From Candidatus Melainabacteria bacterium (lineage in GTDB: Bacteria; Vulcanimicrobiota; JABDET01): DNA of 64,000 nucleotides. Every line of letters starts with the position of its first letter. Within the stretch, counting starts at the first letter, position 1. Shown here piece by piece: positions 1 through 64,000 of this stretch. The stretch is taken from positions 4,590-68,589 of the forward strand of contig JABDET010000001.1 in assembly GCA_013286945.1 (NCBI GenBank), written 5' to 3'. Position numbers and translations under genes: made by a program. The notes beneath the pieces are model-generated. The model was not told the origin of the DNA. It saw nothing but the letters and a program-made list of their open reading frames with translations, and did not search any database.

Positions 1-9315: not shown

Positions 9316-10088
9316 TGATCAAAGATCACACCAAACAGATAGCGCCGTGTGGGATCAGCATTGGTTAATCCGAAACTTACCCCAAAATTGAACGTCAAAT
9401 TCTCGTTGGAACGTAGCTGGGTGATCACTTTGATGCTTAACGGGTCCGTGCTAGCTGTTGGATCTTCGTTTTGTTCACCGAAGATTTCTGTTGCATAGGA
9501 CCACCGGCTTTCTTCACTTGGCTCATAGTCAAGCTTGTATTTATAGAACGAGTGATTTCTACGAGGCGTTCCCGCCACTGGTTCCAGCCAATTGTAACCA
9601 TAGTTCAGATGATGTTTGAATTGCTTGGTGTAGTAAGAGACATCAATTTGCCCGGAGAGATCGAAAACGCCATTTCCCAAGTTGTTGTCAAGAGATGCGG
9701 AGGGTGGTTTCACTCCCACGGCAGTCGCCACTTGAATGTGGTTTAAATTCGCTGAGTTCAACTTATATTTAAGGCCAAATTGAATGTCATTGAACCCGGA
9801 TGCGTTTCCAGCCCTGGAATCAAGCAAAAGCGAGTAGGGGAGTTGGATTCCCACATCCAATGAATTTGATAATCCGCATTTGAATCCGGCAGACAAGTTT
9901 CCACTGGTGGAGTTATTTCGCTCTTGATTATAATCGGATTCAAAAAAGAGCTCGCTGTGGCCAGCCGAGACCGTGTCTGCCTCGTCTGTCACATCGATCC
10001 CAGAGTTCGGATAAAATGAATCGGCGAAAGCTCGATAAGGAAACCAAAGAAAAACAAGAAGCCCAACAAGGGCAATCTGGATCGTTCG
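9312..10088 (-). CDS. Putative outer-membrane beta-barrel protein (MetA-pathway/porin-like)
   Basis: The start is re-assigned to the internal Met, giving MRTIQIALVGLLVFLWFPYRAFA as a signal peptide. The rest has an alternating amphipathic beta-strand pattern rich in Y/F/N/G. The upstream N-terminal extension of the called ORF lacks support. Confidence 0.55.
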   Translation of the reverse strand, partial: RTIQIALVGLLVFLWFPYRAFADSFYPNSGIDVTDEADTVSAGHSELFFESDYNQERNNSTSGNLSAGFKCGLSNSLDVGIQLPYSLLLDSRAGNASGFNDIQFGLKYKLNSANLNHIQVATAVGVKPPSASLDNNLGNGVFDLSGQIDVSYYTKQFKHHLNYGYNWLEPVAGTPRRNHSFYKYKLDYEPSEESRWSYATEIFGEQNEDPTASTDPLSIKVITQLRSNENLTFNFGVSFGLTNADPTRRYLFGVIFDH

Positions 10089-10165
10089 CATTCTTATAGA
10101 ATACCTCTCGGAGCCAGGATAAGTCAAGATGCGAAATCGGAAGTATTCACGTTCCATTTCGCGAA

Positions 10166-10747
10166 TTGGAGAGATCAATGAAGTCGCTTAATCGATGTGG
10201 GTGGGCGAGGACTCCACTTTCCGTTCTTTATCATGATAAGGAATGGGGGGTTCCTTTGCACGATGATCGCCGCTTGTTTGAGTTTCTTATTCTTGAGGGG
10301 GCCCAAGCAGGGTTAAGTTGGGAAACCATTCTTGCCAAGCGGGAGAATTATCGCAAAGCTTTTGCACGGTTCCATCCTCATAAGGTAGCGACCTTTACCT
10401 CCCATAAAATCAACGAACTCCTGGATGATTCTGGGATTGTTAGAAATCGATTGAAGATTAATGCGGCCGTCATCAATGCCCAATCTTATCTCCAAGTGCT
10501 GAAGACATTTAAGAGCTTTGATGATTATCTCTGGCAGTTTGTTGAGGGAACCCCGCAGGTGAATCATTGGAAGAACTTGAGGGAAGTTCCTTGTCAATCA
10601 ACCGAATCCAATGCAATGAGCAAGGACCTCTTGAAAAGGGGCTTCAAGTTTGTTGGCCCAACCATTTGTTATGCTTTCATGCAGGCTGTGGGTATGGTGA
10701 ATGATCACACCATGGACTGCTTTCGTCATCAAGAGGTCAACAAGTGA
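10166..10747 (+). CDS. tag: DNA-3-methyladenine glycosylase I
   Basis: Strong Tag family similarity (CGW...WGVPLHDDRRLFEFLILEGAQAGLSWETIL...). Zinc-binding Cys near the N-terminus. Length 193 aa. Confidence 0.9.
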   Translation: MERSMKSLNRCGWARTPLSVLYHDKEWGVPLHDDRRLFEFLILEGAQAGLSWETILAKRENYRKAFARFHPHKVATFTSHKINELLDDSGIVRNRLKINAAVINAQSYLQVLKTFKSFDDYLWQFVEGTPQVNHWKNLREVPCQSTESNAMSKDLLKRGFKFVGPTICYAFMQAVGMVNDHTMDCFRHQEVNK

Positions 10748-10840
10748 AATCCATGAATCCTCAATTTGCTTTCGAATTTCTCAGGAACTCGCTTCGTCAA
10801 AGAGCGGCACAGCATCCTCGAACTCACCGCCCGAGGGTGA

Positions 10841-12895
10841 TTAGAAATTCGAGAAGAGGTTGAACAGGATTTGCCTTTCTTGCACAAAGCGGGTTCCAGT
10901 GAAGTCTGAGATGAAGTTGATGTCTGGTCTTGAGTTAAAAAGATTCAAGATCTCAAGGGAAGCACCGACCGAAGAGAGCCCTGTTTGGTTATCCAGAAAA
11001 GGCTTGTAGCCAAGGCTCAAGTTGGAAACAAAGTTAGGGATACGAGTGTTCCCATTAATCCCATAAGGAAAGATGCCATCCAGGTTATAAATTTCCGCTA
11101 CGGCTTGTGGAAATCCACTCCCATAACGGTTGTCGATGCTGGCATACACGCCATTCGTCCATCGATAGGAAGTTCCAAACGTGAGCGTGTGCCGCTGATC
11201 ATGATCTAGGAAAACCGAGGGAGCCATGGGGGTCGCGACCGACTTAGCCACAGCATACGCATAATTGAAAAATCCATTAAGGCCAGTTTTGTGCTCTGAA
11301 TGCAAACTCACTTCGATGCCATCATCCAACGACCGGTCAAAACTTCGGGGATCGAACAAAGGGATGTTGCTAAGAGGAAGGAGCAAAGCACCATCAATTT
11401 GGTTTCGGAAGTTCTTGATGTAACCCCCGACGTGAAATTTCACTTCGGGTAGCCATTGTTGCTCATAACTCAGATCGTATTCGTTGGCGTATTCGGGAGA
11501 TACCACCGCTCCGGTCAGGTCGGGCTCTAGCGGGGGAACATTGAAAACATGGTTGTAGGAAAAGCGAATGATTTGGTTTCCAGAAAGAGCATAGGCTAAA
11601 TTAAAAAGCGGATTCAGTTGAGCCGTTTGAATCTGAAAGCCGTCATTAAAATTGGATCCGTTGATCCCAATGTCCGCATGGACTCGATCGCTAAAAGTGA
11701 AGTGGTCACTGATGAAAAGTGCTCCACTAAACCCATTGCGATTTACCGCCAGATTGACATGAGAAGAGGGAAGAGTTCCGATCCCTCCAGCATCCAAGAT
11801 ATCGTAGAAGTCTTGGTAATGAATAAAATCAGCTCGACCTCCAAATTCCAAATGGTTATTCTCGGTTAACTTGTCCGTCATCACAGCACTCAAAAGAACT
11901 TGAGAGTTGGTGCGACTAATCAGAGGGAGATAAGGAGAACCGTAGTCCGTCGGGTTGGCAGGTAGCCCAGCCGCGTTGGCATTGGGCATCAACACTGGAT
12001 CGGCCAATGTAAAAGGGGTGAAGACACCGTTATTCGTCACGGTTTCGGTTGCTGAAAGCCACGAGAGACCGAAATGGGATTCGAGGTGATCGGACCACAC
12101 ATGTTCCCAAGAGAGTAAAGCAAAGTTGTTCGCGTTGCGCTCGTGTTGCATAACGCCAGCAGATTGTGCCGAAGGGGTATTCGGAATTCCGAAGTCGGTA
12201 ACTTGTCGCCCCAAACCAAGGCTGTAAGTACTTTTTCCTGAGACATGACTGAGATGGAGAAAACCGCTGGAATCATCCCCCGCATTGTTTAAGGTTTGCG
12301 GATTTGGCTGGGGAGCTTCAAGCCTTAAGTTCGTATGCCTTGATTGACCCCCAACGAAATAGTGCCAGGAATTGTCCTCACTTTTGCCAGCCCAATATCC
12401 GAGAAATTCACGCTGATCGTGATCGCCTACGCTGGGGTCAATCTCAAATTGCGAAGGAAGGCTGCTCGTCAAGGGATTGAGTGAAACAATTCCCCCCAGT
12501 TGTCCTGAAAGTGAGGGATCAAAGCTTCCAGTTTCTAAATCCATTTCGCTTAGAAAGCGCGGGTCGACGAGAGGTCCAAGTTGACCGTCAGGGGCAACGG
12601 GAAACAACACCCCATCCAAAATGTAACTAATCAGATTGTGATCCCCTCGAACGTGCATCTGACCAAACGGATTAAGAACCACACCGGGTACAGTTGCAAC
12701 AACACTTTGCCAAGTTCTTGTATCAGCCATTTGAGTCTCGATGAAATCACGCGAGCGTTCGGCCAATGGGCCTACGGGCAACTTCTTTTCGATGACCGTG
12801 ATGGTCCGTTCTTCCTCGTCGCCATACGAAGGTCGTACAAAGCCTAAGATAAGAATAACAAACAAAAGAAATACTCTTCTTCCTGAAACATTCAT
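10841..12895 (-). CDS. TonB-dependent outer-membrane receptor
   Basis: Signal peptide. An N-terminal plug-like region is followed by a long beta-barrel. The terminal residue is aromatic (…FNLFSNF). Length 684 aa. Confidence 0.8.
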   Translation of the reverse strand: MNVSGRRVFLLFVILILGFVRPSYGDEEERTITVIEKKLPVGPLAERSRDFIETQMADTRTWQSVVATVPGVVLNPFGQMHVRGDHNLISYILDGVLFPVAPDGQLGPLVDPRFLSEMDLETGSFDPSLSGQLGGIVSLNPLTSSLPSQFEIDPSVGDHDQREFLGYWAGKSEDNSWHYFVGGQSRHTNLRLEAPQPNPQTLNNAGDDSSGFLHLSHVSGKSTYSLGLGRQVTDFGIPNTPSAQSAGVMQHERNANNFALLSWEHVWSDHLESHFGLSWLSATETVTNNGVFTPFTLADPVLMPNANAAGLPANPTDYGSPYLPLISRTNSQVLLSAVMTDKLTENNHLEFGGRADFIHYQDFYDILDAGGIGTLPSSHVNLAVNRNGFSGALFISDHFTFSDRVHADIGINGSNFNDGFQIQTAQLNPLFNLAYALSGNQIIRFSYNHVFNVPPLEPDLTGAVVSPEYANEYDLSYEQQWLPEVKFHVGGYIKNFRNQIDGALLLPLSNIPLFDPRSFDRSLDDGIEVSLHSEHKTGLNGFFNYAYAVAKSVATPMAPSVFLDHDQRHTLTFGTSYRWTNGVYASIDNRYGSGFPQAVAEIYNLDGIFPYGINGNTRIPNFVSNLSLGYKPFLDNQTGLSSVGASLEILNLFNSRPDINFISDFTGTRFVQERQILFNLFSNF

Positions 12896-12928
12896 GATGC
12901 AGCTCCTCTTGAATGGATATTTACAATG

Positions 12929-13315
12929 TCAGGAGAGGAGATGCTTGGGAGGGGGAACTTGTGGTAATTCGTGATTCAGTACACACGCGATACCACACTG
13001 AATGACTAACTTGGATCGATGGTCAGAAAAAAAACGGGTACGGAGCGAAACCCAAAAGGGATCGGCTTGAATTGGGTGAGTGATTGATTTTTGTAGATTC
13101 TTGTTTTCGGTGTGGATGATCTGGTGAAGGGTTCTGCAAATATTGCATGGGTGGTTTCCATCAAAGGCGTTTTGCAATGCCACTTTCAGTGGAGCCTCAT
13201 GGAGGTTGTGAATGGTCATGCCCGCCCAGGCCACCGATTTCAAGAACGGCAAGTGAATCCCCATCTGAATGACTAGGGACGCGGCGACAATGAGAGCGAT
13301 GAATCTTGTCAGCAT
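12929..13315 (-). CDS. Hypothetical small Cys-containing protein upstream of TonB-dependent receptor
   Basis: 128 aa with an N-terminal hydrophobic segment and two Cys pairs (HPCNIC, QCGIAC). Its position immediately upstream and co-directional with a TBDR recalls DUF2946-type periplasmic metal-uptake accessory proteins. The family assignment is not certain. Confidence 0.45.
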   Translation of the reverse strand: MLTRFIALIVAASLVIQMGIHLPFLKSVAWAGMTIHNLHEAPLKVALQNAFDGNHPCNICRTLHQIIHTENKNLQKSITHPIQADPFWVSLRTRFFSDHRSKLVIQCGIACVLNHELPQVPPPKHLLS

Positions 13316-13447
13316 ATCTCGTCGCGAGATTCAACTTCCTCGGTGCAAAACCTTTTGACTTACTGCGAGATCAGTGTTGATCCTGTAAAGGACCGAGCGG
13401 GAGGGCTCCGACTTATTAAGGACAGGAATCCTTGGCTCTGAAAGGGA

Positions 13448-13612
13448 GCGAGTGCTGGTTACCGACCGAGCGGATTCACTGCAGTCCAACCAAAAAAATA
13501 ATGGTGAGTCACAAATTCAGTAGGGACATGGATGTCCCGCGGACTGCAGTGGCTCGGAGAACGACCATGGATGGTCGTTCGAGAATCAGCGAGGGAGGTG
13601 ACCAGCACTCGC
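13448..13612 (+). ncRNA. Structured RNA-like repeat element, copy 1 (core, from closing helix to closing helix)
   Basis: Closing 16-bp helix: GCGAGTGCTGGTTACC (13448-13463) pairs with GGTGACCAGCACTCGC (13597-13612). Second helix: CCGAGC[GGATT]CACTGCAGTCC pairs with GGACTGCAGTGGCTCGG. Two hairpins share a TGGA loop: GGGACA-TGGA-TGTCCC (13523-13538) and CGACCA-TGGA-TGGTCG (13562-13577). The T-G pair in the closing helix is a wobble only if the + strand is transcribed. Related copies are at 45598-45761 and 19338-19465. Confidence 0.5.
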
Positions 13613-13670
13613 GACCCCCACAGGGCCAAGGCTGAAAAGGAATCTAGCGGTTTATTACATCCATGTGAAT

Positions 13671-14393
13671 TCAGATCAGCTTGGTCACGAGGAAGATAAA
13701 GAGAACCCCGATGAAGGTCATCAGCATCGGCATGAAAGTTGGATGAGGGCTGTGAGCTTCTGGCAAAATATCGGAAGAGCCGATGCAGAGAAGAAAGCCT
13801 GCAAAGAACCCAAGGTACAAGATGAGCGCTTCGGGTGGCAACGAGAAGAAAAGGGTTGAAGCTGCACCGAGCACGGGCGTAATCGCATCCAAAACCACCA
13901 ATCCCAAACTGTTTTTGGGTTTGTTCCCATGCATGATCATGAGCGAAGCCGTGTTTAGACCATCTGAAAAATCGTGGGCAATGACGGCAAGAGCCACGAG
14001 AATTCCGATGGAGTGCGAAATTTCAAAGCCCAAACCAATGCCGACCCCGTCAAGAAACGAATGCCCGGAAAGGGCTAATGCGGAAAAGATTCCCACACTC
14101 GGGTGTCGGTGCGTTCCATAAGTGGTTTCATGTGCATGGTGGATCATGAGTGTCTTTTCAAGAAAATGAAAAAGTAAGAAACCCACAATGAGGGCCATCA
14201 TCGGTTTTGCGGGATCAGTACCTGTTTGTTCAACCAAGCGGATGATTTCAGGAAGGATATCGAAGGCAACGACGGCTAACAGCACTCCGGCCGTAAATCC
14301 GAGGATAAGATGAAGTTTGTCTTTGTATTTCAAACTAACGAGTCCACCCATCAAGGTGGAGGCAAAGGCTAAAAGGGAAAAGAGTATTCTCAT
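13671..14393 (-). CDS. zupT: ZIP family metal (Zn/Fe) transporter
   Basis: ZIP/ZupT topology and His-rich motifs (HHAHE...; GIGLGFEISHSIGILVALAVIAHDFSDG). Length 240 aa. Confidence 0.88.
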   Translation of the reverse strand: MRILFSLLAFASTLMGGLVSLKYKDKLHLILGFTAGVLLAVVAFDILPEIIRLVEQTGTDPAKPMMALIVGFLLFHFLEKTLMIHHAHETTYGTHRHPSVGIFSALALSGHSFLDGVGIGLGFEISHSIGILVALAVIAHDFSDGLNTASLMIMHGNKPKNSLGLVVLDAITPVLGAASTLFFSLPPEALILYLGFFAGFLLCIGSSDILPEAHSPHPTFMPMLMTFIGVLFIFLVTKLI

Positions 14394-14461
14394 GAATTTA
14401 ACACGGACGTCATAATTCTATTCTGCACACACATGGAGACAGGATGTCGACCTCCTTTCAG

Positions 14462-14493
14462 AATATAATTTGACAGGGATGTCAAATTTTATT
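14462..14493. promoter_or_regulatory. AT-rich near-perfect palindrome, candidate metalloregulator operator
   Basis: AATATAATTTGACA-GGGA-TGTCAAATTTTATT, with 14-nt arms and a 4-nt spacer. It is centred about 85 nt upstream of the ZIP transporter start and overlaps the tonB stop codon. It is AT-rich with no T-tract, so it is not terminator-like. Confidence 0.3.
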
Positions 14494-15199
14494 GCACTTC
14501 ATACTCAATTCTAAGACGTTCGATGGAGGGGACTGAAACTCCGTTTTGCAAGGCAGGCTTCCATCGCCACTGGCGAAGTGTCTGCAGGGTTAGCTGGTCG
14601 AGTTCCGCGCTGCCTGAGCTCGTGAGCAAAGTGACCTGTGCGGTGCCGTCTGCCGCGATATCAAAACGAGCGCGAATAAAAGTTTTCAACGATTCAGATC
14701 TGAGAGAATCGGGGATCTGAGGAACAGGGCTTGTAAGCGCAACCGCTTCACGCGTTTCTCCTTTTGGCCTGGGTGGCGGCGGTGGAGGCGGTGGCGGGGG
14801 GAGATCTGGGGTTGGGACTGTTGGTAATCCCGCATCGCCAGTTCCTTGAGAAACAGGTGGACCACTGCTGCCAGACCCGTCCTGCGCGAGTACATGCGGG
14901 TGAGGCGTACTCGCCGTGGTCGTCTTGGTTCTCGGCTTGGCACTGACTTGCGAATGCCTTGGGACGCTCTTAAGCGGCTTCACCGGAATCGGCTTCGGCT
15001 TTGGTGGCGGAGGAACGGTTTTTGGGGTCTTCAAGGTGACAGTCTTTACTTCCGCTGGATGGAGATCCGCTACAGAAAGCCGCTCGGCACGCGTGTTCCA
15101 AAACCAGCGACCAGCAATCCCCGGCAAAAAGAAAAGATTAAGCGCCAACGAAATGAAAAGCGCTAAATAGAGCGGACCCGAATCTCCAAACCGGCTCAC
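14489..15199 (-). CDS. tonB: Energy transducer TonB
   Basis: N-terminal TM anchor. Long Pro-rich spacer including a PPPPPPPPPPPRP run. C-terminal TonB domain. Overlaps exbD by 4 nt. Confidence 0.85.
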   Translation of the reverse strand: MSRFGDSGPLYLALFISLALNLFFLPGIAGRWFWNTRAERLSVADLHPAEVKTVTLKTPKTVPPPPKPKPIPVKPLKSVPRHSQVSAKPRTKTTTASTPHPHVLAQDGSGSSGPPVSQGTGDAGLPTVPTPDLPPPPPPPPPPRPKGETREAVALTSPVPQIPDSLRSESLKTFIRARFDIAADGTAQVTLLTSSGSAELDQLTLQTLRQWRWKPALQNGVSVPSIERLRIEYEVQ

Positions 15200-15642
15200 G
15201 GACTAATTCCTGTTGGCTCCGCTCTCGGCGTGGTGGCCACGGCAAAATGCGTAATGCCGATCATTCGGCATTCGTCCATGACCTCCACGACCCTTCGATG
15301 GATCACCGACAAATCGGCATTCACAATAACCGTGGCTCTTGAAATTCCCGTTGCGCCGAGCGCACTCACAATGTCTTGCTTCAGGGCACTCCCGACGGTT
15401 TCTTCGGTAATCGGTGTTTTGTTGATGAAGTATTGATTGTCTTTGGTGATCGTCACAATAAACTCCATTTGTTTTAAATCCTGACCGGTGGCGGCTTTGG
15501 GGAGATCCACAGGGATGGCTTCTTGGTGAGCCAGGGCCAATGAAGAAAGAATGTAAAACACCAAGAGAAAGAACATGGTGTCGATCATCGGAATCAGCTC
15601 GATTCGAGGTTTCTTGATCGTTCGATGTGTGGTGAGTTTCAT
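15196..15642 (-). CDS. exbD: Biopolymer transport protein ExbD/TolR
   Basis: 148 aa. Single N-terminal TM helix (IPMIDTMFFLLVFYIL). ExbD family similarity. Coupled to exbB and tonB. Confidence 0.9.
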   Translation of the reverse strand: MKLTTHRTIKKPRIELIPMIDTMFFLLVFYILSSLALAHQEAIPVDLPKAATGQDLKQMEFIVTITKDNQYFINKTPITEETVGSALKQDIVSALGATGISRATVIVNADLSVIHRRVVEVMDECRMIGITHFAVATTPRAEPTGISP

Positions 15643-16325
15643 CGGACCGTTCCTTGCTCCCCTTTGAATTGGGTGTCCTCTATCACAGTCGAAATTCCAT
15701 CTGGACTTTTCGTAATCATTCGAATGAGATGGGTGGCTTGTCGCTCCGTCTCCGTAATGATGGCTTCATTCCAGGCGGTGAAGAGATTGTAAAAAACCAA
15801 GGCCACCACGGCAATGGAAATGCCGGTGGCGGTCGCTATGAGCGATTCCGCGATTCCTCCGGTGATTCCTGAAGTGTCGGCATGGGGATTGTGAGAGAGT
15901 TTGTCAGCCACCACACGAAAAACCCCCATCAAGCCGGTGATCGTTCCCAAAAGTCCAAGGAGTGGAGCAGCGGTAATGACAGTGTCAAGAATAGGAAGGT
16001 AGTGTCGTAGGCTTGGGAAAGACTCTCGGGCGGCTTCTTCCATTGCCAGTTCCATGGCTTGCTTTCCTCGTTTTCGTTCAACAAGTCCAGCCAGCAAGGT
16101 CTTGGATGTGGGGTCAGATTTGGTTTCCAACAGCCGCATGGCCTCGTCCCACCGCTCGTTCCTGATGTGCTCCTCGATCTCTCGGAGACTCTTCTTGCCT
16201 GAGTGGGCAATGGAGTGAAGTGTCCAGTAACGCTCAAGTATCACAGCAACAGCCAGCACGGAAGCAATGAAAAGAGGATACATCATGATTCCGCCTGACT
16301 GGAAAAGCTTAAATAATTGATTCAT
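15639..16325 (-). CDS. exbB: MotA/TolQ/ExbB proton-channel protein
   Basis: 228 aa with three TM helices and conserved ExbB C-terminal half (ITGGIAESLIATATGISIAVVAL). Confidence 0.9.
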   Translation of the reverse strand: MNQLFKLFQSGGIMMYPLFIASVLAVAVILERYWTLHSIAHSGKKSLREIEEHIRNERWDEAMRLLETKSDPTSKTLLAGLVERKRGKQAMELAMEEAARESFPSLRHYLPILDTVITAAPLLGLLGTITGLMGVFRVVADKLSHNPHADTSGITGGIAESLIATATGISIAVVALVFYNLFTAWNEAIITETERQATHLIRMITKSPDGISTVIEDTQFKGEQGTVR

Positions 16326-18841
16326 TAAAAGTGTCCCTCCGTAGAAAACAAGATAAAGCGTCCTTGTTGGAATCGTGTTCCACTAAATCCAGAGTTAAAG
16401 TTAATCACTTGACGATCATCGAATAGGTTTTCGACATCCAAGGCAAAACCAACTCCTTCTTTTCCACTCTTAAATAACACAGGGCCGGTTCCGAAATGCA
16501 AGTTCAGCTCGCTGTGCGGGATCCGATTGTCATCGATGAGAGGACTGGAGGCCACACCACTCCCATAATAAAAGTTGGCGCCGACATTGGCACCTGATTC
16601 CCAAGTGTTAGCTAAGCCGACGCCAAGGGTGTGACGTTGGTCATGATCATTAAACATGGGAACAGGGGTCCCGGTGTTGTCAAAGCCAAAAGGTTTGGCG
16701 ATCGAGTAGGAATAGCCAAGGTAAGAACTGATTCCAACCTTGTTGGGTGGGTTGTATTCCCATGAAAGTTCTTGACCGCGAACGGTCCCACCGTCGAAAT
16801 TCACTGAGGTGAAAGCACCAATTTGGGTTCCAAAGAAGAGAAGCCCGGTGTCAATCTGATGGCGAATGTCCTTGTAATAACTTGCCAGCTTGATCGCTTG
16901 ACCTCGACCAACTTGAAATTCGTAACTTGCTTCATATTGATTGAGCGTTTCTGGCTGAATGGGGAGCCCAAGGATGGCTCCTTGTGCCAAGGGGGGCTGA
17001 ATGAAGAGCCGGTTGTAGGATAAGCGAAAAGCAGAACCAGGAGTCACGGCAAAAGACATGTTGACTCGTGGAGAAAGATTGCTTTGATCCACCGTGGGTT
17101 GACCAAGGTTTTGAGATTGTCGATAGCGATCGTACCTTACACCATAATTGACCGTGAAAAAGGAGTTGGCCCTCCAAGTGTCTTGAAGATAAGCCGCTCG
17201 ATAAAAACCAGAACGGTTCGCGAAAAGCGTGGGGACTGTTGCACCTGGATTTGGTGTGTACATTTGAAGTCCGCGATTGTCGAGAATAGGATTTCCAAAG
17301 GCATCGGTTTGAAAGGTGCCTACCGGAGCTAATCGGGGATCGGTAGCCGCCAATTGATCAAGCGCCAATTGACTTGCGGGAACGAACTGATACGATTCTT
17401 TTCCCGATTGTTCATCATCAAGCAATCCCGCTTTAAACGTGTGATTCCCTGCAATAAGTGTTAAACTCCCTTGGACTTCGGTGTGATATCCGTCTCTAAA
17501 AAGAGAGGGATTAAACTCAATGCCATTGTCACCTGGAAGCGCGAAAAGATTTACGGCTGGATTGTTGTTGGTCAGGTATTGTCCTGTATGCAAAGATGCC
17601 ACAGAAAGCAAACTGAATAAGTTCTGATTGAATGTGTGCCTCCAGTTCAAAACGCCAAACGTGTTGGCATCCCGTTGATTGATGTCTTGTCCACCCGCTT
17701 GCTGTGAGACAACGCCAAGCGCACCTGCTGCAACACGCGAGAGAGCACCCCCATATCCGTACCCTTGACCAAATGGAGCAAAGGAATCGGGCAGCCCCGT
17801 GCGATTGGCGATTTGCGTATAAGCAGGGGTACTGTTTGCGGTCAAGGTGAAGCGATCGTTCATGCCTGCTTGATAGTCGAAGTTTCCAAAGAGAATCTGA
17901 GAAAAGCCTTTGTTATGTGCCGTTTGATTGTCGGGTTGAGGTGGTTCCAAAGCATTGTCCGTTTGTCGACCACTTAAGTTAATGAGGTATCCAAAACGGC
18001 GGGCAACATTCGCCTGATCTTCTGAGGCCTCAATGGGTGGGCCCGCCTGTCCACCAAAGGTCACAGAGCCGAAGCCTGTATTAAAAGATCCTCCTTGGAG
18101 TGTTAGATCCTGAAACGGTTTGATGGTTCCAGAACGGAGATTGACATTAAGAATGGCGGCCGTCTCCCCCCCATATTCCGGAGCATAGGCACCGGTCAGG
18201 AGATCCACACTTTGAACCGTTTCAGCCGATATGATTTGGCCCGCACGTCCTTGCAGTGCACCGGGCAATTCAAAGCCATTGATGAAAATTGAAGTGGCGG
18301 AGTGTTCACCACGAGGGTGGACTTGATTCACTGAGTCTTCCACAAAACCAGGATTACCCCGAAGCACCTTGCTCAAACTTTGTTTGTTATCCGCGTTGGC
18401 AGGGAAGGTCTTGATGAAGGTGCTGTCACGATGCGTGCTCGCCGTGGTTTCGGCTGTATGGACCAACTTCCGTTCACCCGTGACCCTGATGATTTTTTCT
18501 TTGATCGGCTGAAGTAAGATTTCAATATCGGTGACCGTATCGGCGGAGACGAGCACCTGGCGTGAATCCACCTCGTAATTGTCGGTGGCGATCGTCACTT
18601 GCCAACTTCGGGCATCCAGTTGGGAGACCGTTGCTACCCCATCCTTATCGGTGGTTAAAACAACGTCTGGTCGCACATTGGCGGAGTCTTTAAGCTTGAT
18701 TTTTACCCCGCTAACAGGTTTTTCATCGGATCCGTTTTTTACGACGAACCGAAGTGCTCCGATGACATCTGCATAAACATAACTAGAACATGATGAGATA
18801 AGAATGAATGATAATAAGAGCAAACTCAAAAAACGCGACAT
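16325..18841 (-). CDS. TonB-dependent receptor with N-terminal carboxypeptidase-regulatory-like domain (Oar-like)
   Basis: Signal peptide. The N-terminal ~90 aa form a CarbopepD_reg-like beta-sandwich, followed by plug and barrel. The terminal residue is F. Length 838 aa. A cctcct Shine-Dalgarno complement lies upstream of the start at 18841. First gene of the exbB-exbD-tonB cluster. Confidence 0.85.
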   Translation of the reverse strand: MSRFLSLLLLSFILISSCSSYVYADVIGALRFVVKNGSDEKPVSGVKIKLKDSANVRPDVVLTTDKDGVATVSQLDARSWQVTIATDNYEVDSRQVLVSADTVTDIEILLQPIKEKIIRVTGERKLVHTAETTASTHRDSTFIKTFPANADNKQSLSKVLRGNPGFVEDSVNQVHPRGEHSATSIFINGFELPGALQGRAGQIISAETVQSVDLLTGAYAPEYGGETAAILNVNLRSGTIKPFQDLTLQGGSFNTGFGSVTFGGQAGPPIEASEDQANVARRFGYLINLSGRQTDNALEPPQPDNQTAHNKGFSQILFGNFDYQAGMNDRFTLTANSTPAYTQIANRTGLPDSFAPFGQGYGYGGALSRVAAGALGVVSQQAGGQDINQRDANTFGVLNWRHTFNQNLFSLLSVASLHTGQYLTNNNPAVNLFALPGDNGIEFNPSLFRDGYHTEVQGSLTLIAGNHTFKAGLLDDEQSGKESYQFVPASQLALDQLAATDPRLAPVGTFQTDAFGNPILDNRGLQMYTPNPGATVPTLFANRSGFYRAAYLQDTWRANSFFTVNYGVRYDRYRQSQNLGQPTVDQSNLSPRVNMSFAVTPGSAFRLSYNRLFIQPPLAQGAILGLPIQPETLNQYEASYEFQVGRGQAIKLASYYKDIRHQIDTGLLFFGTQIGAFTSVNFDGGTVRGQELSWEYNPPNKVGISSYLGYSYSIAKPFGFDNTGTPVPMFNDHDQRHTLGVGLANTWESGANVGANFYYGSGVASSPLIDDNRIPHSELNLHFGTGPVLFKSGKEGVGFALDVENLFDDRQVINFNSGFSGTRFQQGRFILFSTEGHF

Positions 18842-18892
18842 AATAATTCCTCCTATTTAAACTATGACTTTTGTGGGATTCTATCGGAGAAA

Positions 18893-19261
18893 TTAAGCGC
18901 AGGGAGGGGCGCGAGGAGAATCTTGATCAAAAGAAGAGGCAAAGGAATAGAACAAGCTCCTGAAGGCTAACTTTTCTTCGGTTGAATGTCGTAGAATATT
19001 ATCAGGTGCGAGAGCAATCGGTGACGATATCCGAACGCTTTGACAATATTCGCATGGGTCAGAATTCACAAGACGTTGTGGTGCAAAGTTTGCTTGCAGT
19101 CCGTTATTCGTTTCAATGTCATTCGCGCGAACGCGGGAATCTAAAACTGAAACCGATGTGAGTTCTTGGACGTGTGTCCAAAAGTGTGAATACGAAATAA
19201 GAAAGAAGAGCCCTAAGAGAGCGGCAGATACGATTCTCGAAAAGGTGACGTTTTTACACAC
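18893..19261 (-). CDS. Hypothetical small membrane/exported protein
   Basis: 122-aa ORF with an N-terminal hydrophobic segment, co-directional and upstream of the TBDR. No domain recognised. Could be spurious. Confidence 0.25.
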   Translation of the reverse strand: MCKNVTFSRIVSAALLGLFFLISYSHFWTHVQELTSVSVLDSRVRANDIETNNGLQANFAPQRLVNSDPCEYCQSVRISSPIALAPDNILRHSTEEKLAFRSLFYSFASSFDQDSPRAPPCA

Positions 19262-19337
19262 GATCGCTTCGCATTTCTATACGGCTTTCGATTTTCCTGG
19301 ATCGGCTAGAAGGCATCTTGCTCTGAGCTCTATGGGG

Positions 19338-19465
19338 AGCGAGCGGGGGTCCCTGAGGAAGCGGAATTGCGGCGCAAGCGCCACGGATGGCAAAAACGAG
19401 CCCGCACCTCGGAGACGGACACGGACGTCCGTCGAGAATGAGCGACGATGGGACTTCCGCTCGCG
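19338..19465 (+). ncRNA. Structured RNA-like repeat element, copy 3 (divergent)
   Basis: Shares the 5' GCTCTGA...GGAGCGAGCGGG lead-in and the 3' block CGTCGAGAAT-G-AGCGA...CTCGCGAC...AGGGC with copies 1 and 2. The closing helix is preserved with different sequence: GCGAGCGGGGG (19340-19350) pairs with CTTCCGCTCGC (19455-19465), including two G-T pairs that are wobble only on the + strand. An internal GACGGAC...GTCCGTC hairpin replaces CGACCA-TGGA-TGGTCG. Confidence 0.4.
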
Positions 19466-19509
19466 ACTCATAGGGCTTAGAGAAATCTTGCAACAGAGCA
19501 GGATAGCCT

Positions 19510-20538
19510 CTATCTAGTTACCTTTAGTATAACGAAGGTCCCAGGGATAATTTTTGGTCGATGATGTTCGGGAGTTTTCGGTACTTCTCCGAATTGAGCT
19601 GTAGACAGATAAACATTTCCGGACTTCGAATCAAGGGCCATCGTTTTTGCTCCTCGCTCCGTTTTGACCGGCTCTGTCTCGGTGAACTTCTCAGGGGAAT
19701 CTTCACGAATGATGGAGAGAGTGCCGTCGCCATTCGAGCAAAAGATGAGATCTTGGTTGGAGGCAAAGGCGGCCGCATCAACATGATCGCCAATGGGAAG
19801 CACAGCGACTGGATGGCCATCGGTTGCTCTTAGGATCACGAGTTTCTGGTTCCTGCAACCAATGAACAGAAGATCGTGCTTGCGGTCAATGGCAAGCGCG
19901 CTGGGTGAATCTCCGGGTGCGGTGCTCCACGTATCGATCACTTTCATTGTTCTTGTATCAAGACGGACCGTTTGATTTTTGTCTTCCAGATTGACATAAA
20001 GGTGGCCCTTTCCGTCGGTTACCGCAAATTCGGGAGCACCACCCAGAGGAATTGTTCCGATCACTTTGTTAGTCTGTGCATTCACCACCGTTGTGCTCCC
20101 GTCGTGGCCATTCATGGCAAACACTCGGTGCGTTACCGAATCATAGGTGATGGCATCTGGACCTTTTCCGGATGGAATCTCTCCGATTTTTTTAAAGGAG
20201 TCAAGCGCAAAACAGGTGATCGTCGATCTTTGCCCATTGGTAATGTAGCCACGATTCAGGTCGCGCGCAAGAGCAACCCCATGAACATGATCAACTCCTT
20301 CGATGTTTCCAACGAGTTTGTTAGAGTCGAGATCGAGGACGTGGACGACTGTGTCATGGGTGACATAAAGTCGTCGCGCAATCTCATCGGCGGTCAGGTA
20401 ATCAAAGTACCCGTTGCCAGAAAGGGGAATAGTTTTCTCGAGACGATAGCCACTTTCCGAAGAGAAGGCTGGGGAAAAGCTGATAAGGAGTAAAGCCATT
20501 GCGAGAATTGTTCTGAGTTTCGTTGTAGTCAATGTCAT
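19510..20538 (-). CDS. YVTN-family beta-propeller repeat protein (secreted)
   Basis: The start is re-assigned to ATG at 20538 (MTLTTTKLRTILAMALLLISFSPAFS signal peptide, GGAGTAC upstream). The called upstream extension would overlap the RND pump gene. Repeated beta-propeller blades are visible (…YVTH…, …YITN…, …AMNGHDGS…). Confidence 0.7.
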   Translation of the reverse strand: MTLTTTKLRTILAMALLLISFSPAFSSESGYRLEKTIPLSGNGYFDYLTADEIARRLYVTHDTVVHVLDLDSNKLVGNIEGVDHVHGVALARDLNRGYITNGQRSTITCFALDSFKKIGEIPSGKGPDAITYDSVTHRVFAMNGHDGSTTVVNAQTNKVIGTIPLGGAPEFAVTDGKGHLYVNLEDKNQTVRLDTRTMKVIDTWSTAPGDSPSALAIDRKHDLLFIGCRNQKLVILRATDGHPVAVLPIGDHVDAAAFASNQDLIFCSNGDGTLSIIREDSPEKFTETEPVKTERGAKTMALDSKSGNVYLSTAQFGEVPKTPEHHRPKIIPGTFVILKVTR

Positions 20539-20629
20539 TATAGTACTCCTTGCGTTGAAATGATGAGATTCTTCGGCCTTCGGCCTCAGAATGACACTAC
20601 AAGCTGATGATACCCATGTTCGTTGTTTC

Positions 20630-23600
20630 TCAATCGCGTTTTTCAATCGTTCGGAAAACGACCGGAATGAAGAAAAGGGTAAAGAATGTGGAGAGCGACA
20701 ATCCGCCGATGACCGCAATGGCTAAAGGCTTTTGAAGCTCAGCACCCGCTCCAAGACCGAAAGCAAGCGGAACGAGCCCTAAGAGCGTGCAGAGGGTTGT
20801 CATGAGAATTGGTCGCATTCGGATTCTCCCTGCTTCAATGAGCGCTTCATCGAGACTCTGCCCACCTCTTTGCATACGATTCGTGTATTCGAGAAGGAGA
20901 ATTCCATTTTTGACCACTAATCCAACCAAGAGAATGATCCCCATGAATGAGGAAACATTCAGGGGGGTGTTCGTGATCCAGAGAAGCGCCGTTACACCGA
21001 AAAGAGCCAATGGAACGGTGGTCAGGATGACCAAAGGTTGCGAAAGGGATCGAAATTGAGCCACAAGCACAAGATAAACTAGGAGAACAGCGAGAGTTAA
21101 TACGCTAAGAAGCTCCCTGAAGGCTTGTTGTTGGCTCGCGTAAAGTCCACCAATCGAAAGAGAATATCCGCTCGGCAATTTCAAGTCCTCTAGTCTTGCC
21201 TGAACATCTCGAATCGAAGAACCGAGATCCCGCTTGTCCAAATTCGCCTTAACAAGAATATACCGCCGTTGATTCTCTCGGTCGATTTCCGCTTCACCAA
21301 ACCCGGGAGCCACAGCGGCCACAGAACGGAGCGGCACGGTTACGCCATTGGCTCCGGTGATCGGAATTTGTTGCAAGGCTTCCGCATTCGTACTTGTTGG
21401 TGCTGAAAGGCGAACCCTGACTTCTTCTAAGCGATCTCCGCTTCGAACCTGGGTTGCGACGGCACCTAACATGGCTTCACTCGCCTGGAGCTCGACCTCT
21501 TCTGGAGTCAACCCCAGTCGACTTGCTTTAACAGGATCCACACGCAAATTGAGCTCCGGGGCTTGGGTTGCGCCCGCGATGGCTAAGTCGACAAGTCCGC
21601 TTACTTTCTCGATGCGAGTTCGAACAAGAGCAGCCAACGATCGGAGTTGGGGAGGATCTTCCCCGAAAATCTTCACTTCAATCGGGTTTGAAGTTCCGGA
21701 GAGATCATTGAGCTGGTCCTGCAAAATTTGGTGAAAGTCGACCTCAAGTTGTGGAATTTCAGAAGCAAATTGTTGTCGCTGCGAATCAATGATGTCGAAA
21801 ATTCCCCGATGCCGTTGTTTTCGCGGCTTGAGTACCACGAGCAGATCCCCTTTGTTCGTTTCGGTAGCAAAGAGTCCACTTTCTGCCCCTGTGCGGCGGG
21901 TCCAAGTTTCAATTTCAGGAGTTTTTGCGAGAATGGATTCGATCTTCCTAACCAAAGAATCGGTTTCGGCTAACGATGTGCCCGGTGGAGCCAAATAATC
22001 AATCATGTAATTTCCTTCATCCATGGTCGGCAAGAAATCAGAACCAAGACGCGTAAACAAGAGAATTCCAAAGACAAAAAGGACGAGGGCCGCCATTCCC
22101 ACCCAATGTGGCTTTTTCAGAATGTTTTCAAGCGAGACTTTGTAATGGCGATCCACGGTGAGAAGTCCTACCTGTGCCTCGTGAATACTTGCTTCGCGCA
22201 ACCATTGAGCTGACAAGAGCGGGATTAGGGTGAAGGCTAGAATGAGAGAAAAAATAACCGCTGCACTGAGCGAAAGGGTCAAGCTGGTAAAAAACGCTCC
22301 TGCAACACCAGACAATAAAACGAGAGGGGAAAAGACAACCACGGTGGTTATTGTGGAACTCACCACTGGTCCGATCAATTCAGTTCCCGCGGCCGCCACT
22401 GCGCTCTTGATGTCCAAGCCTTGATGAAGCTGTCGGTTGATGTTTTCAATCACGACAATGGCATCATCGATAACGAGCCCCACAGCCACCGCAATTCCAC
22501 CTAAGGACATGAGATTAAGGCTTTGATGGGTCAATTTCAAGACAATGAAAGCCATTAAGGCGGAAAGAGGAATGGTTAAGGCGGCGATGATGGTGCTTCG
22601 CCATTCTCTTAAAAATAAAAAAAGGATAATCAAGATAAGGGCGATGCCGATTAGAATTGCATCTCGCACATTGTTTGTGGCTTCAACGACAAAGTTAGAT
22701 TCATCGTACGCAGGGCGAATCTGAATGCCGGGGATTAACGACGGCCGGAGTTTCGACAGCTCTTGTTTGACCTCTTTTGAGACTTGCACGACGCTGCTGT
22801 TCGGTTGGCGGAAAATGCTGAGACTAACTCCGGGGACTCCGTTTACCGTAACAATTTTTGTTGGATCGGCTCGACCAATGTGCACTTGAGCTACGTCTTT
22901 AAGAAAAACAGGGATGTGTTGCTCACGCGTTGTTACCACAATGTTTTCAAGATCGGAAATTGTGATGGATTCCGCACTTCCAACCACAAGATTTTGTTGA
23001 GAACGATCATCGAGTTTTCCGACCACGTGAGTCTGATTGGTTCGTCCGATGGCATCCACAATGTTGCTGAGGGCCAACCCATATCCTTTCAGTTTGATCG
23101 GATCGACTTCAACCAGAATCTGTGGAATGTCACCTCCTTGGACTTGAACCCTGGCTACACCTGGAACTCTCGTGAGTTGTGGAAGGATCTGGTATCTTGC
23201 CGCGAGATAGAGATCGCTTTGTGTTAAGGTGCTACTGCTTAAGTTGTAAGTGATGACAGGAAAAATCGCTGGGGTAATCCGCTCGACCGTTAAAGCCACT
23301 TGACTCGGTAAGGCGTTCCGAGCTTCGGCGATTCGGGTTTGGAGTTGTTGGAGGGCTAATGGCATGTCGGTTCCCGGCTGAAACTCGATTGAAAGCTCGG
23401 TTGAACCTCGGATCGTCTTGGAACGAATCCAGCGTACTCCGTTAACCTGACTTGCCGCTTCTTCCAAGGGACGCGTCACGATTAAAGCCACACGTTCAGG
23501 GGACATGTTTTCAATTTCTGCAATGGCAGCGATTCGAGGAAAAGAAAGCTCAGGGTAAACGGCAGAAGGTAAATTTCGATAAGCTAAAACACCCAGCAAA

Positions 23601-23668
23601 GCAAGGAGAGCAAACAAGAGATAGAAAACTCGAGATTGCGAGAAAAGAAATTCGGTGAAGCGTTTCAC
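20630..23668 (-). CDS. RND family efflux transporter permease (AcrB/CzcA-like)
   Basis: 1012 aa with 12-TM RND topology and two large periplasmic loops. Conserved RND motifs. Overlaps the adaptor gene by 4 nt. Confidence 0.95.
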   Translation of the reverse strand: MKRFTEFLFSQSRVFYLLFALLALLGVLAYRNLPSAVYPELSFPRIAAIAEIENMSPERVALIVTRPLEEAASQVNGVRWIRSKTIRGSTELSIEFQPGTDMPLALQQLQTRIAEARNALPSQVALTVERITPAIFPVITYNLSSSTLTQSDLYLAARYQILPQLTRVPGVARVQVQGGDIPQILVEVDPIKLKGYGLALSNIVDAIGRTNQTHVVGKLDDRSQQNLVVGSAESITISDLENIVVTTREQHIPVFLKDVAQVHIGRADPTKIVTVNGVPGVSLSIFRQPNSSVVQVSKEVKQELSKLRPSLIPGIQIRPAYDESNFVVEATNNVRDAILIGIALILIILFLFLREWRSTIIAALTIPLSALMAFIVLKLTHQSLNLMSLGGIAVAVGLVIDDAIVVIENINRQLHQGLDIKSAVAAAGTELIGPVVSSTITTVVVFSPLVLLSGVAGAFFTSLTLSLSAAVIFSLILAFTLIPLLSAQWLREASIHEAQVGLLTVDRHYKVSLENILKKPHWVGMAALVLFVFGILLFTRLGSDFLPTMDEGNYMIDYLAPPGTSLAETDSLVRKIESILAKTPEIETWTRRTGAESGLFATETNKGDLLVVLKPRKQRHRGIFDIIDSQRQQFASEIPQLEVDFHQILQDQLNDLSGTSNPIEVKIFGEDPPQLRSLAALVRTRIEKVSGLVDLAIAGATQAPELNLRVDPVKASRLGLTPEEVELQASEAMLGAVATQVRSGDRLEEVRVRLSAPTSTNAEALQQIPITGANGVTVPLRSVAAVAPGFGEAEIDRENQRRYILVKANLDKRDLGSSIRDVQARLEDLKLPSGYSLSIGGLYASQQQAFRELLSVLTLAVLLVYLVLVAQFRSLSQPLVILTTVPLALFGVTALLWITNTPLNVSSFMGIILLVGLVVKNGILLLEYTNRMQRGGQSLDEALIEAGRIRMRPILMTTLCTLLGLVPLAFGLGAGAELQKPLAIAVIGGLSLSTFFTLFFIPVVFRTIEKRD

Positions 23669-24759
23669 GGATTGGAATCCGGGATCGGATCAATCGCTGT
23701 GCCATCGGGCAATCCATAGGCGCCACTTTTAACAATCATTTCACCCAAGGTGAGCCCCTCGAGAATTTCAACGTTGTTTTTCCATTGAATTCCGGTCTTC
23801 ACCGGAACCCGTGTAAGCACTCCGGATGAAACTCGATAAACCATGCTTGAGTTCGACTGATTGGGATCAGGCACCAAGGCCGAGAGTGGAACTGTTAAGG
23901 CATGATGAATCCCCAAGGTGATTGAAACGGTTACCGTTTCTCCTTCTTTTAGGAGTCCATCGGGGTTGACACATCGAATTTGAATTGGCATGGCGTTCGT
24001 TTGCGGATCGATGACAGGGCTGACGGCAGTGACCGTTCCTTCCAGTGGAGCTCGAAGACGCACACCAGCGATCGTAGCGGGTTGGCCAACACGAGGAGTG
24101 TTTCGAGTATCCGCAGGTAAGTTGGTATCAATATTCACGACGGAAAGGTCAACAATTTGGACCACGGGTGTGGAGGGATCGGCGGTATCACCCACGTTGA
24201 GGAACCGACGCGCGACCACCCCTGCGATGGGGCTTTCGATGTGCATCCATTGAAGAAGGGTGGCGGCTTGCGCGTTCGCTGCAGCGGCTTGCGCGTTTCG
24301 CGCCCGCACTGCAAGCCAGTGTGCGCGAGAAGTTTCGACTTGATTTTCGGCTGTAAGCACGTCTTTTTTTGGAGCGAGCTTGGCGTCATACAAGGATTGC
24401 ACTCGGTTCAAGTTGCTGAGAGCCAAGGTTAAGTTGGCTTTGGCTTCAATAAGATCAGCATGAGCAGCAAGAAGAGAAGCTTCGGCTTGCTGGAGTTGCT
24501 CTTCCGCTTGGCGACTGTCAAGCTTAGCAACAATTTCTCCTTGGTGAACAAATTGGCCTACGATGGCATTAACCTGGACTAACTTTCCCGTCATGGCTGG
24601 GCTGAGTTTAATCGAATGATTGGGTAAAGCGGCAACGGCTCCGGGTGCGGTTGCCGCTTCGGGAATATCATTCCGCATGACACGAACCACCGGCAAGCGG
24701 ACGCGAGCTGGGGAAGTGTCGGTTAGGTTTGGAGGTGCCTTGGCGTGGCATCCCACCAA
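23665..24759 (-). CDS. RND efflux periplasmic adaptor (membrane fusion protein, HlyD family)
   Basis: 364 aa. Coiled-coil hairpin region (…QAEEQLQQAEASLLAAHADLIEAKANL…) flanked by biotinyl/lipoyl-like and beta-barrel domains. Confidence 0.9.
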   Translation of the reverse strand: MVGCHAKAPPNLTDTSPARVRLPVVRVMRNDIPEAATAPGAVAALPNHSIKLSPAMTGKLVQVNAIVGQFVHQGEIVAKLDSRQAEEQLQQAEASLLAAHADLIEAKANLTLALSNLNRVQSLYDAKLAPKKDVLTAENQVETSRAHWLAVRARNAQAAAANAQAATLLQWMHIESPIAGVVARRFLNVGDTADPSTPVVQIVDLSVVNIDTNLPADTRNTPRVGQPATIAGVRLRAPLEGTVTAVSPVIDPQTNAMPIQIRCVNPDGLLKEGETVTVSITLGIHHALTVPLSALVPDPNQSNSSMVYRVSSGVLTRVPVKTGIQWKNNVEILEGLTLGEMIVKSGAYGLPDGTAIDPIPDSNP

Positions 24760-24787
24760 AGCCAGAATACTTCCGAGGAGTATGAGC

Positions 24788-26080
24788 TTAAGGGTGAGTT
24801 GTCGCGTTGTTTTTCCCCTCCGTTAATGGTTGATTGACGGCGCGTTCCAAAGCGCCTGACGCTGTCTCATAATTCAGGATATCCGCAAAGATCGCATCAC
24901 GAGCGTCCTGTACCGATTGTCGCGCAACCAAGACGTCGGTTAAGCTCGTTTGTCCAAGTTGATAGCTTTTGTTTGCTAATTCCAAAACCTGTTGACTCTC
25001 AGGAAGAATTTTCGAGAGGTCTGTTTCAAGCACGCTTTTAGCAGCTGTATAATTTTCGTAGGCCGATTCCACCTCCATGCGAATTTGCCGCTCGAGAACG
25101 GAAAGTTGTTGTACTGCAAATTGTCGAGATGCGAGAGCTTGATCAAGTTCCCCTTGGTGCGTGTTGAAGATTGGAAGATCGAGTCGGATGCCCACGAGCG
25201 TTGAAGTGGCGGGAATGCTTGGGTCGACAATGTATCCCCCCGCTATCGCTAAGTCAGGAATCTTTCCTGATCGCGCTAAGGCGATCTGGTCAGCGCTTAA
25301 TCTCACTTGATGCGCGGCAATAAGCAATTCGAGTCGGGATCGATTGGCTTGATCCAACAAAACAGTAAGAGGAGGAATCTGTATTTCACTTAGGGCGAAC
25401 GATTGCTGATTCAAAAGGTTGAGTTCGTCCGTAGGGGTTATGCTCGTCCCTGGAGGCTGACCGAGAATAAAACCAAGTCGGATCTCTGCTTGTCTCACCC
25501 GGTTGATCGCTGACCCCAATCTTGGCCGGGTGCGCTCGAGTGCGAATTGTGCTTGAATTACCTCGGCTTCTGCGATATCCCCTGCAGCAAATCGCTTTTT
25601 TGCGATTTCCAAGAGCTCACCATCGATTGACACGACGCGTTCTGCTTCATTACGCGCGGCCTTTGAGACAACCAGTTCAAAGTAAGCTTGACGTGCCTCT
25701 TGCCGAACTTGCCATCGAAGAAGATCGTACTGCAATTCGGCTTGCCTGATTTGATCACGGGCCAAGGCAACTCGGGCTGGTCGTTTTCCACCCAGTTCAA
25801 TCGGTTGTTCCAGCGTGAGGGTCCGTTTGGGTTCGGCTAATCCGAAAGGGTAGTCGCAAGAGAGCCGTGGGTTCAGGGTTGCTTCCGCAATTGTCTTTCC
25901 AGCTTGCGCGAGCGCGATATTTTTCTTTGCTGCTTGTAATTCAAGGTTTCTTGTTTCTGCCTGTTGCAACACATCAGTAAGTCCAAGCTTTAGCATAGAG
26001 ACTTCTGTTTGCCCCAAGGCGTGGAGACGCAAAACAGCAATCCAAAATAATAAAGCCAAGATTGCTTTTCTTAAAGACAT
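24788..26080 (-). CDS. TolC family outer-membrane efflux protein
   Basis: 430 aa. Signal peptide. Two repeated coiled-coil/beta modules typical of outer-membrane factor proteins. First gene of the three-gene efflux operon. Confidence 0.85.
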   Translation of the reverse strand: MSLRKAILALLFWIAVLRLHALGQTEVSMLKLGLTDVLQQAETRNLELQAAKKNIALAQAGKTIAEATLNPRLSCDYPFGLAEPKRTLTLEQPIELGGKRPARVALARDQIRQAELQYDLLRWQVRQEARQAYFELVVSKAARNEAERVVSIDGELLEIAKKRFAAGDIAEAEVIQAQFALERTRPRLGSAINRVRQAEIRLGFILGQPPGTSITPTDELNLLNQQSFALSEIQIPPLTVLLDQANRSRLELLIAAHQVRLSADQIALARSGKIPDLAIAGGYIVDPSIPATSTLVGIRLDLPIFNTHQGELDQALASRQFAVQQLSVLERQIRMEVESAYENYTAAKSVLETDLSKILPESQQVLELANKSYQLGQTSLTDVLVARQSVQDARDAIFADILNYETASGALERAVNQPLTEGKNNATTHP

Positions 26081-26132
26081 GATTGCTTTCTGGGTTTCGC
26101 TCTTGCGCGCGCGAAATCCCGTTGCCCGACGC

Positions 26133-26387
26133 TTAGGCAGGTTCGTTTGGGTCTGGCTTTGGATTCGGGAAGGGTATGATTACAAGGGGAACTGAAGTAT
26201 TCCGCTCGAAAGTATCAACGATCCGATAAAAGTCTCGTTCACTAATCTTTCCTCTTATCATGTGTGAAGCAGCCAAGCTGAGAGTAACCGTTCCCTTTTC
26301 TGCAGATGCGATCCACTGAGAAACCGTTTCTGTTTTCACGTGTTCTTCCTCCTGAGATTGAGCACACAAATCAAAATTATACGCCAA
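26133..26387 (-). CDS. Hypothetical protein
   Basis: 84-aa ORF, 52 nt upstream and co-directional with tolC. No recognisable domain. Confidence 0.3.
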   Translation of the reverse strand: MAYNFDLCAQSQEEEHVKTETVSQWIASAEKGTVTLSLAASHMIRGKISERDFYRIVDTFERNTSVPLVIIPFPNPKPDPNEPA

Positions 26388-26444
26388 GAACGGAGGAGTG
26401 TCGATTAAGGGAACCTCAAAAAGAAGTTAACAGGTTGTGAACAT

Positions 26445-27011
26445 TTAGAATGAAACCAGGGTCAGTCCTGAGGAAATGACTGTTGGTTCAGAAACAACGG
26501 ACGGAATGCCCAGCGGTGTGACATCAAACGATGGGTGATCGAGCAAGATGGATCCAGTGGCACCGTGTCTTGATTCAGCAAGCATCGCGTGGAGGTCTTC
26601 TTGTAATAGATTTCGGGTTAAAGAAACGGAGGTCGATTCTCGCTTGCTGGTGGGCAAAGTGAGATGATAACGCATCACCCCATCCGTCAAGATGGGAAAC
26701 ATTTGAATCTCCATGGATGAAAGAGAAAGGAGCGAGCCGGGAACTGTGGGGATCGCAGAAGGCTTTGGCAGCTGAGAGGTGCTTTTGGCGCTGTTCGACG
26801 CAAAAGCACTGAAAGCGGCACTCATCAGGGCAAAAAATAAAGCCAAACCTACTAAAAACCGGTTCACAGAAGCCCCCTTTATGCTTATATTATACCACAA
26901 CGAGTCCCGTTTAGCTAGCATTGGCGCGATTTTTTCGACTTCCATAAAACACAAGTATTCTCGAAAAGCTCTTCCTAAAGAGCTGCGGCCAAGTTCGTTT
27001 CTAGACTCCAA
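26445..27011 (-). CDS. Hypothetical secreted protein
   Basis: Contains a signal-peptide-like segment (FLVGLALFFALMSAAFSAFA). The true start is probably internal. Ser/Thr/Pro-rich. No domain recognised. Confidence 0.4.
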   Translation of the reverse strand: MESRNELGRSSLGRAFREYLCFMEVEKIAPMLAKRDSLWYNISIKGASVNRFLVGLALFFALMSAAFSAFASNSAKSTSQLPKPSAIPTVPGSLLSLSSMEIQMFPILTDGVMRYHLTLPTSKRESTSVSLTRNLLQEDLHAMLAESRHGATGSILLDHPSFDVTPLGIPSVVSEPTVISSGLTLVSF

Positions 27012-27127
27012 TTTGAGCTTCCTTCTTTGACTCGACGATCAGTGTCCTAAAATTAACATTTTGGTAACAGAAGCCGGATTGACATTTGACTTGTCTTCCA
27101 GTACAGTAAAATTTAACTACTAAACTA

Positions 27128-27583
27128 ATGAAAGGATGGTCTAAAAACATGAGTGGAGTTGCACAAGTTAGCGGTTTAAGTAGCGGTGGTGGTTCCCTTT
27201 CACGGTCAGTGACGATTGATCCGGAGCATTTAAGAAGGGCTGAGGAAGCCGCCAGACAGCTTCCCCAGGTGGAGGTCAGAGAGTACGAACATTCAGGCGA
27301 TTCTCTCGAGCGGCAAGAAAGCTCAAGGTTTCGGACCACAGGTGAAGCATTGCTTCCACTCGGTCCTGATCTCTTGGCCCTCGCGATTCAACTGGAAGAC
27401 AGCCGAGGCAGATTGAAACCGCGTCTCGAGCTCCCAGGATTTGTATTGACATATCGGAGCAGTTCTCCGGGTAAGGAAGTTCCAGTGTCATTAGTGAAAC
27501 GATTAGCCAATGATGTTCAATTGGAGTTGCTTGCGCAAGCGGCCAGAGATAAGGGAATGACGGGGCAAGTATTTCGCTGGTAG
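27128..27583 (+). CDS. Hypothetical protein
   Basis: 151-aa ORF divergent from 26445..27011. A possible sigma70-like promoter (TTGACA-N17-TACAGT) lies in the 116-nt divergent region. No domain recognised. Confidence 0.4.
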   Translation: MKGWSKNMSGVAQVSGLSSGGGSLSRSVTIDPEHLRRAEEAARQLPQVEVREYEHSGDSLERQESSRFRTTGEALLPLGPDLLALAIQLEDSRGRLKPRLELPGFVLTYRSSSPGKEVPVSLVKRLANDVQLELLAQAARDKGMTGQVFRW

Positions 27584-27640
27584 CTCTGTCGTAGATTTTG
27601 TTTCTAGGTCTCGAACTACAAATCGTTCTTTGAATAGCTT

Positions 27641-28234
27641 GTGGGAGTATTCAAAGAACGATTTTTGTTTGGCGGGTTAAAGAAGGAAAAAGAAGCCAGT
27701 TCAAGCAAAAACATGAGGATGAAGCGGGACAGGAAGTTCTACCGATTGATTTTGTTTGCACTGATGTTAGCAGTTTGTGGAACTGGTGGCTCGGTTCATT
27801 CAAAGAGTCCAGCAAAAACAATACTGGCTCCTGCTTTTTCCCTAAGAGATATTTCAGGGAAAACAGTTACTTTAAGTCAATTTAAAGGGAAAGTCGTGAT
27901 TCTTGATTTTTGGGCCACATGGTGCCCTCCTTGTCGCGAGGAAATTCCTCATCTGGTTGATTTCTATAATCGCTACAAGGGCAAGGGTGTGGTGATCGTG
28001 GGTGTTGCGCTCGATGACGAGGGGTTACGCGTTGTTAAACCCTTTGTGGAAAAACACAAGATCAATTATCCGGTGGTGATCGCCGATGATGCGGTGCAAA
28101 GCGCTTATGGACCCATTCAAGGAATTCCCACAAAGTTCATCATTGACCAGAATGGGAATATTGTGGCGAAGCTTATTGGCTATCAAGAAATCCAAGCGAT
28201 TGAAAAGAAAGTTAAACGTCTGCTCGGCAAATAA
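27641..28234 (+). CDS. TlpA/ResA-like thiol-disulfide oxidoreductase (thioredoxin fold), probable lipoprotein
   Basis: WATWCPPCREEIP CxxC active site. AhpC/TSA-redoxin family similarity. The likely real start is at the internal MRMKRDRKF…LAVCG, giving a lipobox. Confidence 0.85.
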   Translation: MGVFKERFLFGGLKKEKEASSSKNMRMKRDRKFYRLILFALMLAVCGTGGSVHSKSPAKTILAPAFSLRDISGKTVTLSQFKGKVVILDFWATWCPPCREEIPHLVDFYNRYKGKGVVIVGVALDDEGLRVVKPFVEKHKINYPVVIADDAVQSAYGPIQGIPTKFIIDQNGNIVAKLIGYQEIQAIEKKVKRLLGK

Positions 28235-28238
28235 CCGG

Positions 28239-29228
28239 CTACTGGCGGATGAACTCAATTCTCCGGTTAAGAGCTCGCCCTGTCGCGGTCTTGTTCGAGG
28301 CAAGGAAGTGTTTTTCACCTTTCCCTTCGGCTGACAAGCGATCGGGGTTGAGTTGAAACTGCGTTACCAAGACATGCTTTACCGATTCTGCGCGTCGGCG
28401 AGAAAGCTCAAGAGTTTCCTTTCGCGTTCCTCTCGAGTCGGAATACCCCACGATCTTAAGCTTGAGTTCAGGATGAGCAACCAGTGCCTCTGCAATGCTC
28501 TTTAAGACCGGCAACGATTCTTGCGCAACTTGATCCGTGTTAGAGTCGAAGTCGAGGGTGTCGGCTATGTAGTGCCCCTTGGAAAGGATAGCGTTTAGAA
28601 AGTCAGCAGGAGGGCTCGTAATTCGGACACGGGACATTTCGATGGGTGCCATTCCATCGACATTCTGAAGATGAATCCACACGGCGTGCACCGGCGGTGA
28701 TTGAGCTTGGTCCACATCCACGACCGGGCTTCCATTCACGCTAATCCCAAGTTTTCCATTCTCAGCCCAGACGTTAAAAGCCAGGGGTTGATTCACATCC
28801 AAAGGAATGGTGACATCTTCCTTTGAGCCTTCGACATCCAGGACCACTCGAACTTGATTTCGATCCACCGGAGACAAACTTGCACTCCATTTGGCGCCAT
28901 GAGCGTAGCTGTCCCCAAAATTCCAGATGATGCTTTGATTGTCGAGTTCCCCCGGTCCAAGGGTGAAGATCGATTCCAACATGAAATTGGCGGGAAGAAG
29001 CTTGAGCTTGGCTACAAGTTCGACATTTTCGTTGACAGCGAGCTGATGGATACCGTTGCCTGCATCGATGATCTGGGGAGTGGTACCGTTCACCTTCCAA
29101 CTGGAGAGAGGATGGCTGGAGGGGATGCCACTAAAATCATCATAAAACAAGAGCTCCCCATAAGCTTTTTGCATGGCGATCAAACTGAGGGCAAGTGATA
29201 ATAGGACGAATAATCTTTTCATGCCCAT
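28239..29228 (-). CDS. OmpA family protein with N-terminal beta-sandwich-like domain
   Basis: Signal peptide. The C-terminal OmpA-like peptidoglycan-binding domain has VGYSDSRG…LSRRRAESV. Convergent with the thioredoxin gene, 4 nt apart. Confidence 0.8.
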   Translation of the reverse strand: MGMKRLFVLLSLALSLIAMQKAYGELLFYDDFSGIPSSHPLSSWKVNGTTPQIIDAGNGIHQLAVNENVELVAKLKLLPANFMLESIFTLGPGELDNQSIIWNFGDSYAHGAKWSASLSPVDRNQVRVVLDVEGSKEDVTIPLDVNQPLAFNVWAENGKLGISVNGSPVVDVDQAQSPPVHAVWIHLQNVDGMAPIEMSRVRITSPPADFLNAILSKGHYIADTLDFDSNTDQVAQESLPVLKSIAEALVAHPELKLKIVGYSDSRGTRKETLELSRRRAESVKHVLVTQFQLNPDRLSAEGKGEKHFLASNKTATGRALNRRIEFIRQ

Positions 29229-29277
29229 TGGGGTTCGTTTGTCTCTTACGGTTTCCTCTAGAATTATGCAACTGGGC

Positions 29278-30423
29278 TCAAGCCACCCAGAAATTTAATG
29301 CCTGAAGAACCGTAAGGAAGGTTTGCAAGGAAAAGGATAAGCCGAGGAGGGCAAACCTGAGAAAACGGCGCTTTGGATCGTCAAAGGCCAATGCGAAAAC
29401 GATGTAAATGGGGAAGACAGGCAAAAGAAGGCGAGTGTAAGACATGAAACTCCCAAGGAGAGGAGTGAGACCAAAAAGGAGGGAGTAACTAAAGAGTACA
29501 ATATCGGTTTTCTTGTAAATGGAGTATAGAAGGGCTGCAAACAGAAGAAAGAACAGGCGATCCAAGACCAGATTGGTGTATCCATCCGGACCTGTACTCC
29601 AGGAAAATAGATTATGCAACAATGTTTCAGGATGAAAAAGATTCAGCACGTTCCGTTGAGAGACAAAATATTGTTGAGCCAAAAATCCTCGCCATGGATT
29701 GCCTGTTGCCCGGTAAATCCAATGCAAGTAGCACTCAAAACCGATGAGCGGCGCCAGGAGATAAGCCATTTGAAATCGGGCAGAAATTTTCGTTTGGGAA
29801 TCGAATTTGTCTGGATCATGGAGCTGGCTTAGGATATGGTAGGTGAGGAACGGAAAAACAATAAGGACACCCACCCCCCTGGTGAGTGGCAAAAGAAAAG
29901 AAAACAGTGCGGCCCAAAGGTATCGGTGGGAATACAAATAGTAAAAAAATGCGAAAAGAAGCAGCATGAACAACGACTCACTGTAAATCAACGAACAATA
30001 AAAATTGGTGGGAAAGACAAGCAAGGCTAGGAGACTTAGGGAAGCGATTCGAGCGTTAACCAGCATTCTCACGAGGAGAAAGAAATAACAGTAGGCTCCA
30101 AAAGAGCAAAGGTTGGATACAAGAAGCCCTGAAATAAAGGAGCTGTGCAAGACGCGTGTGAAGGCACGAATAACCCACGGGAACAAAGGGAAAAATGCAT
30201 CGGAACTTCTGTTTTTGGGGTAGCCTTTTTCGCTTAAATACAGATAATGCTGGGCATCCCAGGTTTCAAAAGCAGATTGAAGCGTGATTCCTTCTTCAGG
30301 ATGAGCAAGAAAATTCACCCGATGAGCTTCGCTATCAAAATACAAGAAGCGATACGCGAGAAAGATCGTAATGATGGTGCAGATCTTGAAGACAAAGATG
30401 AGTGCCACCATCTTCTTTGGCAT
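29278..30423 (-). CDS. Polytopic membrane protein, GT-C-like (PIG-V / mannosyltransferase-like) candidate
   Basis: 381 aa with about 10 TM helices. The first loop has FETWDAQHYLYLSEKGY, reminiscent of GT-C mannosyltransferase family signatures. The family call is tentative. Confidence 0.55.
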   Translation of the reverse strand: MPKKMVALIFVFKICTIITIFLAYRFLYFDSEAHRVNFLAHPEEGITLQSAFETWDAQHYLYLSEKGYPKNRSSDAFFPLFPWVIRAFTRVLHSSFISGLLVSNLCSFGAYCYFFLLVRMLVNARIASLSLLALLVFPTNFYCSLIYSESLFMLLLFAFFYYLYSHRYLWAALFSFLLPLTRGVGVLIVFPFLTYHILSQLHDPDKFDSQTKISARFQMAYLLAPLIGFECYLHWIYRATGNPWRGFLAQQYFVSQRNVLNLFHPETLLHNLFSWSTGPDGYTNLVLDRLFFLLFAALLYSIYKKTDIVLFSYSLLFGLTPLLGSFMSYTRLLLPVFPIYIVFALAFDDPKRRFLRFALLGLSFSLQTFLTVLQALNFWVA

Positions 30424-30516
30424 TGTAGAAAAGAATTTGTAAAGCCAAGCCGACTTTCCTTTTACAGTACTTTAGTTCGAAAGGACTACTCCTAAAGGAC
30501 TAACTCTAAAGCAGAA

Positions 30517-30545
30517 TTGACCCTTACTTCATTTTATTCTATACT
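30517..30545 (+). promoter_or_regulatory. Candidate sigma70-type promoter
   Basis: TTGACC (30517-30522), a 17-nt spacer, then TATACT (30540-30545), in an AT-rich intergenic region. It lies 140 nt upstream of the 30687 ORF. Confidence 0.25.
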
Positions 30546-30686
30546 AGCATTAATAAAGTTAACATGTTTCAAGCGTAATCCATAAAATACAAAGACAAAA
30601 ATCCAGAGGGAGATACAGGCCCAGCTTTGCTTTTGCCTGCTTGGATGCGCTCAATATGACTACAGACATAAGGGAGGTCAGGGGTT

Positions 30687-31088
30687 ATGAAGGATCGTTC
30701 ATCGGAGTTTTGGCAAAATCTGTTAGCCTGGTTGTCTCTAGCTGTTTTCTTGTTTTTGATGCCTAAGTTAGGATTCTCCCAGCCTCTTCCAAGCGGATCC
30801 GCTCCAAAACAGATCAAAATCAATCTCCAAAACCAAGCTTTAGTTAACTTTGTACTCGAAGATGGAACGGTCGTTCCTGAAAATGTCATTGCCATTCCTT
30901 CTGCCCTTTCTGAAGTGGCCGGTCACGTAGTCAATCATTCCGGGGCGCGGGAAGCCAACGCTTTGGTTCAAAAGGGAAAAGACTTGGTTCTCGAAGATGT
31001 CGAGACGCTAGAAACCACAGACACGACAGACAGTCAGGCCAGTGAGTTGACGGGTACCCATGATACGGGGATGGAAGCGATTCCCTAA
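30687..31088 (+). CDS. Hypothetical secreted protein
   Basis: 133 aa. N-terminal hydrophobic signal-like segment (LLAWLSLAVFLFLMPKLGFSQ). The acidic, Thr-rich C-terminus has no recognisable domain. Convergent with the TPS operon. Confidence 0.45.
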   Translation: MKDRSSEFWQNLLAWLSLAVFLFLMPKLGFSQPLPSGSAPKQIKINLQNQALVNFVLEDGTVVPENVIAIPSALSEVAGHVVNHSGAREANALVQKGKDLVLEDVETLETTDTTDSQASELTGTHDTGMEAIP

Positions 31089-31092
31089 AGAC

Positions 31093-31617
31093 CTACTTAG
31101 TTTTCCCTTTTTCACGAACGTCTTCCTGAATCTTAAACCACTTGGAAAGCTGAAGAGGGGTGAGAATCTGTCGGATCTTTCGACTTTTTTCAATGTTAGC
31201 CATTTCAACCTCAACCAGAATCTTGGCATTTGCCATTAATTGAGTGCGAATGACTGAAAGATCAGCATTTTGGTCAATCAATTTTCGAGATTCTTTTTTC
31301 CCGGTTTCTAGATTTGCTCTGAGTCCTTGCAATGCTTTTTTGTTCTCATCATAGATTCCCTGAAGTTTTGCCACTTGATCGTTCGAGAGACCGAGTTCAG
31401 TCTTAAAGTCCCAAAGATACTTAGTTTTTTCTTCATTTTGGGTGGGCGAAGGGGCGGGGTTCAAGGGGATGGCCGCCGCCACTACTTTCGTCGGCAACGG
31501 ATTTCCTTCTGCCCCACGATAAAACGGGAGTAATGAAAGAGAGAAAACGAAAAAGAGAAGGAAGCGGAAAGGCCCGCTTCTCCTCTCTGTATTCTTTGAA
31601 TCGAAGGGTTTCGTCAT
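31093..31617 (-). CDS. Spy/CpxP-family (LTXXQ-motif) periplasmic protein
   Basis: Signal peptide. Two LTXXQ-like motifs (LSNDQ, LTPLQ). Helical, K/E-rich, as in Spy/CpxP chaperones. Overlaps the tpsA stop by 4 nt, so it is the last gene of the TPS operon. Confidence 0.5.
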   Translation of the reverse strand: MTKPFDSKNTERRSGPFRFLLFFVFSLSLLPFYRGAEGNPLPTKVVAAAIPLNPAPSPTQNEEKTKYLWDFKTELGLSNDQVAKLQGIYDENKKALQGLRANLETGKKESRKLIDQNADLSVIRTQLMANAKILVEVEMANIEKSRKIRQILTPLQLSKWFKIQEDVREKGKTK

Positions 31618-34600
31618 TTCTTATGCTTTTTCTGTAATTCTAGGACTTGTTCAAGTAGCTCCTCGGAATTTAAGGCGGCGAATGCATCGCCAAAGCCAAA
31701 GGAGTTGTCAATCGAAACACCAAAAGTGAGGTCGAACAACTCGTCCACATTGGCAAGATCGACATTGCCTTGAGCGATTCCTGAGAAGAACGTATCTGGA
31801 TTAGCTCCAATGGCTCCAAGGTCCAGCAGGAGGAGCTGGAATGGGCTTAGGTTTCCTGGCGGACAATCAGACAAGCAGTTTCCATTAAAGATGATCTGAC
31901 CTGAGGGATCCGGGAGATCGGGTTCCGGCATCCCTAAAGTATTATCCACCGTGATTCCATTGATGTCAACGGAAACGAGGCCAAAAATTCCGCCAGACTT
32001 CACACTCAAGATTCCTGTCGGAATGTTGACTCTGACGGGGAAGAGCACGCTTCCAATGATTCCGCTGCCAGCGACAAGAGACGAATTGCCTCCTGCTGTT
32101 AAGTTAAAGCCAGCGCCATTGTGCGTGTTGTCAAGAATCGCATGGACCGCGGTTAACTCGATGGAACCGCTCGCTGTCAAATAGTTCAGAAGAAGATCAC
32201 CGGCACTGTTGCTGACCACAATATTCCCAGCCGGGCCTTGCGCCAGTAAGTTGTTCAAAATGAAGCTGTCTGCATTGTTGAAGTAGATGCCCCCATTGTG
32301 CGCGGTGGCGTTCAGCACGGCGATGCTTCCTTGAATGGGATCTCCGGGAGCTCCGATGCCTTTTCCTGCATCCAAGGTCACGTAGTAGCCAGTGATCAGG
32401 CTCGGATCACTTAGAATAGAGCCGGCTGCGGTTAAGCTGAGTGAATTGCTCATGCCGACATTCACGTTTCCGACGAAGATGTTTCCGCCGGTGTTGTCAA
32501 AGAAGACATCGGTTCCCACCATGTTGGCATTCAGGGTCAGATCGGCAAAGGTGAGTGATTCACCCGTTGTGGTGTTGACGTTCGCATTGCTGTTGTTCGT
32601 ATTGACTGTCAGCGTTTTCAAGGCTTGGTTGTTCGCATCGAAGATAGGAGCATCGGTCCCAGTCGTTGTAAGCGACAGGTTAGGTGTGTCAGTGACTAAA
32701 GCCTGTTCCTCAGTTCCGATGCCGTCAACCGCTGTGAGGACCACGACCGCTCCGGCCACATTCACCGGGGGATCCTCTCCAACGATGCTTTGTGCGGAGA
32801 GATTCGCAAGGCCCTTCGCCGACACAAGCCCAAGAATCAGGTCACCAGGTGAGCTGATCCAGATGGATCCATTGTCCGCATTGGCGTTCAAAGCGTTATC
32901 GAGAAGCACACTCACTGGCAGATCAGCACTTCCAATGTCCTCGCCAGCGGTTAACCTGGCATGATCTGCTGTAAGGTTAATTTCATTCTCGCCTGCGTTT
33001 AAGATCGATCCAGAGGCGTTCAGCGTGACTCCACCATCGCCATCGAGAGTGTTCACAAGGCCGAGGGCAATATTTCCGCCGGTATTGTTGAAAGTGAAGT
33101 CGGCTCCTGGGAGGTTGGCGTTAAGCTCGTCATCGTCAGAGACGCTGAAGTCGACGAATTCTTCTCCACCTTCGCCAACGAGAATATGAACATCCCCATT
33201 GTTGGTTGTATCCGATAAGTTGTCAAAGTTTTCAGAGTTGTAGATATAAGTTTCCGCACCAAGACCAGTGGTCGTGGTGGTGAGGTTACGTGTCCGGGTC
33301 CGGAGGGCCTGTTCATCGGTTCCGATTCCAGTCACCGCGGTCAGGGTAATCTCGCCATTCGGTGCGGACACATCAGTTTCTCCAAAGAATCCGAATGCTT
33401 CAGATGGATTGCTGCTCGTGATGGATCCTCCGGCCGTTACGTTGGCGTTCCCGCCAGAAAAGATATGCGTAATCTCTGCATTGTTTCCCGCCGTGATATT
33501 GATGTCGCCGACTCCGGTGGTTACCCCTGAGTCCGCGTTTACAAAAACATCGAAGCCGGCATTCATATCGATTCCGTTGTCCGGGCCACGGTTGCCTTCG
33601 CCAAAAGTGCTTTCCGTGGTGAGGTAAGAGCCGGTAATGTTGATGTTTCCATTGGCGGCGTTAAGCGCGATGTTACCACTTTGGACGCTTGAAGAGTTAT
33701 CGCTGTGGGCGAAGCTCACAATTTCGGAGTTGTTTACATTGACGTCTCCGTTCGTGGCTGTCAAGGAGATATTCCCACTGGTGGTCGGGTCGAACTGGCT
33801 TTGGGCCAAGCTTTCTACAGAGGAACTATCAATATTCACATTCTGGCCGCCGGTAATGATCACATTTCCGCTGGTCGGCTCGAGGATGCCACCCGTATTC
33901 GTGGCCTGACTCAGGACCGTCGAGCTGTCCACATTGACGTCACCTTCGTTGGCAACCAAGGTGACGTCACCACTCTGGCTGTTGCCGGAATTGCTTGTAC
34001 TCTTGCTTTGAACAAGGGAACTGTTCAGGTTAAGGTCGTTGCCACCTATCAGAGAGACAGCACCACTCTGGCTGCCTCCGGAATCGCTGTTGCTCTTACT
34101 TTGGACTTCCGAACGATTGTTGATGTTGATGTCGCTACCTGCGGTCAGGGATACGGTCCCACTCTGGCTATTTCCGCCGCCGCTAGCATCGCTGAAGCTC
34201 TGAATCGTCGAGCTGTTGACGTCCAGGTTGTTTCCAGCGTTCATCGTGATATCACCGCTGGTCGGGTCTCCTCCATTGTTCGCTTCCGAGTTCACGTACG
34301 AGTTGGCAATCACGATATCGTTGCCAGCGTTGAAGGTGATATTCCCGCTGATGACATTGGGGGAGGCAGTACTCGATGCCCTGGTTTGAATACTTGATTC
34401 ATGAATACTAATGTCTCCGTTTGTGGCTGTTAAGGAAATATTTCCACTGGTAGTCGGGTCGAACTCGCTTTGGGCTAAACTTTGGACAGAGGAACTTCCA
34501 ATATTCACATCCTGGCCAGCGCTGATGACTACATCTCCACTGGTCGGCTCGAGGATGCCACCCGTATTCGTCGCCTGAGTAAGAATGGCGGAACTGTTAA

Positions 34601-37133
34601 TGTTGACATTTTGCCCAGCATTCATGGAGATGGCTCCACTCTGGCTGTTGCCAAAACCACTGCTGGAAAAACTTTGAATGTTTGAATGGTCCACATGGAT
34701 GTCGGTTCCAGCACTGAGAGAAATGTCGCCACTGGTGCTACTCCAGCTTCCATTGAAGACGGTACTAAGACTTGCCACATTGGTTCCACCAGTGATTGTG
34801 ACAGAACCGTTGGTGGCCGTGAGGGAGATCGAGCCACTCTGGGTGTTTGCGGTATCGCTGGTCGCGGTGCTCAGAATGGTCGAATTGTCGAGGCTTAAAT
34901 CGTTTCCGGCTGTCAGGGAGACATTGCCGCTCATCGGGTCTCCACCAAAATCATTAACCGAACTTTGGACCGTTGAGTTATTGACATTGATGTCATGACC
35001 TGCATTAATGTCAACATCGCCACTGGTGCTCACGGTTTCAGAGTTCGCATTCTGCGTATTGCTGATGCTTTGAACAAGCGAGCCGTTGGTGATATTCGCG
35101 TCATTTCCCGCCGTGAGGATAATGGATCCACTCTGAGTGTCTTCACCACCAGACGTATTGGCGGTGCTTTGAATGGTCGAACTGTCAACATTAAGGTCAT
35201 GTGCTGCGTTCAGGGTGATGTTGCCGCTCGTCGGATCGACAGATGCATCCGCTTCGGTGTTCACAAACGAATCATTGCTCATGGAAATATCGTTTCCGGC
35301 ACTAAAGGAGATGTTTCCACTGATAGCATTGTTCGAACTGCTGTGGGCAATGCTGTCTACTGTTGAAAGATTAAGCGTCAAGTTGTTCCCGGCGGTTAAG
35401 GAGACATTGCCGCTGGTCGGGTCTCCAAAATCGTCCGCCGAGGTTTCAATCGCTGAGTTGGTAACCTCGAGGTTTCGACCCGCTGAAAGTGAGATGTTGC
35501 CACTGTTTCCGTTATGATTCGTACTTTCAATAAAAGAATGATCGGTGGCGGTTAAGTCTCTTCCGGCCGACAGACCAATATCGCCAGAGATCGACTGAAT
35601 GCTCGACCCGGAGGCAATGATGTCCTTATCTGCAGTTACGGTAATGTTGCCGGCATCGGTCGTCAAATTAGCCAAGGCCGTAATTTCGCCACCGCTATTG
35701 AGCGTTGTCCCGGCGTTCAACGTGAGGTTTCCATTTCCTTGCGCCTGAACGGTATTGCTTGTGTTTTCAAAAATAATGTCGCCTGTACCCGTTTTTAAGG
35801 TGAGACTGATGTTGTTCGGAAGCGTAAGAGTTCCGCCGAGGGTAGACATGTCATCTAAAGTAATCGAGTTTGAAGAAGAAATCGTAATATTGCTGGAAGC
35901 TCCGGTCAAGAGGTTAGCCGAAATGATAAAATCGGTCGGCTGCGGTTCGTTTGAATCACCCCAACCGTCTTGATCGAACCAATTGACAATTTCAGCATTG
36001 ACTGGATCGATCAAGAGATTTCCAACCGTTCCATGAGGAGCTGACGTATTTACCACTCCGTAAACCCAGCCTCCCTTATCACCACTAAGTTCCACGTCGC
36101 CACCATTTCCGCTGGTTCCGGATTTTGCTTCAATGCCTCCCGAAAAGACCAACCTGCCTTGTGAAAGCGCATGGATGGTTCCCCCATTGGAATTTTCTCC
36201 GTCGCCGTTGGCTTGCGTCAAGCTCGAGCCGGGCAATACAGTACCCTGGGTGGAGTTAATCACGATGTTCCCAGCGCTATTATTAGCCGAGCCATTGGCT
36301 CGAATTGTCCCAATGTTTGCAGCAAAACCTTCTGACTTGCCCAAAATGACATGCCCATCCTCTGTGTGGGTAATACTTCCAGCTTCAATAACGCCACTGA
36401 AGTTGACAATGTTTTCGAGAAGAGCGCTGACTGCGTTTGAATCCATGACCACATCGTGCGGGGTATCGTTTCCGCTTAGGACAAAGTTGAGAAGGCCTTG
36501 TCCATCAAAATTTAAGACGGTCGCTTGAGTTCCGGCACCGAGGCCGACTTTCCCCAGGTTGGCGGTAATGGTTCCTTCGTTGCTGACCATTGGGGCTAAC
36601 AGGACCACTGAACCGCCGTCTGCAGCATTGATCGTTCCTTGGTTAACCACATAAGAAAGGGGATGATTCATGTCTTGTGAAAAAACGTAATTTCCACTAA
36701 GGAAATCGCTATCTTTCATGCTTAAGGTGGAGGCTAGAAGTCCCCCCACATTCACCGTGGCGGTTGGGCTAAAAAGAATTCCGTTTGGGTTTAGGAGAAA
36801 GACACGTCCATTAGCCTGTAATGCGCCCGCAATGACCGAAGGGTCACCGCCAAGAATACGGTTTAGTGTAGCAGCAGAGGTTGAAGGTTGAAGGAATTTG
36901 ACAAGCTCATTCAGATTGATTCCAAAACTGTTCCAATTGATGATCGCTCTACTGGTGGCCTGATTGATGGTGGTTGTTGTTGCCGCTTGAGTGATGGTCG
37001 CAGTTCCTGAGGTCACCACACCTCCCGAAGGAGCGCTCCATGACAACTGGGGCGAGATGAGGAAAGCAACCATAAGCCATGCAAGAACTTGTTGTCCAAT
37101 CTTTTTTCTTTTTGCCATCAACCTTTTAACCAT
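31614..37133 (-). CDS. Two-partner-secretion exoprotein (TpsA; filamentous-haemagglutinin-like beta-helix adhesin)
   Basis: N-terminal TPS secretion domain (…NQATSRAIINWNSFGINLNELVKFLQPS…ILGGDPSVIAGALQANGRVFLLNPNGILF…). It is followed by about 1500 aa of degenerate 20-aa beta-helix repeats (SGNISLTAGNDL…, SGNITLNAAHDL…). Length 1839 aa. No VENN or C-terminal toxin module was recognised. Confidence 0.9.
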   Translation of the reverse strand: MVKRLMAKRKKIGQQVLAWLMVAFLISPQLSWSAPSGGVVTSGTATITQAATTTTINQATSRAIINWNSFGINLNELVKFLQPSTSAATLNRILGGDPSVIAGALQANGRVFLLNPNGILFSPTATVNVGGLLASTLSMKDSDFLSGNYVFSQDMNHPLSYVVNQGTINAADGGSVVLLAPMVSNEGTITANLGKVGLGAGTQATVLNFDGQGLLNFVLSGNDTPHDVVMDSNAVSALLENIVNFSGVIEAGSITHTEDGHVILGKSEGFAANIGTIRANGSANNSAGNIVINSTQGTVLPGSSLTQANGDGENSNGGTIHALSQGRLVFSGGIEAKSGTSGNGGDVELSGDKGGWVYGVVNTSAPHGTVGNLLIDPVNAEIVNWFDQDGWGDSNEPQPTDFIISANLLTGASSNITISSSNSITLDDMSTLGGTLTLPNNISLTLKTGTGDIIFENTSNTVQAQGNGNLTLNAGTTLNSGGEITALANLTTDAGNITVTADKDIIASGSSIQSISGDIGLSAGRDLTATDHSFIESTNHNGNSGNISLSAGRNLEVTNSAIETSADDFGDPTSGNVSLTAGNNLTLNLSTVDSIAHSSSNNAISGNISFSAGNDISMSNDSFVNTEADASVDPTSGNITLNAAHDLNVDSSTIQSTANTSGGEDTQSGSIILTAGNDANITNGSLVQSISNTQNANSETVSTSGDVDINAGHDINVNNSTVQSSVNDFGGDPMSGNVSLTAGNDLSLDNSTILSTATSDTANTQSGSISLTATNGSVTITGGTNVASLSTVFNGSWSSTSGDISLSAGTDIHVDHSNIQSFSSSGFGNSQSGAISMNAGQNVNINSSAILTQATNTGGILEPTSGDVVISAGQDVNIGSSSVQSLAQSEFDPTTSGNISLTATNGDISIHESSIQTRASSTASPNVISGNITFNAGNDIVIANSYVNSEANNGGDPTSGDITMNAGNNLDVNSSTIQSFSDASGGGNSQSGTVSLTAGSDININNRSEVQSKSNSDSGGSQSGAVSLIGGNDLNLNSSLVQSKSTSNSGNSQSGDVTLVANEGDVNVDSSTVLSQATNTGGILEPTSGNVIITGGQNVNIDSSSVESLAQSQFDPTTSGNISLTATNGDVNVNNSEIVSFAHSDNSSSVQSGNIALNAANGNINITGSYLTTESTFGEGNRGPDNGIDMNAGFDVFVNADSGVTTGVGDINITAGNNAEITHIFSGGNANVTAGGSITSSNPSEAFGFFGETDVSAPNGEITLTAVTGIGTDEQALRTRTRNLTTTTTGLGAETYIYNSENFDNLSDTTNNGDVHILVGEGGEEFVDFSVSDDDELNANLPGADFTFNNTGGNIALGLVNTLDGDGGVTLNASGSILNAGENEINLTADHARLTAGEDIGSADLPVSVLLDNALNANADNGSIWISSPGDLILGLVSAKGLANLSAQSIVGEDPPVNVAGAVVVLTAVDGIGTEEQALVTDTPNLSLTTTGTDAPIFDANNQALKTLTVNTNNSNANVNTTTGESLTFADLTLNANMVGTDVFFDNTGGNIFVGNVNVGMSNSLSLTAAGSILSDPSLITGYYVTLDAGKGIGAPGDPIQGSIAVLNATAHNGGIYFNNADSFILNNLLAQGPAGNIVVSNSAGDLLLNYLTASGSIELTAVHAILDNTHNGAGFNLTAGGNSSLVAGSGIIGSVLFPVRVNIPTGILSVKSGGIFGLVSVDINGITVDNTLGMPEPDLPDPSGQIIFNGNCLSDCPPGNLSPFQLLLLDLGAIGANPDTFFSGIAQGNVDLANVDELFDLTFGVSIDNSFGFGDAFAALNSEELLEQVLELQKKHKK

Positions 37134-37159
37134 GGGGAAAAGCCTCCTTTGAATCTCTG

Positions 37160-38788
37160 TTAAAACTGTTTTGAAAATTGCGCATAGAGCACAGGAAGTT
37201 CATTTGACAAATTCTTCGAAGGACTAATCGGGAAGCCGAGATCAATACGCAAGCTTGTTGATTTGCCGAGTCCAGCGCGAAGACCGACACCTCCGCCGGT
37301 GAGCTGCTTTTTAGAAACTGATCCAGGAAGTGCATTTCGAAGGGTCATGTATCCGGTATCGACAAAAAAGGCGGTTTGCAAGCTATTAACATCCGTGTTT
37401 GCGGTCATCGGGACACGAAACTCTGCACTGGCGGTCCATCCCGAATCTCCTAGAAACTCGGATTGTTCGTAGCCCCGAACCGAATCAGGTCCGCCCAAGG
37501 CAAATTGCTCGGTAATCGCAAGAGGGCTAAGGGAGTACTGAGCTGTTCCATGAAGTAACAGATACTTGTTGGTAAAAACTCTTTGAATATGAACCAGTTC
37601 GACATTCGCCTTGGTAAAGCTGTCGTCTGCGCCTACACGGCTTGCTAAAGGATCCCCTCTCATCATTCCCCCCATGAAGGTACCAAGCCCTTGAGTGACA
37701 CTTGAAGTCAAGAAATCCCTCGCGGTATCGGTTGCCCACTGGCGGTCAAAGCCAAGAGCCAATTCACGAAGTCGATCACGGCTTGTAAGAAAACTGGTCA
37801 GGAAAAAATTAGAGACGTTTTTCGCATAAAAACTAGCGGTAAAATCTGAGCCTCCCGTTGTGGTTCGACTCAAAGGTTGTGTGAAAGTAAATCCGTAGAT
37901 CTGCGCTGTACCCCGAATATCCAGAACTTGGAGATCCTGCCCAACCCGGATATCTGCTGAGGCAAATGAACCTGTAAGCTTGGCTCCGGATGGGCTTATC
38001 GGTGTTGTATAGTAAGCTTGATAAAAGGGGGACTCGTTATTCGTAGGGACCGGAACAACCATTCTTGCATCCAGGAGGTCGCCCCGTCCACTTAAGCTCC
38101 CATGCCAATATTCAAAACCAAATCGGTTTCGACCAACAAGCGGGTTTCCAAAATTGTTGTAATCCAGTTGTCCATGAGAGGGTTCTGAATCTTCGACCTT
38201 CAGAAGAACATCGGTTGTTCCCTGCTTTCCGCCTGGCTTTAGGAATGCACGAACATGAAGATCGGGGAATTCATTCAGAAGAACCAAGGCGCGCTCAAAA
38301 TCTTCAGAGACACCTCGCCGAGCAGCCGGAGAGAAATAATATCGAATGAAATCTGAAGAATAGTGCTTGTTCCCCTCCACATCGATCTTGCCAATTTTCC
38401 CTTCAACCACATCAATCTCGACCACCCCATTTTGGATGTCTTGCGGAGGAACAAAGGCGCGAGCGAGGAGATATCCCTTTTTCCGGTAAAGCCCAGTGAT
38501 TTGTACGGCGACATCTTTCAAAGTGTCCAATTGGATCTCTTTGCCGATGTAACCGGACGTAATGGAAGAAATTTCTTGTGGAGTCAAGAGCGTGCTGCCG
38601 GATACTTCAATGGATTTAATTGGGACCTTGATTTCTGGAGGTGGTGCGGGCTTCGGAGTTGAGCGGGTTGCATTTTCAGCAACCACCGGCCCATAAAGCG
38701 TTTCTGACATAGAAGAACGGGTTGAACCCCAGAGAAGAACAAAGCTTAGCAGAAACGAGATTAAGATCTTCGAAGGTGTTAGTTTCAA
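37160..38788 (-). CDS. TpsB transporter (ShlB/FhaC/HecB family haemolysin activator/secretion protein)
   Basis: 542 aa. Signal peptide. POTRA region followed by a 16-strand Omp85-type barrel. The terminal residue is F. Immediately upstream and co-directional with tpsA. Confidence 0.9.
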   Translation of the reverse strand: MKLTPSKILISFLLSFVLLWGSTRSSMSETLYGPVVAENATRSTPKPAPPPEIKVPIKSIEVSGSTLLTPQEISSITSGYIGKEIQLDTLKDVAVQITGLYRKKGYLLARAFVPPQDIQNGVVEIDVVEGKIGKIDVEGNKHYSSDFIRYYFSPAARRGVSEDFERALVLLNEFPDLHVRAFLKPGGKQGTTDVLLKVEDSEPSHGQLDYNNFGNPLVGRNRFGFEYWHGSLSGRGDLLDARMVVPVPTNNESPFYQAYYTTPISPSGAKLTGSFASADIRVGQDLQVLDIRGTAQIYGFTFTQPLSRTTTGGSDFTASFYAKNVSNFFLTSFLTSRDRLRELALGFDRQWATDTARDFLTSSVTQGLGTFMGGMMRGDPLASRVGADDSFTKANVELVHIQRVFTNKYLLLHGTAQYSLSPLAITEQFALGGPDSVRGYEQSEFLGDSGWTASAEFRVPMTANTDVNSLQTAFFVDTGYMTLRNALPGSVSKKQLTGGGVGLRAGLGKSTSLRIDLGFPISPSKNLSNELPVLYAQFSKQF

Positions 38789-39097
38789 GTCTCTTCCCTC
38801 CAGATGTTTAATTTAGATGGTGTCACGGTAAAAAAAGCAATAACTCACTCACGGTCTTTGCATTTTTCATAATTCAGAACCACCAAGCGGGGTAACTCTA
38901 CACCAATGAGTTCTGAAAAAACGCTCGTTTAAACTAAAAGGGATTGCATAATTCCCTTAAAAAGGGCATTTTCCTTTTTTGAGACCAAGTTTTCTTCTTC
39001 CTTATAACACACACAGTATACCCAATTGTGGATGGCTGCAACCAGGAGGTCGAATCTTTGTGAAAGAATCTGGTTGAAGTATAAGGAGGTTGTACAG

Positions 39098-39556
39098 GTG
39101 AAAAAAGCCACCTTTGGAGCCGGATGCTTTTGGGGAGTGGAAGATGCGTTTCGAAAAGTGAAAGGGGTTGTTTCCACTCGTGTTGGGTATTCGGGTGGAA
39201 CGTTTCCGAATCCAACCTATCAAGATGTTTGCGGAGACAAGACAGGGCACGCGGAAGTTGTCGAAGTTGCCTACGATCCATCACAAGTTTCCTACGAAAA
39301 GCTCCTGAGTTTGTTTTGGGAAATGCATGATCCGACAACGCCCAATCAACAAGGACCTGATGTGGGTTCTCAATATCGATCCGCAATATTTTTTCACGAT
39401 CCGGAGCAAGAAAGGGCTGCACATCGAGCGAAGGAGGAACTTGAGCAGTCTGGGCGATACTCACGAAAAATTGTTACTGAAATTGTTCCGGTTTCTTCCT
39501 TTTATCAAGCAGAGGATTATCATCAGCAGTATTTCAAAAAACAAGGTGTTCGTTAA
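39098..39556 (+). CDS. msrA: Peptide-methionine (S)-S-oxide reductase
   Basis: GCFWG active-site motif and full MsrA similarity. The start is re-assigned to the in-frame GTG at 39098, which lies 7 nt after AGGAGG (39085-39090). Confidence 0.9.
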
Positions 39557-40242
39557 ACAATTCCCTTCAGCTTTAGCATGGCCCCTATTTCTTCGGAGAC
39601 TTTCTTCATGGTTTCCAGGAACACCACCGATGGTTCTTCCACGTTTCTTGAGAAAAATTCAAGGACAGCGACAACCAAAGAATCGGTCATGACCGGGAAT
39701 GCGAAGGCTGATCGAATCCCACTTTCCATGCCAAGCTGAGCTCGAGCAAAACTAACGGTCCGGGCTACATCGGGAATCCAAGATGGCTTGGCATTTTGAA
39801 AAACTTCCCCTGGAAGTCCAACCCCAATGCGAAAGCGAAGCGCTTCGGTCACGCTTCGAAACATTTCAAATTCCCCTGGATTATCAAAGTGCCAAATGCC
39901 CGTGGGGACAAGGACTTGAGGTGCTTCTTTGTCTTGAACGTAGATGTGGCCAGCGCTCCAGGCTTTGTGACTACAAATGTGGCTTAGGCATGTTTGTACC
40001 CCATCTTCAAAAGAAGAAGCTTCACGCATGGCTTCTTGAACCAAGCCCAAAAGCAATGCTTCACAATCAAAGGCTTTTCGGTTAAGCCCGCTTTCGGCAA
40101 TTTCAATCCGTTCCTGTGGGTTGCGCTCTTTTTTTCTTAAGAGCGCGTTCTTTTCGGATGACGCCTGAAACCCGATTTCAATGTGAGGCTTGCTTTCTTT
40201 TGATTCCTGCCATAATTTGTCAGTATCAATAAATCGCATCAT
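39553..40242 (-). CDS. GAF domain-containing protein
   Basis: 229 aa. GAF-like fold signatures (…GVGLPGEVF…AFAFPVM…VAVLEFFS…). Convergent with msrA, and the stops overlap. Confidence 0.6.
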
Positions 40243-40303
40243 AAGTTATTATTCTCTATATACCCACAATTGACAAAAAAATGATCCCTGCAGAAAAATA
40301 ATT

Positions 40304-40867
40304 TCAAAAATACTTTGGTCCTTCAGATTTCAAGAGTCCTTTTTTTTGAAACAAATTCAAAACCATTTTTTCTGGAATTCGTACCAATTCAGTCGCAAAA
40401 AATTCTTGCTTGTCAACGGGGGATACAAGAATTGTGTAGAGCCCAAGACGTTTTCCTCCAAGAATATCGGTAAAGAGCTGGTCCCCGATGACGGCTGTTT
40501 CTTTTGCAAGAGAACCAAGGAGGCGTAACGCTTCAAGGAAGACGCTTTTCCTTGGCTTTACTGCTCTCGAGATGGCTGGAACCTCCAAGGCCTTTGACAA
40601 TCGATTGACTCGATTTTGAAAACTGTTGGAGACAATGAGCAACTTCAACCCTGAAATCTTCGCCTTACGAATCCATTCTAAAGTGGTGGCGGACATTTCT
40701 TCCGCTTTCCAACTTAACAAGGTATTATCCAGATCAAGCAAAAGCGTTGTGAATCCTTTTTGGCGCAAGGATTCTGGATCAATGTCGGTCACCGAATCAA
40801 CGCAGACGTCAGGGCAGAGGTAGCGCGCGAGAAAAGTCTGAAAACGGTTGGTCACGTTAGTGCACAT
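40304..40867 (-). CDS. YqeG-family HAD-IIIA phosphatase
   Basis: DxDxT motif (LLLDLDNTLL). HAD IIIA core. Length 187 aa. Confidence 0.8.
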   Translation of the reverse strand: MCTNVTNRFQTFLARYLCPDVCVDSVTDIDPESLRQKGFTTLLLDLDNTLLSWKAEEMSATTLEWIRKAKISGLKLLIVSNSFQNRVNRLSKALEVPAISRAVKPRKSVFLEALRLLGSLAKETAVIGDQLFTDILGGKRLGLYTILVSPVDKQEFFATELVRIPEKMVLNLFQKKGLLKSEGPKYF

Positions 40868-41873
40868 TTCGATGGAAAAGCCATTGGCGATATTTTTCCA
40901 CCGCGTTCAGATGCTGTGAATACGTGATACTGAAGATGTGGCTGCCGTCGCCACGGGCCACATAATACAGATAAGGAACGTGCGCAGGCGCAAGAGCCGC
41001 TTTGATCGACAAAAGGCCAGGGCTTCCGATTGGACCTGGGGGGAGTCCTGAATGAAGGTAAGTGTTATAAGGAGATTCAATTTTCAGGTCGTCGATGGAA
41101 AGAAGCTCTTTGGGGACAGGAAGAAGATATTGAATCGTCGCATCACATTGAAGCGGCATCTGGTCTCTTAACCGATTGGTGTATACCGCAGCAATCAAAG
41201 GATATTCTTTGGGAATTCGTGACTCTCTCTCAACCAGAGAGGCTAAGGTGATGGTTTCCTTCAAGCTCAGCATTTTGTTGGATTTGCCATAAAGGGGAAT
41301 GACCAGCTCTTTAAATCGGTCGACCATCGGCGTGGAAGCATCTTCTGGAGTAAGGTGAGGGGCTAAATCATAGGTGTCTGGGAAAAGAAAGCCCTCCAAT
41401 CCCTGAATGTTTTCCTTGAGTTCGGGGAACTCCAAAGCCGTTTGATTCGCTTTGTCCAAGAATTCGCTCTTGTTCGCGATCCCTTTAGCATCAAGGAGAT
41501 CGGCAATTTGCTTCAAAGTGTAGCCCTCAGGGATGGTCACCCGAACCTGAATGACATCGCCACTCACCATTTTTTTCAAGATCTGGTAAGGACTCAGGTT
41601 GGGAGAAAAATCATAAGTTCCCGCTTTAATTTTTGGTCCTGTGCTTGTTACTCGAACCAAGAGTCGAAAAGCCCAAGCGTGACGAATGAGGCGATCTTTC
41701 TGCAGTTCATTCGCAATGTCTGTTCCTCTCATCCCTTCTGAAATCACGAACCGAGTCGATTCTTTCTCAAGCGATACCGGTGTTAAGAATTCGTGTGACA
41801 AATAGGTGAGGACGACAAGAGCCACCAATAGGATGAAGGGAAGCGCAAAGAAAAGCCATTTTAATTTGCTCAT
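40857..41873 (-). CDS. mltG: Endolytic murein transglycosylase MltG (YceG-like)
   Basis: N-terminal TM anchor and the YceG-like domain. 338 aa. Confidence 0.88.
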   Translation of the reverse strand: MSKLKWLFFALPFILLVALVVLTYLSHEFLTPVSLEKESTRFVISEGMRGTDIANELQKDRLIRHAWAFRLLVRVTSTGPKIKAGTYDFSPNLSPYQILKKMVSGDVIQVRVTIPEGYTLKQIADLLDAKGIANKSEFLDKANQTALEFPELKENIQGLEGFLFPDTYDLAPHLTPEDASTPMVDRFKELVIPLYGKSNKMLSLKETITLASLVERESRIPKEYPLIAAVYTNRLRDQMPLQCDATIQYLLPVPKELLSIDDLKIESPYNTYLHSGLPPGPIGSPGLLSIKAALAPAHVPYLYYVARGDGSHIFSITYSQHLNAVEKYRQWLFHRNVH

Positions 41874-42304
41874 GACTTCGTCTTTTGTGATTGTAGGAAT
41901 AATTCCAGGATCAAGGCCGCCGCAATCGGATCAAGTTTCCCTTTTTGCGCTTTTGAGGTGATACCCCGTTCGTGGAGAAGGCGTCCTGCTTCCTTTGTGG
42001 TGAACCGTTCATCAATTTCTACAATGTGAGATTTCGGAAGTTCGCGCTGTGCTTCCTTAATCCAATGGCGAACAAGTTCGACCGTTTCTCCTGGTTTTCC
42101 ATCCGTTCGGTGGGGAATTCCAACGACAACCGTTTGGACATCGTATTGCTTGATCAGATCTCGAAGTTCGCTCCAGACGGGTTTGGTTTTCTTGGGATGA
42201 AGAACGGCAAGGGGCTGGGCGATGACGTTTAAGGGATCGGTCACCGCGATGCCAAGGCGTTTTTCTCCCCAATCAATGGCTAAGATTCGCTTAGGCATAA
42301 CCAT
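41870..42304 (-). CDS. ruvX: Holliday-junction resolvase-like nuclease RuvX/YqgF
   Basis: ILAIDWGEKRLGIAVTD RNase-H-like N-terminal motif. 144 aa. Confidence 0.9.
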   Translation of the reverse strand: MVMPKRILAIDWGEKRLGIAVTDPLNVIAQPLAVLHPKKTKPVWSELRDLIKQYDVQTVVVGIPHRTDGKPGETVELVRHWIKEAQRELPKSHIVEIDERFTTKEAGRLLHERGITSKAQKGKLDPIAAALILELFLQSQKTKS

Positions 42305-42315
42305 TCATCCGTATT

Positions 42316-43419
42316 TTAGGCAACTTCAACCGGTTGTTCCCAAAGACTGTAGCGTTGGGAGGCCACTTGCTTTAACAACTCCGGATCTTCAAAGAGCATT
42401 CCTGCTCCCATCGCCACGCAGAAAATGGGATCCGTTGGGCGGTGGCAAGGAACCCCAATCGATTCTTGCATCAGCTGATCGAGCCCTTCCAACAGTGAGC
42501 CCCCTCCAGAAATGGTTATCCCATGTTCCATGATGTCCCCCACAAGTTCGGGGGGAGCCCGCTCGATGGAGTTTCGCACCGCTTCAATCATGGCCACCAC
42601 CGGCTCGGTGATCGATTCCCGAATGTCGCCACTTGAAATGCTTTGCAGTCGAGGTAAGCCAGAAAAGACGTCGCGACCGCGAACCTCAATGCTCTTTTCT
42701 TCTTTTTTCGGATAAGCGGAACCAATCTGAATTTTCACCGATTCGGCGGTTCGTTCCCCAATGATCAAGTTGTAGTTTTTCTTGATGTAGTTAGCGATGG
42801 CTTCGTCCATCTCATCACCCGCAATACGAAGCGACTGGCTTAGGACAACACCCCCCAAAGCCACAATGGCAATCTCGGTTGTTCCACCCCCAATGTCGAC
42901 AATCATCGACCCAAGCGGTTCCTTCACGGGGAGAAGTGCGCCAATGGCTGCCAGAAGTGGTTGAGCCGCCAAGACCACTTGTTTGCCCCCAGCCGAAATC
43001 GCTGCCTCTTCCACGGCGCGCCTTTCAACGGGTGTGCAATCGGATGGAATCCCAACGATAACACGAGGTTTGATTAAGCCGCGGTTAGGCAAGGCTTTGT
43101 TGAGAAGGTGTTTCATCATTTCATACGCGATTTCAAAATTCGCAATCACTCCATCGCGCAAGGGGCGGATCACCGAAATGTTAGCAGGGGTTCGACCATG
43201 CATTTTCTTTGCTGCCTCTCCCACGGCGATGACTTTTCCAGTGGTGTTGTTTCGAGCAACAAAGGAAGGTTCAATAAAAACAATGCCCTTTCCACGGAGA
43301 TAAATCGGGGTGTTGGAAGTGCCCAAGTCGATTCCAACCTGTGGGGTCAGGTTTTTGAAGAGATCTTCGAAGCGAAAGAATGGCATTTTGCGCGTATCCT
43401 TAGTGGGCTCAAACTTCAA
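42316..43419 (-). CDS. mreB: Rod shape-determining protein MreB
   Basis: Actin-fold motifs (VGIDLGTSNT…, DIGGGTTEIA…). Length about 350 aa. The true start may be the internal Met at MPFFRF. Confidence 0.95.
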   Translation of the reverse strand: MKFEPTKDTRKMPFFRFEDLFKNLTPQVGIDLGTSNTPIYLRGKGIVFIEPSFVARNNTTGKVIAVGEAAKKMHGRTPANISVIRPLRDGVIANFEIAYEMMKHLLNKALPNRGLIKPRVIVGIPSDCTPVERRAVEEAAISAGGKQVVLAAQPLLAAIGALLPVKEPLGSMIVDIGGGTTEIAIVALGGVVLSQSLRIAGDEMDEAIANYIKKNYNLIIGERTAESVKIQIGSAYPKKEEKSIEVRGRDVFSGLPRLQSISSGDIRESITEPVVAMIEAVRNSIERAPPELVGDIMEHGITISGGGSLLEGLDQLMQESIGVPCHRPTDPIFCVAMGAGMLFEDPELLKQVASQRYSLWEQPVEVA

Positions 43420-44048
43420 CTTTTTATTAGCAATTCCCTTTGCACGATTTTTTTTGATGCCTCTGGATGCTTGTGGAAGCCTGCTCTTTGCAAGAGTCGG
43501 TTCACGTCGTTTAACGGGAGCCCCACGACATTAAAGTAATCACCGTCAATTCGCTTTACGCAAAGTGCGCCCAAACCCTGGATTCCATAAGCCCCTGCTT
43601 TGTCCATCGGTTCACCTGTCTTAATGTAGGCTTCGAGGAAGGCTTTGGAGAGCTTTCGAAACCACACTTTCGTTGTGCACGAGGCAGAAAAGTGGCGATT
43701 CTTATAGAGAACGGAGACACCGGTAATCACACAGTGCATTTTTCCATTGAGCAGGCTTAGCATGCGATGGGCCTCATCCCAGGTGGCGGGCTTTCCCAAA
43801 ACGTTGTCTTTGTATTGGACAACGGTATCCGCGCTCAGAATAAAAGAATTTGGATACTGTGCTTGTACGATCTCCCCTTTCTGAATGGCAAGATTTTCCA
43901 CTTGTCTTGCCGTGGACAGGGAAGAGCCGACCAGTAAACTTTCGACGATGCTTGGCTTACAAGTAATGAAAGGGAGTCCAAGTTGTTTGAGAAGAAATTT
44001 TCGCCGGGGTGAACTGGAGGCTAGGACAAGAAATGGTTCTTTCCGCAA
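43416..44048 (-). CDS. maf: Maf-like nucleoside triphosphate pyrophosphatase
   Basis: LVLASSSPRR N-terminal signature of the Maf family. 210 aa. Confidence 0.9.
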   Translation of the reverse strand: MRKEPFLVLASSSPRRKFLLKQLGLPFITCKPSIVESLLVGSSLSTARQVENLAIQKGEIVQAQYPNSFILSADTVVQYKDNVLGKPATWDEAHRMLSLLNGKMHCVITGVSVLYKNRHFSASCTTKVWFRKLSKAFLEAYIKTGEPMDKAGAYGIQGLGALCVKRIDGDYFNVVGLPLNDVNRLLQRAGFHKHPEASKKIVQRELLIKS

Positions 44049-44050
44049 TG

Positions 44051-44581
44051 CTAATGACTTCCGTAACGCTTAACGATGAATCGCTCCAATGCGACTCGTT
44101 CCCAAGGTGCGATCCCCGCTTTTTTCTTGGCGATATCCACCTGGAGCTTCGGGTGACTAATTCCTTCCAGCCTTGGAAGAAGGAGCCCTTGTTTTCCCTG
44201 GTAGGTCACGATGACCCCATACGTCTCCGTGTTTAACTCTCTGAGCGAGTGAATGCTTTCAGGTTTTCCAAGGACGTCAACTGAATACGAGAGTGTCCCG
44301 AGTTCTTCGGGAATGACCGGAGAAAATCGGGGATCCTTCGTGGCCGATGAGACCGCATTCTGAATGATTTCCAGGGCGACGGAGTCGGTTTGGGGTAAAA
44401 CAGTTCCGATGCATCCGCGAAGCTCCCCATTCTTTTTCAGGGTGACGAAAACGCCAGCTTTTTGCCGAAATTCTTCGGGAACTTCCGAAGGGGCTGGGAG
44501 AAATTCTTTGTGTGTGAGAAAATGTTGAATCGAAGCTTCAGCGAGTTTGACGGGAAATTCTTCGATGCTTTGAGAAATCAT
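44051..44581 (-). CDS. AMMECR1 domain protein (AmmeMemoRadiSam system protein A)
   Basis: LRGCIGT motif of AMMECR1. 176 aa. Overlaps the MEMO1 homolog by 4 nt. Confidence 0.85.
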   Translation of the reverse strand: MISQSIEEFPVKLAEASIQHFLTHKEFLPAPSEVPEEFRQKAGVFVTLKKNGELRGCIGTVLPQTDSVALEIIQNAVSSATKDPRFSPVIPEELGTLSYSVDVLGKPESIHSLRELNTETYGVIVTYQGKQGLLLPRLEGISHPKLQVDIAKKKAGIAPWERVALERFIVKRYGSH

Positions 44582-45432
44582 GTTTCCGCTCCATTTCTGG
44601 CTGGACTGTAAGCCACAACCCCGTATCCGACCCCAAAGGGACCTTCATAAGAAATGACTTCGGATTGATTTTTTAAATGATGGGTCGCACCCAACATCAT
44701 GAGAATGGGACGAAAGCCACATTCTCCAGCCCGCTCAATAAAGTCTTGATCGAGTTTCATGATTCCCTCTGCGTCTTGATTTTTGAGTAAGTCGATCATG
44801 CGCTGGTCAAATTCTTTTCCGATCGGATCATAGCCTGCCACCGATCCTGGAATAAGCCGATGGGAGAGATCACCACTGGCGACAACAGCCACACGAGATT
44901 TCTGGTTTTCGATCGCACTTCGAATGCAGCTTCCAAAATCAAAGAGTTGGCGAAATGGAAGTAAACCCATGCTAATCAAAACCAAGGGAACGTGGAGGCC
45001 GGCTTCATTAAAGTAATAAAGCGGGACCATGGTGGCATGATCAAGCGAACTCGGAATTCCATATTGCGCAAACGACTTTTGGCTTAAGTTGACGATCGGG
45101 ATTCCCTTGGCCCTTGCGCAATCATGGATTTGCAGGGCGAGTTCAGGGTAACCCTTGGCTTCGATGGCCACTTCTGGACACCCAAATTGCCCGAAATCTC
45201 CATGATACGACGGGACGGTGTAAATGGAAATCGCATCATGGAAAACAGGACCGTGTGGTGTGATCAAGACAAGAATCTCCGGCTTGGAATCTCGAAGTTT
45301 CTTTGAAAACTCTTGAAGGCCAAGCCGACTTTTAATGCATTTTTGGATCTCATCTTTTCCAATTTCGGGAACGAGAATTGGAGGGTGGGGTGAAAGCCCG
45401 CTAAACACGATCGTACTGGTTGGCATCTCCAT
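44578..45432 (-). CDS. MEMO1-family protein (AmmeMemoRadiSam system protein B)
   Basis: Start re-assigned to the internal Met (…AEAMEMPTSTIVFSGLSPHPPILVPE…). The called 95-aa upstream extension runs through the repeat element at 45598-45761. MEMO/extradiol-dioxygenase-like fold motifs (…ITPHGPV…, …ASGDLSHRL…). Confidence 0.8.
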   Translation of the reverse strand: MEMPTSTIVFSGLSPHPPILVPEIGKDEIQKCIKSRLGLQEFSKKLRDSKPEILVLITPHGPVFHDAISIYTVPSYHGDFGQFGCPEVAIEAKGYPELALQIHDCARAKGIPIVNLSQKSFAQYGIPSSLDHATMVPLYYFNEAGLHVPLVLISMGLLPFRQLFDFGSCIRSAIENQKSRVAVVASGDLSHRLIPGSVAGYDPIGKEFDQRMIDLLKNQDAEGIMKLDQDFIERAGECGFRPILMMLGATHHLKNQSEVISYEGPFGVGYGVVAYSPARNGAET

Positions 45433-45597
45433 AGCTTCGGCCCAAAAAGCGTGTCCCCTTCGGCACAAGTAATTCAGTTTCCCAATGAACACTCCGATCT
45501 TGTTGTTCTTGTCGGATGACCGAGCGGGAGGGGTCCGACGCGGTGAGTATTGCGCAACTTTGGATGAACAAGTGGAATCCATTGGCTCTGAAAAGGA

Positions 45598-45761
45598 GCG
45601 AGTGCGGGTTACCGACCGAGCGGATTCACTGCAGTCCGACCAAAAAATAATGGTGGGCCACAAATTCAGTAGGGACATGGATGTCCCGCGGACTGCAGTG
45701 GCTCGGAGAACGACCATGGATGGTCGTTCGAGAATCAGCGAGGGAGGTAACCCGCACTCGC
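45598..45761 (+). ncRNA. Structured RNA-like repeat element, copy 2 (core)
   Basis: About 92% identical to copy 1. The closing helix GCGAGTGCGGGTTACC (45598-45613) pairs with GGTAACCCGCACTCGC (45746-45761). Relative to copy 1, T to G at helix position 9 is compensated by A to C in the partner strand. The same CCGAGC[GGATT]CACTGCAGTCC / GGACTGCAGTGGCTCGG helix and the two TGGA-loop hairpins are present. A second small compensatory pair is GTGGGCCAC here versus GTGAGTCAC in copy 1. Flank similarity extends to 45519-45778, with a 25-nt insertion relative to copy 1. Confidence 0.5.
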
Positions 45762-45842
45762 GACCCCCTCAGGGCCAATGGTGAAAAAGAATTCAGCGGT
45801 CACACGACAAGGATGACAAGATCGCAATGTTCGTTGGGAGCT

Positions 45843-47834
45843 CTACAATAGTCTGACAGGGTCGATGTCGATCGTGAGGCGAACTTTGCGGTTTCCTTCT
45901 TTAGCATACCAGGTTTGGGTTTCTTTTCCGAGGCGCATGAGCTCTTCGACAGTTTTGGCTTTCAAGAGCAGGTGCCATCGAAAGTTCTTACTGATTTTTT
46001 CGATGGGACAAGGGGATGGCCCGAGGACAACCAGATCTTCGCTGGTAGACCTGCATTTCTCAATGAATTCGCGTAATGCGCCCGCTTGTTTCTCGACCGC
46101 TTCCTCTTCTTGACCGGTCAACACAAGATTGGTTAACGAGACAAACGGGGGATAGAGCGCTTTCCTTCGGGCTTCGATCTCTACTTCGTAAAATGCTTTA
46201 TAGTCTTGACTAGCGGCTGCTTGGATAGCCGGATGTTCAGGATCATACGTCTGAAGAATCACTCGTCCTTCTACTTCGCCCCTTCCAGCACGTCCCGACA
46301 CCTGAGTTAGAAGTTGGAAGGTGCGTTCTCCTGAACGAAAATCGGGAAAATGCAGCAGGTGATCCGCATGAATGATCCCCACTAAACTGACATTGGGGAA
46401 GTGGAATCCTTTGGTCACCATCTGCGTTCCAATCAGGATGTTGGCTTCTCCTTTCGAAAAAGCTTCGAGAACTGCTTTACTTCCTCCCCGCTTCGAAGCC
46501 ACGTCGCGATCTAGGCGCAATACACGAGCTTCGGGAACATTTTTTGTGAGGGTTTCTTCCAGACGCTGTGTCCCGAAACCCCGATACGTTAAGTGTTGAC
46601 TTTGGCAATCAGGACAAACCTCTGGAGGGGTCTTTCGGAAATCGCAATAGTGACACCACAGGATGTTTTTCGACAAGTGAAGCGTGAGTGAAATGCTGCA
46701 ATCAGGGCAATGAAAGGTGTAGCCACAATCCGAGCAAAGAACCAGGGGCGAGAATCCACGCCGATTGATAAACAAAATCACTTGCTGACCCTTTTTGATC
46801 GTTTCTTGAATCGCCTCAAGGAGCGTGAAGCTGAAAGGGCGAGGAGTCTTTCCCTTTTCCTCTTTCATGTCGACAATCGTAACGTGCGGGAGACTTCGGG
46901 ATTCAAAACGCGTTTTGAGTTCAAGTAACTTGATGTTCCCTTCTCTTCCCCTGTAATAACTTTCTAAGGAAGGGGTAGCGCTTCCCAGCAGAAGAACGGC
47001 TTTTTGCCGCTCCGCCAATTTTTCAGCCACCACAAAGGAATGGTAGCGCGGATGACTTTCCTGTTTGTAAGATGGGTCGTGTTCTTCATCCATGATAATC
47101 AAGCCAAGATTGTGAAAGGGAGCAAACAAAGACATTCGGGGTCCAATCACGATGGACACTTCTTCATGCTGGATTCTCGCTTGTTGCTCTCGGCGTTCCT
47201 TGTCGGTGAGGGCCGAGTGAAGGATGGCAACCTGATCGCCAAAGACTTCTTGGAACCGCTTCGCCAGGTGAAACGAGAGAGGAATTTCTGGAACGAGGAT
47301 GAGGACCTCTTTCCCTTGCTTGACCGCGGCTTTGGTGCAATCCAAGTAAACCTCTGTTTTTCCGCTCGAGGTGATTCCATGAAGGAGAAAGGTTTGAGAT
47401 TTTTCGACAAGCAGAGCCCTTTTGATCTCTGTTGACGCTTCTTCTTGTTCTTTTGTAAGGGAATTTGCTTGTTTTTGGGGGAGAATCAGATTTTGCTTTC
47501 GTTCATGTCCATTTGCAGGGAAGATGAAACTTCTCAATGCGTCCCAAGGGGGAGAAACATATCGGCTGACAAGCCAGGTTGAAAACGCGAGAACTTCGGA
47601 AGAGATCGGGGATGTTTTGGTGTTAATTGCAAGAATGGCTCGAGAGGGCCGATCGAAGTGTTCTAAAAACCCGACCACATAACCGGAAGCCGTGGCCTTC
47701 CTAAAAGGAACAAGAACCGGATCTCCAAGCGAAAGTTTTCCAAGAAGTGGAGGGGGAATGAGGTAAGTGAATGTTTGATCAAGATAAGTATCTCCGAAAG
47801 GGAGAAGGACATCAGCAAAGGGAGGGGGGCTCAT
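45843..47834 (-). CDS. priA: Primosomal protein N' (replication restart helicase PriA)
   Basis: Walker A (GITSSGKTEV). DEEH box (IIMDEEHD). Cys4-Cys4 zinc-binding insert (CSDCGY…CPDC…CHYC…CPDC). 663 aa. Confidence 0.95.
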   Translation of the reverse strand: MSPPPFADVLLPFGDTYLDQTFTYLIPPPLLGKLSLGDPVLVPFRKATASGYVVGFLEHFDRPSRAILAINTKTSPISSEVLAFSTWLVSRYVSPPWDALRSFIFPANGHERKQNLILPQKQANSLTKEQEEASTEIKRALLVEKSQTFLLHGITSSGKTEVYLDCTKAAVKQGKEVLILVPEIPLSFHLAKRFQEVFGDQVAILHSALTDKERREQQARIQHEEVSIVIGPRMSLFAPFHNLGLIIMDEEHDPSYKQESHPRYHSFVVAEKLAERQKAVLLLGSATPSLESYYRGREGNIKLLELKTRFESRSLPHVTIVDMKEEKGKTPRPFSFTLLEAIQETIKKGQQVILFINRRGFSPLVLCSDCGYTFHCPDCSISLTLHLSKNILWCHYCDFRKTPPEVCPDCQSQHLTYRGFGTQRLEETLTKNVPEARVLRLDRDVASKRGGSKAVLEAFSKGEANILIGTQMVTKGFHFPNVSLVGIIHADHLLHFPDFRSGERTFQLLTQVSGRAGRGEVEGRVILQTYDPEHPAIQAAASQDYKAFYEVEIEARRKALYPPFVSLTNLVLTGQEEEAVEKQAGALREFIEKCRSTSEDLVVLGPSPCPIEKISKNFRWHLLLKAKTVEELMRLGKETQTWYAKEGNRKVRLTIDIDPVRLL

Positions 47835-50800
47835 CGAGGTTTTTGTTTCTTCAAACGTTCAATCTCTTCCTGGATTGAGGTGAGCGCATCTGAGTTCAGG
47901 CTTTTTCTCTTAACGGTTTCAAGTTCCAACAGGGCTTCCTCAATTTTCCCCATGGCTTGGTAGGCTTTCGCCAAATCTTGATGGAGGTACCAATTCTCAG
48001 GGGAGAGTTCGATCCCTTTCTTAAATTGGCTCACTGCCTCGGTGTAATCCTTGGTCCGCATGAAAAGCATGCCAAGCTTCCCATGGTAAATCCCCTTCTT
48101 GTTTTTCTCAGAGTGCAAGGCTTGCTGATACGAGTGAATGGCTTCATGCAAATCTCCTTTTCGGGCGAACAGGTCTCCAAGAAGCCCGTGATAGGGCGCA
48201 TGTTCAGGCATGATCTGAGTGGCACGGGTCATCGCTTCGATGGCTCCCGGGTAATCCTGTGCTTGGGCCAACATTTCGGCTAAGTCGGCAAAAATTTCGG
48301 CATCTTCGGAAGACAAACGGGCCGCGTGCTCCAGATTTCCTTTTGAGGCTGACCGATCGCCAAGAATATACTGGGCTTTTCCAAGCAAATGAAATGCCTT
48401 CGCAAAAGTTGGGAGGAATTGCGTTGCTCGCGCCAGTTTTTCGGCGGCTTCTTTCACGTTACTGTTTTCAAGCAAACACTGGCCAAGATAGAAATAGTTT
48501 TTCCCAACAATTTGTTTCGTCCTCGCGGTGTTTGGTTTTGGCGCCAGTTCTAATGCCCTTTGAAAAGCGACGATGGCCTCCCTGTATTGCCCAAGACGAA
48601 GGAATCCTTTTCCAAGAAGGCTGTGCACCAAGTGCGAACGTGCTTCCAAGCTGAGTGCTTTTTGAAATTGGAAAATGGCCAGATGGACCAAATCTTGTTC
48701 TAAATAAACCCGTCCCAAAAGGGTTTGGGCTAAGTAGTCCCGAGGCGAGGCTTCAATGGCTTTTTGGTACTCTTTTCGTGCGAAATCAAACTTTCCTTTG
48801 CTCTCATAAATAACACCAAGCGCTTTTCGATAATCAACGTTTCGTGGGTCGAGGGTGATGGCTCGCTCCATTTCTCCCACGGCCTCTTCCAGGTCTTGTT
48901 CTGCATAATACACCATGCCAAGGTTTTCATGAAATTCAGGATTGTAAGGGTCAAGTTCGATAGCGGTCTTATACTCTCGAATCGAAAGTTGGGTTTGATC
49001 TTGCTTGTGATAGATTTGCCCAAGGCGTCCGTGGGCTTCCGGATCGCTCGGATCGAGTGCGACGGTCCATTCAAATTGCACCATGGCTTGATTGAGATCA
49101 TTTCGTTTAAGAAAAAGCCTTCCAAGCTCTTTGTGAAGCTCGGGATCGTTGGGGCTGAGATTAGCGGCTTTCTCAAGGTAAGTTAAAGCAGAGTCTTCTT
49201 CATTTCGTTTCAAGTAGAGTTGAGCGAGCTTAACATAGGTGTCCGGGTTGTCAGGCTCTACTTCCGCTGCCTTGGCTAGGTGTTCAACCGCTAAATCCAC
49301 TTGGTCTTGTTTTTCATGAAGCTGGCCCAATTGTGCGAGCGTCTCGCTATCCTTCGGGTTCACGGTTAACGCTTTTTCGTAGGCTTCAAGGGCTTGATTG
49401 TAGCGATTCGTGTTTTCGTAGATTTGTCCAAGAAGTCGAAGTGCTGTGGGATCTTTGGGATCAAGTGCCAACATTTTCTTCACCACTTCATGAGCTTCCT
49501 GAAATTGAGACAGGTGCATGAGGACAGAGATTAAGGATTTCAGGGCAATCCGATTTCCTGGATCAAACTCGATGGACTTGGACAAAGCGCGGCGTGCTTC
49601 TTCAAAGTGATTTAAACTTTCTTCAGCCTTTCCAAGCTTCAGCCAAAGCGTTGCTGAGGGGGTGTATTGAACGGCTTGCTGGTAGGCCTGCAGTGCTTCC
49701 AAATCATGAGAAAGCTCTCGCGCCGCATCTCCGAGCCCCTGCCACAAGATTCCGTTGTAGGGATCAAGCTCGGTCCCCTTTCGGAAGGTGGTTAGTGCTT
49801 CTCGATACCGCTGCAGTTGGAGACATGAAAGACCAGCATAGCGATACGCATCGACAAGCTTCGGATTTTTCTTGATCAAGCCTTGAAAGAAGCCCAAAGA
49901 TTCTTTGTATTGTCGCGCTTCGTACAGTTTGATGCCTTGGTCCAGCATGACTTCAGCAACCCCAATGCTTGAAGAAACCAAGGCATCACCACACTTGGAA
50001 CAGCTTGTGAGCCCCGGGTCATTCAGAGTTCCGCATTTGGCGCACGGAACTTGGCTCTTGTCGTGGTGCAAAGAAGCCAGAGCCTCGGCATTCTCCTCAT
50101 TTTCGTCGGCTAAAGCCGCCAGATCTTTTTGAATTCGTTCAACCACGAGGCGATATTTGACAAAGGAATCCTTGGTGAGATTTGAGCTTGAGGGTGGAAC
50201 TTCATGTGGAAGCAACGGTTCATCGGGTTCCATGATTTTCGTTGGAAGTTCAGCTGGCCCTAAGTCGTCCTTTTGAGCCGGACTAATGAGGTACTTTTCT
50301 TCCTCTTCTTCAAGGGCAATGGTTTCCTCCAAATCCTCCAGAAGTGTGCTCACGCTTTGATAACGGTCTTCAGGATTTTTTTCGAGAGTCTTTAAAATAA
50401 TTCTATCGAGTTTCTTGGGAATATTGGGATTCTTTTCCGATGGTACCGGTGGCCGAGTTGACAGGTGATGGGCCAACATTTCTGAAGGGGTATTGGCCTC
50501 AAACGGGAGCTCTCCGGTGAGAAATTCATAAAAGACAATGCCAAGTGAGTAAATGTCCGATCGAATATCTGCCTGATTTCCTTTGGACTGTTCTGGAGAA
50601 ATGTACGCAATCGTTCCGAGCACCGCACCCGCTTGGGTTACCGAATGTCGATCATCCATGACGGCAATGCCGAAATCCATGACTCTGATGTTTCCAGTTT
50701 CGAGGACCATGATGTTTTCGGGTTTCACATCCCGATGGATAACCTTTCGGTGATGCGCATAATCGAGGGCATTGGCAATTTGTTTAAACAGGTGAAGCGA

Positions 50801-51124
50801 AACATCGATATCAATTTCGGTTCGGGCTTCAATCCATTCGCGTAACGTCTGCCCTTCAAGGTATTCCATCACCATGTAATAAACCCCATTGTCCTCCCCA
50901 ACATCGAAAATCGGAATGATGTTCGGATGGTCAAGTTTTGCGGCGACTTTGGCTTCTCTTAAGAAGCGGCGAAGGGCCTCCTTGTTCTTAAGAAGCTTGG
51001 GAGGGAGTATCTTGACTGCAACCAGACGTTCGAGGCGAGGGTCTTCGGCTTTGTAGACAATGCCCATTCCCCCCCGACCTACTTCTTCCAATACGCGGTA
51101 ACGGCTGATAAAGACTGGGTTCAT
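47831..51124 (-). CDS. Serine/threonine protein kinase with long C-terminal TPR repeat array
   Basis: N-terminal Hanks-type kinase domain (GRGGMGIVYKA…VAVK…HRDVKPENIMV…DFGIA…SPE). A Cys-rich zinc-ribbon-like linker follows, then more than 15 TPR repeats. The stop overlaps the priA start by 4 nt. Confidence 0.9.
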   Translation of the reverse strand: MNPVFISRYRVLEEVGRGGMGIVYKAEDPRLERLVAVKILPPKLLKNKEALRRFLREAKVAAKLDHPNIIPIFDVGEDNGVYYMVMEYLEGQTLREWIEARTEIDIDVSLHLFKQIANALDYAHHRKVIHRDVKPENIMVLETGNIRVMDFGIAVMDDRHSVTQAGAVLGTIAYISPEQSKGNQADIRSDIYSLGIVFYEFLTGELPFEANTPSEMLAHHLSTRPPVPSEKNPNIPKKLDRIILKTLEKNPEDRYQSVSTLLEDLEETIALEEEEEKYLISPAQKDDLGPAELPTKIMEPDEPLLPHEVPPSSSNLTKDSFVKYRLVVERIQKDLAALADENEENAEALASLHHDKSQVPCAKCGTLNDPGLTSCSKCGDALVSSSIGVAEVMLDQGIKLYEARQYKESLGFFQGLIKKNPKLVDAYRYAGLSCLQLQRYREALTTFRKGTELDPYNGILWQGLGDAARELSHDLEALQAYQQAVQYTPSATLWLKLGKAEESLNHFEEARRALSKSIEFDPGNRIALKSLISVLMHLSQFQEAHEVVKKMLALDPKDPTALRLLGQIYENTNRYNQALEAYEKALTVNPKDSETLAQLGQLHEKQDQVDLAVEHLAKAAEVEPDNPDTYVKLAQLYLKRNEEDSALTYLEKAANLSPNDPELHKELGRLFLKRNDLNQAMVQFEWTVALDPSDPEAHGRLGQIYHKQDQTQLSIREYKTAIELDPYNPEFHENLGMVYYAEQDLEEAVGEMERAITLDPRNVDYRKALGVIYESKGKFDFARKEYQKAIEASPRDYLAQTLLGRVYLEQDLVHLAIFQFQKALSLEARSHLVHSLLGKGFLRLGQYREAIVAFQRALELAPKPNTARTKQIVGKNYFYLGQCLLENSNVKEAAEKLARATQFLPTFAKAFHLLGKAQYILGDRSASKGNLEHAARLSSEDAEIFADLAEMLAQAQDYPGAIEAMTRATQIMPEHAPYHGLLGDLFARKGDLHEAIHSYQQALHSEKNKKGIYHGKLGMLFMRTKDYTEAVSQFKKGIELSPENWYLHQDLAKAYQAMGKIEEALLELETVKRKSLNSDALTSIQEEIERLKKQKPR

Positions 51125-51216
51125 GATTCGCTACGTTCATTGTGGCATGACTTCGTCACTTGTAACTCATTCGCTCGCAAACCGCCCGCCAGCGGACGGT
51201 TTGCTCGCTCATTTCA

Positions 51217-51654
51217 TTATATCTGTTCAGGGGTTTGTTTGTCAACGGTGGGCTCTTTGGGCACGAAGTATTCTTTGACCTCTTTGTTAAACCAGCAAGC
51301 AAAAAGGAGAAGGGAAGCTACGGAAAGTGCAATTCCAAAGGGATCGATAAAGAATTGCAAGGCAGCCACAAGCGCTGGAGCATCGCTCCAAAAAGGGAAG
51401 CCCTGAGAGAAAAGATAGATAAAGGGGAAGAACAGGAAGCCCCCGGCGATAACCCAGAGATTGTACGACCACGCCCAAGGGCGTTTTGGAATAACAAAGC
51501 TAAACAAGGAGACTAAGAAGATAAGGGAAGGAACAAAAAAGTCGATGACCGGGTTGCCTCCGACCCCACTCGAGCGCTGGTATTGGGCGCCGGAGACATA
51601 GAAGTCAGACAAGGCAAAAAGCATGAGGAAAAAGGCATAAAGCCGATACCACAT
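51217..51654 (-). CDS. Hypothetical integral membrane protein
   Basis: Start re-assigned to the internal ATG (MWYRLYAFFLMLFAL…). The called upstream extension overlaps the enoyl-CoA hydratase gene. Four predicted TM helices. Confidence 0.5.
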   Translation of the reverse strand: MWYRLYAFFLMLFALSDFYVSGAQYQRSSGVGGNPVIDFFVPSLIFLVSLFSFVIPKRPWAWSYNLWVIAGGFLFFPFIYLFSQGFPFWSDAPALVAALQFFIDPFGIALSVASLLLFACWFNKEVKEYFVPKEPTVDKQTPEQI

Positions 51655-51679
51655 GAGGATTGTGGGGGTTTGCACAAGC

Positions 51680-52477
51680 CTACTTCCCTTTAAAATTGGC
51701 TTTTCGTTTCTCGGTATAAGCGGTGAGCCCTTCCTTGGCGTCTTGGCTCTCAAAGAGTTGCTGGAGCAGTTCGCGCTCAAGTGCCAGCCCTTCGGGGAAA
51801 GGACCATCCAATCCACCCACCACAGCGCGTTTGATGAGGCCAACCGCTTTCGAAGCTTTGTTGGGAGGCAAGAATTGTTTCGCATACTCTAACACTTTTG
51901 CCATGAAGTTCTCAGACTCGAAAACATGATTGACAAGCCCGAGTGAAAGGGCCTCTTCAAGGTTCTGGCTTTCCCCTTTGGCCATGAGTTCAAGTGCCTT
52001 AGCTCGACCAATGATCCTTGGAAGGCGCTGAGTGCCTCCTGTTCCTGGAAGAACTCCGAGGTTGACTTCCGGGAGTCCAATTTTTCCTCCACCCTTTTTT
52101 ACGATTCGAATGTCACAGGCCATCGCAAGTTCAAGACCCCCTCCCAAACAATGGCCATTGATGGCGGCAATCACCAGTTTCGGGGTGCTCTCAAGACGCA
52201 TGAATGTCTCGTTGGCGTGGAGAGCAAAATGATAGCGATACGCACTGCTTTTACCTTGGAGGACATTGATGTCTGCACCGGCGCAGAAAAACTTGTCTCC
52301 TTTTCCAGTGATAATGAACAGATGAACACTTTCGTCGAAACGTGCTTTCAGGATGGCTTCATCCAGCTCTCGTATTACCTCATGGTTATAAACATTGGCT
52401 GGAGGGTTGTTGAGCTCGAACAGGGCTATCCCGTTATCCACCTTGTAATCAATGAGTTGTGTTCTTGATTCAATCAT
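51680..52477 (-). CDS. Enoyl-CoA hydratase/isomerase family protein
   Basis: Crotonase fold motifs (…FCAGADI…, …AAINGHCLGGGLELAMACDIRI…). 265 aa. Confidence 0.9.
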   Translation of the reverse strand: MIESRTQLIDYKVDNGIALFELNNPPANVYNHEVIRELDEAILKARFDESVHLFIITGKGDKFFCAGADINVLQGKSSAYRYHFALHANETFMRLESTPKLVIAAINGHCLGGGLELAMACDIRIVKKGGGKIGLPEVNLGVLPGTGGTQRLPRIIGRAKALELMAKGESQNLEEALSLGLVNHVFESENFMAKVLEYAKQFLPPNKASKAVGLIKRAVVGGLDGPFPEGLALERELLQQLFESQDAKEGLTAYTEKRKANFKGK

Positions 52478-52497
52478 CGAATTTCCTCACTTTCCGC

Positions 52498-53934
52498 TCA
52501 GTCAGCGTTTACAACCACCGACCGGGTTTCAAGGTAATATTCCAATGCTTCAGCCCCATGCTCTTTTCCGTAGCCACTTTGCTTTAAGCCACCAAAGGGG
52601 AGTTCATCATACATGATCGGGAAAGAGTTGATCCAGGTGTAACCCGCTTGAAGCTTGGTGGCTCCTTTAGCGGCTTTTTGGAGATCTTTCGTCCAAATCG
52701 TTCCACCTAATCCAAACGGAGAATTGTTGGCTTTTTCTATGGCTTCATCAAAGCTTTTCACGGTGAAAACTGGGAGGGCTGGACCAAAACATTCTTCCGT
52801 GACAATCGTGGAACTCTCCGAAACTTCCACCAGAAGCGTTGGGGAATAAAAATGACCCTTGTCGTACTCAGGGCCCTTTAAGCGTTCGCCTCCGTGAAGA
52901 ACTTTGGCACCACGCTTTTTTGCATCTTCCACTTGGCTTTCCACTTTTTCTAATTGTGATTTGAGATGAAGGGGGCCCATTCGACTTTCGGGATTCAGTC
53001 CGTTTCCAGGTTTGAGTTTCTTTACTTTTTCAAGAAGTTTTTCGACGAATTTGTCGGCCACTTGTTCCATCACATAAACACGTTTGACCGCCAAACACGC
53101 TTGGCCACAGTTAAAGAAGCGACCCACCGAAGCGCCCGTGGCTGCCTTGTCCAGATCGGCGTCTTCACAAATAATCATCGGGTCACTTCCGCCAAGTTCG
53201 AGGGTAATGCGTTTTAGATCAGGGCCCGCGATCGACATGATTCGCTTTCCGGTTTCCGTTTGTCCGGTGAAGGAAACGCGCCGGACTTTTGGATGGCGAA
53301 TGAGTTCTTCACCCACGATTTCACCCGGACCGGTCACGATGTTGAGAACCCCTTCAGGAAATCCAGCTTTCCACATGAGCTCGATAATCTTGATTGCGGT
53401 TAAGCTCGTTGAGCTTGCGGGTTTCACCACCACGGTGTTTCCAGCAATCAGTGCAGGGGCAAGCTTGTTTCCCATGAGTGAAATCGGAAAATTCCATGGA
53501 ACGATGGCAGCGGTTACCCCGATCGGTTGTTTGATGACCCAGCCATGGCGCCCTTCGCCTACCGGATAGAAATAAGTTCCGCGGATATTCTTTGCAAGGC
53601 CCGCATAATATTCCAGGTCCCCGCAAAATTTTTGGATTTCGATGGCAGCTTCTTTAAGTGGTTTGCCTTGTTCTCTGGTCAGCAGTTCAGCTAATTCTTT
53701 TTCTTTGGAAAGGATAAGTTCGATCGCTTTCTTAACCAGCTTGATTTTCTCATCGGCGCTGGTGGTACTCCATTTTCCGAATGCTTTTTCGGCCGCTTCA
53801 ACGGCTCGATTCACATCTTCTTTAGACGCTTTTGGAACGGTGTCAACAGTCTCGCCTGTTGCCGGGTTCTTGACTTCGAGTGTTTCTCGGTTTTTCGATT
53901 CGACTTCTTCCCCTGCCACCAACATTTTTGCCAT
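52498..53934 (-). CDS. NAD(P)-dependent aldehyde dehydrogenase
   Basis: ALDH family signatures (…ELGGSDP…, …FFNCGQACLAVKRVYV…, catalytic Cys and Glu motifs). 478 aa. Confidence 0.95.
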   Translation of the reverse strand: MAKMLVAGEEVESKNRETLEVKNPATGETVDTVPKASKEDVNRAVEAAEKAFGKWSTTSADEKIKLVKKAIELILSKEKELAELLTREQGKPLKEAAIEIQKFCGDLEYYAGLAKNIRGTYFYPVGEGRHGWVIKQPIGVTAAIVPWNFPISLMGNKLAPALIAGNTVVVKPASSTSLTAIKIIELMWKAGFPEGVLNIVTGPGEIVGEELIRHPKVRRVSFTGQTETGKRIMSIAGPDLKRITLELGGSDPMIICEDADLDKAATGASVGRFFNCGQACLAVKRVYVMEQVADKFVEKLLEKVKKLKPGNGLNPESRMGPLHLKSQLEKVESQVEDAKKRGAKVLHGGERLKGPEYDKGHFYSPTLLVEVSESSTIVTEECFGPALPVFTVKSFDEAIEKANNSPFGLGGTIWTKDLQKAAKGATKLQAGYTWINSFPIMYDELPFGGLKQSGYGKEHGAEALEYYLETRSVVVNAD

Positions 53935-54012
53935 GTGACCCTCCTGATGTGTTATTGTCTTTGTCTCTAAACAGTTCTGCCGTTTGGGAAGGGTTCCTGT
54001 GTGATTTCAGGA

Positions 54013-54059
54013 CGAAATCATCCAGCGGTCACACGGATGTGATAAACCGCTGGATTCCT
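54013..54059. repeat. REP-like palindromic element, copy A
   Basis: Hairpin: ATCCAGCGGT (54019-54028), loop CACACGGATGTGATAA, then ACCGCTGGAT (54045-54054). Flanked by GAAATC and TCCTCT. A near-identical unit in inverse orientation lies at 57564-57611. Confidence 0.5.
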
Positions 54060-54103
54060 CTAATTCAACTCAAGAGGAAACGTTTGACCAGCCGGGGCAA
54101 ATT

Positions 54104-54135
54104 AAAAAGCACCTGAGTGAATCAGGTGCTTTATT
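54104..54135 (-). terminator. Rho-independent terminator (bidirectional-capable)
   Basis: AAAAA-GCACCTGA-GTGAA-TCAGGTGC-TTTATT. It lies 20 nt downstream of the stop of the minus-strand ORF 54156..54563. A T-tract is present on both strands. Confidence 0.6.
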
Positions 54136-54155
54136 AATGCATCAATTCGTCGCTG

Positions 54156-54563
54156 TTAAATTCCTGTGAGTAGGCCTTGAGTTGCAAACCGTCTAAGACT
54201 CTCAAGCCCCTGATCATTGAGCCCGGCTACACCTGGGACCGAAGTTCTGTTTCCGGTCGAGGCTGGAGTTGTATCAGAAGAAAGATCTGTAATAAATTTT
54301 GGATTTCCTGCTTGCGGTGTTCTCGCGGCGCGAGTGGTTGGGCTTTCTCTCCGAGCCTTTTGAGCACCTGCTTGACCGGCTCCCAGGTTTTCATGTGCGG
54401 GCCTCAGGGTAAGTTCCGCTGTGTCCTGGGTGAAAGCATACATAAATTCATCTCGCGCAATCCCGTGTTGTTCTAAGGTTTTATCTAATTTTGACGCGGG
54501 GAGTTGACCGGTTCTGAACTGCTGCACTAATCTTTGAATGTCATTAATCCTACCTGCATCCAT
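54156..54563 (-). CDS. Hypothetical protein
   Basis: 135-aa ORF with a clean terminator immediately downstream. The helical N-terminus and Ala/Thr/Pro-rich C-terminus have no recognisable domain. Confidence 0.45.
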   Translation of the reverse strand: MDAGRINDIQRLVQQFRTGQLPASKLDKTLEQHGIARDEFMYAFTQDTAELTLRPAHENLGAGQAGAQKARRESPTTRAARTPQAGNPKFITDLSSDTTPASTGNRTSVPGVAGLNDQGLESLRRFATQGLLTGI

Positions 54564-54732
54564 GGTGCGCCTCCCTCAATAAACTACGTGTTTTGAGAGT
54601 ATTATACCACGAATTCTTCCACTTTGAAGCATTATTCGCTTTTCGAGATGTTAACAAGTTGTTAATTTTCTGCCAAGTTCTTGTTACTTCGTACAAGGAA
54701 CAGCTTTTGGATTAACCGAACGGATCACCACC

Positions 54733-57159
54733 ATGAACTTCAAAGAAATCGAACCCAAATGGCAAAAATTCTGGGAAAACAAGGGGCTTTTCAAGGCACC
54801 TTCTGAACCAATTCCAGACAAAAAATATTACAATCTGGTCATGTTTGCATACCCATCGGGGGACATTCACATCGGTCACTTCCGAAACTACACCATTGGG
54901 GACGCCTTAGCTCGATACAAGAAGATGCGAGGGTTTGACGTTCTCCATCCCTTTGGTTGGGATGCCTTTGGGCTTCCTGCCGAAGAAGCGGCAATCAAGC
55001 ACGGGATCCATCCGAGGGAATGGACCCTCAACAACATTGAGGTCTCCCGTGTTACACTGAAACGACTTGGTATCGGCTACGATTGGGATCGGGAAGTGAT
55101 TACCTGTTTGCCCGATTACTATCGATGGAACCAATGGATTTTCCTTAAGATGTTTGAAAAAGGTCTAGCCTATCAGGCAGAAAGCCTGGTTAACTGGTGT
55201 CCTCATTGCAAGACGGTCTTAGCCAATGAGCAAGTTGAAGATGGCGCTTGCTGGCGGTGTCATCAAGAAGTCACCCGAAAGAATCTGGTGCAATGGTTTT
55301 TCAAGATTACCGAGTACGCCGACCGTCTCCTCCAGGATCTTGATCGCTTGGAAGGTTGGCCAGAACGGGTGAAAGCCATGCAACGGAATTGGATTGGACG
55401 AAGTGAGGGAGCGCGCGTGATCTTCAAGCTTGACCCTGAGAGAACCGAGCTTCCCGTTTACACCACAAGACCTGACACGTTGTTCGGAGTCACGTTCATC
55501 TCGATTGCCCCTGAGCATCCCCTGAGCAAAACGCTTTCGAAAGGGTTGCCTGAGGAAAAAATGGTGAATGACTTTATCGAATCGACCTTGCGTCGCACCG
55601 AACGAGATCGTACGGCTCAAGGAGAAAAAAATGGTGTTTTTACGGGTCGCTATGCTCTTCACCCGATGACAGGAGAAAAAATTCCGCTTTGGATTGGGGA
55701 CTATGTTCTGGCCGGATACGGGACTGGAATTGTGATGGGGGTTCCCGCTCACGATCAACGTGATTTTATTTTTGCAAAAAAATATTCACTTCCGATCAAG
55801 GTGGTGGTTGAACCCCACTCACAAGAGTTGAATGCGCTCGAACTTAAAGAAGCGTATGAAGCTTATGGCACCATGGTTAATTCAGGTCCGTTCACCGGAT
55901 TCTTCAGTTTTGATGGAATCAAGGCGATCACCGAAATGCTTAAAGAAAAGGGTCTTGGAGACTTCGAGGTTCGGTTTAAGATTCGAGATTGGCTTATTTC
56001 CAGGCAACGCTACTGGGGAACCCCTATTCCAATGATTCACTGCGAAAAATGTGGTGTGGTTCCTGTTCCCTATGAGGATCTCCCGGTGAAGCTTCCTGAA
56101 GGAAAGATTGACTTTATTCCCAAGGGCCGATCTCCCCTTGAGGATGTGCCCACGTTCATCGAAGTCACCTGTCCAAAATGCAAACAAAAGGCAAAACGTG
56201 ATCCCGACACAATGGACACCTTTGTTGATTCATCGTGGTATTTCTTGCGGTATCTGGACCCGAAAAACGAGAAACTTCCTTTCGACCCGAAGAAAGCCAA
56301 TGCGTGGATGCCCGTGGATCAATACACCGGGGGAATAGAGCATGCCACACTCCATCTCTTGTATTTCCGCTTTTTCACCAAAGTGTTGCATGACTTGGGG
56401 TATGTTCGAATTGATGAACCTGTTGTGCGTCTTTTTAATCACGGAATGGTTTCAGACAGCCAAGGGGAGAAGATGAGCAAGTCCAAGGGGAACACCGTTA
56501 GCCCTTCGGACTTGATTGCTCAAGTGGGAGCCGATGTTACCCGGATCGCTGTTTTCTTTGCGGCTCCTGCGGAAAAGGAAATCTTGTGGAGTGAAGACGG
56601 GATTGGCGGAGCGGAGCGGTTCTTGAATCGTGTGTGGCGATTTTTCGAAAGCGCCCTCGAGCAAAATGAAGGAGAAGAACGTCCCGAAAAAGTTTGGCGA
56701 AAACTTCATCAGACCATCAAGCGAGTTACTGAAGACATGGAGCGTTTTTCTTTCCATACCGCGATAGCGGCGCTTATGGAACTCTTGAACGTTTTGGAGG
56801 AAGAAAAATCGAAAGGGAAGTTTGCAAGAAGTGTGATGGCCATCTATGCTCAACTCATTTCGCCATTTACCCCCCACATCGCTGAAGAGATGTGGGAGAA
56901 GCTTGGAAACAAGTCAAGTGTCTTTCAATCGGAATGGCCAAGCTACGATCCGAAAGCCTTGGAAGAAAGTGAAATCGAAATCGTGATTCAGGTCAATGGG
57001 AAAGTTCGTGATCACCTTACCGTTGCCAAGGGAGCCAAAGAAGAAGAAATTAAGCTGAAAGCCTTGGATTCGCCTAAGGTGAAAAACCTGATCGGCGATA
57101 AGGAATTGAAAAAGATTATTGTGGTTCCAGAGAAGTTGGTTAACCTCGTGGTGCAGTAA
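54733..57159 (+). CDS. leuS: Leucine--tRNA ligase
   Basis: HIGH motif (HIGHFRNYTIGD). KMSKS motif (KMSKSKGN). CP1 editing domain. C-terminal anticodon-binding region. 808 aa. Confidence 0.97.
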   Translation: MNFKEIEPKWQKFWENKGLFKAPSEPIPDKKYYNLVMFAYPSGDIHIGHFRNYTIGDALARYKKMRGFDVLHPFGWDAFGLPAEEAAIKHGIHPREWTLNNIEVSRVTLKRLGIGYDWDREVITCLPDYYRWNQWIFLKMFEKGLAYQAESLVNWCPHCKTVLANEQVEDGACWRCHQEVTRKNLVQWFFKITEYADRLLQDLDRLEGWPERVKAMQRNWIGRSEGARVIFKLDPERTELPVYTTRPDTLFGVTFISIAPEHPLSKTLSKGLPEEKMVNDFIESTLRRTERDRTAQGEKNGVFTGRYALHPMTGEKIPLWIGDYVLAGYGTGIVMGVPAHDQRDFIFAKKYSLPIKVVVEPHSQELNALELKEAYEAYGTMVNSGPFTGFFSFDGIKAITEMLKEKGLGDFEVRFKIRDWLISRQRYWGTPIPMIHCEKCGVVPVPYEDLPVKLPEGKIDFIPKGRSPLEDVPTFIEVTCPKCKQKAKRDPDTMDTFVDSSWYFLRYLDPKNEKLPFDPKKANAWMPVDQYTGGIEHATLHLLYFRFFTKVLHDLGYVRIDEPVVRLFNHGMVSDSQGEKMSKSKGNTVSPSDLIAQVGADVTRIAVFFAAPAEKEILWSEDGIGGAERFLNRVWRFFESALEQNEGEERPEKVWRKLHQTIKRVTEDMERFSFHTAIAALMELLNVLEEEKSKGKFARSVMAIYAQLISPFTPHIAEEMWEKLGNKSSVFQSEWPSYDPKALEESEIEIVIQVNGKVRDHLTVAKGAKEEEIKLKALDSPKVKNLIGDKELKKIIVVPEKLVNLVVQ

Positions 57160-57507
57160 GTGTTGGAGCTTATCCTAAACCATGACGGAATCGATGATGA
57201 GCCGTTGCAGCGAATCCAAAGAGTTCTCTTTAAGCAAGTCCTTCTTCAGCTCGACGGAATTGAACCTCGAGAACTTGATCGGTACTATTACACCAACGGG
57301 AGCCAAGGCGTGGCCATTGAGATCGATACGGATGAAGGCGATGCGTTTGGAAGCATTTACATCACCGTGTCGAACGAGAACCCCCCTGAAGCAGAATCGT
57401 ATGCTTTCGCTTTGGCTCATGTTTTTGCCCGAGAGCTTGGGCTTAAAGTGATTAATCCCTTGGAAGGGAAAGTTTACGACATCAATTCGCTTCCAACTCG
57501 TTTCTAG
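57160..57507 (+). CDS. Hypothetical acidic protein, translationally coupled to leuS
   Basis: GTG start immediately after the leuS TAA, with 0 nt spacing. 115 aa, acidic. No recognised domain. Confidence 0.45.
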   Translation: MLELILNHDGIDDEPLQRIQRVLFKQVLLQLDGIEPRELDRYYYTNGSQGVAIEIDTDEGDAFGSIYITVSNENPPEAESYAFALAHVFARELGLKVINPLEGKVYDINSLPTRF

Positions 57508-57563
57508 GCTACCCAGCGACTATTCACCTCCTGTGGAGTGCGATGTCAGTGCTGGGCCTTTTA

Positions 57564-57611
57564 TAAGGAATCCAGCAGTTTATCGCATCCTGCGACTGCT
57601 GGATGAATTCA
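57564..57611. repeat. REP-like palindromic element, copy B (inverted relative to copy A)
   Basis: Hairpin: ATCCAGCAGT (57570-57579), loop TTATCGCATCCTGCG, then ACTGCTGGAT (57595-57604). Its reverse complement aligns base-for-base with copy A. The G to A stem change is compensated by C to T. It is followed by GAATTCATCCTGAATTC. It sits between convergent genes and may double as a terminator. Confidence 0.5.
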
Positions 57612-57619
57612 TCCTGAAT

Positions 57620-58420
57620 TCAAACACGAAAGCGCAAATTAATGTACCATTCAAGAAGTGAGTTTCCCCACAAGAAAGCAATAAAAGCTGCAATGGCCAT
57701 GGCTGGTCCAAAGGGGATGTAGTCTTTTCGCCCTTTGAGACCAAGAACAATCAAAAAGAGAGCAAGAAAAACTCCAATGGGAAAGCAGAGAAAAATTGTG
57801 ATGGCCAATCCATTGATTCCTAAGAAGGCTCCAAGCATTAAGGCAAACTTTACATCACCAAGTCCCATCGCTTCTTTTAAGAAGACAAATTCACCAACAA
57901 CCGTGATGGCATAAAAAAAGGAAGCCCCAAGAATGGCTGCAACGCAAGCAGCTAAGAGGTGATGAGAAAGCGCGGCACAGAGAAGACCAACCCCTGTTCC
58001 AAGATAAATGGTTTCATCAGGAATGATTTCATAATCCCAATCAATCATCGTGATCACAAGAAGCAACGAAACCAGGATTAGATGGCAAGCGAACGGGATA
58101 ACTGCTTTGGTGAGGGTTTCAGGGAAGGCGAGCTGGGGGGCAAAAAGTGGACCGTCGAAGTGCCAAAGCAAAACCACCATGAATCCTGTGGCCAATTCGA
58201 CGAGAGGGTAGCGAATCGAGATCTTGCTCCAGCATGACGCGCATTTCCCCGAGAGAAAAAGGTAGCTCAGAATCGGGATGTTTTGCCACCAACGGATCGG
58301 TTCTTTGCAAACCGGACAAGCGGAGGAAGGAAAAACAATGGAACTTCCTCGAGGCAAACGAAAGATGCAAACGTTTAAGAAGCTTCCCCAAAAGACCCCG
58401 TACACGAACGCAATGATCAT
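57620..58420 (-). CDS. pilD: Prepilin peptidase (A24 family, PilD-like)
   Basis: N-terminal Cys tetrad (CxxC…CxxC: FRLPRG…CPVC…CASC). Eight-TM peptidase A24 core with conserved Asp residues. 266 aa. Confidence 0.9.
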   Translation of the reverse strand: MIIAFVYGVFWGSFLNVCIFRLPRGSSIVFPSSACPVCKEPIRWWQNIPILSYLFLSGKCASCWSKISIRYPLVELATGFMVVLLWHFDGPLFAPQLAFPETLTKAVIPFACHLILVSLLLVITMIDWDYEIIPDETIYLGTGVGLLCAALSHHLLAACVAAILGASFFYAITVVGEFVFLKEAMGLGDVKFALMLGAFLGINGLAITIFLCFPIGVFLALFLIVLGLKGRKDYIPFGPAMAIAAFIAFLWGNSLLEWYINLRFRV

Positions 58421-58425
58421 TTGGA

Positions 58426-59562
58426 CTACGAATAAAATTCCTTGATTTTCTCTCCGACATACTTCACTTGCGCTTCTGAAAGATCAGGATACATCGGGAT
58501 GCTCAGGACTTCACGAGAAAGTTTTTCGCACACGGGATACGAAGCCGGTTTCCCATTGTGGAATGGCGTTTGCTTATGAATTGGGACGATGTAATGAATC
58601 CCCGTGGAAACACCATGGCTTTCCAGATGTGTAGCCAATCGGTCCCGAGCTAATGCGCGAATAACAAACAGATGGTAGACTTCTTTACACTCGGCAAATG
58701 ATTTTGGCAACGTCAATTCTTTAATCCCACCAAGCACGGTTCGATAGCGTGTTGCCACCGCTCTTCGTTTCTCGTTCCATTCATCCAAGTAAGGAAGCTT
58801 GGTGGAAAGAATGGTGGCTTGAAATGCATCCAAGCGACTGTTGTAGCCTAACAATTCAGAATGATACTTGCTGGCTTGCCCATGGTCACTCAGCATTCTC
58901 ACTTTTTCAGCCAGTTTCGAGTCATGAGTAATGACCGCCCCGCCGTCACCATAAGCCCCCAAGTTTTTCGAAGGATAAAAGCTAAATGCCGCTGCTGCCC
59001 CGAGCGTACCAACTTTCTTCCCTTTATAGATTGCACCATGGGCCTGACAAGCATCTTCGACCACCCAAAGGTGGTGTCGCTCGGCAATCTCAAGAATCGG
59101 ATCCATATCCGCCGGTGTGCCGTAAAGGTGAACAGGCACAATACCCACTGTTTTTTTGGTGATGGCTTTTTCAAGGTGAGCTGGATCCAGGGTAAATCGA
59201 TCGGGATCGATATCGACAAATTTCACGGTAGCGCCAGCGTTTCGGATCGCTTCTGCCGTCGCGATAAAGGTGAAAGGTACCGTGATAATTTCATCTCCTG
59301 GCTTCACATTGAGCGCCCGAAAGGTGAGAACGAGCGCATCGGTTCCACTGTTGACGGCCACACAAGATGAAACATCATGATATTGAGCAAAAGCCTCTTC
59401 GAACGCTTGAACTTTGGGACCTCGAACAAAGCTACTGGTCTCCATGACCTCCAGAAGTCCTTGCACGATTCTTTCTTTCAAGAAGTGGTATTGAGTTCGA
59501 AGATCGATAAGAGGGATTTTTTCTTGTGCTTTCTTAGCCATTTCCATGATTGAGCTCCTCAT
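58426..59562 (-). CDS. DegT/DnrJ/EryC1/StrS-family PLP-dependent sugar aminotransferase
   Basis: Fold-type I aminotransferase of the nucleotide-sugar family (…FSFYPSKNLGAYGDGGAV…). 378 aa. Confidence 0.9.
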   Translation of the reverse strand: MRSSIMEMAKKAQEKIPLIDLRTQYHFLKERIVQGLLEVMETSSFVRGPKVQAFEEAFAQYHDVSSCVAVNSGTDALVLTFRALNVKPGDEIITVPFTFIATAEAIRNAGATVKFVDIDPDRFTLDPAHLEKAITKKTVGIVPVHLYGTPADMDPILEIAERHHLWVVEDACQAHGAIYKGKKVGTLGAAAAFSFYPSKNLGAYGDGGAVITHDSKLAEKVRMLSDHGQASKYHSELLGYNSRLDAFQATILSTKLPYLDEWNEKRRAVATRYRTVLGGIKELTLPKSFAECKEVYHLFVIRALARDRLATHLESHGVSTGIHYIVPIHKQTPFHNGKPASYPVCEKLSREVLSIPMYPDLSEAQVKYVGEKIKEFYS

Positions 59563-59567
59563 TTTTT

Positions 59568-60770
59568 CTAGCGCAGTTTCTCGAAAATCTCAACATACTT
59601 TAGTGCTAAGTTCTTTCTCCGAAAGTGTAACGTAACATAGTCTTTACCCCGCTTTCCCATCGCTTTCGATTCCGAAGGGTTCTCAAGGAAGTAGGAAAGC
59701 CATTTTTGCGCTGCTGCGATATCCTCAGAATCGGTCCGAACGCCTCCCTTTGCTTTTTCCAAAATCTTCCATGCATCTCCTTCTTCGGCTACCAAGAGTA
59801 CGGGAACTCCGGAAGCCATGTAGTCAAAAAGCTTATTCGAAATCACGTGTCGAAAGGCAGGGCCTTTCGACCAGGTAGCAAGGCAAACATCGGCATAATG
59901 AAGTAACGAGGGGATTTGTTCCCGAGGAACAGAGCCCAAAAATAGAACATTGTTCAAGCTTTTTTTCAGTACGTGAGTCTCCAATTTCTTTTTCTCACGA
60001 CCGTCGCCAGCAATAACAAAGAAAATACGAGCATCGTTCCGACACGCTTCCGCGAGATCAATCAATGTTGATAGCTTGTTCGCTTCACCAAGTGCTCCCA
60101 CGTACATCACGATGAATTTATTTTCAGCCAATTCAGGGAAGATGTGATTTGGAGGGGAGAAAAACATTTCATCAACTCCATTGGGGATGGTGGTGATCTT
60201 CTTTGCGGAGACGCCAAGCTTCTTCAGCGTCTCTTCAAGTCCCCACGTGAGTGTGACGACATAGGACCCCTTTTGATAAAGTGAAAAAGAGATTCGCTCA
60301 AGAAGCGAGTGAAGAAATCCCCGAGCAATAAGACCACTGTCTGCCCCTACATTGGGCCAAAGATCGCGCAATTCGAGAATCCAAGGGACTTTTCTGAAAA
60401 CACTGAGAAGCCAACCAAGTATCCCCACCGTCGGCGGAGGCGAAGTGGCTAGAATGACGTCAGGTTTTTCTGCGAGCACAAAGGGAAGGGCCAGAATAAA
60501 AAAGGAAAGGTAATTGAGGAGGCGGCCAAGGAGGCCGAACTGCAAAGTTGGAAGTGCATAAACCCAGCGCGTGGTGATTCCTCCATCGGTCTCGGTGTCG
60601 AGTGGGCGCCAAAAAGGAAGCTTCGAGCGATTGGTCATGTAGTTGACTGATCCAGCGATGACGCGCACTTCATGTCCGTGTTCTCTAAAGAAACGGAGGA
60701 GCTCGATGTGGCGGCTCCCTCCGGGCTCGTCATGGCGGATGAAGAACTGGTGAATCAGGAGGATTTTCAT
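59568..60770 (-). CDS. Glycosyltransferase family 4
   Basis: GT-B fold. The C-terminal GT4 motif region is present (…GDGREKKKLE…, …EGDAWKILEKAKGG…). Overlaps the ligase-like gene by 4 nt. Confidence 0.85.
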   Translation of the reverse strand: MKILLIHQFFIRHDEPGGSRHIELLRFFREHGHEVRVIAGSVNYMTNRSKLPFWRPLDTETDGGITTRWVYALPTLQFGLLGRLLNYLSFFILALPFVLAEKPDVILATSPPPTVGILGWLLSVFRKVPWILELRDLWPNVGADSGLIARGFLHSLLERISFSLYQKGSYVVTLTWGLEETLKKLGVSAKKITTIPNGVDEMFFSPPNHIFPELAENKFIVMYVGALGEANKLSTLIDLAEACRNDARIFFVIAGDGREKKKLETHVLKKSLNNVLFLGSVPREQIPSLLHYADVCLATWSKGPAFRHVISNKLFDYMASGVPVLLVAEEGDAWKILEKAKGGVRTDSEDIAAAQKWLSYFLENPSESKAMGKRGKDYVTLHFRRKNLALKYVEIFEKLR

Positions 60771-62638
60771 TTTTTGTTTAGCATCGCGCGAAGATTTTGA
60801 AGGCCCGCATCACTTGGAAATCGCTTAAGCTCCCGGTTAAGAAAGAGAGAAGCTTCCTGCTTTTTTCCAGTCTCATAAAGCGAAAGCACAAGATCATAGC
60901 TGTTGGATGCGGTATTCGGATTGAGCTGATACGCTTCTCTTGCGTACAATAAAGCCAGAGGAGATGCGCCGAAGCTTAGGGCAGAGATGCAAGCGTCGTG
61001 ATGGAGGATTGGGTCATAAGGATCCAATTGAGTAGCCCTTGCGTAGGCTGTAAGCGCCCGTTCTCTCCAATGAAAAGTCCCCGCCATTCTCCCGATATCG
61101 GCCCAGAGATAGGGATTCTTGTCATTGATGGATACGACCTGATTATAGTTCAGCAAAGCCTTGCGGGGATTTCGCAAAATTTCATAGAGTTTTCCAAGTT
61201 GTTGGTAGTACAAGGGGTCGAAAGGAAACCATTGGCTTGCGCGTTCGTAGTCCGCGGCGGCCGGAGCCCAGTGTTCGCTGTGCATTTCTTGGCTTCCTTT
61301 TTCCGCGAACCAGTCTCCAACCACCATTCGAACTCCGTAGGTGATCCCTGCGAACGCGAGAAAACTGGCAGCCACCAAGAAAAAAACGGCCCAAAATGGG
61401 GATATGTTTAGTTCGACACGTTTCTTCGGGAAGAGAAAGACCGTTGCCCCCAAGAGATAGGCGCAAAGGCTTTCGGTGGCGATATCAGGGTAAATGAATT
61501 GGAGCGATATGAAAGCCACGAGGATCGGAAAAAACAAGACAAAAGAAAGATTTTCCTCTTCGAAAGTATCACCCTTAATGATCTCATGAAACAGTTCTCG
61601 GAGGGGCAATAACCAGAGAAGCAAAAATGCTATCCCGCCGAAGACTCCTGTTTCCACAAAGAGGTCAAGAAAACTGTTGTGCGTACTCTCGGCTATGGCC
61701 ATGCGAGTTCTGTAGAAAGGGGGATCATCATATCGTAAGAGGAGGTAACTGAAAGAAAAATTGCCAGGCCCAACTCCGGTCCAGGGTCGTAACGAAAAGA
61801 GTTCGAAGCCTTTCTTAAAGAGATACTTTCTTCCAATCACATCTCGATCTTTATTCCATCCGGCTGGATTCATCCGTCGGCCATCCTGTGTTGCAAACGA
61901 GAATGCATAGAGAACAAGAAATGTGATCACCATGGAAAAAAGCAAGATTCCGTATCGGGGAATAAAACGGCGGTAGGGTTTGCTCGAGGTCATCAAGACG
62001 AACGCCGCGATGCTGGCGATACAGAGCGCAAGAATGGGGGAACGCGTGTAACTCCAATATAAGCTAACCAATTCGAACAGAATCAAGGACAATCGACTGG
62101 CTTTCGGCTGGAAGATAAACCGTGCGCAGGATAGCGCGACGAGGATGGCTATGAACGTGGCGAAAGCATCAGCATTTTCTAAAGTTGAAAAGATTCGAGT
62201 CCCTCCAGGATACCATTGGAAGGGGTCCAATTTGAAATGCTGGATAATTCCGTAGAACGCTAAGGGAACGCCTGAAGCCTCCAAGAGCGTAAGAGATAGG
62301 GAGATCTCTCTTAGGGAAGCTTTGGAGAGCCAAACCAACAGCAAGAACGCAAACCAGAGGAGATACTCGAACGTTTTGGTTTGCGACAAGAGTGGAACGT
62401 TGGATTGCCAGGCTGATACTAAAATACACAAGATAAGGAAAAAGGAGAGGAACGGAATCTTTCCGGGGGCGAACTCTATTTTTCGTCTTTTGAGGATTCC
62501 AAGCGTAAACGAAAGTCCCCCAAGAACGCTTAGACCCAAAAGGAAGAAAAACTTGATCGTCCAAAAGCTGTGGCTAAGTTTTGCACAAAAGACCAGCTCG
62601 ACCAAGATGACGGTTGTAGCCCAATAGAGCAGACTCAT
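60767..62638 (-). CDS. Wzy_C/O-antigen-ligase-family polytopic membrane protein with C-terminal TPR domain
   Basis: About 10 TM helices with a large periplasmic loop typical of Wzy_C family proteins (WaaL, PglL, PilO/TfpO). The C-terminal 180 aa are TPR-like. It lies immediately downstream of two pilin genes. Confidence 0.8.
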   Translation of the reverse strand: MSLLYWATTVILVELVFCAKLSHSFWTIKFFFLLGLSVLGGLSFTLGILKRRKIEFAPGKIPFLSFFLILCILVSAWQSNVPLLSQTKTFEYLLWFAFLLLVWLSKASLREISLSLTLLEASGVPLAFYGIIQHFKLDPFQWYPGGTRIFSTLENADAFATFIAILVALSCARFIFQPKASRLSLILFELVSLYWSYTRSPILALCIASIAAFVLMTSSKPYRRFIPRYGILLFSMVITFLVLYAFSFATQDGRRMNPAGWNKDRDVIGRKYLFKKGFELFSLRPWTGVGPGNFSFSYLLLRYDDPPFYRTRMAIAESTHNSFLDLFVETGVFGGIAFLLLWLLPLRELFHEIIKGDTFEEENLSFVLFFPILVAFISLQFIYPDIATESLCAYLLGATVFLFPKKRVELNISPFWAVFFLVAASFLAFAGITYGVRMVVGDWFAEKGSQEMHSEHWAPAAADYERASQWFPFDPLYYQQLGKLYEILRNPRKALLNYNQVVSINDKNPYLWADIGRMAGTFHWRERALTAYARATQLDPYDPILHHDACISALSFGASPLALLYAREAYQLNPNTASNSYDLVLSLYETGKKQEASLFLNRELKRFPSDAGLQNLRAMLNKK

Positions 62639-62726
62639 CGTGACCTCAAAGGAAAATGACTAGGACTCTGTTTTGCAAAATCCTAGTCATTTGAAGTTCT
62701 TTAGTGCGAGAATTCAATCCCTCGTA

Positions 62727-63182
62727 CTACGGCAACAATCCACCTCTCGCATAATATTGCGGGTAGGTAGTGTTAGCACCAATAATCACCCCGTGAGCAG
62801 CTGTAGCACCTGCTGCTCCCTGAAGGATCGTATAATTGTTGATCGGTAAAGCCGCCGCGTTATACGAATAGAAAGCTTGGTTTGCTGGACATACCGCCGG
62901 AGCTCGCATGTACTGGATTCCGAGGTTAGCGGTCAGCCAAGCTGCGTTCATAGCGGTTGTCGCACCAGCAGGGCCAGGATAATTCCCCTGGTTATCGGTG
63001 GAATACATTTCCAATGAGGTGGCCATATTCTTCTCATTGGATTCACAAGCTGATAGCTGGCTTTGTGCACGAGCTCTGATGAAGTTTGGAATAAGAATGG
63101 CTGCAAGGATCGCGATAATAGCGATCACAATCATGAGCTCGATCAACGTGAAACCACTGGTCTTCTTGAAGAATCTTTTCAT
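62727..63182 (-). CDS. Type IV pilin-like protein (prepilin-type N-terminal cleavage/methylation domain)
   Basis: Class III signal: KKTSG|FTLIELMIVIAIIAILAAILIPNF, with Glu5. 151 aa, Ala/Gly/Thr-rich C-terminus. Confidence 0.85.
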   Translation of the reverse strand: MKRFFKKTSGFTLIELMIVIAIIAILAAILIPNFIRARAQSQLSACESNEKNMATSLEMYSTDNQGNYPGPAGATTAMNAAWLTANLGIQYMRAPAVCPANQAFYSYNAAALPINNYTILQGAAGATAAHGVIIGANTTYPQYYARGGLLP

Positions 63183-63399
63183 GTTTTCACCCCCTTCCTC
63201 CTAAAAGTAATGCTTCTCCTATTCTGTTATACCCAAACGGTTACCTCTTAGACGGCAAGGGGCGAAGTGGCCTGCGCTATGAGAAATCTTTGCCGAATTT
63301 GTAAACCAACGGAAAAAAACGAGTTCTTAGGAGTTGCTTTTTGAGTTTCTGTTATTGGAAAGAGGCTGTTAAGTCACGCAGTTCTGCAAGAGGCTATGC

Positions 63400-63837
63400 C
63401 TAAGGAGTAAGACCTCCAGTGGAAAGGTATTGAGGAAAGTTCGCAGGAATGCCAAGCAAAACATGGGCTTGCTGATTTACCGGGCCTTGGCTTAGAGTAA
63501 ACATTGTATTGGAAGAGCCTTCAGCATAAACATAAGGGGCGAAGTTTGTCGGGCAGGTCGGATTTGCGCGGACATAGTCACCCCAGGTGGTCGCCGTGGG
63601 ATCTGGCAACGCGGATCCGTTTGCGTTTGGATAGGCTCCTAAATTCGAAGAAGAATACATCTCCAAGCCAGCAGCCAAATTCTTTTCGTTTAATTCGCAA
63701 GCTGACAATTGACTCTGTGCCCGAGAACGGATGAAATTAGGGATCAAGATAGCGGCAAGGATCGCGATAATGGCGATGACAATCATGAGCTCGATCAGGG
63801 TAAACCCGTCCCTTCTCAGGGGTTCAGTTCTCAGCAT
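63400..63837 (-). CDS. Type IV pilin-like protein, paralog
   Basis: RRDG|FTLIELMIVIAIIAILAAILIPNF. The N-terminal 40 codons are nearly identical at DNA level to the 62727..63182 gene. Start assigned to the Met 8 residues upstream of the cleavage motif region. Confidence 0.85.
   Translation of the reverse strand: MLRTEPLRRDGFTLIELMIVIAIIAILAAILIPNFIRSRAQSQLSACELNEKNLAAGLEMYSSSNLGAYPNANGSALPDPTATTWGDYVRANPTCPTNFAPYVYAEGSSNTMFTLSQGPVNQQAHVLLGIPANFPQYLSTGGLTP

Positions 63838-64000: not shown

Follow-up and report, generated by a model that had tools for sequence, protein, structure and literature searches.

TwoAYGGAY RNAs are defined by two terminal loops of the form AYGGAY and often by a very large closing stem, for example, one of 24 bp with few mismatches; published rows read AAAC-AUGGAU-GUUU, CAC-AUGGAU-GUG, UGCC-AUGGAC-GGCA, and CCC-AUGGAU-GGG (Weinberg 2010, Genome Biol 11:R31). 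The class is multi-copy in Psychromonas ingrahamii, where it occurs among other repeats. It has been an orphan since 2010: its function is unknown, and the sole functional idea is sequestration of CsrA, the binding of which has been predicted and never validated. CsrA itself selects the SELEX consensus RUACARGGAUGU, in which AC pairs with GU and a hexaloop displays the GGA, and its dimer bridges sites 10-63 nt apart, while very stable stems may disfavor binding (CsrA review). Small RNAs that titrate CsrA are established in Gammaproteobacteria only.

Here, we analyzed a 64,000-nt stretch of DNA from one MAG (the window). Three intergenic copies of a structured element lie on its + strand: copy 1 (13375-13651), copy 2 (45501-45800), and the divergent copy 3 (about 19315-19491). 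All three had been placed at about these positions by the original prediction; local alignment of copy 1 with copy 2 shows that their repeat unit runs past the closing helix on both sides, by ~55-80 nt in the 5' direction and 20 nt in the 3' direction, with a linker ~23 nt longer in copy 2. These two copies are 94% identical and sit at unrelated loci with unrelated flanks. The element core spans ~165-205 nt (13429-13632, 45579-45781, and 19321-19482 in copies 1, 2, and 3, respectively). Matches to the pattern TCGAGAATNAGCGA-N(8-30)-CTCGCGAC fall at exactly these three sites, with 0 expected.

The same MAG holds at least five copies, two of them traced through spurious ORFs. The ORF of copy 2, used as a query, led to P0001, an ORF called over a further copy, and a concatenated six-frame query led to the N-terminus of P0122 alone, P0001 being oddly missed. 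The TCGAGAAT block is not invariant, and because it reads UUGAGAAU in the P0001 copy, the exact pattern given above is too strict. The copies had been described as antisense to their flanking genes; this applies to the three window copies, the + strand of which is antisense to the flanking operons, and does not extend to a copy just upstream of a uvrA-like gene, which is in the sense orientation. At the window copies, the favored fold would therefore not belong to the flanking mRNAs.

The overall plan of the element is a long, near-continuous closing stem (P1 plus P2, ~27-31 bp) followed by a three-way junction. In all three copies, the stem is broken by one conserved internal loop (G-GA-GCGAG/CUCGC-GA-C), and two AYGGAY hairpins, Ha and Hb, are set at a fixed distance of 38-39 nt. 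Hb branches directly from the junction, whereas Ha lies deep within an additional arm that comprises P3, a bulge, P3a, and a multiloop. A GCGGA(A)U bulge and a single-stranded junction strand of 14-18 nt, CGAGAAUNAGCGA, are conserved across the copies.

In copy 1, P1 joins CCUUGGCUCUG (13430-13440) to CAGGGCCAAGG (13621-13631) and includes a U·G wobble kept in all copies. The conserved G-GA-GCGAG and the variable 5' part of P2 occupy 13445-13463; the 5' strand of P2 (13448-13463) pairs with 13597-13612, and CUCGC-GA-C (13608-13615) faces G-GA-GCGAG, possibly with tandem G·A pairs. The first arm (13466-13557), delimited by the fold and by model alignment to copy 3, has a variable interior that carries Ha. 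It consists of P3 (CCGAGC/GCUCGG, 13466-13471/13552-13557), the bulge GGAUU (13472-13476), P3a (13477-13487/13541-13551), and Ha itself (GGGAC-AUGGAU-GUCCC, 13523-13538). Next come Hb (GAACGACC-AUGGAU-GGUCGUUC, 13559-13580), the conserved junction strand UCGAGAAUCAGCGAGGGA (13579-13596), unpaired in the consensus, and the 3' strands of P2 and P1, GGUGACCAGCACUCGC-GA-CCCCCA-CAGGGCCAAGG (13597-13631). Within the junction strand of copy 1, UCG and CGA might pair to give a hairpin of 3-5 bp around an 8-nt loop. Outside the core, a 5' module, GACCGAGCGGGAGGGCUCCGAC (13391-13412), is common to copy 2 (45518-45539) and absent or unrecognizable in copy 3; GACCGAGCGG of the P3 5' strand is repeated within it.

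Folding of copy 2 places P2 at 45598-45613/45746-45761, Ha at 45672-45687, and Hb at 45708-45729. For copy 3, the fold and the model alignment together give P1 (19321-19336/19467-19482), P2 (19339-19353/19450-19464), P3 (19354-19358/19407-19411), and P3a (19368-19372/19402-19406). Its Ha (GCC-ACGGAU-GGC, 19380-19391) has a weak stem that competes with GGCG/CGCC, its Hb reads GACGGAC-ACGGAC-GUCCGUC (19414-19433), and its conserved junction strand is UCGAGAAUGAGCGACGAU (19432-19449). Much of this had been foreseen: a 16-bp helix, GCGAGUGC[U/G]GGUUACC/GGU[G/A]ACC[A/C]GCACUCGC, exists with its U-A to G-C double change, as do a bulged helix, CCGAGC[GGAUU]CACUGCAGUCC/GGACUGCAGUGGCUCGG, and two hairpins with 'UGGA' in their loops, and copy 3 does rebuild the closing helix from different sequence. 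A further small helix, proposed as GUGAGUCAC in one copy and GUGGGCCAC in the other, falls away, being a 4-bp stem with a 1-nt loop and hence a sterically impossible hairpin. A GAUU/AAUC pairing in the minimum-free-energy folds of copies 1 and 2 was also discarded, AAUC having changed to AAUG in copy 3 without compensation.

The minimum-free-energy z-scores of the three copies lie between -7.2 and -8.0, and the consensus helices alone reach -100, -104, and -85 kcal/mol, compared with minimum free energies of -116.5, -119, and -91 kcal/mol. A covariance model (R1) built from copies 1 and 2 alone, with copy 3 left out, scores the copy 1 core at 253.9 bits and copy 2 at 256.6 bits, and finds copy 3 at full length with 64.9 bits on the + strand (E ~7e-15) and 17.4 bits on the - strand; noise elsewhere in the window is at most 11.6 bits. 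Of the pair cells across the three copies, 96.5% are paired. Both sides of a pair have changed at 15 pairs, compared with 5.3 ± 1.7 in shuffles and 0-1 in slid controls, a count drawn from three sequences of one genome, two of them 94% identical, in an alignment fitted to the model. Between copies 1 and 3, Hb differs by two compensatory pairs. The proposal that the structure is conserved by compensation is borne out by these 15 changes and by the recovery of copy 3 with R1: the element is a multi-copy, non-coding, nested fold kept through compensatory change.

The polarity of this fold is that of the + strand. As had been claimed, the wobbles are wobbles on the + strand only, with 2, 1, and 5 G·U pairs in copies 1, 2, and 3 (8 in total) and 0 A·C pairs, and the + strand fold is ~10 kcal/mol better than that of the - strand. 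In the copies at P0001 and the P0122 N-terminus, insofar as they can be read back from spurious ORFs, the changes are for the most part transitions, ones that give rise to G·U when the + strand is read. Wobble polarity by itself thus suggests that the + strand is transcribed, and we infer that the element would be made as an RNA of its own.

The hexaloops are AUGGAU and AUGGAU in copies 1 and 2 and ACGGAU and ACGGAC in copy 3; all four independent loops are AYGGAY closed by C-G, with variation confined to the Y positions. The 0.74 kb of the element contains 6 hairpins of this sort, compared with ~4 in the remaining 127 kb of both strands. The stems beneath the loops measure 5-8 bp, which weighs against CsrA binding to the extent that very stable stems disfavor it. 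The loops fit the CsrA/RsmE binding consensus: ACAUGGAUGU and ACACGGACGU match (A/U)CANGGANG(U/A) and agree with the SELEX sequence except at position 6, the second loop position being Y here and R in the SELEX consensus. Every copy also keeps GGAs at further places: the G-GA-G internal loop, the GCGGA(A)U bulge, a CGGAGA linker, and the start of P2'. In total, GGA is mildly enriched in copy 1 (12, compared with 7.4 ± 2.2) and not significantly so in copies 2 and 3.

Both defining features of TwoAYGGAY are therefore seen in every copy, namely, two AYGGAY loops and a closing stem of 27-31 bp with one internal loop. The topology differs in that Hb branches directly and Ha sits inside an extra arm, and the curated model does not respond: Rfam 15 gave no match for the whole window at the gathering threshold, RF01731 included, and four slices of 86-451 nt gave no meaningful match at E up to 10, with no RF01731, ribozyme, or ANTAR-type family among the hits. 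The element had been called unrecognized; the absence of an Rfam match agrees with this, and the TwoAYGGAY hallmark and the fit to the CsrA/Rsm consensus do not. Because RF01731 does not score it, we call it a new variant of TwoAYGGAY, a divergent member of that kind and not an unrecognizable class. On balance, we think it somewhat probable that the element is a TwoAYGGAY-type structured RNA. As it escapes the curated model, the class is probably broader than its current annotation.

The element is probably a protein-binding small RNA. The explanation that we place first for the locus as a whole, and hold with slightly more doubt than belief, is a + strand family of TwoAYGGAY-like RNAs acting as a decoy for a dimeric GGA-binding protein. 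In such a mechanism, a homodimeric GGA-recognizing protein, presumably of the CsrA/RsmA type, would use its two RNA-binding faces to clamp the two GGA hexaloops, and perhaps also other conserved GGAs, and the several paralogous copies would keep it from its mRNA targets by titration. Protein binding to the loops, and the CsrA-like nature of the protein, are suggested by the loop sequences, and a CsrA sponge in the specific sense is a possibility that we regard as doubtful. The only sub-threshold Rfam matches on the hairpin region are to RsmY and PrrB_RsmZ; with the models of the Csr/Rsm clan CL00106, these score 6.5 bits (gathering threshold, 57) and 8 bits (gathering threshold, 44), respectively. 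Repeated GGA motifs do lie in loops or single-stranded linkers, with a mild enrichment overall. A tblastn search with three CsrA-family proteins found nothing within the window. Nor was the transcription unit of a Csr/Rsm RNA seen: the + strand showed no sigma-70-like promoter common to the copies and, at none of them, an intrinsic (Rho-independent) terminator-like site, although this lineage may use promoters of another type.

The most serious rival is a MITE-like or REP-like sequence, repetitive or mobile but non-autonomous, with no trans-acting RNA function; the palindrome would be kept for its own propagation or would act only in cis, whether by terminating or insulating transcription, by offering an RNase III site, or by stabilizing an mRNA. 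We consider this unlikely but by no means negligible. At least five copies at unrelated intergenic sites of one genome, with no fixed orientation to their neighbors, are what such an element would leave behind; the 94% identity of copies 1 and 2 amid unrelated flanks fits recent spread, and copies 1 and 3 each contain a break in a short-read assembly of this organism. The lack of a detectable promoter or terminator, and the multi-copy state of TwoAYGGAY itself among other repeats in Psychromonas, also fit. So does the orthologous priA-LigB spacer, which lacks the element in the nearest relatives. In ~120 kb from seven priA relatives (52-60% identity), nhmmer, motif scans, and R1 yielded no copy. 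Exact pattern scans of 185,579 genomes and of JGI metagenomes returned chance matches in coding DNA only, viral contigs, plasmids, and phages yielded no element, and no copy was found outside its own MAG in the relatives and public collections searched.

The anatomy of the unit argues the other way. The closing stem resembles a ~30-bp imperfect inverted-repeat pair, but the inverted arms (13430-13631) are internal to a unit (13375-13651) that extends well beyond them on both sides and has ends that are not mutual inverted repeats, and we rejected a classical MITE on this alignment. There is no target-site duplication, as no direct repeat flanks the unit of copy 1 or copy 2. The boxes beside P1 (AGGAAUC in copy 1; AUCUUGC in copy 3, at 19315-19321 and 19485-19491) belong to the element, because every copy has boxes of the AAUC type. 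From one subfamily to another, the arms change with pairing kept while the loops and junction strands are conserved, which is the reverse of transposase-recognized termini; all mismatches are G·U on one strand, the one that runs antisense to the neighboring operons at each window copy. In line with the original prediction, the surroundings hold no gene for IS200/605, a reverse transcriptase, or Cas: among the 36 annotated window ORFs, no Pfam domain of IS200/605, TnpA, TnpB, IscB, a transposase, a reverse transcriptase, or an integrase was found. There was no corresponding Rfam match either, and the unit lacks a 3'-terminal hairpin. IS200/605, omega-RNA, and retron identities were rejected, the partner genes not having been found in the window.

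A structured RNA with another partner or activity (an ANTAR-type target, a scaffold for another dimeric protein, or a self-cleaving or catalytic RNA) is improbable, and less probable than the repeat. The AYGGAY loops would then be tertiary-contact or recognition elements unrelated to CsrA. The strict conservation of CGAGAAUNAGCGA, the GGAG/CGAC internal loop, and the GCGGA(A)U bulge amid varying helices is typical of a tertiary core, and small self-cleaving ribozymes are commonly multi-copy, but no cleavage site is indicated by the sequence and no Rfam ribozyme or ANTAR-type family matches at E up to 10. ANTAR targets lie in the leader of the gene under their control; both of their hexaloops have A at position 1 and G at position 4, and a terminator overlaps the second hairpin. 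The loop positions of the present element fit this description, but no terminator lies over the second hairpin and the window copies are not 5' leaders of co-oriented genes. A cobalamin or other riboswitch on the - strand was rejected on the lack of an Rfam match and on wobble polarity.

That the copies encode a small protein has a vanishingly small chance of being right, and was rejected because no reading frame is conserved between copies: ORFs of 67 and 99 aa (13432-13635 and 45485-45784) do cover copies 1 and 2, and gene callers did call P0001 over a further copy, but a 1-nt A7/A6 indel puts the 5' halves of the two ORFs in different frames, copy 3 reads the conserved block in yet another, P0001 and the P0122 N-terminus are called in two different frames, substitutions follow base pairs, and a full HMMER scan of 1.84 billion representatives returned P0001 and compositionally biased repeat proteins only. 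Judged from its frames, the element is non-coding, as had been proposed, even though the argument given for it needs amending, since the indel means that the two ORFs are not related merely by non-synonymous changes.

Returning to the decoy explanation, the element offers an independent test case for the protein-clamp idea. Kept in an unrelated lineage are the AYGGAY hexaloops, their C-G closure, the loop spacing, and the long closing stem, while almost all else has been rebuilt, and these four features are therefore singled out as the functional core. The broadest version, an expanded TwoAYGGAY-class RNA, the first in a deep and almost unsampled lineage, serving as a multi-copy decoy for a dimeric CsrA-type regulator, or else having a new activity in its junction core, is unlikely but not negligibly so; if it is true, RNA-sponge control of CsrA would extend beyond Gammaproteobacteria, and a class orphaned for fifteen years would gain a function.

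Set beside known systems, the element shares with bacterial MITEs and repeats (Correia/NEMIS, ERIC, RUP, and REP/BIME) a short, multi-copy, intergenic long hairpin, high identity between some copies, and broken short-read assemblies, but its arms are internal and co-varying, its loops and junction are conserved, its wobble polarity is strictly of one strand, and neither a target-site duplication nor a cognate transposase was seen. It resembles ANTAR dual-hexaloop leaders in having two hexaloop hairpins in which the first loop base is A and the fourth is G; in contrast, its hairpins stand ~25 nt apart within a large fold, its loops are constrained at six positions instead of two, it is not the 5' leader of a co-oriented gene, and its second hairpin overlaps no terminator. 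With the Csr/Rsm sponges (CsrB, CsrC, and RsmX/Y/Z), it has in common GGA in C-G-closed hairpin hexaloops, paired sites spaced within the 10-63-nt bridging range, several paralogues per genome, and weak motif-level matches to RsmY and PrrB_RsmZ. It differs from them in being locked as a whole by a 30-bp closing stem, in having two clear loop sites instead of 5-22, in the lack of a terminator, and in belonging to a lineage outside Gammaproteobacteria, beyond which such sponges have not been validated. Compared with TwoAYGGAY (RF01731), its first arm is expanded (P3, bulge, P3a, and multiloop around Ha), its junction strand is longer (14-18 nt) with a conserved sequence of its own, its junction sequences are unrelated to the published rows, copies 1 and 2 have an extra 5' module, and the host belongs to a deep, poorly sampled lineage and not to Clostridia, Gammaproteobacteria, or the gut. 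Like TwoAYGGAY, however, it places two C-G-closed AYGGAY hexaloops in a junction under a large closing stem, is intergenic and not cis-regulatory, and occurs in several copies per genome, as in Psychromonas ingrahamii.

All three intergenic copies of the original prediction are present in the sequence as described. The two close copies, c1 (homologous unit at 13375-13651, + strand) and c2 (45501-45800, + strand), align at ~94% identity, leaving aside a linker with 23 extra nt in c2, and the third, c3 (core at 19321-19482, + strand), is much more divergent. The same blocks recur in c3 in the same order as in c1 and c2 (GCUCU, GGAGCGAG, AGCGGA, CUCGGAGA, UCGAGAAUNAGCGA, CUCGCGAC, and AGGGC); MAFFT misaligned the 3' half of c3. 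The pattern TCGAGAATNAGCGA-N(8-30)-CTCGCGAC matched three times in the window versus 0 in 100 shuffles, and each copy folded with z = -7.2 to -8.0 relative to shuffled controls. A covariance model made from c1 and c2 only (R1; 204 positions, 62 pairs, helices written by hand) recovered c3 full-length at 64.9 bits (E ~7e-15, all filters off), whereas the best unrelated match in 64 kb reached 11.6 bits; therefore, the window holds exactly three copies. The c3 site on the - strand scored 17.4 bits. Copy c3 is a true homologue of c1 and c2 in both sequence and structure.

The shared fold opens with an outer helix, P1, which contains a U·G wobble kept in all copies, followed by an internal loop (G-GA-GCGAG opposite CUCGC-GA-C, where tandem G·A is possible), the inner closing helix P2, and a three-way junction. 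The first arm consists of P3, a bulge with GCGGA(A)U, P3a, and a variable interior holding hairpin Ha; the second is hairpin Hb, and a conserved junction strand of 14-18 nt, (U)CGAGAAUNAGCGA, runs back into P2. For P3 in c3, the manual reading and R1 differ in register by two positions. Of minimum free energies of -116.5, -119, and -91 kcal/mol for c1, c2, and c3, the consensus helices alone supply -100, -104, and -85 kcal/mol. In A4, the three-copy alignment derived from and fitted to R1, standard pairs fill 96.5% of pair cells, and both sides have changed in 15 pairs, against 5.3 ± 1.7 with column shuffles (none of 500 attains 15) and 0-1 after sliding the partners by 1-3 columns, a count drawn from three sequences of one genome, two of them close. 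None of the 11 positions substituted between c1 and c2 breaks a helix: four make up two compensatory pairs, one turns U·G into U-A, and two give c2 an extra terminal pair.

A further small helix had been claimed for GUGAGUCAC versus GUGGGCCAC, which cannot form a hairpin because its loop would be 1 nt. The change from GUGAGUCAC in c1 (13504-13512) to GUGGGCCAC in c2 (45653-45661) is a real symmetric double substitution that keeps a 9-nt palindrome, and it could reflect a dimeric protein site, pairing between molecules, or one mutation event spanning several bases. The 10-mer GACCGAGCGG, with an expected count of 0.07 in the window, occurs twice in c1 (13391-13400 and 13464-13473) and twice in c2 (45518-45527 and 45614-45623). 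Because one occurrence per copy lies in the 5' module and the other is the P3 5' strand, an alternative pairing, in which the 5' module takes GCUCGG from P3, is possible.

The + strand polarity previously read from the wobbles holds, as G·U pairs number 2, 1, and 5 in the consensus helices of c1, c2, and c3, A·C appositions are absent from them, and the + strand folds better than the - strand by ~10 kcal/mol. A small protein encoded by the element ORFs was rejected: the 5' halves of the c1 and c2 ORFs are in different frames because of an A7/A6 indel, and the conserved block in c3 is read in a third frame.

Two further copies, on other contigs, were recognised through protein sequences. A protein-collection search with the c2 ORF returned one relative, P0001 (75 aa, 87% identical to it), which translates a fourth copy and sits on a 26,988-bp contig that shares its sources with the contig of the window. 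A six-frame query returned P0122, a uvrA-like protein on a 36,553-bp contig whose first 40 residues translate a fifth copy, with the likely start of uvrA ~40 nt downstream of it; the concatenated six-frame query missed P0001 despite containing the exact ORF that found it, and its negatives are untrustworthy. The amino-acid differences, from which the nucleotide changes are read back, imply four transitions that would create + strand G·U in P1 or P2, one change that would replace the conserved U·G by U·C, and one C to A in CUCGC whose partner position falls outside coverage. A 5.8-kb short-read Logan contig of the same organism (SRR8433451) matches the window exactly and has its start within c3 and its end within c1, the behaviour expected of a repeat. 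The assembly graph breaks at these repeats, with a hint of further c3-like copies in the sample.

Scans for the exact pattern across genomes, metagenomes, and viral contigs yielded chance matches only, the plasmids and phages searched held no copy, a full HMMER scan returned P0001 alone, and ~120 kb around priA in seven relatives contained none, the orthologous priA-LigB spacer included. Among the collections searched, copies are known only in this genome. Sampling of the lineage is poor: PriA identity is 52-60% for the next relatives and 43% beyond those. In one relative (PriA 53% identical), a Cas12b (C2c1), Cas4/Cas1, and Cas2 locus (12893-18272 of that relative's sequence) lies directly downstream of priA, the position taken in the window by c2 and the LigB/AMMECR1 genes. 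The element has no meaningful Rfam match (window and slices searched), and no Rfam family, not even tRNA or riboswitch, reaches gathering score in the 64-kb window.

The surroundings are ordinary chromosome, with SHMT, MreB, LeuRS, PriA, TonB/ExbBD, RND efflux, and a two-partner secretion pair. This pair joins a 1839-aa ORF (31614-38788, - strand), which has a TPS secretion domain at its N-terminus and is rich in internal repeats, to an adjoining ShlB/FhaC-type transporter. Two pairs of direct repeats (155-161 nt, 76-77% identity) lie at 8791-9161 and 63001-63807, one pair inside the unannotated ORF 7732..9315. In agreement with the reported lack of an adjacent TnpB or RT gene, transposase, reverse transcriptase, TnpB, and integrase domains were not found among the annotated ORFs of the window. 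The antisense placing relative to flanking genes applies to the three window copies and fails for the fifth, which lies in sense orientation upstream of the uvrA-like gene; it carries little weight because almost every gene at 9-54 kb is on the - strand.

Each copy carries two hairpins with C-G-closed hexaloops: GGGAC-AUGGAU-GUCCC (Ha) and GAACGACC-AUGGAU-GGUCGUUC (Hb) in c1 and c2, and GCC-ACGGAU-GGC (Ha) and GACGGAC-ACGGAC-GUCCGUC (Hb) in c3. The stems differ between copies, Hb having two compensatory pairs, while the hexaloops vary only through U-to-C changes at loop positions 2 and 6, which gives A-Y-G-G-A-Y. Loop-to-loop distance is 39, 39, and 38 nt (c1, c2, and c3) despite unrelated sequence between. 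The CsrA SELEX consensus, RUACARGGAUGU, has GGA in a hexaloop with AC/GU paired, and ACAUGGAUGU (c1 Ha) and ACACGGACGU (c3 Hb) fit it apart from one Y for R; one CsrA dimer spans two sites separated by 10-63 nt. When slices of 86-101 nt were searched, RsmY (6.5 bits) and PrrB_RsmZ (8 bits) were the only sRNA families to come up, both falling far short of threshold.

Separate from the copies, a strong 8-bp hairpin at 14467-14488 (+ strand), AAUUUGAC-AGGGAU-GUCAAAUU, occupies the gap that separates the ZIP transporter gene from the stop of the tonB-like ORF; its C-G-closed GGA hexaloop is AGGGAU, not AYGGAY, and possible roles are termination of the - strand gene or a further GGA-type site. Another, GUCAC-ACGGAU-GUGAU at 54028-54043 (+ strand), has an AYGGAY hexaloop in the ~800-nt divergent spacer of the aldehyde dehydrogenase and LeuRS genes and scores 7.7 bits with R1, which is noise level.

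The best supported reading is a multi-copy decoy RNA: the rigid three-way junction of a structured + strand RNA would hold out a pair of GGA hexaloops, to which a homodimeric GGA-binding protein of the CsrA/Rsm type would bind and so be titrated. In this reading the fold, strand, and loops are observed, and transcription, protein binding, and protein identity are inferred. It competes mainly with a selfish or cis-acting structured repeat, which is favoured by the multi-copy spread, the lineage restriction, and the transcription signals not found (the copies yielded no common promoter-like or terminator-like site). Such a repeat fits poorly with paired arms internal to the unit, arms that covary while the loops are conserved, wobble polarity on one strand, and a lack of target-site duplications. 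Direct repeats do flank the closing stem in c3 (AUCUUGC, 19315-19321 and 19485-19491) and c1 (AGGAAUC, 13424-13430 and 13638-13644). Because related AAUC-type boxes recur in all copies, they look less like target-site duplications than like conserved element parts, which may serve in processing or binding. The element itself is real, well structured, non-coding, and multi-copy, and it escapes Rfam; the decoy function is a proposal.

Among known RNAs, the TwoAYGGAY alignment has the same C-G-closed loops, with at least five copies in Psychromonas ingrahamii (Weinberg et al. 2010), and the family has been matched to the CsrA-binding motif as a predicted, not validated, CsrA-binding sRNA (Gardner and Eldai, RMfam). 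Both of its descriptive features, two AYGGAY terminal loops and a large closing stem, are found in the element. However, the curated model (RF01731) failed to score the element at every threshold used, Ha sits inside an additional arm, and the junction sequences bear no relation to the published ones; therefore, we do not file it as a TwoAYGGAY member. The element is instead a variant of the TwoAYGGAY/GGA-hairpin kind, through either common descent or convergence on the same partner.

What the first reader, a model, noticed from the sequence alone, without database searches (positions are those of the whole stretch)
31093..38788. Two-partner secretion operon: TpsB, a giant beta-helix TpsA, and a Spy/CpxP-like LTXXQ protein
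The ShlB/FhaC-family transporter is followed by a 1839-aa exoprotein with a canonical TPS domain and about 1500 aa of beta-helix repeats. The operon ends with a translationally coupled small periplasmic LTXXQ-motif protein (31093..31617). A Spy/CpxP-like chaperone-type partner is not a standard component of FHA/ShlA/CdiA systems. No CdiA-type VENN pretoxin, immunity gene or haemolysin-type features were recognised. The TpsA is likely an adhesin.
Basis: partly seen in the sequence, partly recalled or inferred. Interest (0 to 1): 0.55.

Follow-up and report, generated by a model that had tools for sequence, protein, structure and literature searches.

The report
Two-partner secretion operon with Spy-like gene
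This is an ordinary two-partner secretion locus (an outer-membrane transporter plus a giant beta-helical surface protein) whose only unusual feature is a third, overlapping gene for a Spy/CpxP-type periplasmic protein, and that pairing was not seen in any related locus examined.

Summary
On the minus strand lie tpsB (37160-38788), tpsA (31614-37133) and a 174-aa ORF (31093-31617) whose ATG overlaps the tpsA stop (ATGA).

TpsB has ShlB and POTRA_2 domains and the VRGY and FVDTG motifs. TpsA has an EtpA/HMW1-type TPS domain and 21 tandem repeats of about 32 aa that match no Pfam family, including Fil_haemagg_2. Its beta-helical C-terminal cap is shared by many environmental TpsAs. It ends in an acidic, low-confidence 75-aa tail. 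No toxin, VENN motif or immunity gene was found.

The small protein belongs to the Spy/CpxP/ZraP superfamily. Its family profile hits Spy in the PDB and its AlphaFold model best matches ZraP. Its own Pfam LTXXQ score is below threshold.

The linkage is not conserved. None of ten loci encoding TpsA relatives holds an LTXXQ gene, and none of eight loci encoding LTXXQ relatives holds tpsA or tpsB.

A strong terminator-like hairpin sits just after the tpsA stop, inside the small ORF.

My best reading is a lineage-specific Spy-type holdase made together with TpsA. This is an inference, not shown. Interest is modest.

The parts
37160..38788 (-). tpsB. A 542-aa FhaC/ShlB/CdiB-type Omp85 transporter with a signal peptide, POTRA domains and a beta-barrel. 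TTG start with a GGAGG 9 nt upstream.
   Evidence: Pfam ShlB 2.3e-29, POTRA_2 5e-22, Omp85 3.3e-14. PDB CdiB 6wim 5.8e-17. VRGY at aa 437 and FVDTG at aa 475. Start context.
31614..37133 (-). tpsA. A 1839-aa secreted exoprotein. The mature protein is very acidic (pI 4.05) and rich in Ser, Gly, Asn and Thr. Its only two Cys are at aa 1753 and 1757.
   Evidence: A strong SD (AAGGAGG) lies 26 nt after the tpsB stop.
36363..37034 (-). TPS secretion domain of TpsA (aa 34-257), with LNRI at aa 90 and NPNG at aa 115. It follows a Sec-type signal peptide (aa 1-33).
   Evidence: Pfam TPS 2.1e-32. TIGR01901 1.9e-21. PDB EtpA 8vba 1.9e-40, HMW1 2odl 5.5e-32, HxuA 4i84 3.4e-25.
33579..35606 (-). 21 tandem repeats, mean period 31.8 aa (aa ~510-1185), consensus about SGNISLTAGNDLNVNNSTIQS plus a variable linker. 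Presumed beta-helix rungs. They match no Pfam repeat family.
   Evidence: Regex anchors and spacing. No Pfam hit at E <= 1. No PDB sequence hit.
32118..33578 (-). Second beta-helix region (aa ~1186-1672), carrying a larger duplicated unit (LTAVxGIGTxEQAL...).
   Evidence: Internal duplication at 39% identity. GIG anchors. AF2 gives a beta-helix with pLDDT > 90 from aa 1560 onward.
31839..32117 (-). C-terminal beta-helix cap conserved across this TpsA clade (aa ~1673-1765), ending in the ...PPGxVxFNG-type motif (here PSGQIIFNGNC).
   Evidence: BLAST to more than 40 TpsA relatives at the same relative position. Alignment.
31617..31838 (-). Variable acidic C-terminal tail of TpsA (last ~75-80 aa; the last 80 aa have pI 4.1). 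Low-confidence model, no recognisable domain.
   Evidence: pLDDT 29-56. No Pfam, PDB or Foldseek match. Not conserved among relatives.
31093..31617 (-). A 174-aa ORF for a Spy/CpxP/ZraP-superfamily (LTXXQ) protein. It has a signal peptide (aa ~1-36), a Pro/Ala-rich linker and a helical domain (aa ~58-172) with motifs LSNDQ at aa 77 and LTPLQ at aa 152. The mature protein has pI 9.5, no His and no Cys.
   Evidence: Pfam LTXXQ 21.1 bits, below cutoff. 257 representative homologues at E <= 1e-3, best 5e-17. Family alignment. Family profile against PDB: Spy at 5.7e-4 and 5ihf at 4.7e-5. AF2 four-helix model, top Foldseek hit ZraP 3lay, TM-score (target-normalised) 0.76. Composition.
31614..31617 (-). 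ATGA overlap of the tpsA stop codon and the LTXXQ start codon. There is no SD-like motif upstream.
   Evidence: Sequence read directly. SD survey.
31536..31588 (-). Terminator-like element. A 14-bp hairpin (31554-31588, one bulge) is followed by UUUUUCGUUUUCUCUCUUU. It lies 26-80 nt after the tpsA stop, within codons ~10-27 of the LTXXQ ORF.
   Evidence: Listed by the terminator scan. Folding energy -22.8 kcal/mol, z -3.76, equalled by 1 of 200 shuffles. One of 9 hairpin-plus-T-tract hits in both strands of the 64-kb window, and similar in form to the intergenic hits at 27662(+) and 62656(-).
31941..31969 (-). Candidate internal sigma-70-like promoter (TTGACA-17-GATAAT, 11 of 12 matches) inside the 3' end of tpsA, 324 nt upstream of the LTXXQ ATG. 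Weak evidence only.
   Evidence: Best-scoring site. The total number of sites is no higher than in shuffles (9 against 8.5).
38789..39025 (.). A 237-bp intergenic region between tpsB and the divergent msrA (39026-39556, plus strand). Presumed promoter region of the tps operon.
   Evidence: Sequence. msrA matches Pfam PMSR at 4.8e-67.
30687..31088 (+). Convergent 133-aa ORF ending 4 nt from the LTXXQ stop. It has a strong SD, a TpsA-like signal peptide and a ~57-aa segment resembling the end of the TPS domain (TpsA aa 198-254). Whether it belongs to the system is unknown.
   Evidence: BLASTP E 5e-6. Shuffle tests: 0 of 1000 and 0 of 2000 reach the observed score. A TPS N-terminal HMM hits it at 1.1e-5. 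SD. No Pfam hit at E <= 10.

Best explanation
This is a chromosomal type Vb (two-partner) secretion locus in an uncultivated, poorly sampled diderm lineage.

Shown by sequence and profile evidence:
- TpsB is an FhaC/CdiB-type Omp85 transporter.
- TpsA is a Sec-exported 1839-aa protein. It has an EtpA/HMW1-type TPS domain, a long beta-helical repeat passenger, a clade-conserved C-terminal cap and a short acidic tail. It carries no toxin module.
- The third ORF is an exported, basic, His- and Cys-free helical protein of the Spy/CpxP/ZraP (LTXXQ) superfamily. Its ATG overlaps the tpsA stop.

Inferred:
- TpsB threads unfolded TpsA across the outer membrane, where it folds into a surface fibre, most likely an adhesin.
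- The LTXXQ protein is a lineage-specific add-on acting as a Spy-type, ATP-independent periplasmic holdase.
- It is made when ribosomes finishing tpsA reinitiate at the ATGA. The same ribosome passage would mask the terminator-like hairpin in its first codons, so its synthesis would track TpsA synthesis.
- It would shield the unfolded, highly acidic, repeat-rich TpsA in the periplasm, or buffer envelope stress when export stalls.

It is not a conserved component of this TpsA clade.
For: - TPS pair: Pfam, NCBIfam and PDB hits plus motifs.
- No toxin. The C-terminal cap is shared with more than 40 relatives. AF2 gives a beta-helix followed by a low-confidence tail. Pfam, PDB and Foldseek find nothing there. 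No VENN-type motifs. The next gene is convergent.
- LTXXQ protein in the Spy superfamily: 257 homologues, all ~130-180-aa signal-peptide proteins with the two L[ST]xxQ motifs. The family profile hits Spy structures. The AF2 model best matches ZraP.
- No metal ligands: 0 His and 0 Cys. Charges are complementary: pI 9.5 against TpsA pI 4.05.
- Physical coupling: ATGA overlap with no SD. The junction is confirmed in a second assembly.
- A holdase need is documented for TpsA proteins. The review PMC5422565 describes DegP as a holding chaperone for FHA.
- Spy as an ATP-independent periplasmic chaperone is established knowledge. I did not test it here.
Against: - The linkage is unique to this locus in everything I could sample. 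The LTXXQ family HMM finds no member, even at E <= 1, in any of 10 loci of TpsA relatives. Their gene tables show no downstream gene for an LTXXQ protein.
- None of 8 loci of LTXXQ relatives has tpsA or tpsB. Their contexts are unrelated to each other.
- A strong terminator-like hairpin immediately after the tpsA stop could mean that tpsBA transcripts usually end before the LTXXQ gene.
- A promoter-like site inside tpsA would allow independent expression.
- The Pfam LTXXQ score is below the gathering threshold.
- No functional data exist. The adhesin role is assigned only by exclusion.
Confidence: 0.45

Rival explanations
1. Fortuitous neighbour. The LTXXQ gene is a general envelope-stress or periplasmic quality-control gene, as spy is in E. 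coli, that happens to lie just after a complete tpsBA unit. It would be expressed mainly on its own, or by occasional read-through, and would have no specific relation to TpsA.
For: - No conservation of the pairing in either direction.
- Family members elsewhere are stand-alone genes in unrelated contexts.
- A strong terminator-like hairpin directly follows the tpsA stop.
- An 11/12 promoter-like site lies 324 nt upstream of the LTXXQ ATG.
- Redox and envelope housekeeping genes are nearby: msrA, an AhpC/TSA-like gene, OmpA and RND efflux genes.
Against: - The ATGA overlap leaves no room for an independent ribosome-binding site, and none is visible.
- Any transcript for the gene must pass through the hairpin, which lies inside its own coding region.
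- The count of promoter-like sites is no higher than in shuffles.
- Same-strand overlapping genes are usually co-expressed. This is general knowledge and was not tested here.
Confidence: 0.35
2. Regulator or sensor, or metal-binding protein. The LTXXQ protein would act like CpxP, a periplasmic inhibitor or adaptor of a sensor kinase that reports TpsA jamming, or like ZraP, a metal-dependent chaperone and repressor.
For: - It has the same fold superfamily. The top structural match is ZraP 3lay.
- 5 of 40 family members hit Pfam Metal_resist.
- A GAF-domain protein is encoded about 1 kb upstream of the operon.
Against: - No His or Cys in the mature protein, so there is no ZraP-type metal site.
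- No two-component system was found among the ORFs scanned across the window.
- The family profile matches Spy and 5ihf rather than CpxP in the PDB sequence search.
Confidence: 0.1
3. TpsA is a contact-dependent inhibition toxin or a cytolysin rather than a structural protein or adhesin, and the small downstream gene is its immunity or activation factor.
For: - The closest solved structure to TpsB is CdiB.
- The small gene lies immediately downstream of tpsA, as cdiI does.
Against: - No VENN or related pretoxin motif.
- The C-terminal 170 aa are conserved across many TpsAs rather than polymorphic.
- The tail is about 75 aa, acidic and modelled with low confidence. It has no Pfam, PDB or Foldseek match.
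- The downstream protein has a signal peptide and a Spy-like fold, unlike cytoplasmic CdiI proteins.
- The TPS domain is of the EtpA/HMW1/HxuA type, not the ShlA/HpmA type.
Confidence: 0.03

Closest known systems
EtpBAC (enterotoxigenic E. coli) and HMW1ABC (Haemophilus influenzae) two-partner adhesin systems
   Same: - They carry the nearest solved TPS domains: EtpA 8vba 1.9e-40 and HMW1 2odl 5.5e-32.
- They are also giant beta-helical exoproteins.
- They are also three-gene loci, with an accessory gene after tpsA. The gene organisation is from my own knowledge.
   Different: - The third gene there is a cytoplasmic N-glycosyltransferase (EtpC, HMW1C). Here it is an exported Spy-like helical protein.
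- The passenger repeats are unrelated at sequence level, with no PDB hit beyond aa 355.
- No HMW1C-like gene was seen in the window.
FhaB/FhaC of Bordetella (prototype TPS system)
   Same: - The same TpsB architecture and conserved motifs, and a TPS domain with the NPNG motif.
- Unfolded periplasmic transit that benefits from a holding chaperone, DegP (PMC5422565).
   Different: - No Fil_haemagg_2-type repeats.
- No large C-terminal prodomain.
- The chaperone in Bordetella is a general protease-chaperone encoded elsewhere, not an operon-encoded LTXXQ protein.
Spy (E. coli periplasmic ATP-independent chaperone), Pfam LTXXQ PF07813
   Same: - An exported, small, basic, all-helical protein with two L[ST]xxQ motifs.
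- The family profile hits Spy structures 3o39, 5wnw and 3oeo at 5.7e-4 to 2.8e-3.
- No metal ligands.
   Different: - The single-sequence Pfam score is below threshold.
- No NCBIfam hit.
- It has a ~30-aa Pro/Ala-rich linker.
- It forms its own divergent family, in which the best non-self hit is 32-39% identical.
- E. coli spy is a monocistronic stress-induced gene (my knowledge), not overlapped with a secretion substrate gene.
ZraP and CpxP (LTXXQ-fold regulators and chaperones of envelope stress systems)
   Same: The fold. ZraP 3lay is the top Foldseek match: probability 1.0, TM-score (target-normalised) 0.76, E 0.11.
   Different: - No His or Cys for metal binding.
- No adjacent cognate two-component system.
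CdiBAI and BcpAIOB contact-dependent inhibition loci
   Same: - TpsB resembles CdiB 6wim, 5.8e-17.
- Bcp loci show that small accessory genes, such as bcpO, which in some species encodes a periplasmic lipoprotein, can sit inside TPS operons (PMC5422565).
   Different: - No pretoxin motif, toxin domain or immunity gene.
- The accessory protein here is neither a lipoprotein (no Cys) nor related to BcpO by any search done.

Membership tests
Two-partner (type Vb) secretion system | TpsB: an Omp85-family barrel with N-terminal POTRA domains and the conserved L6 VRGY and barrel FxDxG motifs | tested here: met
   Pfam ShlB 2.3e-29, POTRA_2 5e-22, Omp85 3.3e-14. VRGY at aa 437 and FVDTG at aa 475. CdiB 6wim 5.8e-17.
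Two-partner (type Vb) secretion system | TpsA: an N-terminal signal peptide followed by a ~250-aa TPS domain with the NPNG-type motif | tested here: met
   Pfam TPS 2.1e-32, above the 33.5-bit cutoff at 113.5 bits. TIGR01901 75.8 bits. NPNG at aa 115. EtpA, HMW1 and HxuA structures hit.
Two-partner (type Vb) secretion system | Adjacent, co-oriented tpsB and tpsA genes | tested here: met
   A 26-nt gap on the same strand, and each gene has a strong SD.
Two-partner (type Vb) secretion system | TpsB-dependent secretion of TpsA | not testable with these tools
   Requires an experiment.
FHA-type TpsA (Fil_haemagg_2 / FHA repeats) | Pfam Fil_haemagg_2-type repeats in the passenger | tested here: not met
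   No Pfam family other than TPS at E <= 0.01 on the whole protein, and none at E <= 1 on segments.
CdiA / polymorphic toxin TpsA | A pretoxin demarcation motif (VENN or an equivalent) followed by a variable C-terminal toxin domain and a downstream immunity gene | tested here: not met
   No motif found. The C-terminus is conserved among relatives. No toxin fold or family. The downstream gene encodes an exported Spy-like protein.
Spy/CpxP/ZraP superfamily (Pfam LTXXQ PF07813) | Score above the Pfam gathering threshold | tested here: not met
   21.1 bits against a cutoff of 24.3, E 5.3e-4. 10 of 40 family members match LTXXQ at E <= 0.01.
Spy/CpxP/ZraP superfamily (Pfam LTXXQ PF07813) | Two LTXXQ motifs in a small exported helical protein | tested here: met
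   LSNDQ at aa 77 (Ser variant) and LTPLQ at aa 152. Both lie in the most conserved columns of the family alignment, which also shows N-terminal signal-peptide-like segments in all members. No signal-peptide predictor was available, so export is read from the sequence.
Spy/CpxP/ZraP superfamily (Pfam LTXXQ PF07813) | Helical-hairpin fold similar to solved members | tested here: met
   AF2 model has pLDDT 85-94 over aa ~80-160, with four helices. Foldseek top hit is ZraP 3lay: probability 1.0, TM-score (target-normalised) 0.76, but E only 0.11. The family profile hits Spy and 5ihf in the PDB.
Spy/CpxP/ZraP superfamily (Pfam LTXXQ PF07813) | Chaperone activity and a cradle-shaped dimer | not testable with these tools
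   No multimer prediction or assay was available.
ZraP subfamily | His-rich metal-binding site and linkage to zraSR | tested here: not met
   0 His and 0 Cys in the mature protein. No two-component genes among the ORFs scanned in the window.
Conserved three-gene TPS operon with a dedicated accessory (as in EtpBAC or HMW1ABC) | The accessory gene is conserved next to tpsA in related systems | tested here: not met
   0 of 10 TpsA-relative loci and 0 of 8 LTXXQ-relative loci show the pairing. Power is limited, because the nearest TpsA is only 49% identical over the N-terminal 27% of the protein.

The most novel reading that the evidence does not exclude
The LTXXQ protein is a dedicated, operon-encoded Spy-type holdase for a two-partner secretion substrate.

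Its synthesis would be gated in two ways: by translational reinitiation at the tpsA stop codon, and by ribosome-dependent read-through of a terminator embedded in its own signal-peptide codons. The chaperone would then be made only while TpsA is being made.

This would be the first substrate-dedicated periplasmic chaperone described for type Vb secretion.
Probability: 0.25. Interest if true: 0.55.

Novelty: new member of a known kind. Interest (0 to 1): 0.3.

Why it matters
How very large, unfolded TpsA proteins survive their passage through the periplasm is only partly understood. DegP is the main documented helper (PMC5422565).

A Spy-like gene physically coupled to a tpsA gene would give a simple, testable model for substrate-dedicated periplasmic chaperoning in type V secretion. 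As it stands the coupling is a single, unconserved instance in an uncultivated organism, so it is a hypothesis generator rather than a discovery.

The locus also documents three further things:
- an uncatalogued ~32-aa beta-helix repeat;
- a C-terminal cap shared by a large clade of environmental TpsA proteins;
- a divergent, widespread subfamily of Spy-like proteins that Pfam detects poorly.

Tried and rejected
1. Word-indexed homologue search with the LTXXQ protein found only the protein itself. The exhaustive phmmer search was needed to find the family.
2. The search for related loci with the 40-sequence alignment failed because no stretch was conserved enough. A 12-sequence subset gave only 3 genome loci and 5 metagenome loci, so the sample is small.
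3. The source genome is not among the GTDB representatives. Taxonomy could not be fixed. The best non-self PriA match is 60% identical and unnamed. The next matches are ~43% identical, across WOR-1, Nitrospinota, Bacillota, Armatimonadota and Omnitrophota.
4. The closest TpsA, P0003, has no contig on record, so its context is unknown.
5. Positional orthology with the stand-alone tpsA loci (L002-L004) was rejected. The shared AhpC-like neighbour is only 35% identical and no other neighbour matches.
6. tblastn against plasmids gave no LTXXQ relative.
7. PADLOC gave only a non-significant match, REase_II at E 0.009.
8. I looked for terminators after tpsA in relatives, to test whether the hairpin is ancestral. 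None was comparable.
9. Lack of an SD before the LTXXQ ATG is not informative by itself. Only 13 of 38 longest-ORF starts in the window have an SD-like motif.
10. Literature searches for TPS together with LTXXQ, CpxP or Spy found no papers.
11. A toxin reading of the TpsA C-terminus was rejected.

Full report
**1. Observation.** The tpsB-tpsA gap is 26 nt, and both genes have strong Shine-Dalgarno sequences. The third ORF starts with an ATG that overlaps the tpsA TGA as ATGA. The same tpsA-small ORF junction and downstream genes occur, 100% identical, in a second assembly, a Logan contig from SRR8433451. A chimeric assembly is therefore unlikely.

**2. The transporter.** The 542-aa protein matches Pfam ShlB (2.3e-29), POTRA_2 (5e-22) and Omp85 (3.3e-14). 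It carries the VRGY (aa 437) and FVDTG (aa 475) motifs typical of Omp85/TpsB barrels. Its nearest solved relative is CdiB 6wim (5.8e-17). It is a TpsB.

**3. The exoprotein.**
- Residues 34-257 match Pfam TPS (2.1e-32, 113.5 bits) and TIGR01901. They contain LNRI (aa 90) and NPNG (aa 115).
- The closest solved TPS domains are EtpA (1.9e-40), HMW1 (5.5e-32) and HxuA (3.4e-25).
- Nothing beyond the TPS domain matches any Pfam family, even at E <= 1, or any PDB sequence.
- Residues ~510-1185 consist of 21 tandem units with a mean period of 31.8 aa, roughly SGNISLTAGNDLNVNNSTIQS plus a variable linker.
- Residues ~1186-1672 hold a larger duplicated unit.
- An AlphaFold2 model of the last 280 aa, built with 12 homologous C-termini, is a confident beta-helix (pLDDT > 90) up to about aa 1730. 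The last ~80 aa have pLDDT 29-56. Foldseek against the PDB returns only weak, generic beta-helix proteins, with best E 0.6.
- Residues ~1673-1765 form a cap that recurs at the same relative position in more than 40 TpsA relatives, ending in a PPGxVxFNG-like motif. The ~75-aa tail after it is variable and acidic.
- There is no VENN-type motif, and the next gene is convergent.
- The protein is therefore not a CdiA-type toxin. 'Adhesin or surface fibre' is an inference from exclusion and from its nearest solved relatives.

**4. The small protein.**
- Pfam LTXXQ scores 21.1 bits (E 5e-4), below the 24.3-bit threshold. NCBIfam finds nothing. The word-indexed search found only the protein itself.
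- An exhaustive phmmer search of 1.84 billion representatives found 257 relatives at E <= 1e-3. The best non-self hit is 5e-17, at 32-39% identity.
- The relatives are 130-180-aa proteins. Each has an N-terminal signal-peptide-like segment, a low-complexity linker and a helical domain. The most conserved positions include two L[ST]xxQ motifs, LGL[ST]DxQ and LTPxQLxKW. The window protein has LSNDQ (aa 77) and LTPLQ (aa 152).
- Ten of 40 members hit Pfam LTXXQ and five hit Metal_resist.
- A profile of the family hits PDB entry 5ihf (4.7e-5) and three Spy structures (5.7e-4 to 2.8e-3).
- A single-sequence AlphaFold2 model is confident over the helical domain (four helices, pLDDT 85-94). Its best PDB match is ZraP 3lay (probability 1.0, TM-score 0.76 normalised to the target, E 0.11).
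- The mature protein is basic (pI 9.5) and has no His or Cys. This argues against a ZraP-like metal site. Mature TpsA is strongly acidic (pI 4.05, 173 Asp+Glu against 39 Lys+Arg).
- Conclusion: it is a divergent member of the Spy/CpxP/ZraP superfamily, closest in character to Spy.

**5. I tested it in both directions.

(a) *TpsA relatives.* Ten loci were recovered.
- P0004, P0005, P0006 and P0007 are stand-alone tpsA genes with no tpsB. In P0004-P0006 the next gene is TrmO. P0007 is a split copy at the same locus, followed by further ORFs.
- P0032, P0041, P0011 and P0036 are tpsB-tpsA pairs followed by a convergent gene.
- P0024 is a tandem tpsA-tpsA followed by a 93-aa ORF with no significant Pfam match (best E 0.49).
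- The P0008 contig ends 250 bp after tpsA.
- An HMM of the LTXXQ family finds no member in any of these ten loci, even at E <= 1.

(b) *LTXXQ relatives.* Eight loci were recovered from GTDB genomes and JGI metagenomes.
- None contains a TPS domain or TpsB by tblastn, by a TPS N-terminal HMM or by phmmer.
- Their neighbours are unrelated to one another: a Ser/Thr kinase, PAC2, AdoHcy hydrolase, DUF4019 and an NTPase.
- No relative occurs in 72,556 plasmids.

The pairing is therefore unique to this locus in the available sample.

*Caveat on power.* The nearest TpsA is only 49% identical over the N-terminal quarter. The organism belongs to a sparsely sampled lineage: the best non-self PriA match is 60% identical, and the next are ~43% identical across several phyla. 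Conservation in unsampled close relatives cannot be excluded.

Between 26 and 80 nt after the tpsA stop there is a 14-bp hairpin (31554-31588, one bulge) followed by UUUUUCGUUUUCUCUCUUU.
- It folds at -22.8 kcal/mol, z -3.76, equalled by 1 of 200 shuffles.
- With a stricter scan, only nine hairpin-plus-T-tract elements occur on both strands of the whole 64-kb window. Those at 27662(+) and 62656(-) lie in intergenic positions after genes and have the same long-stem form.
- This element lies inside codons ~10-27 of the LTXXQ ORF. The U-tract encodes the Phe/Leu-rich core of its signal peptide.
- It may be (i) a real tpsBA terminator, (ii) an attenuator that is overridden when ribosomes reinitiating at the ATGA translate through it, or (iii) a by-product of the coding sequence.
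- The best sigma-70-like match in the region (TTGACA-17-GATAAT, 11/12) lies inside tpsA, 324 nt upstream of the LTXXQ ATG. The number of such sites is no greater than in shuffles.
- No Shine-Dalgarno sequence precedes the LTXXQ ATG, but only 13 of 38 ORF starts in the window have one.
- No comparable terminator follows tpsA in the relatives.

**7. Mechanism.**
- Well supported: Sec export of all three proteins, and TpsB-mediated translocation of TpsA through recognition of the TPS domain. This follows from membership of a well-studied system (PMC5422565).
- Inferred: the LTXXQ protein is co-produced with TpsA and acts as a Spy-type, ATP-independent holdase for the unfolded, acidic, repeat-rich substrate, or as a buffer against envelope stress when export stalls. 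The overlap, the shared compartment, the complementary charge and the documented need of FHA for a holding chaperone (DegP) favour this.
- Against: the lack of conservation, the terminator-like hairpin and the stand-alone contexts of all relatives favour the rival, a general envelope-stress gene that merely abuts the operon.
- I put the two at about 0.45 and 0.35. A CpxP/ZraP-like regulatory or metal role gets about 0.1, because there are no metal ligands and no adjacent two-component system. A toxin-immunity reading gets about 0.03.

**8. Comparison with known systems.**
- It is a member of the type Vb family, and every sequence-level criterion is met.
- It is not an FHA-repeat protein, not a CdiA, and not an EtpBAC/HMW1ABC-type operon, in which the third gene is a glycosyltransferase.
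- No held paper mentions TPS together with LTXXQ, CpxP or Spy.
- Accessory genes inside TPS loci are known in general, for example bcpO.

**9. Verdict.** This is a genuine and correctly located tpsB-tpsA pair of an environmental clade, with an unusual but apparently lineage-specific Spy-like third gene. I rate it a new member of a known kind. The 'new variant' reading, an operon-encoded dedicated chaperone, is possible at about 0.25 but rests on a single locus. Interest is 0.3.

Noticed in passing
window 30687-31088 (+): A convergent 133-aa ORF ends 4 nt from the LTXXQ stop.
- It has a strong SD (GGGAGG).
- Its signal peptide resembles that of TpsA (QxxLAWL..A.FL..P.L..S.P). None of 2000 shuffles reaches the observed score.
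- Residues 37-93 resemble TpsA aa 198-254, the end of the TPS domain: 32% identity, BLASTP E 5e-6, and none of 1000 shuffles reaches the score. An HMM of 80 TpsA N-termini hits it at 1.1e-5. It also hits the same region of other TpsAs.
- It lacks the NPNG core, and Pfam finds nothing.
It may be a decayed, inverted tpsA 5' fragment or a small exported TPS-domain mimic.
   Followed up: partly
window 31536-31588 (-): A strong terminator-like hairpin with a U-tract (-22.8 kcal/mol, z -3.76) lies immediately after the tpsA stop, inside the signal-peptide codons of the LTXXQ ORF. The U-tract encodes its Phe/Leu-rich hydrophobic core.
   Followed up: partly
window 29278-30423 (-) and 28239-29228 (-): Downstream on the same strand as the tps genes, beyond the convergent ORF, lie two envelope genes.
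- A 381-aa membrane protein with weak, sub-threshold similarity to PMT_2/ArnT-type glycosyltransferases (Pfam 25.7 bits against a cutoff of 26.1) and to the NCBIfam family for cell-surface glycopolymer formation.
- An OmpA-family protein.
TpsA has 54 N-x-S/T sequons, and its nearest solved relatives, EtpA and HMW1, are glycoproteins. No link was tested.
   Followed up: no
loci L002-L004 and L014 (relatives P0004-P0007): The closest recoverable TpsA relatives (43-46% identity in the TPS region for P0004-P0006; 37% for P0007) are stand-alone genes with no tpsB within 8 kb on either side. In one genome (L014) the gene is split into 1227-aa, 97-aa and >=769-aa ORFs. Their transporter must be encoded elsewhere, or they are decaying.
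   Followed up: partly
TpsA aa ~1673-1765 (window 31839-32117) and relatives P0003-P0103: A conserved C-terminal beta-helix cap (..NLTAGxNSxLxAxGGVIG..PIEVNIxPGTLSVxATGQIGGVSVxINGTVxPSNTL..PPGxVxFNG) is shared by dozens of environmental TpsAs, many of which also carry DUF5649. It is followed by short variable tails, some with paired Cys. It matches no Pfam family.
   Followed up: partly
whole window; PriA at 45843-47834 (-): The organism is from a sparsely sampled lineage. The best non-self PriA match is 60% identical, on unnamed contigs. The next matches are ~43% identical and spread over WOR-1, Nitrospinota, Bacillota, Armatimonadota and Omnitrophota. The window is otherwise chromosomal core: MreB, Maf, RuvX, YceG, PriA, LeuRS, an RND efflux operon, a TonB-dependent receptor and a 1097-aa Ser/Thr kinase-TPR protein.
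   Followed up: partly
window 27620-27670 (+): A 17-bp perfect hairpin with a T-tract follows the 151-aa ORF (27128-27583) and lies at the 5' end of the longest AhpC/TSA ORF (27641-28234). The real AhpC start is probably downstream, as in the 171-aa gene call on the Logan contig.
   Followed up: no
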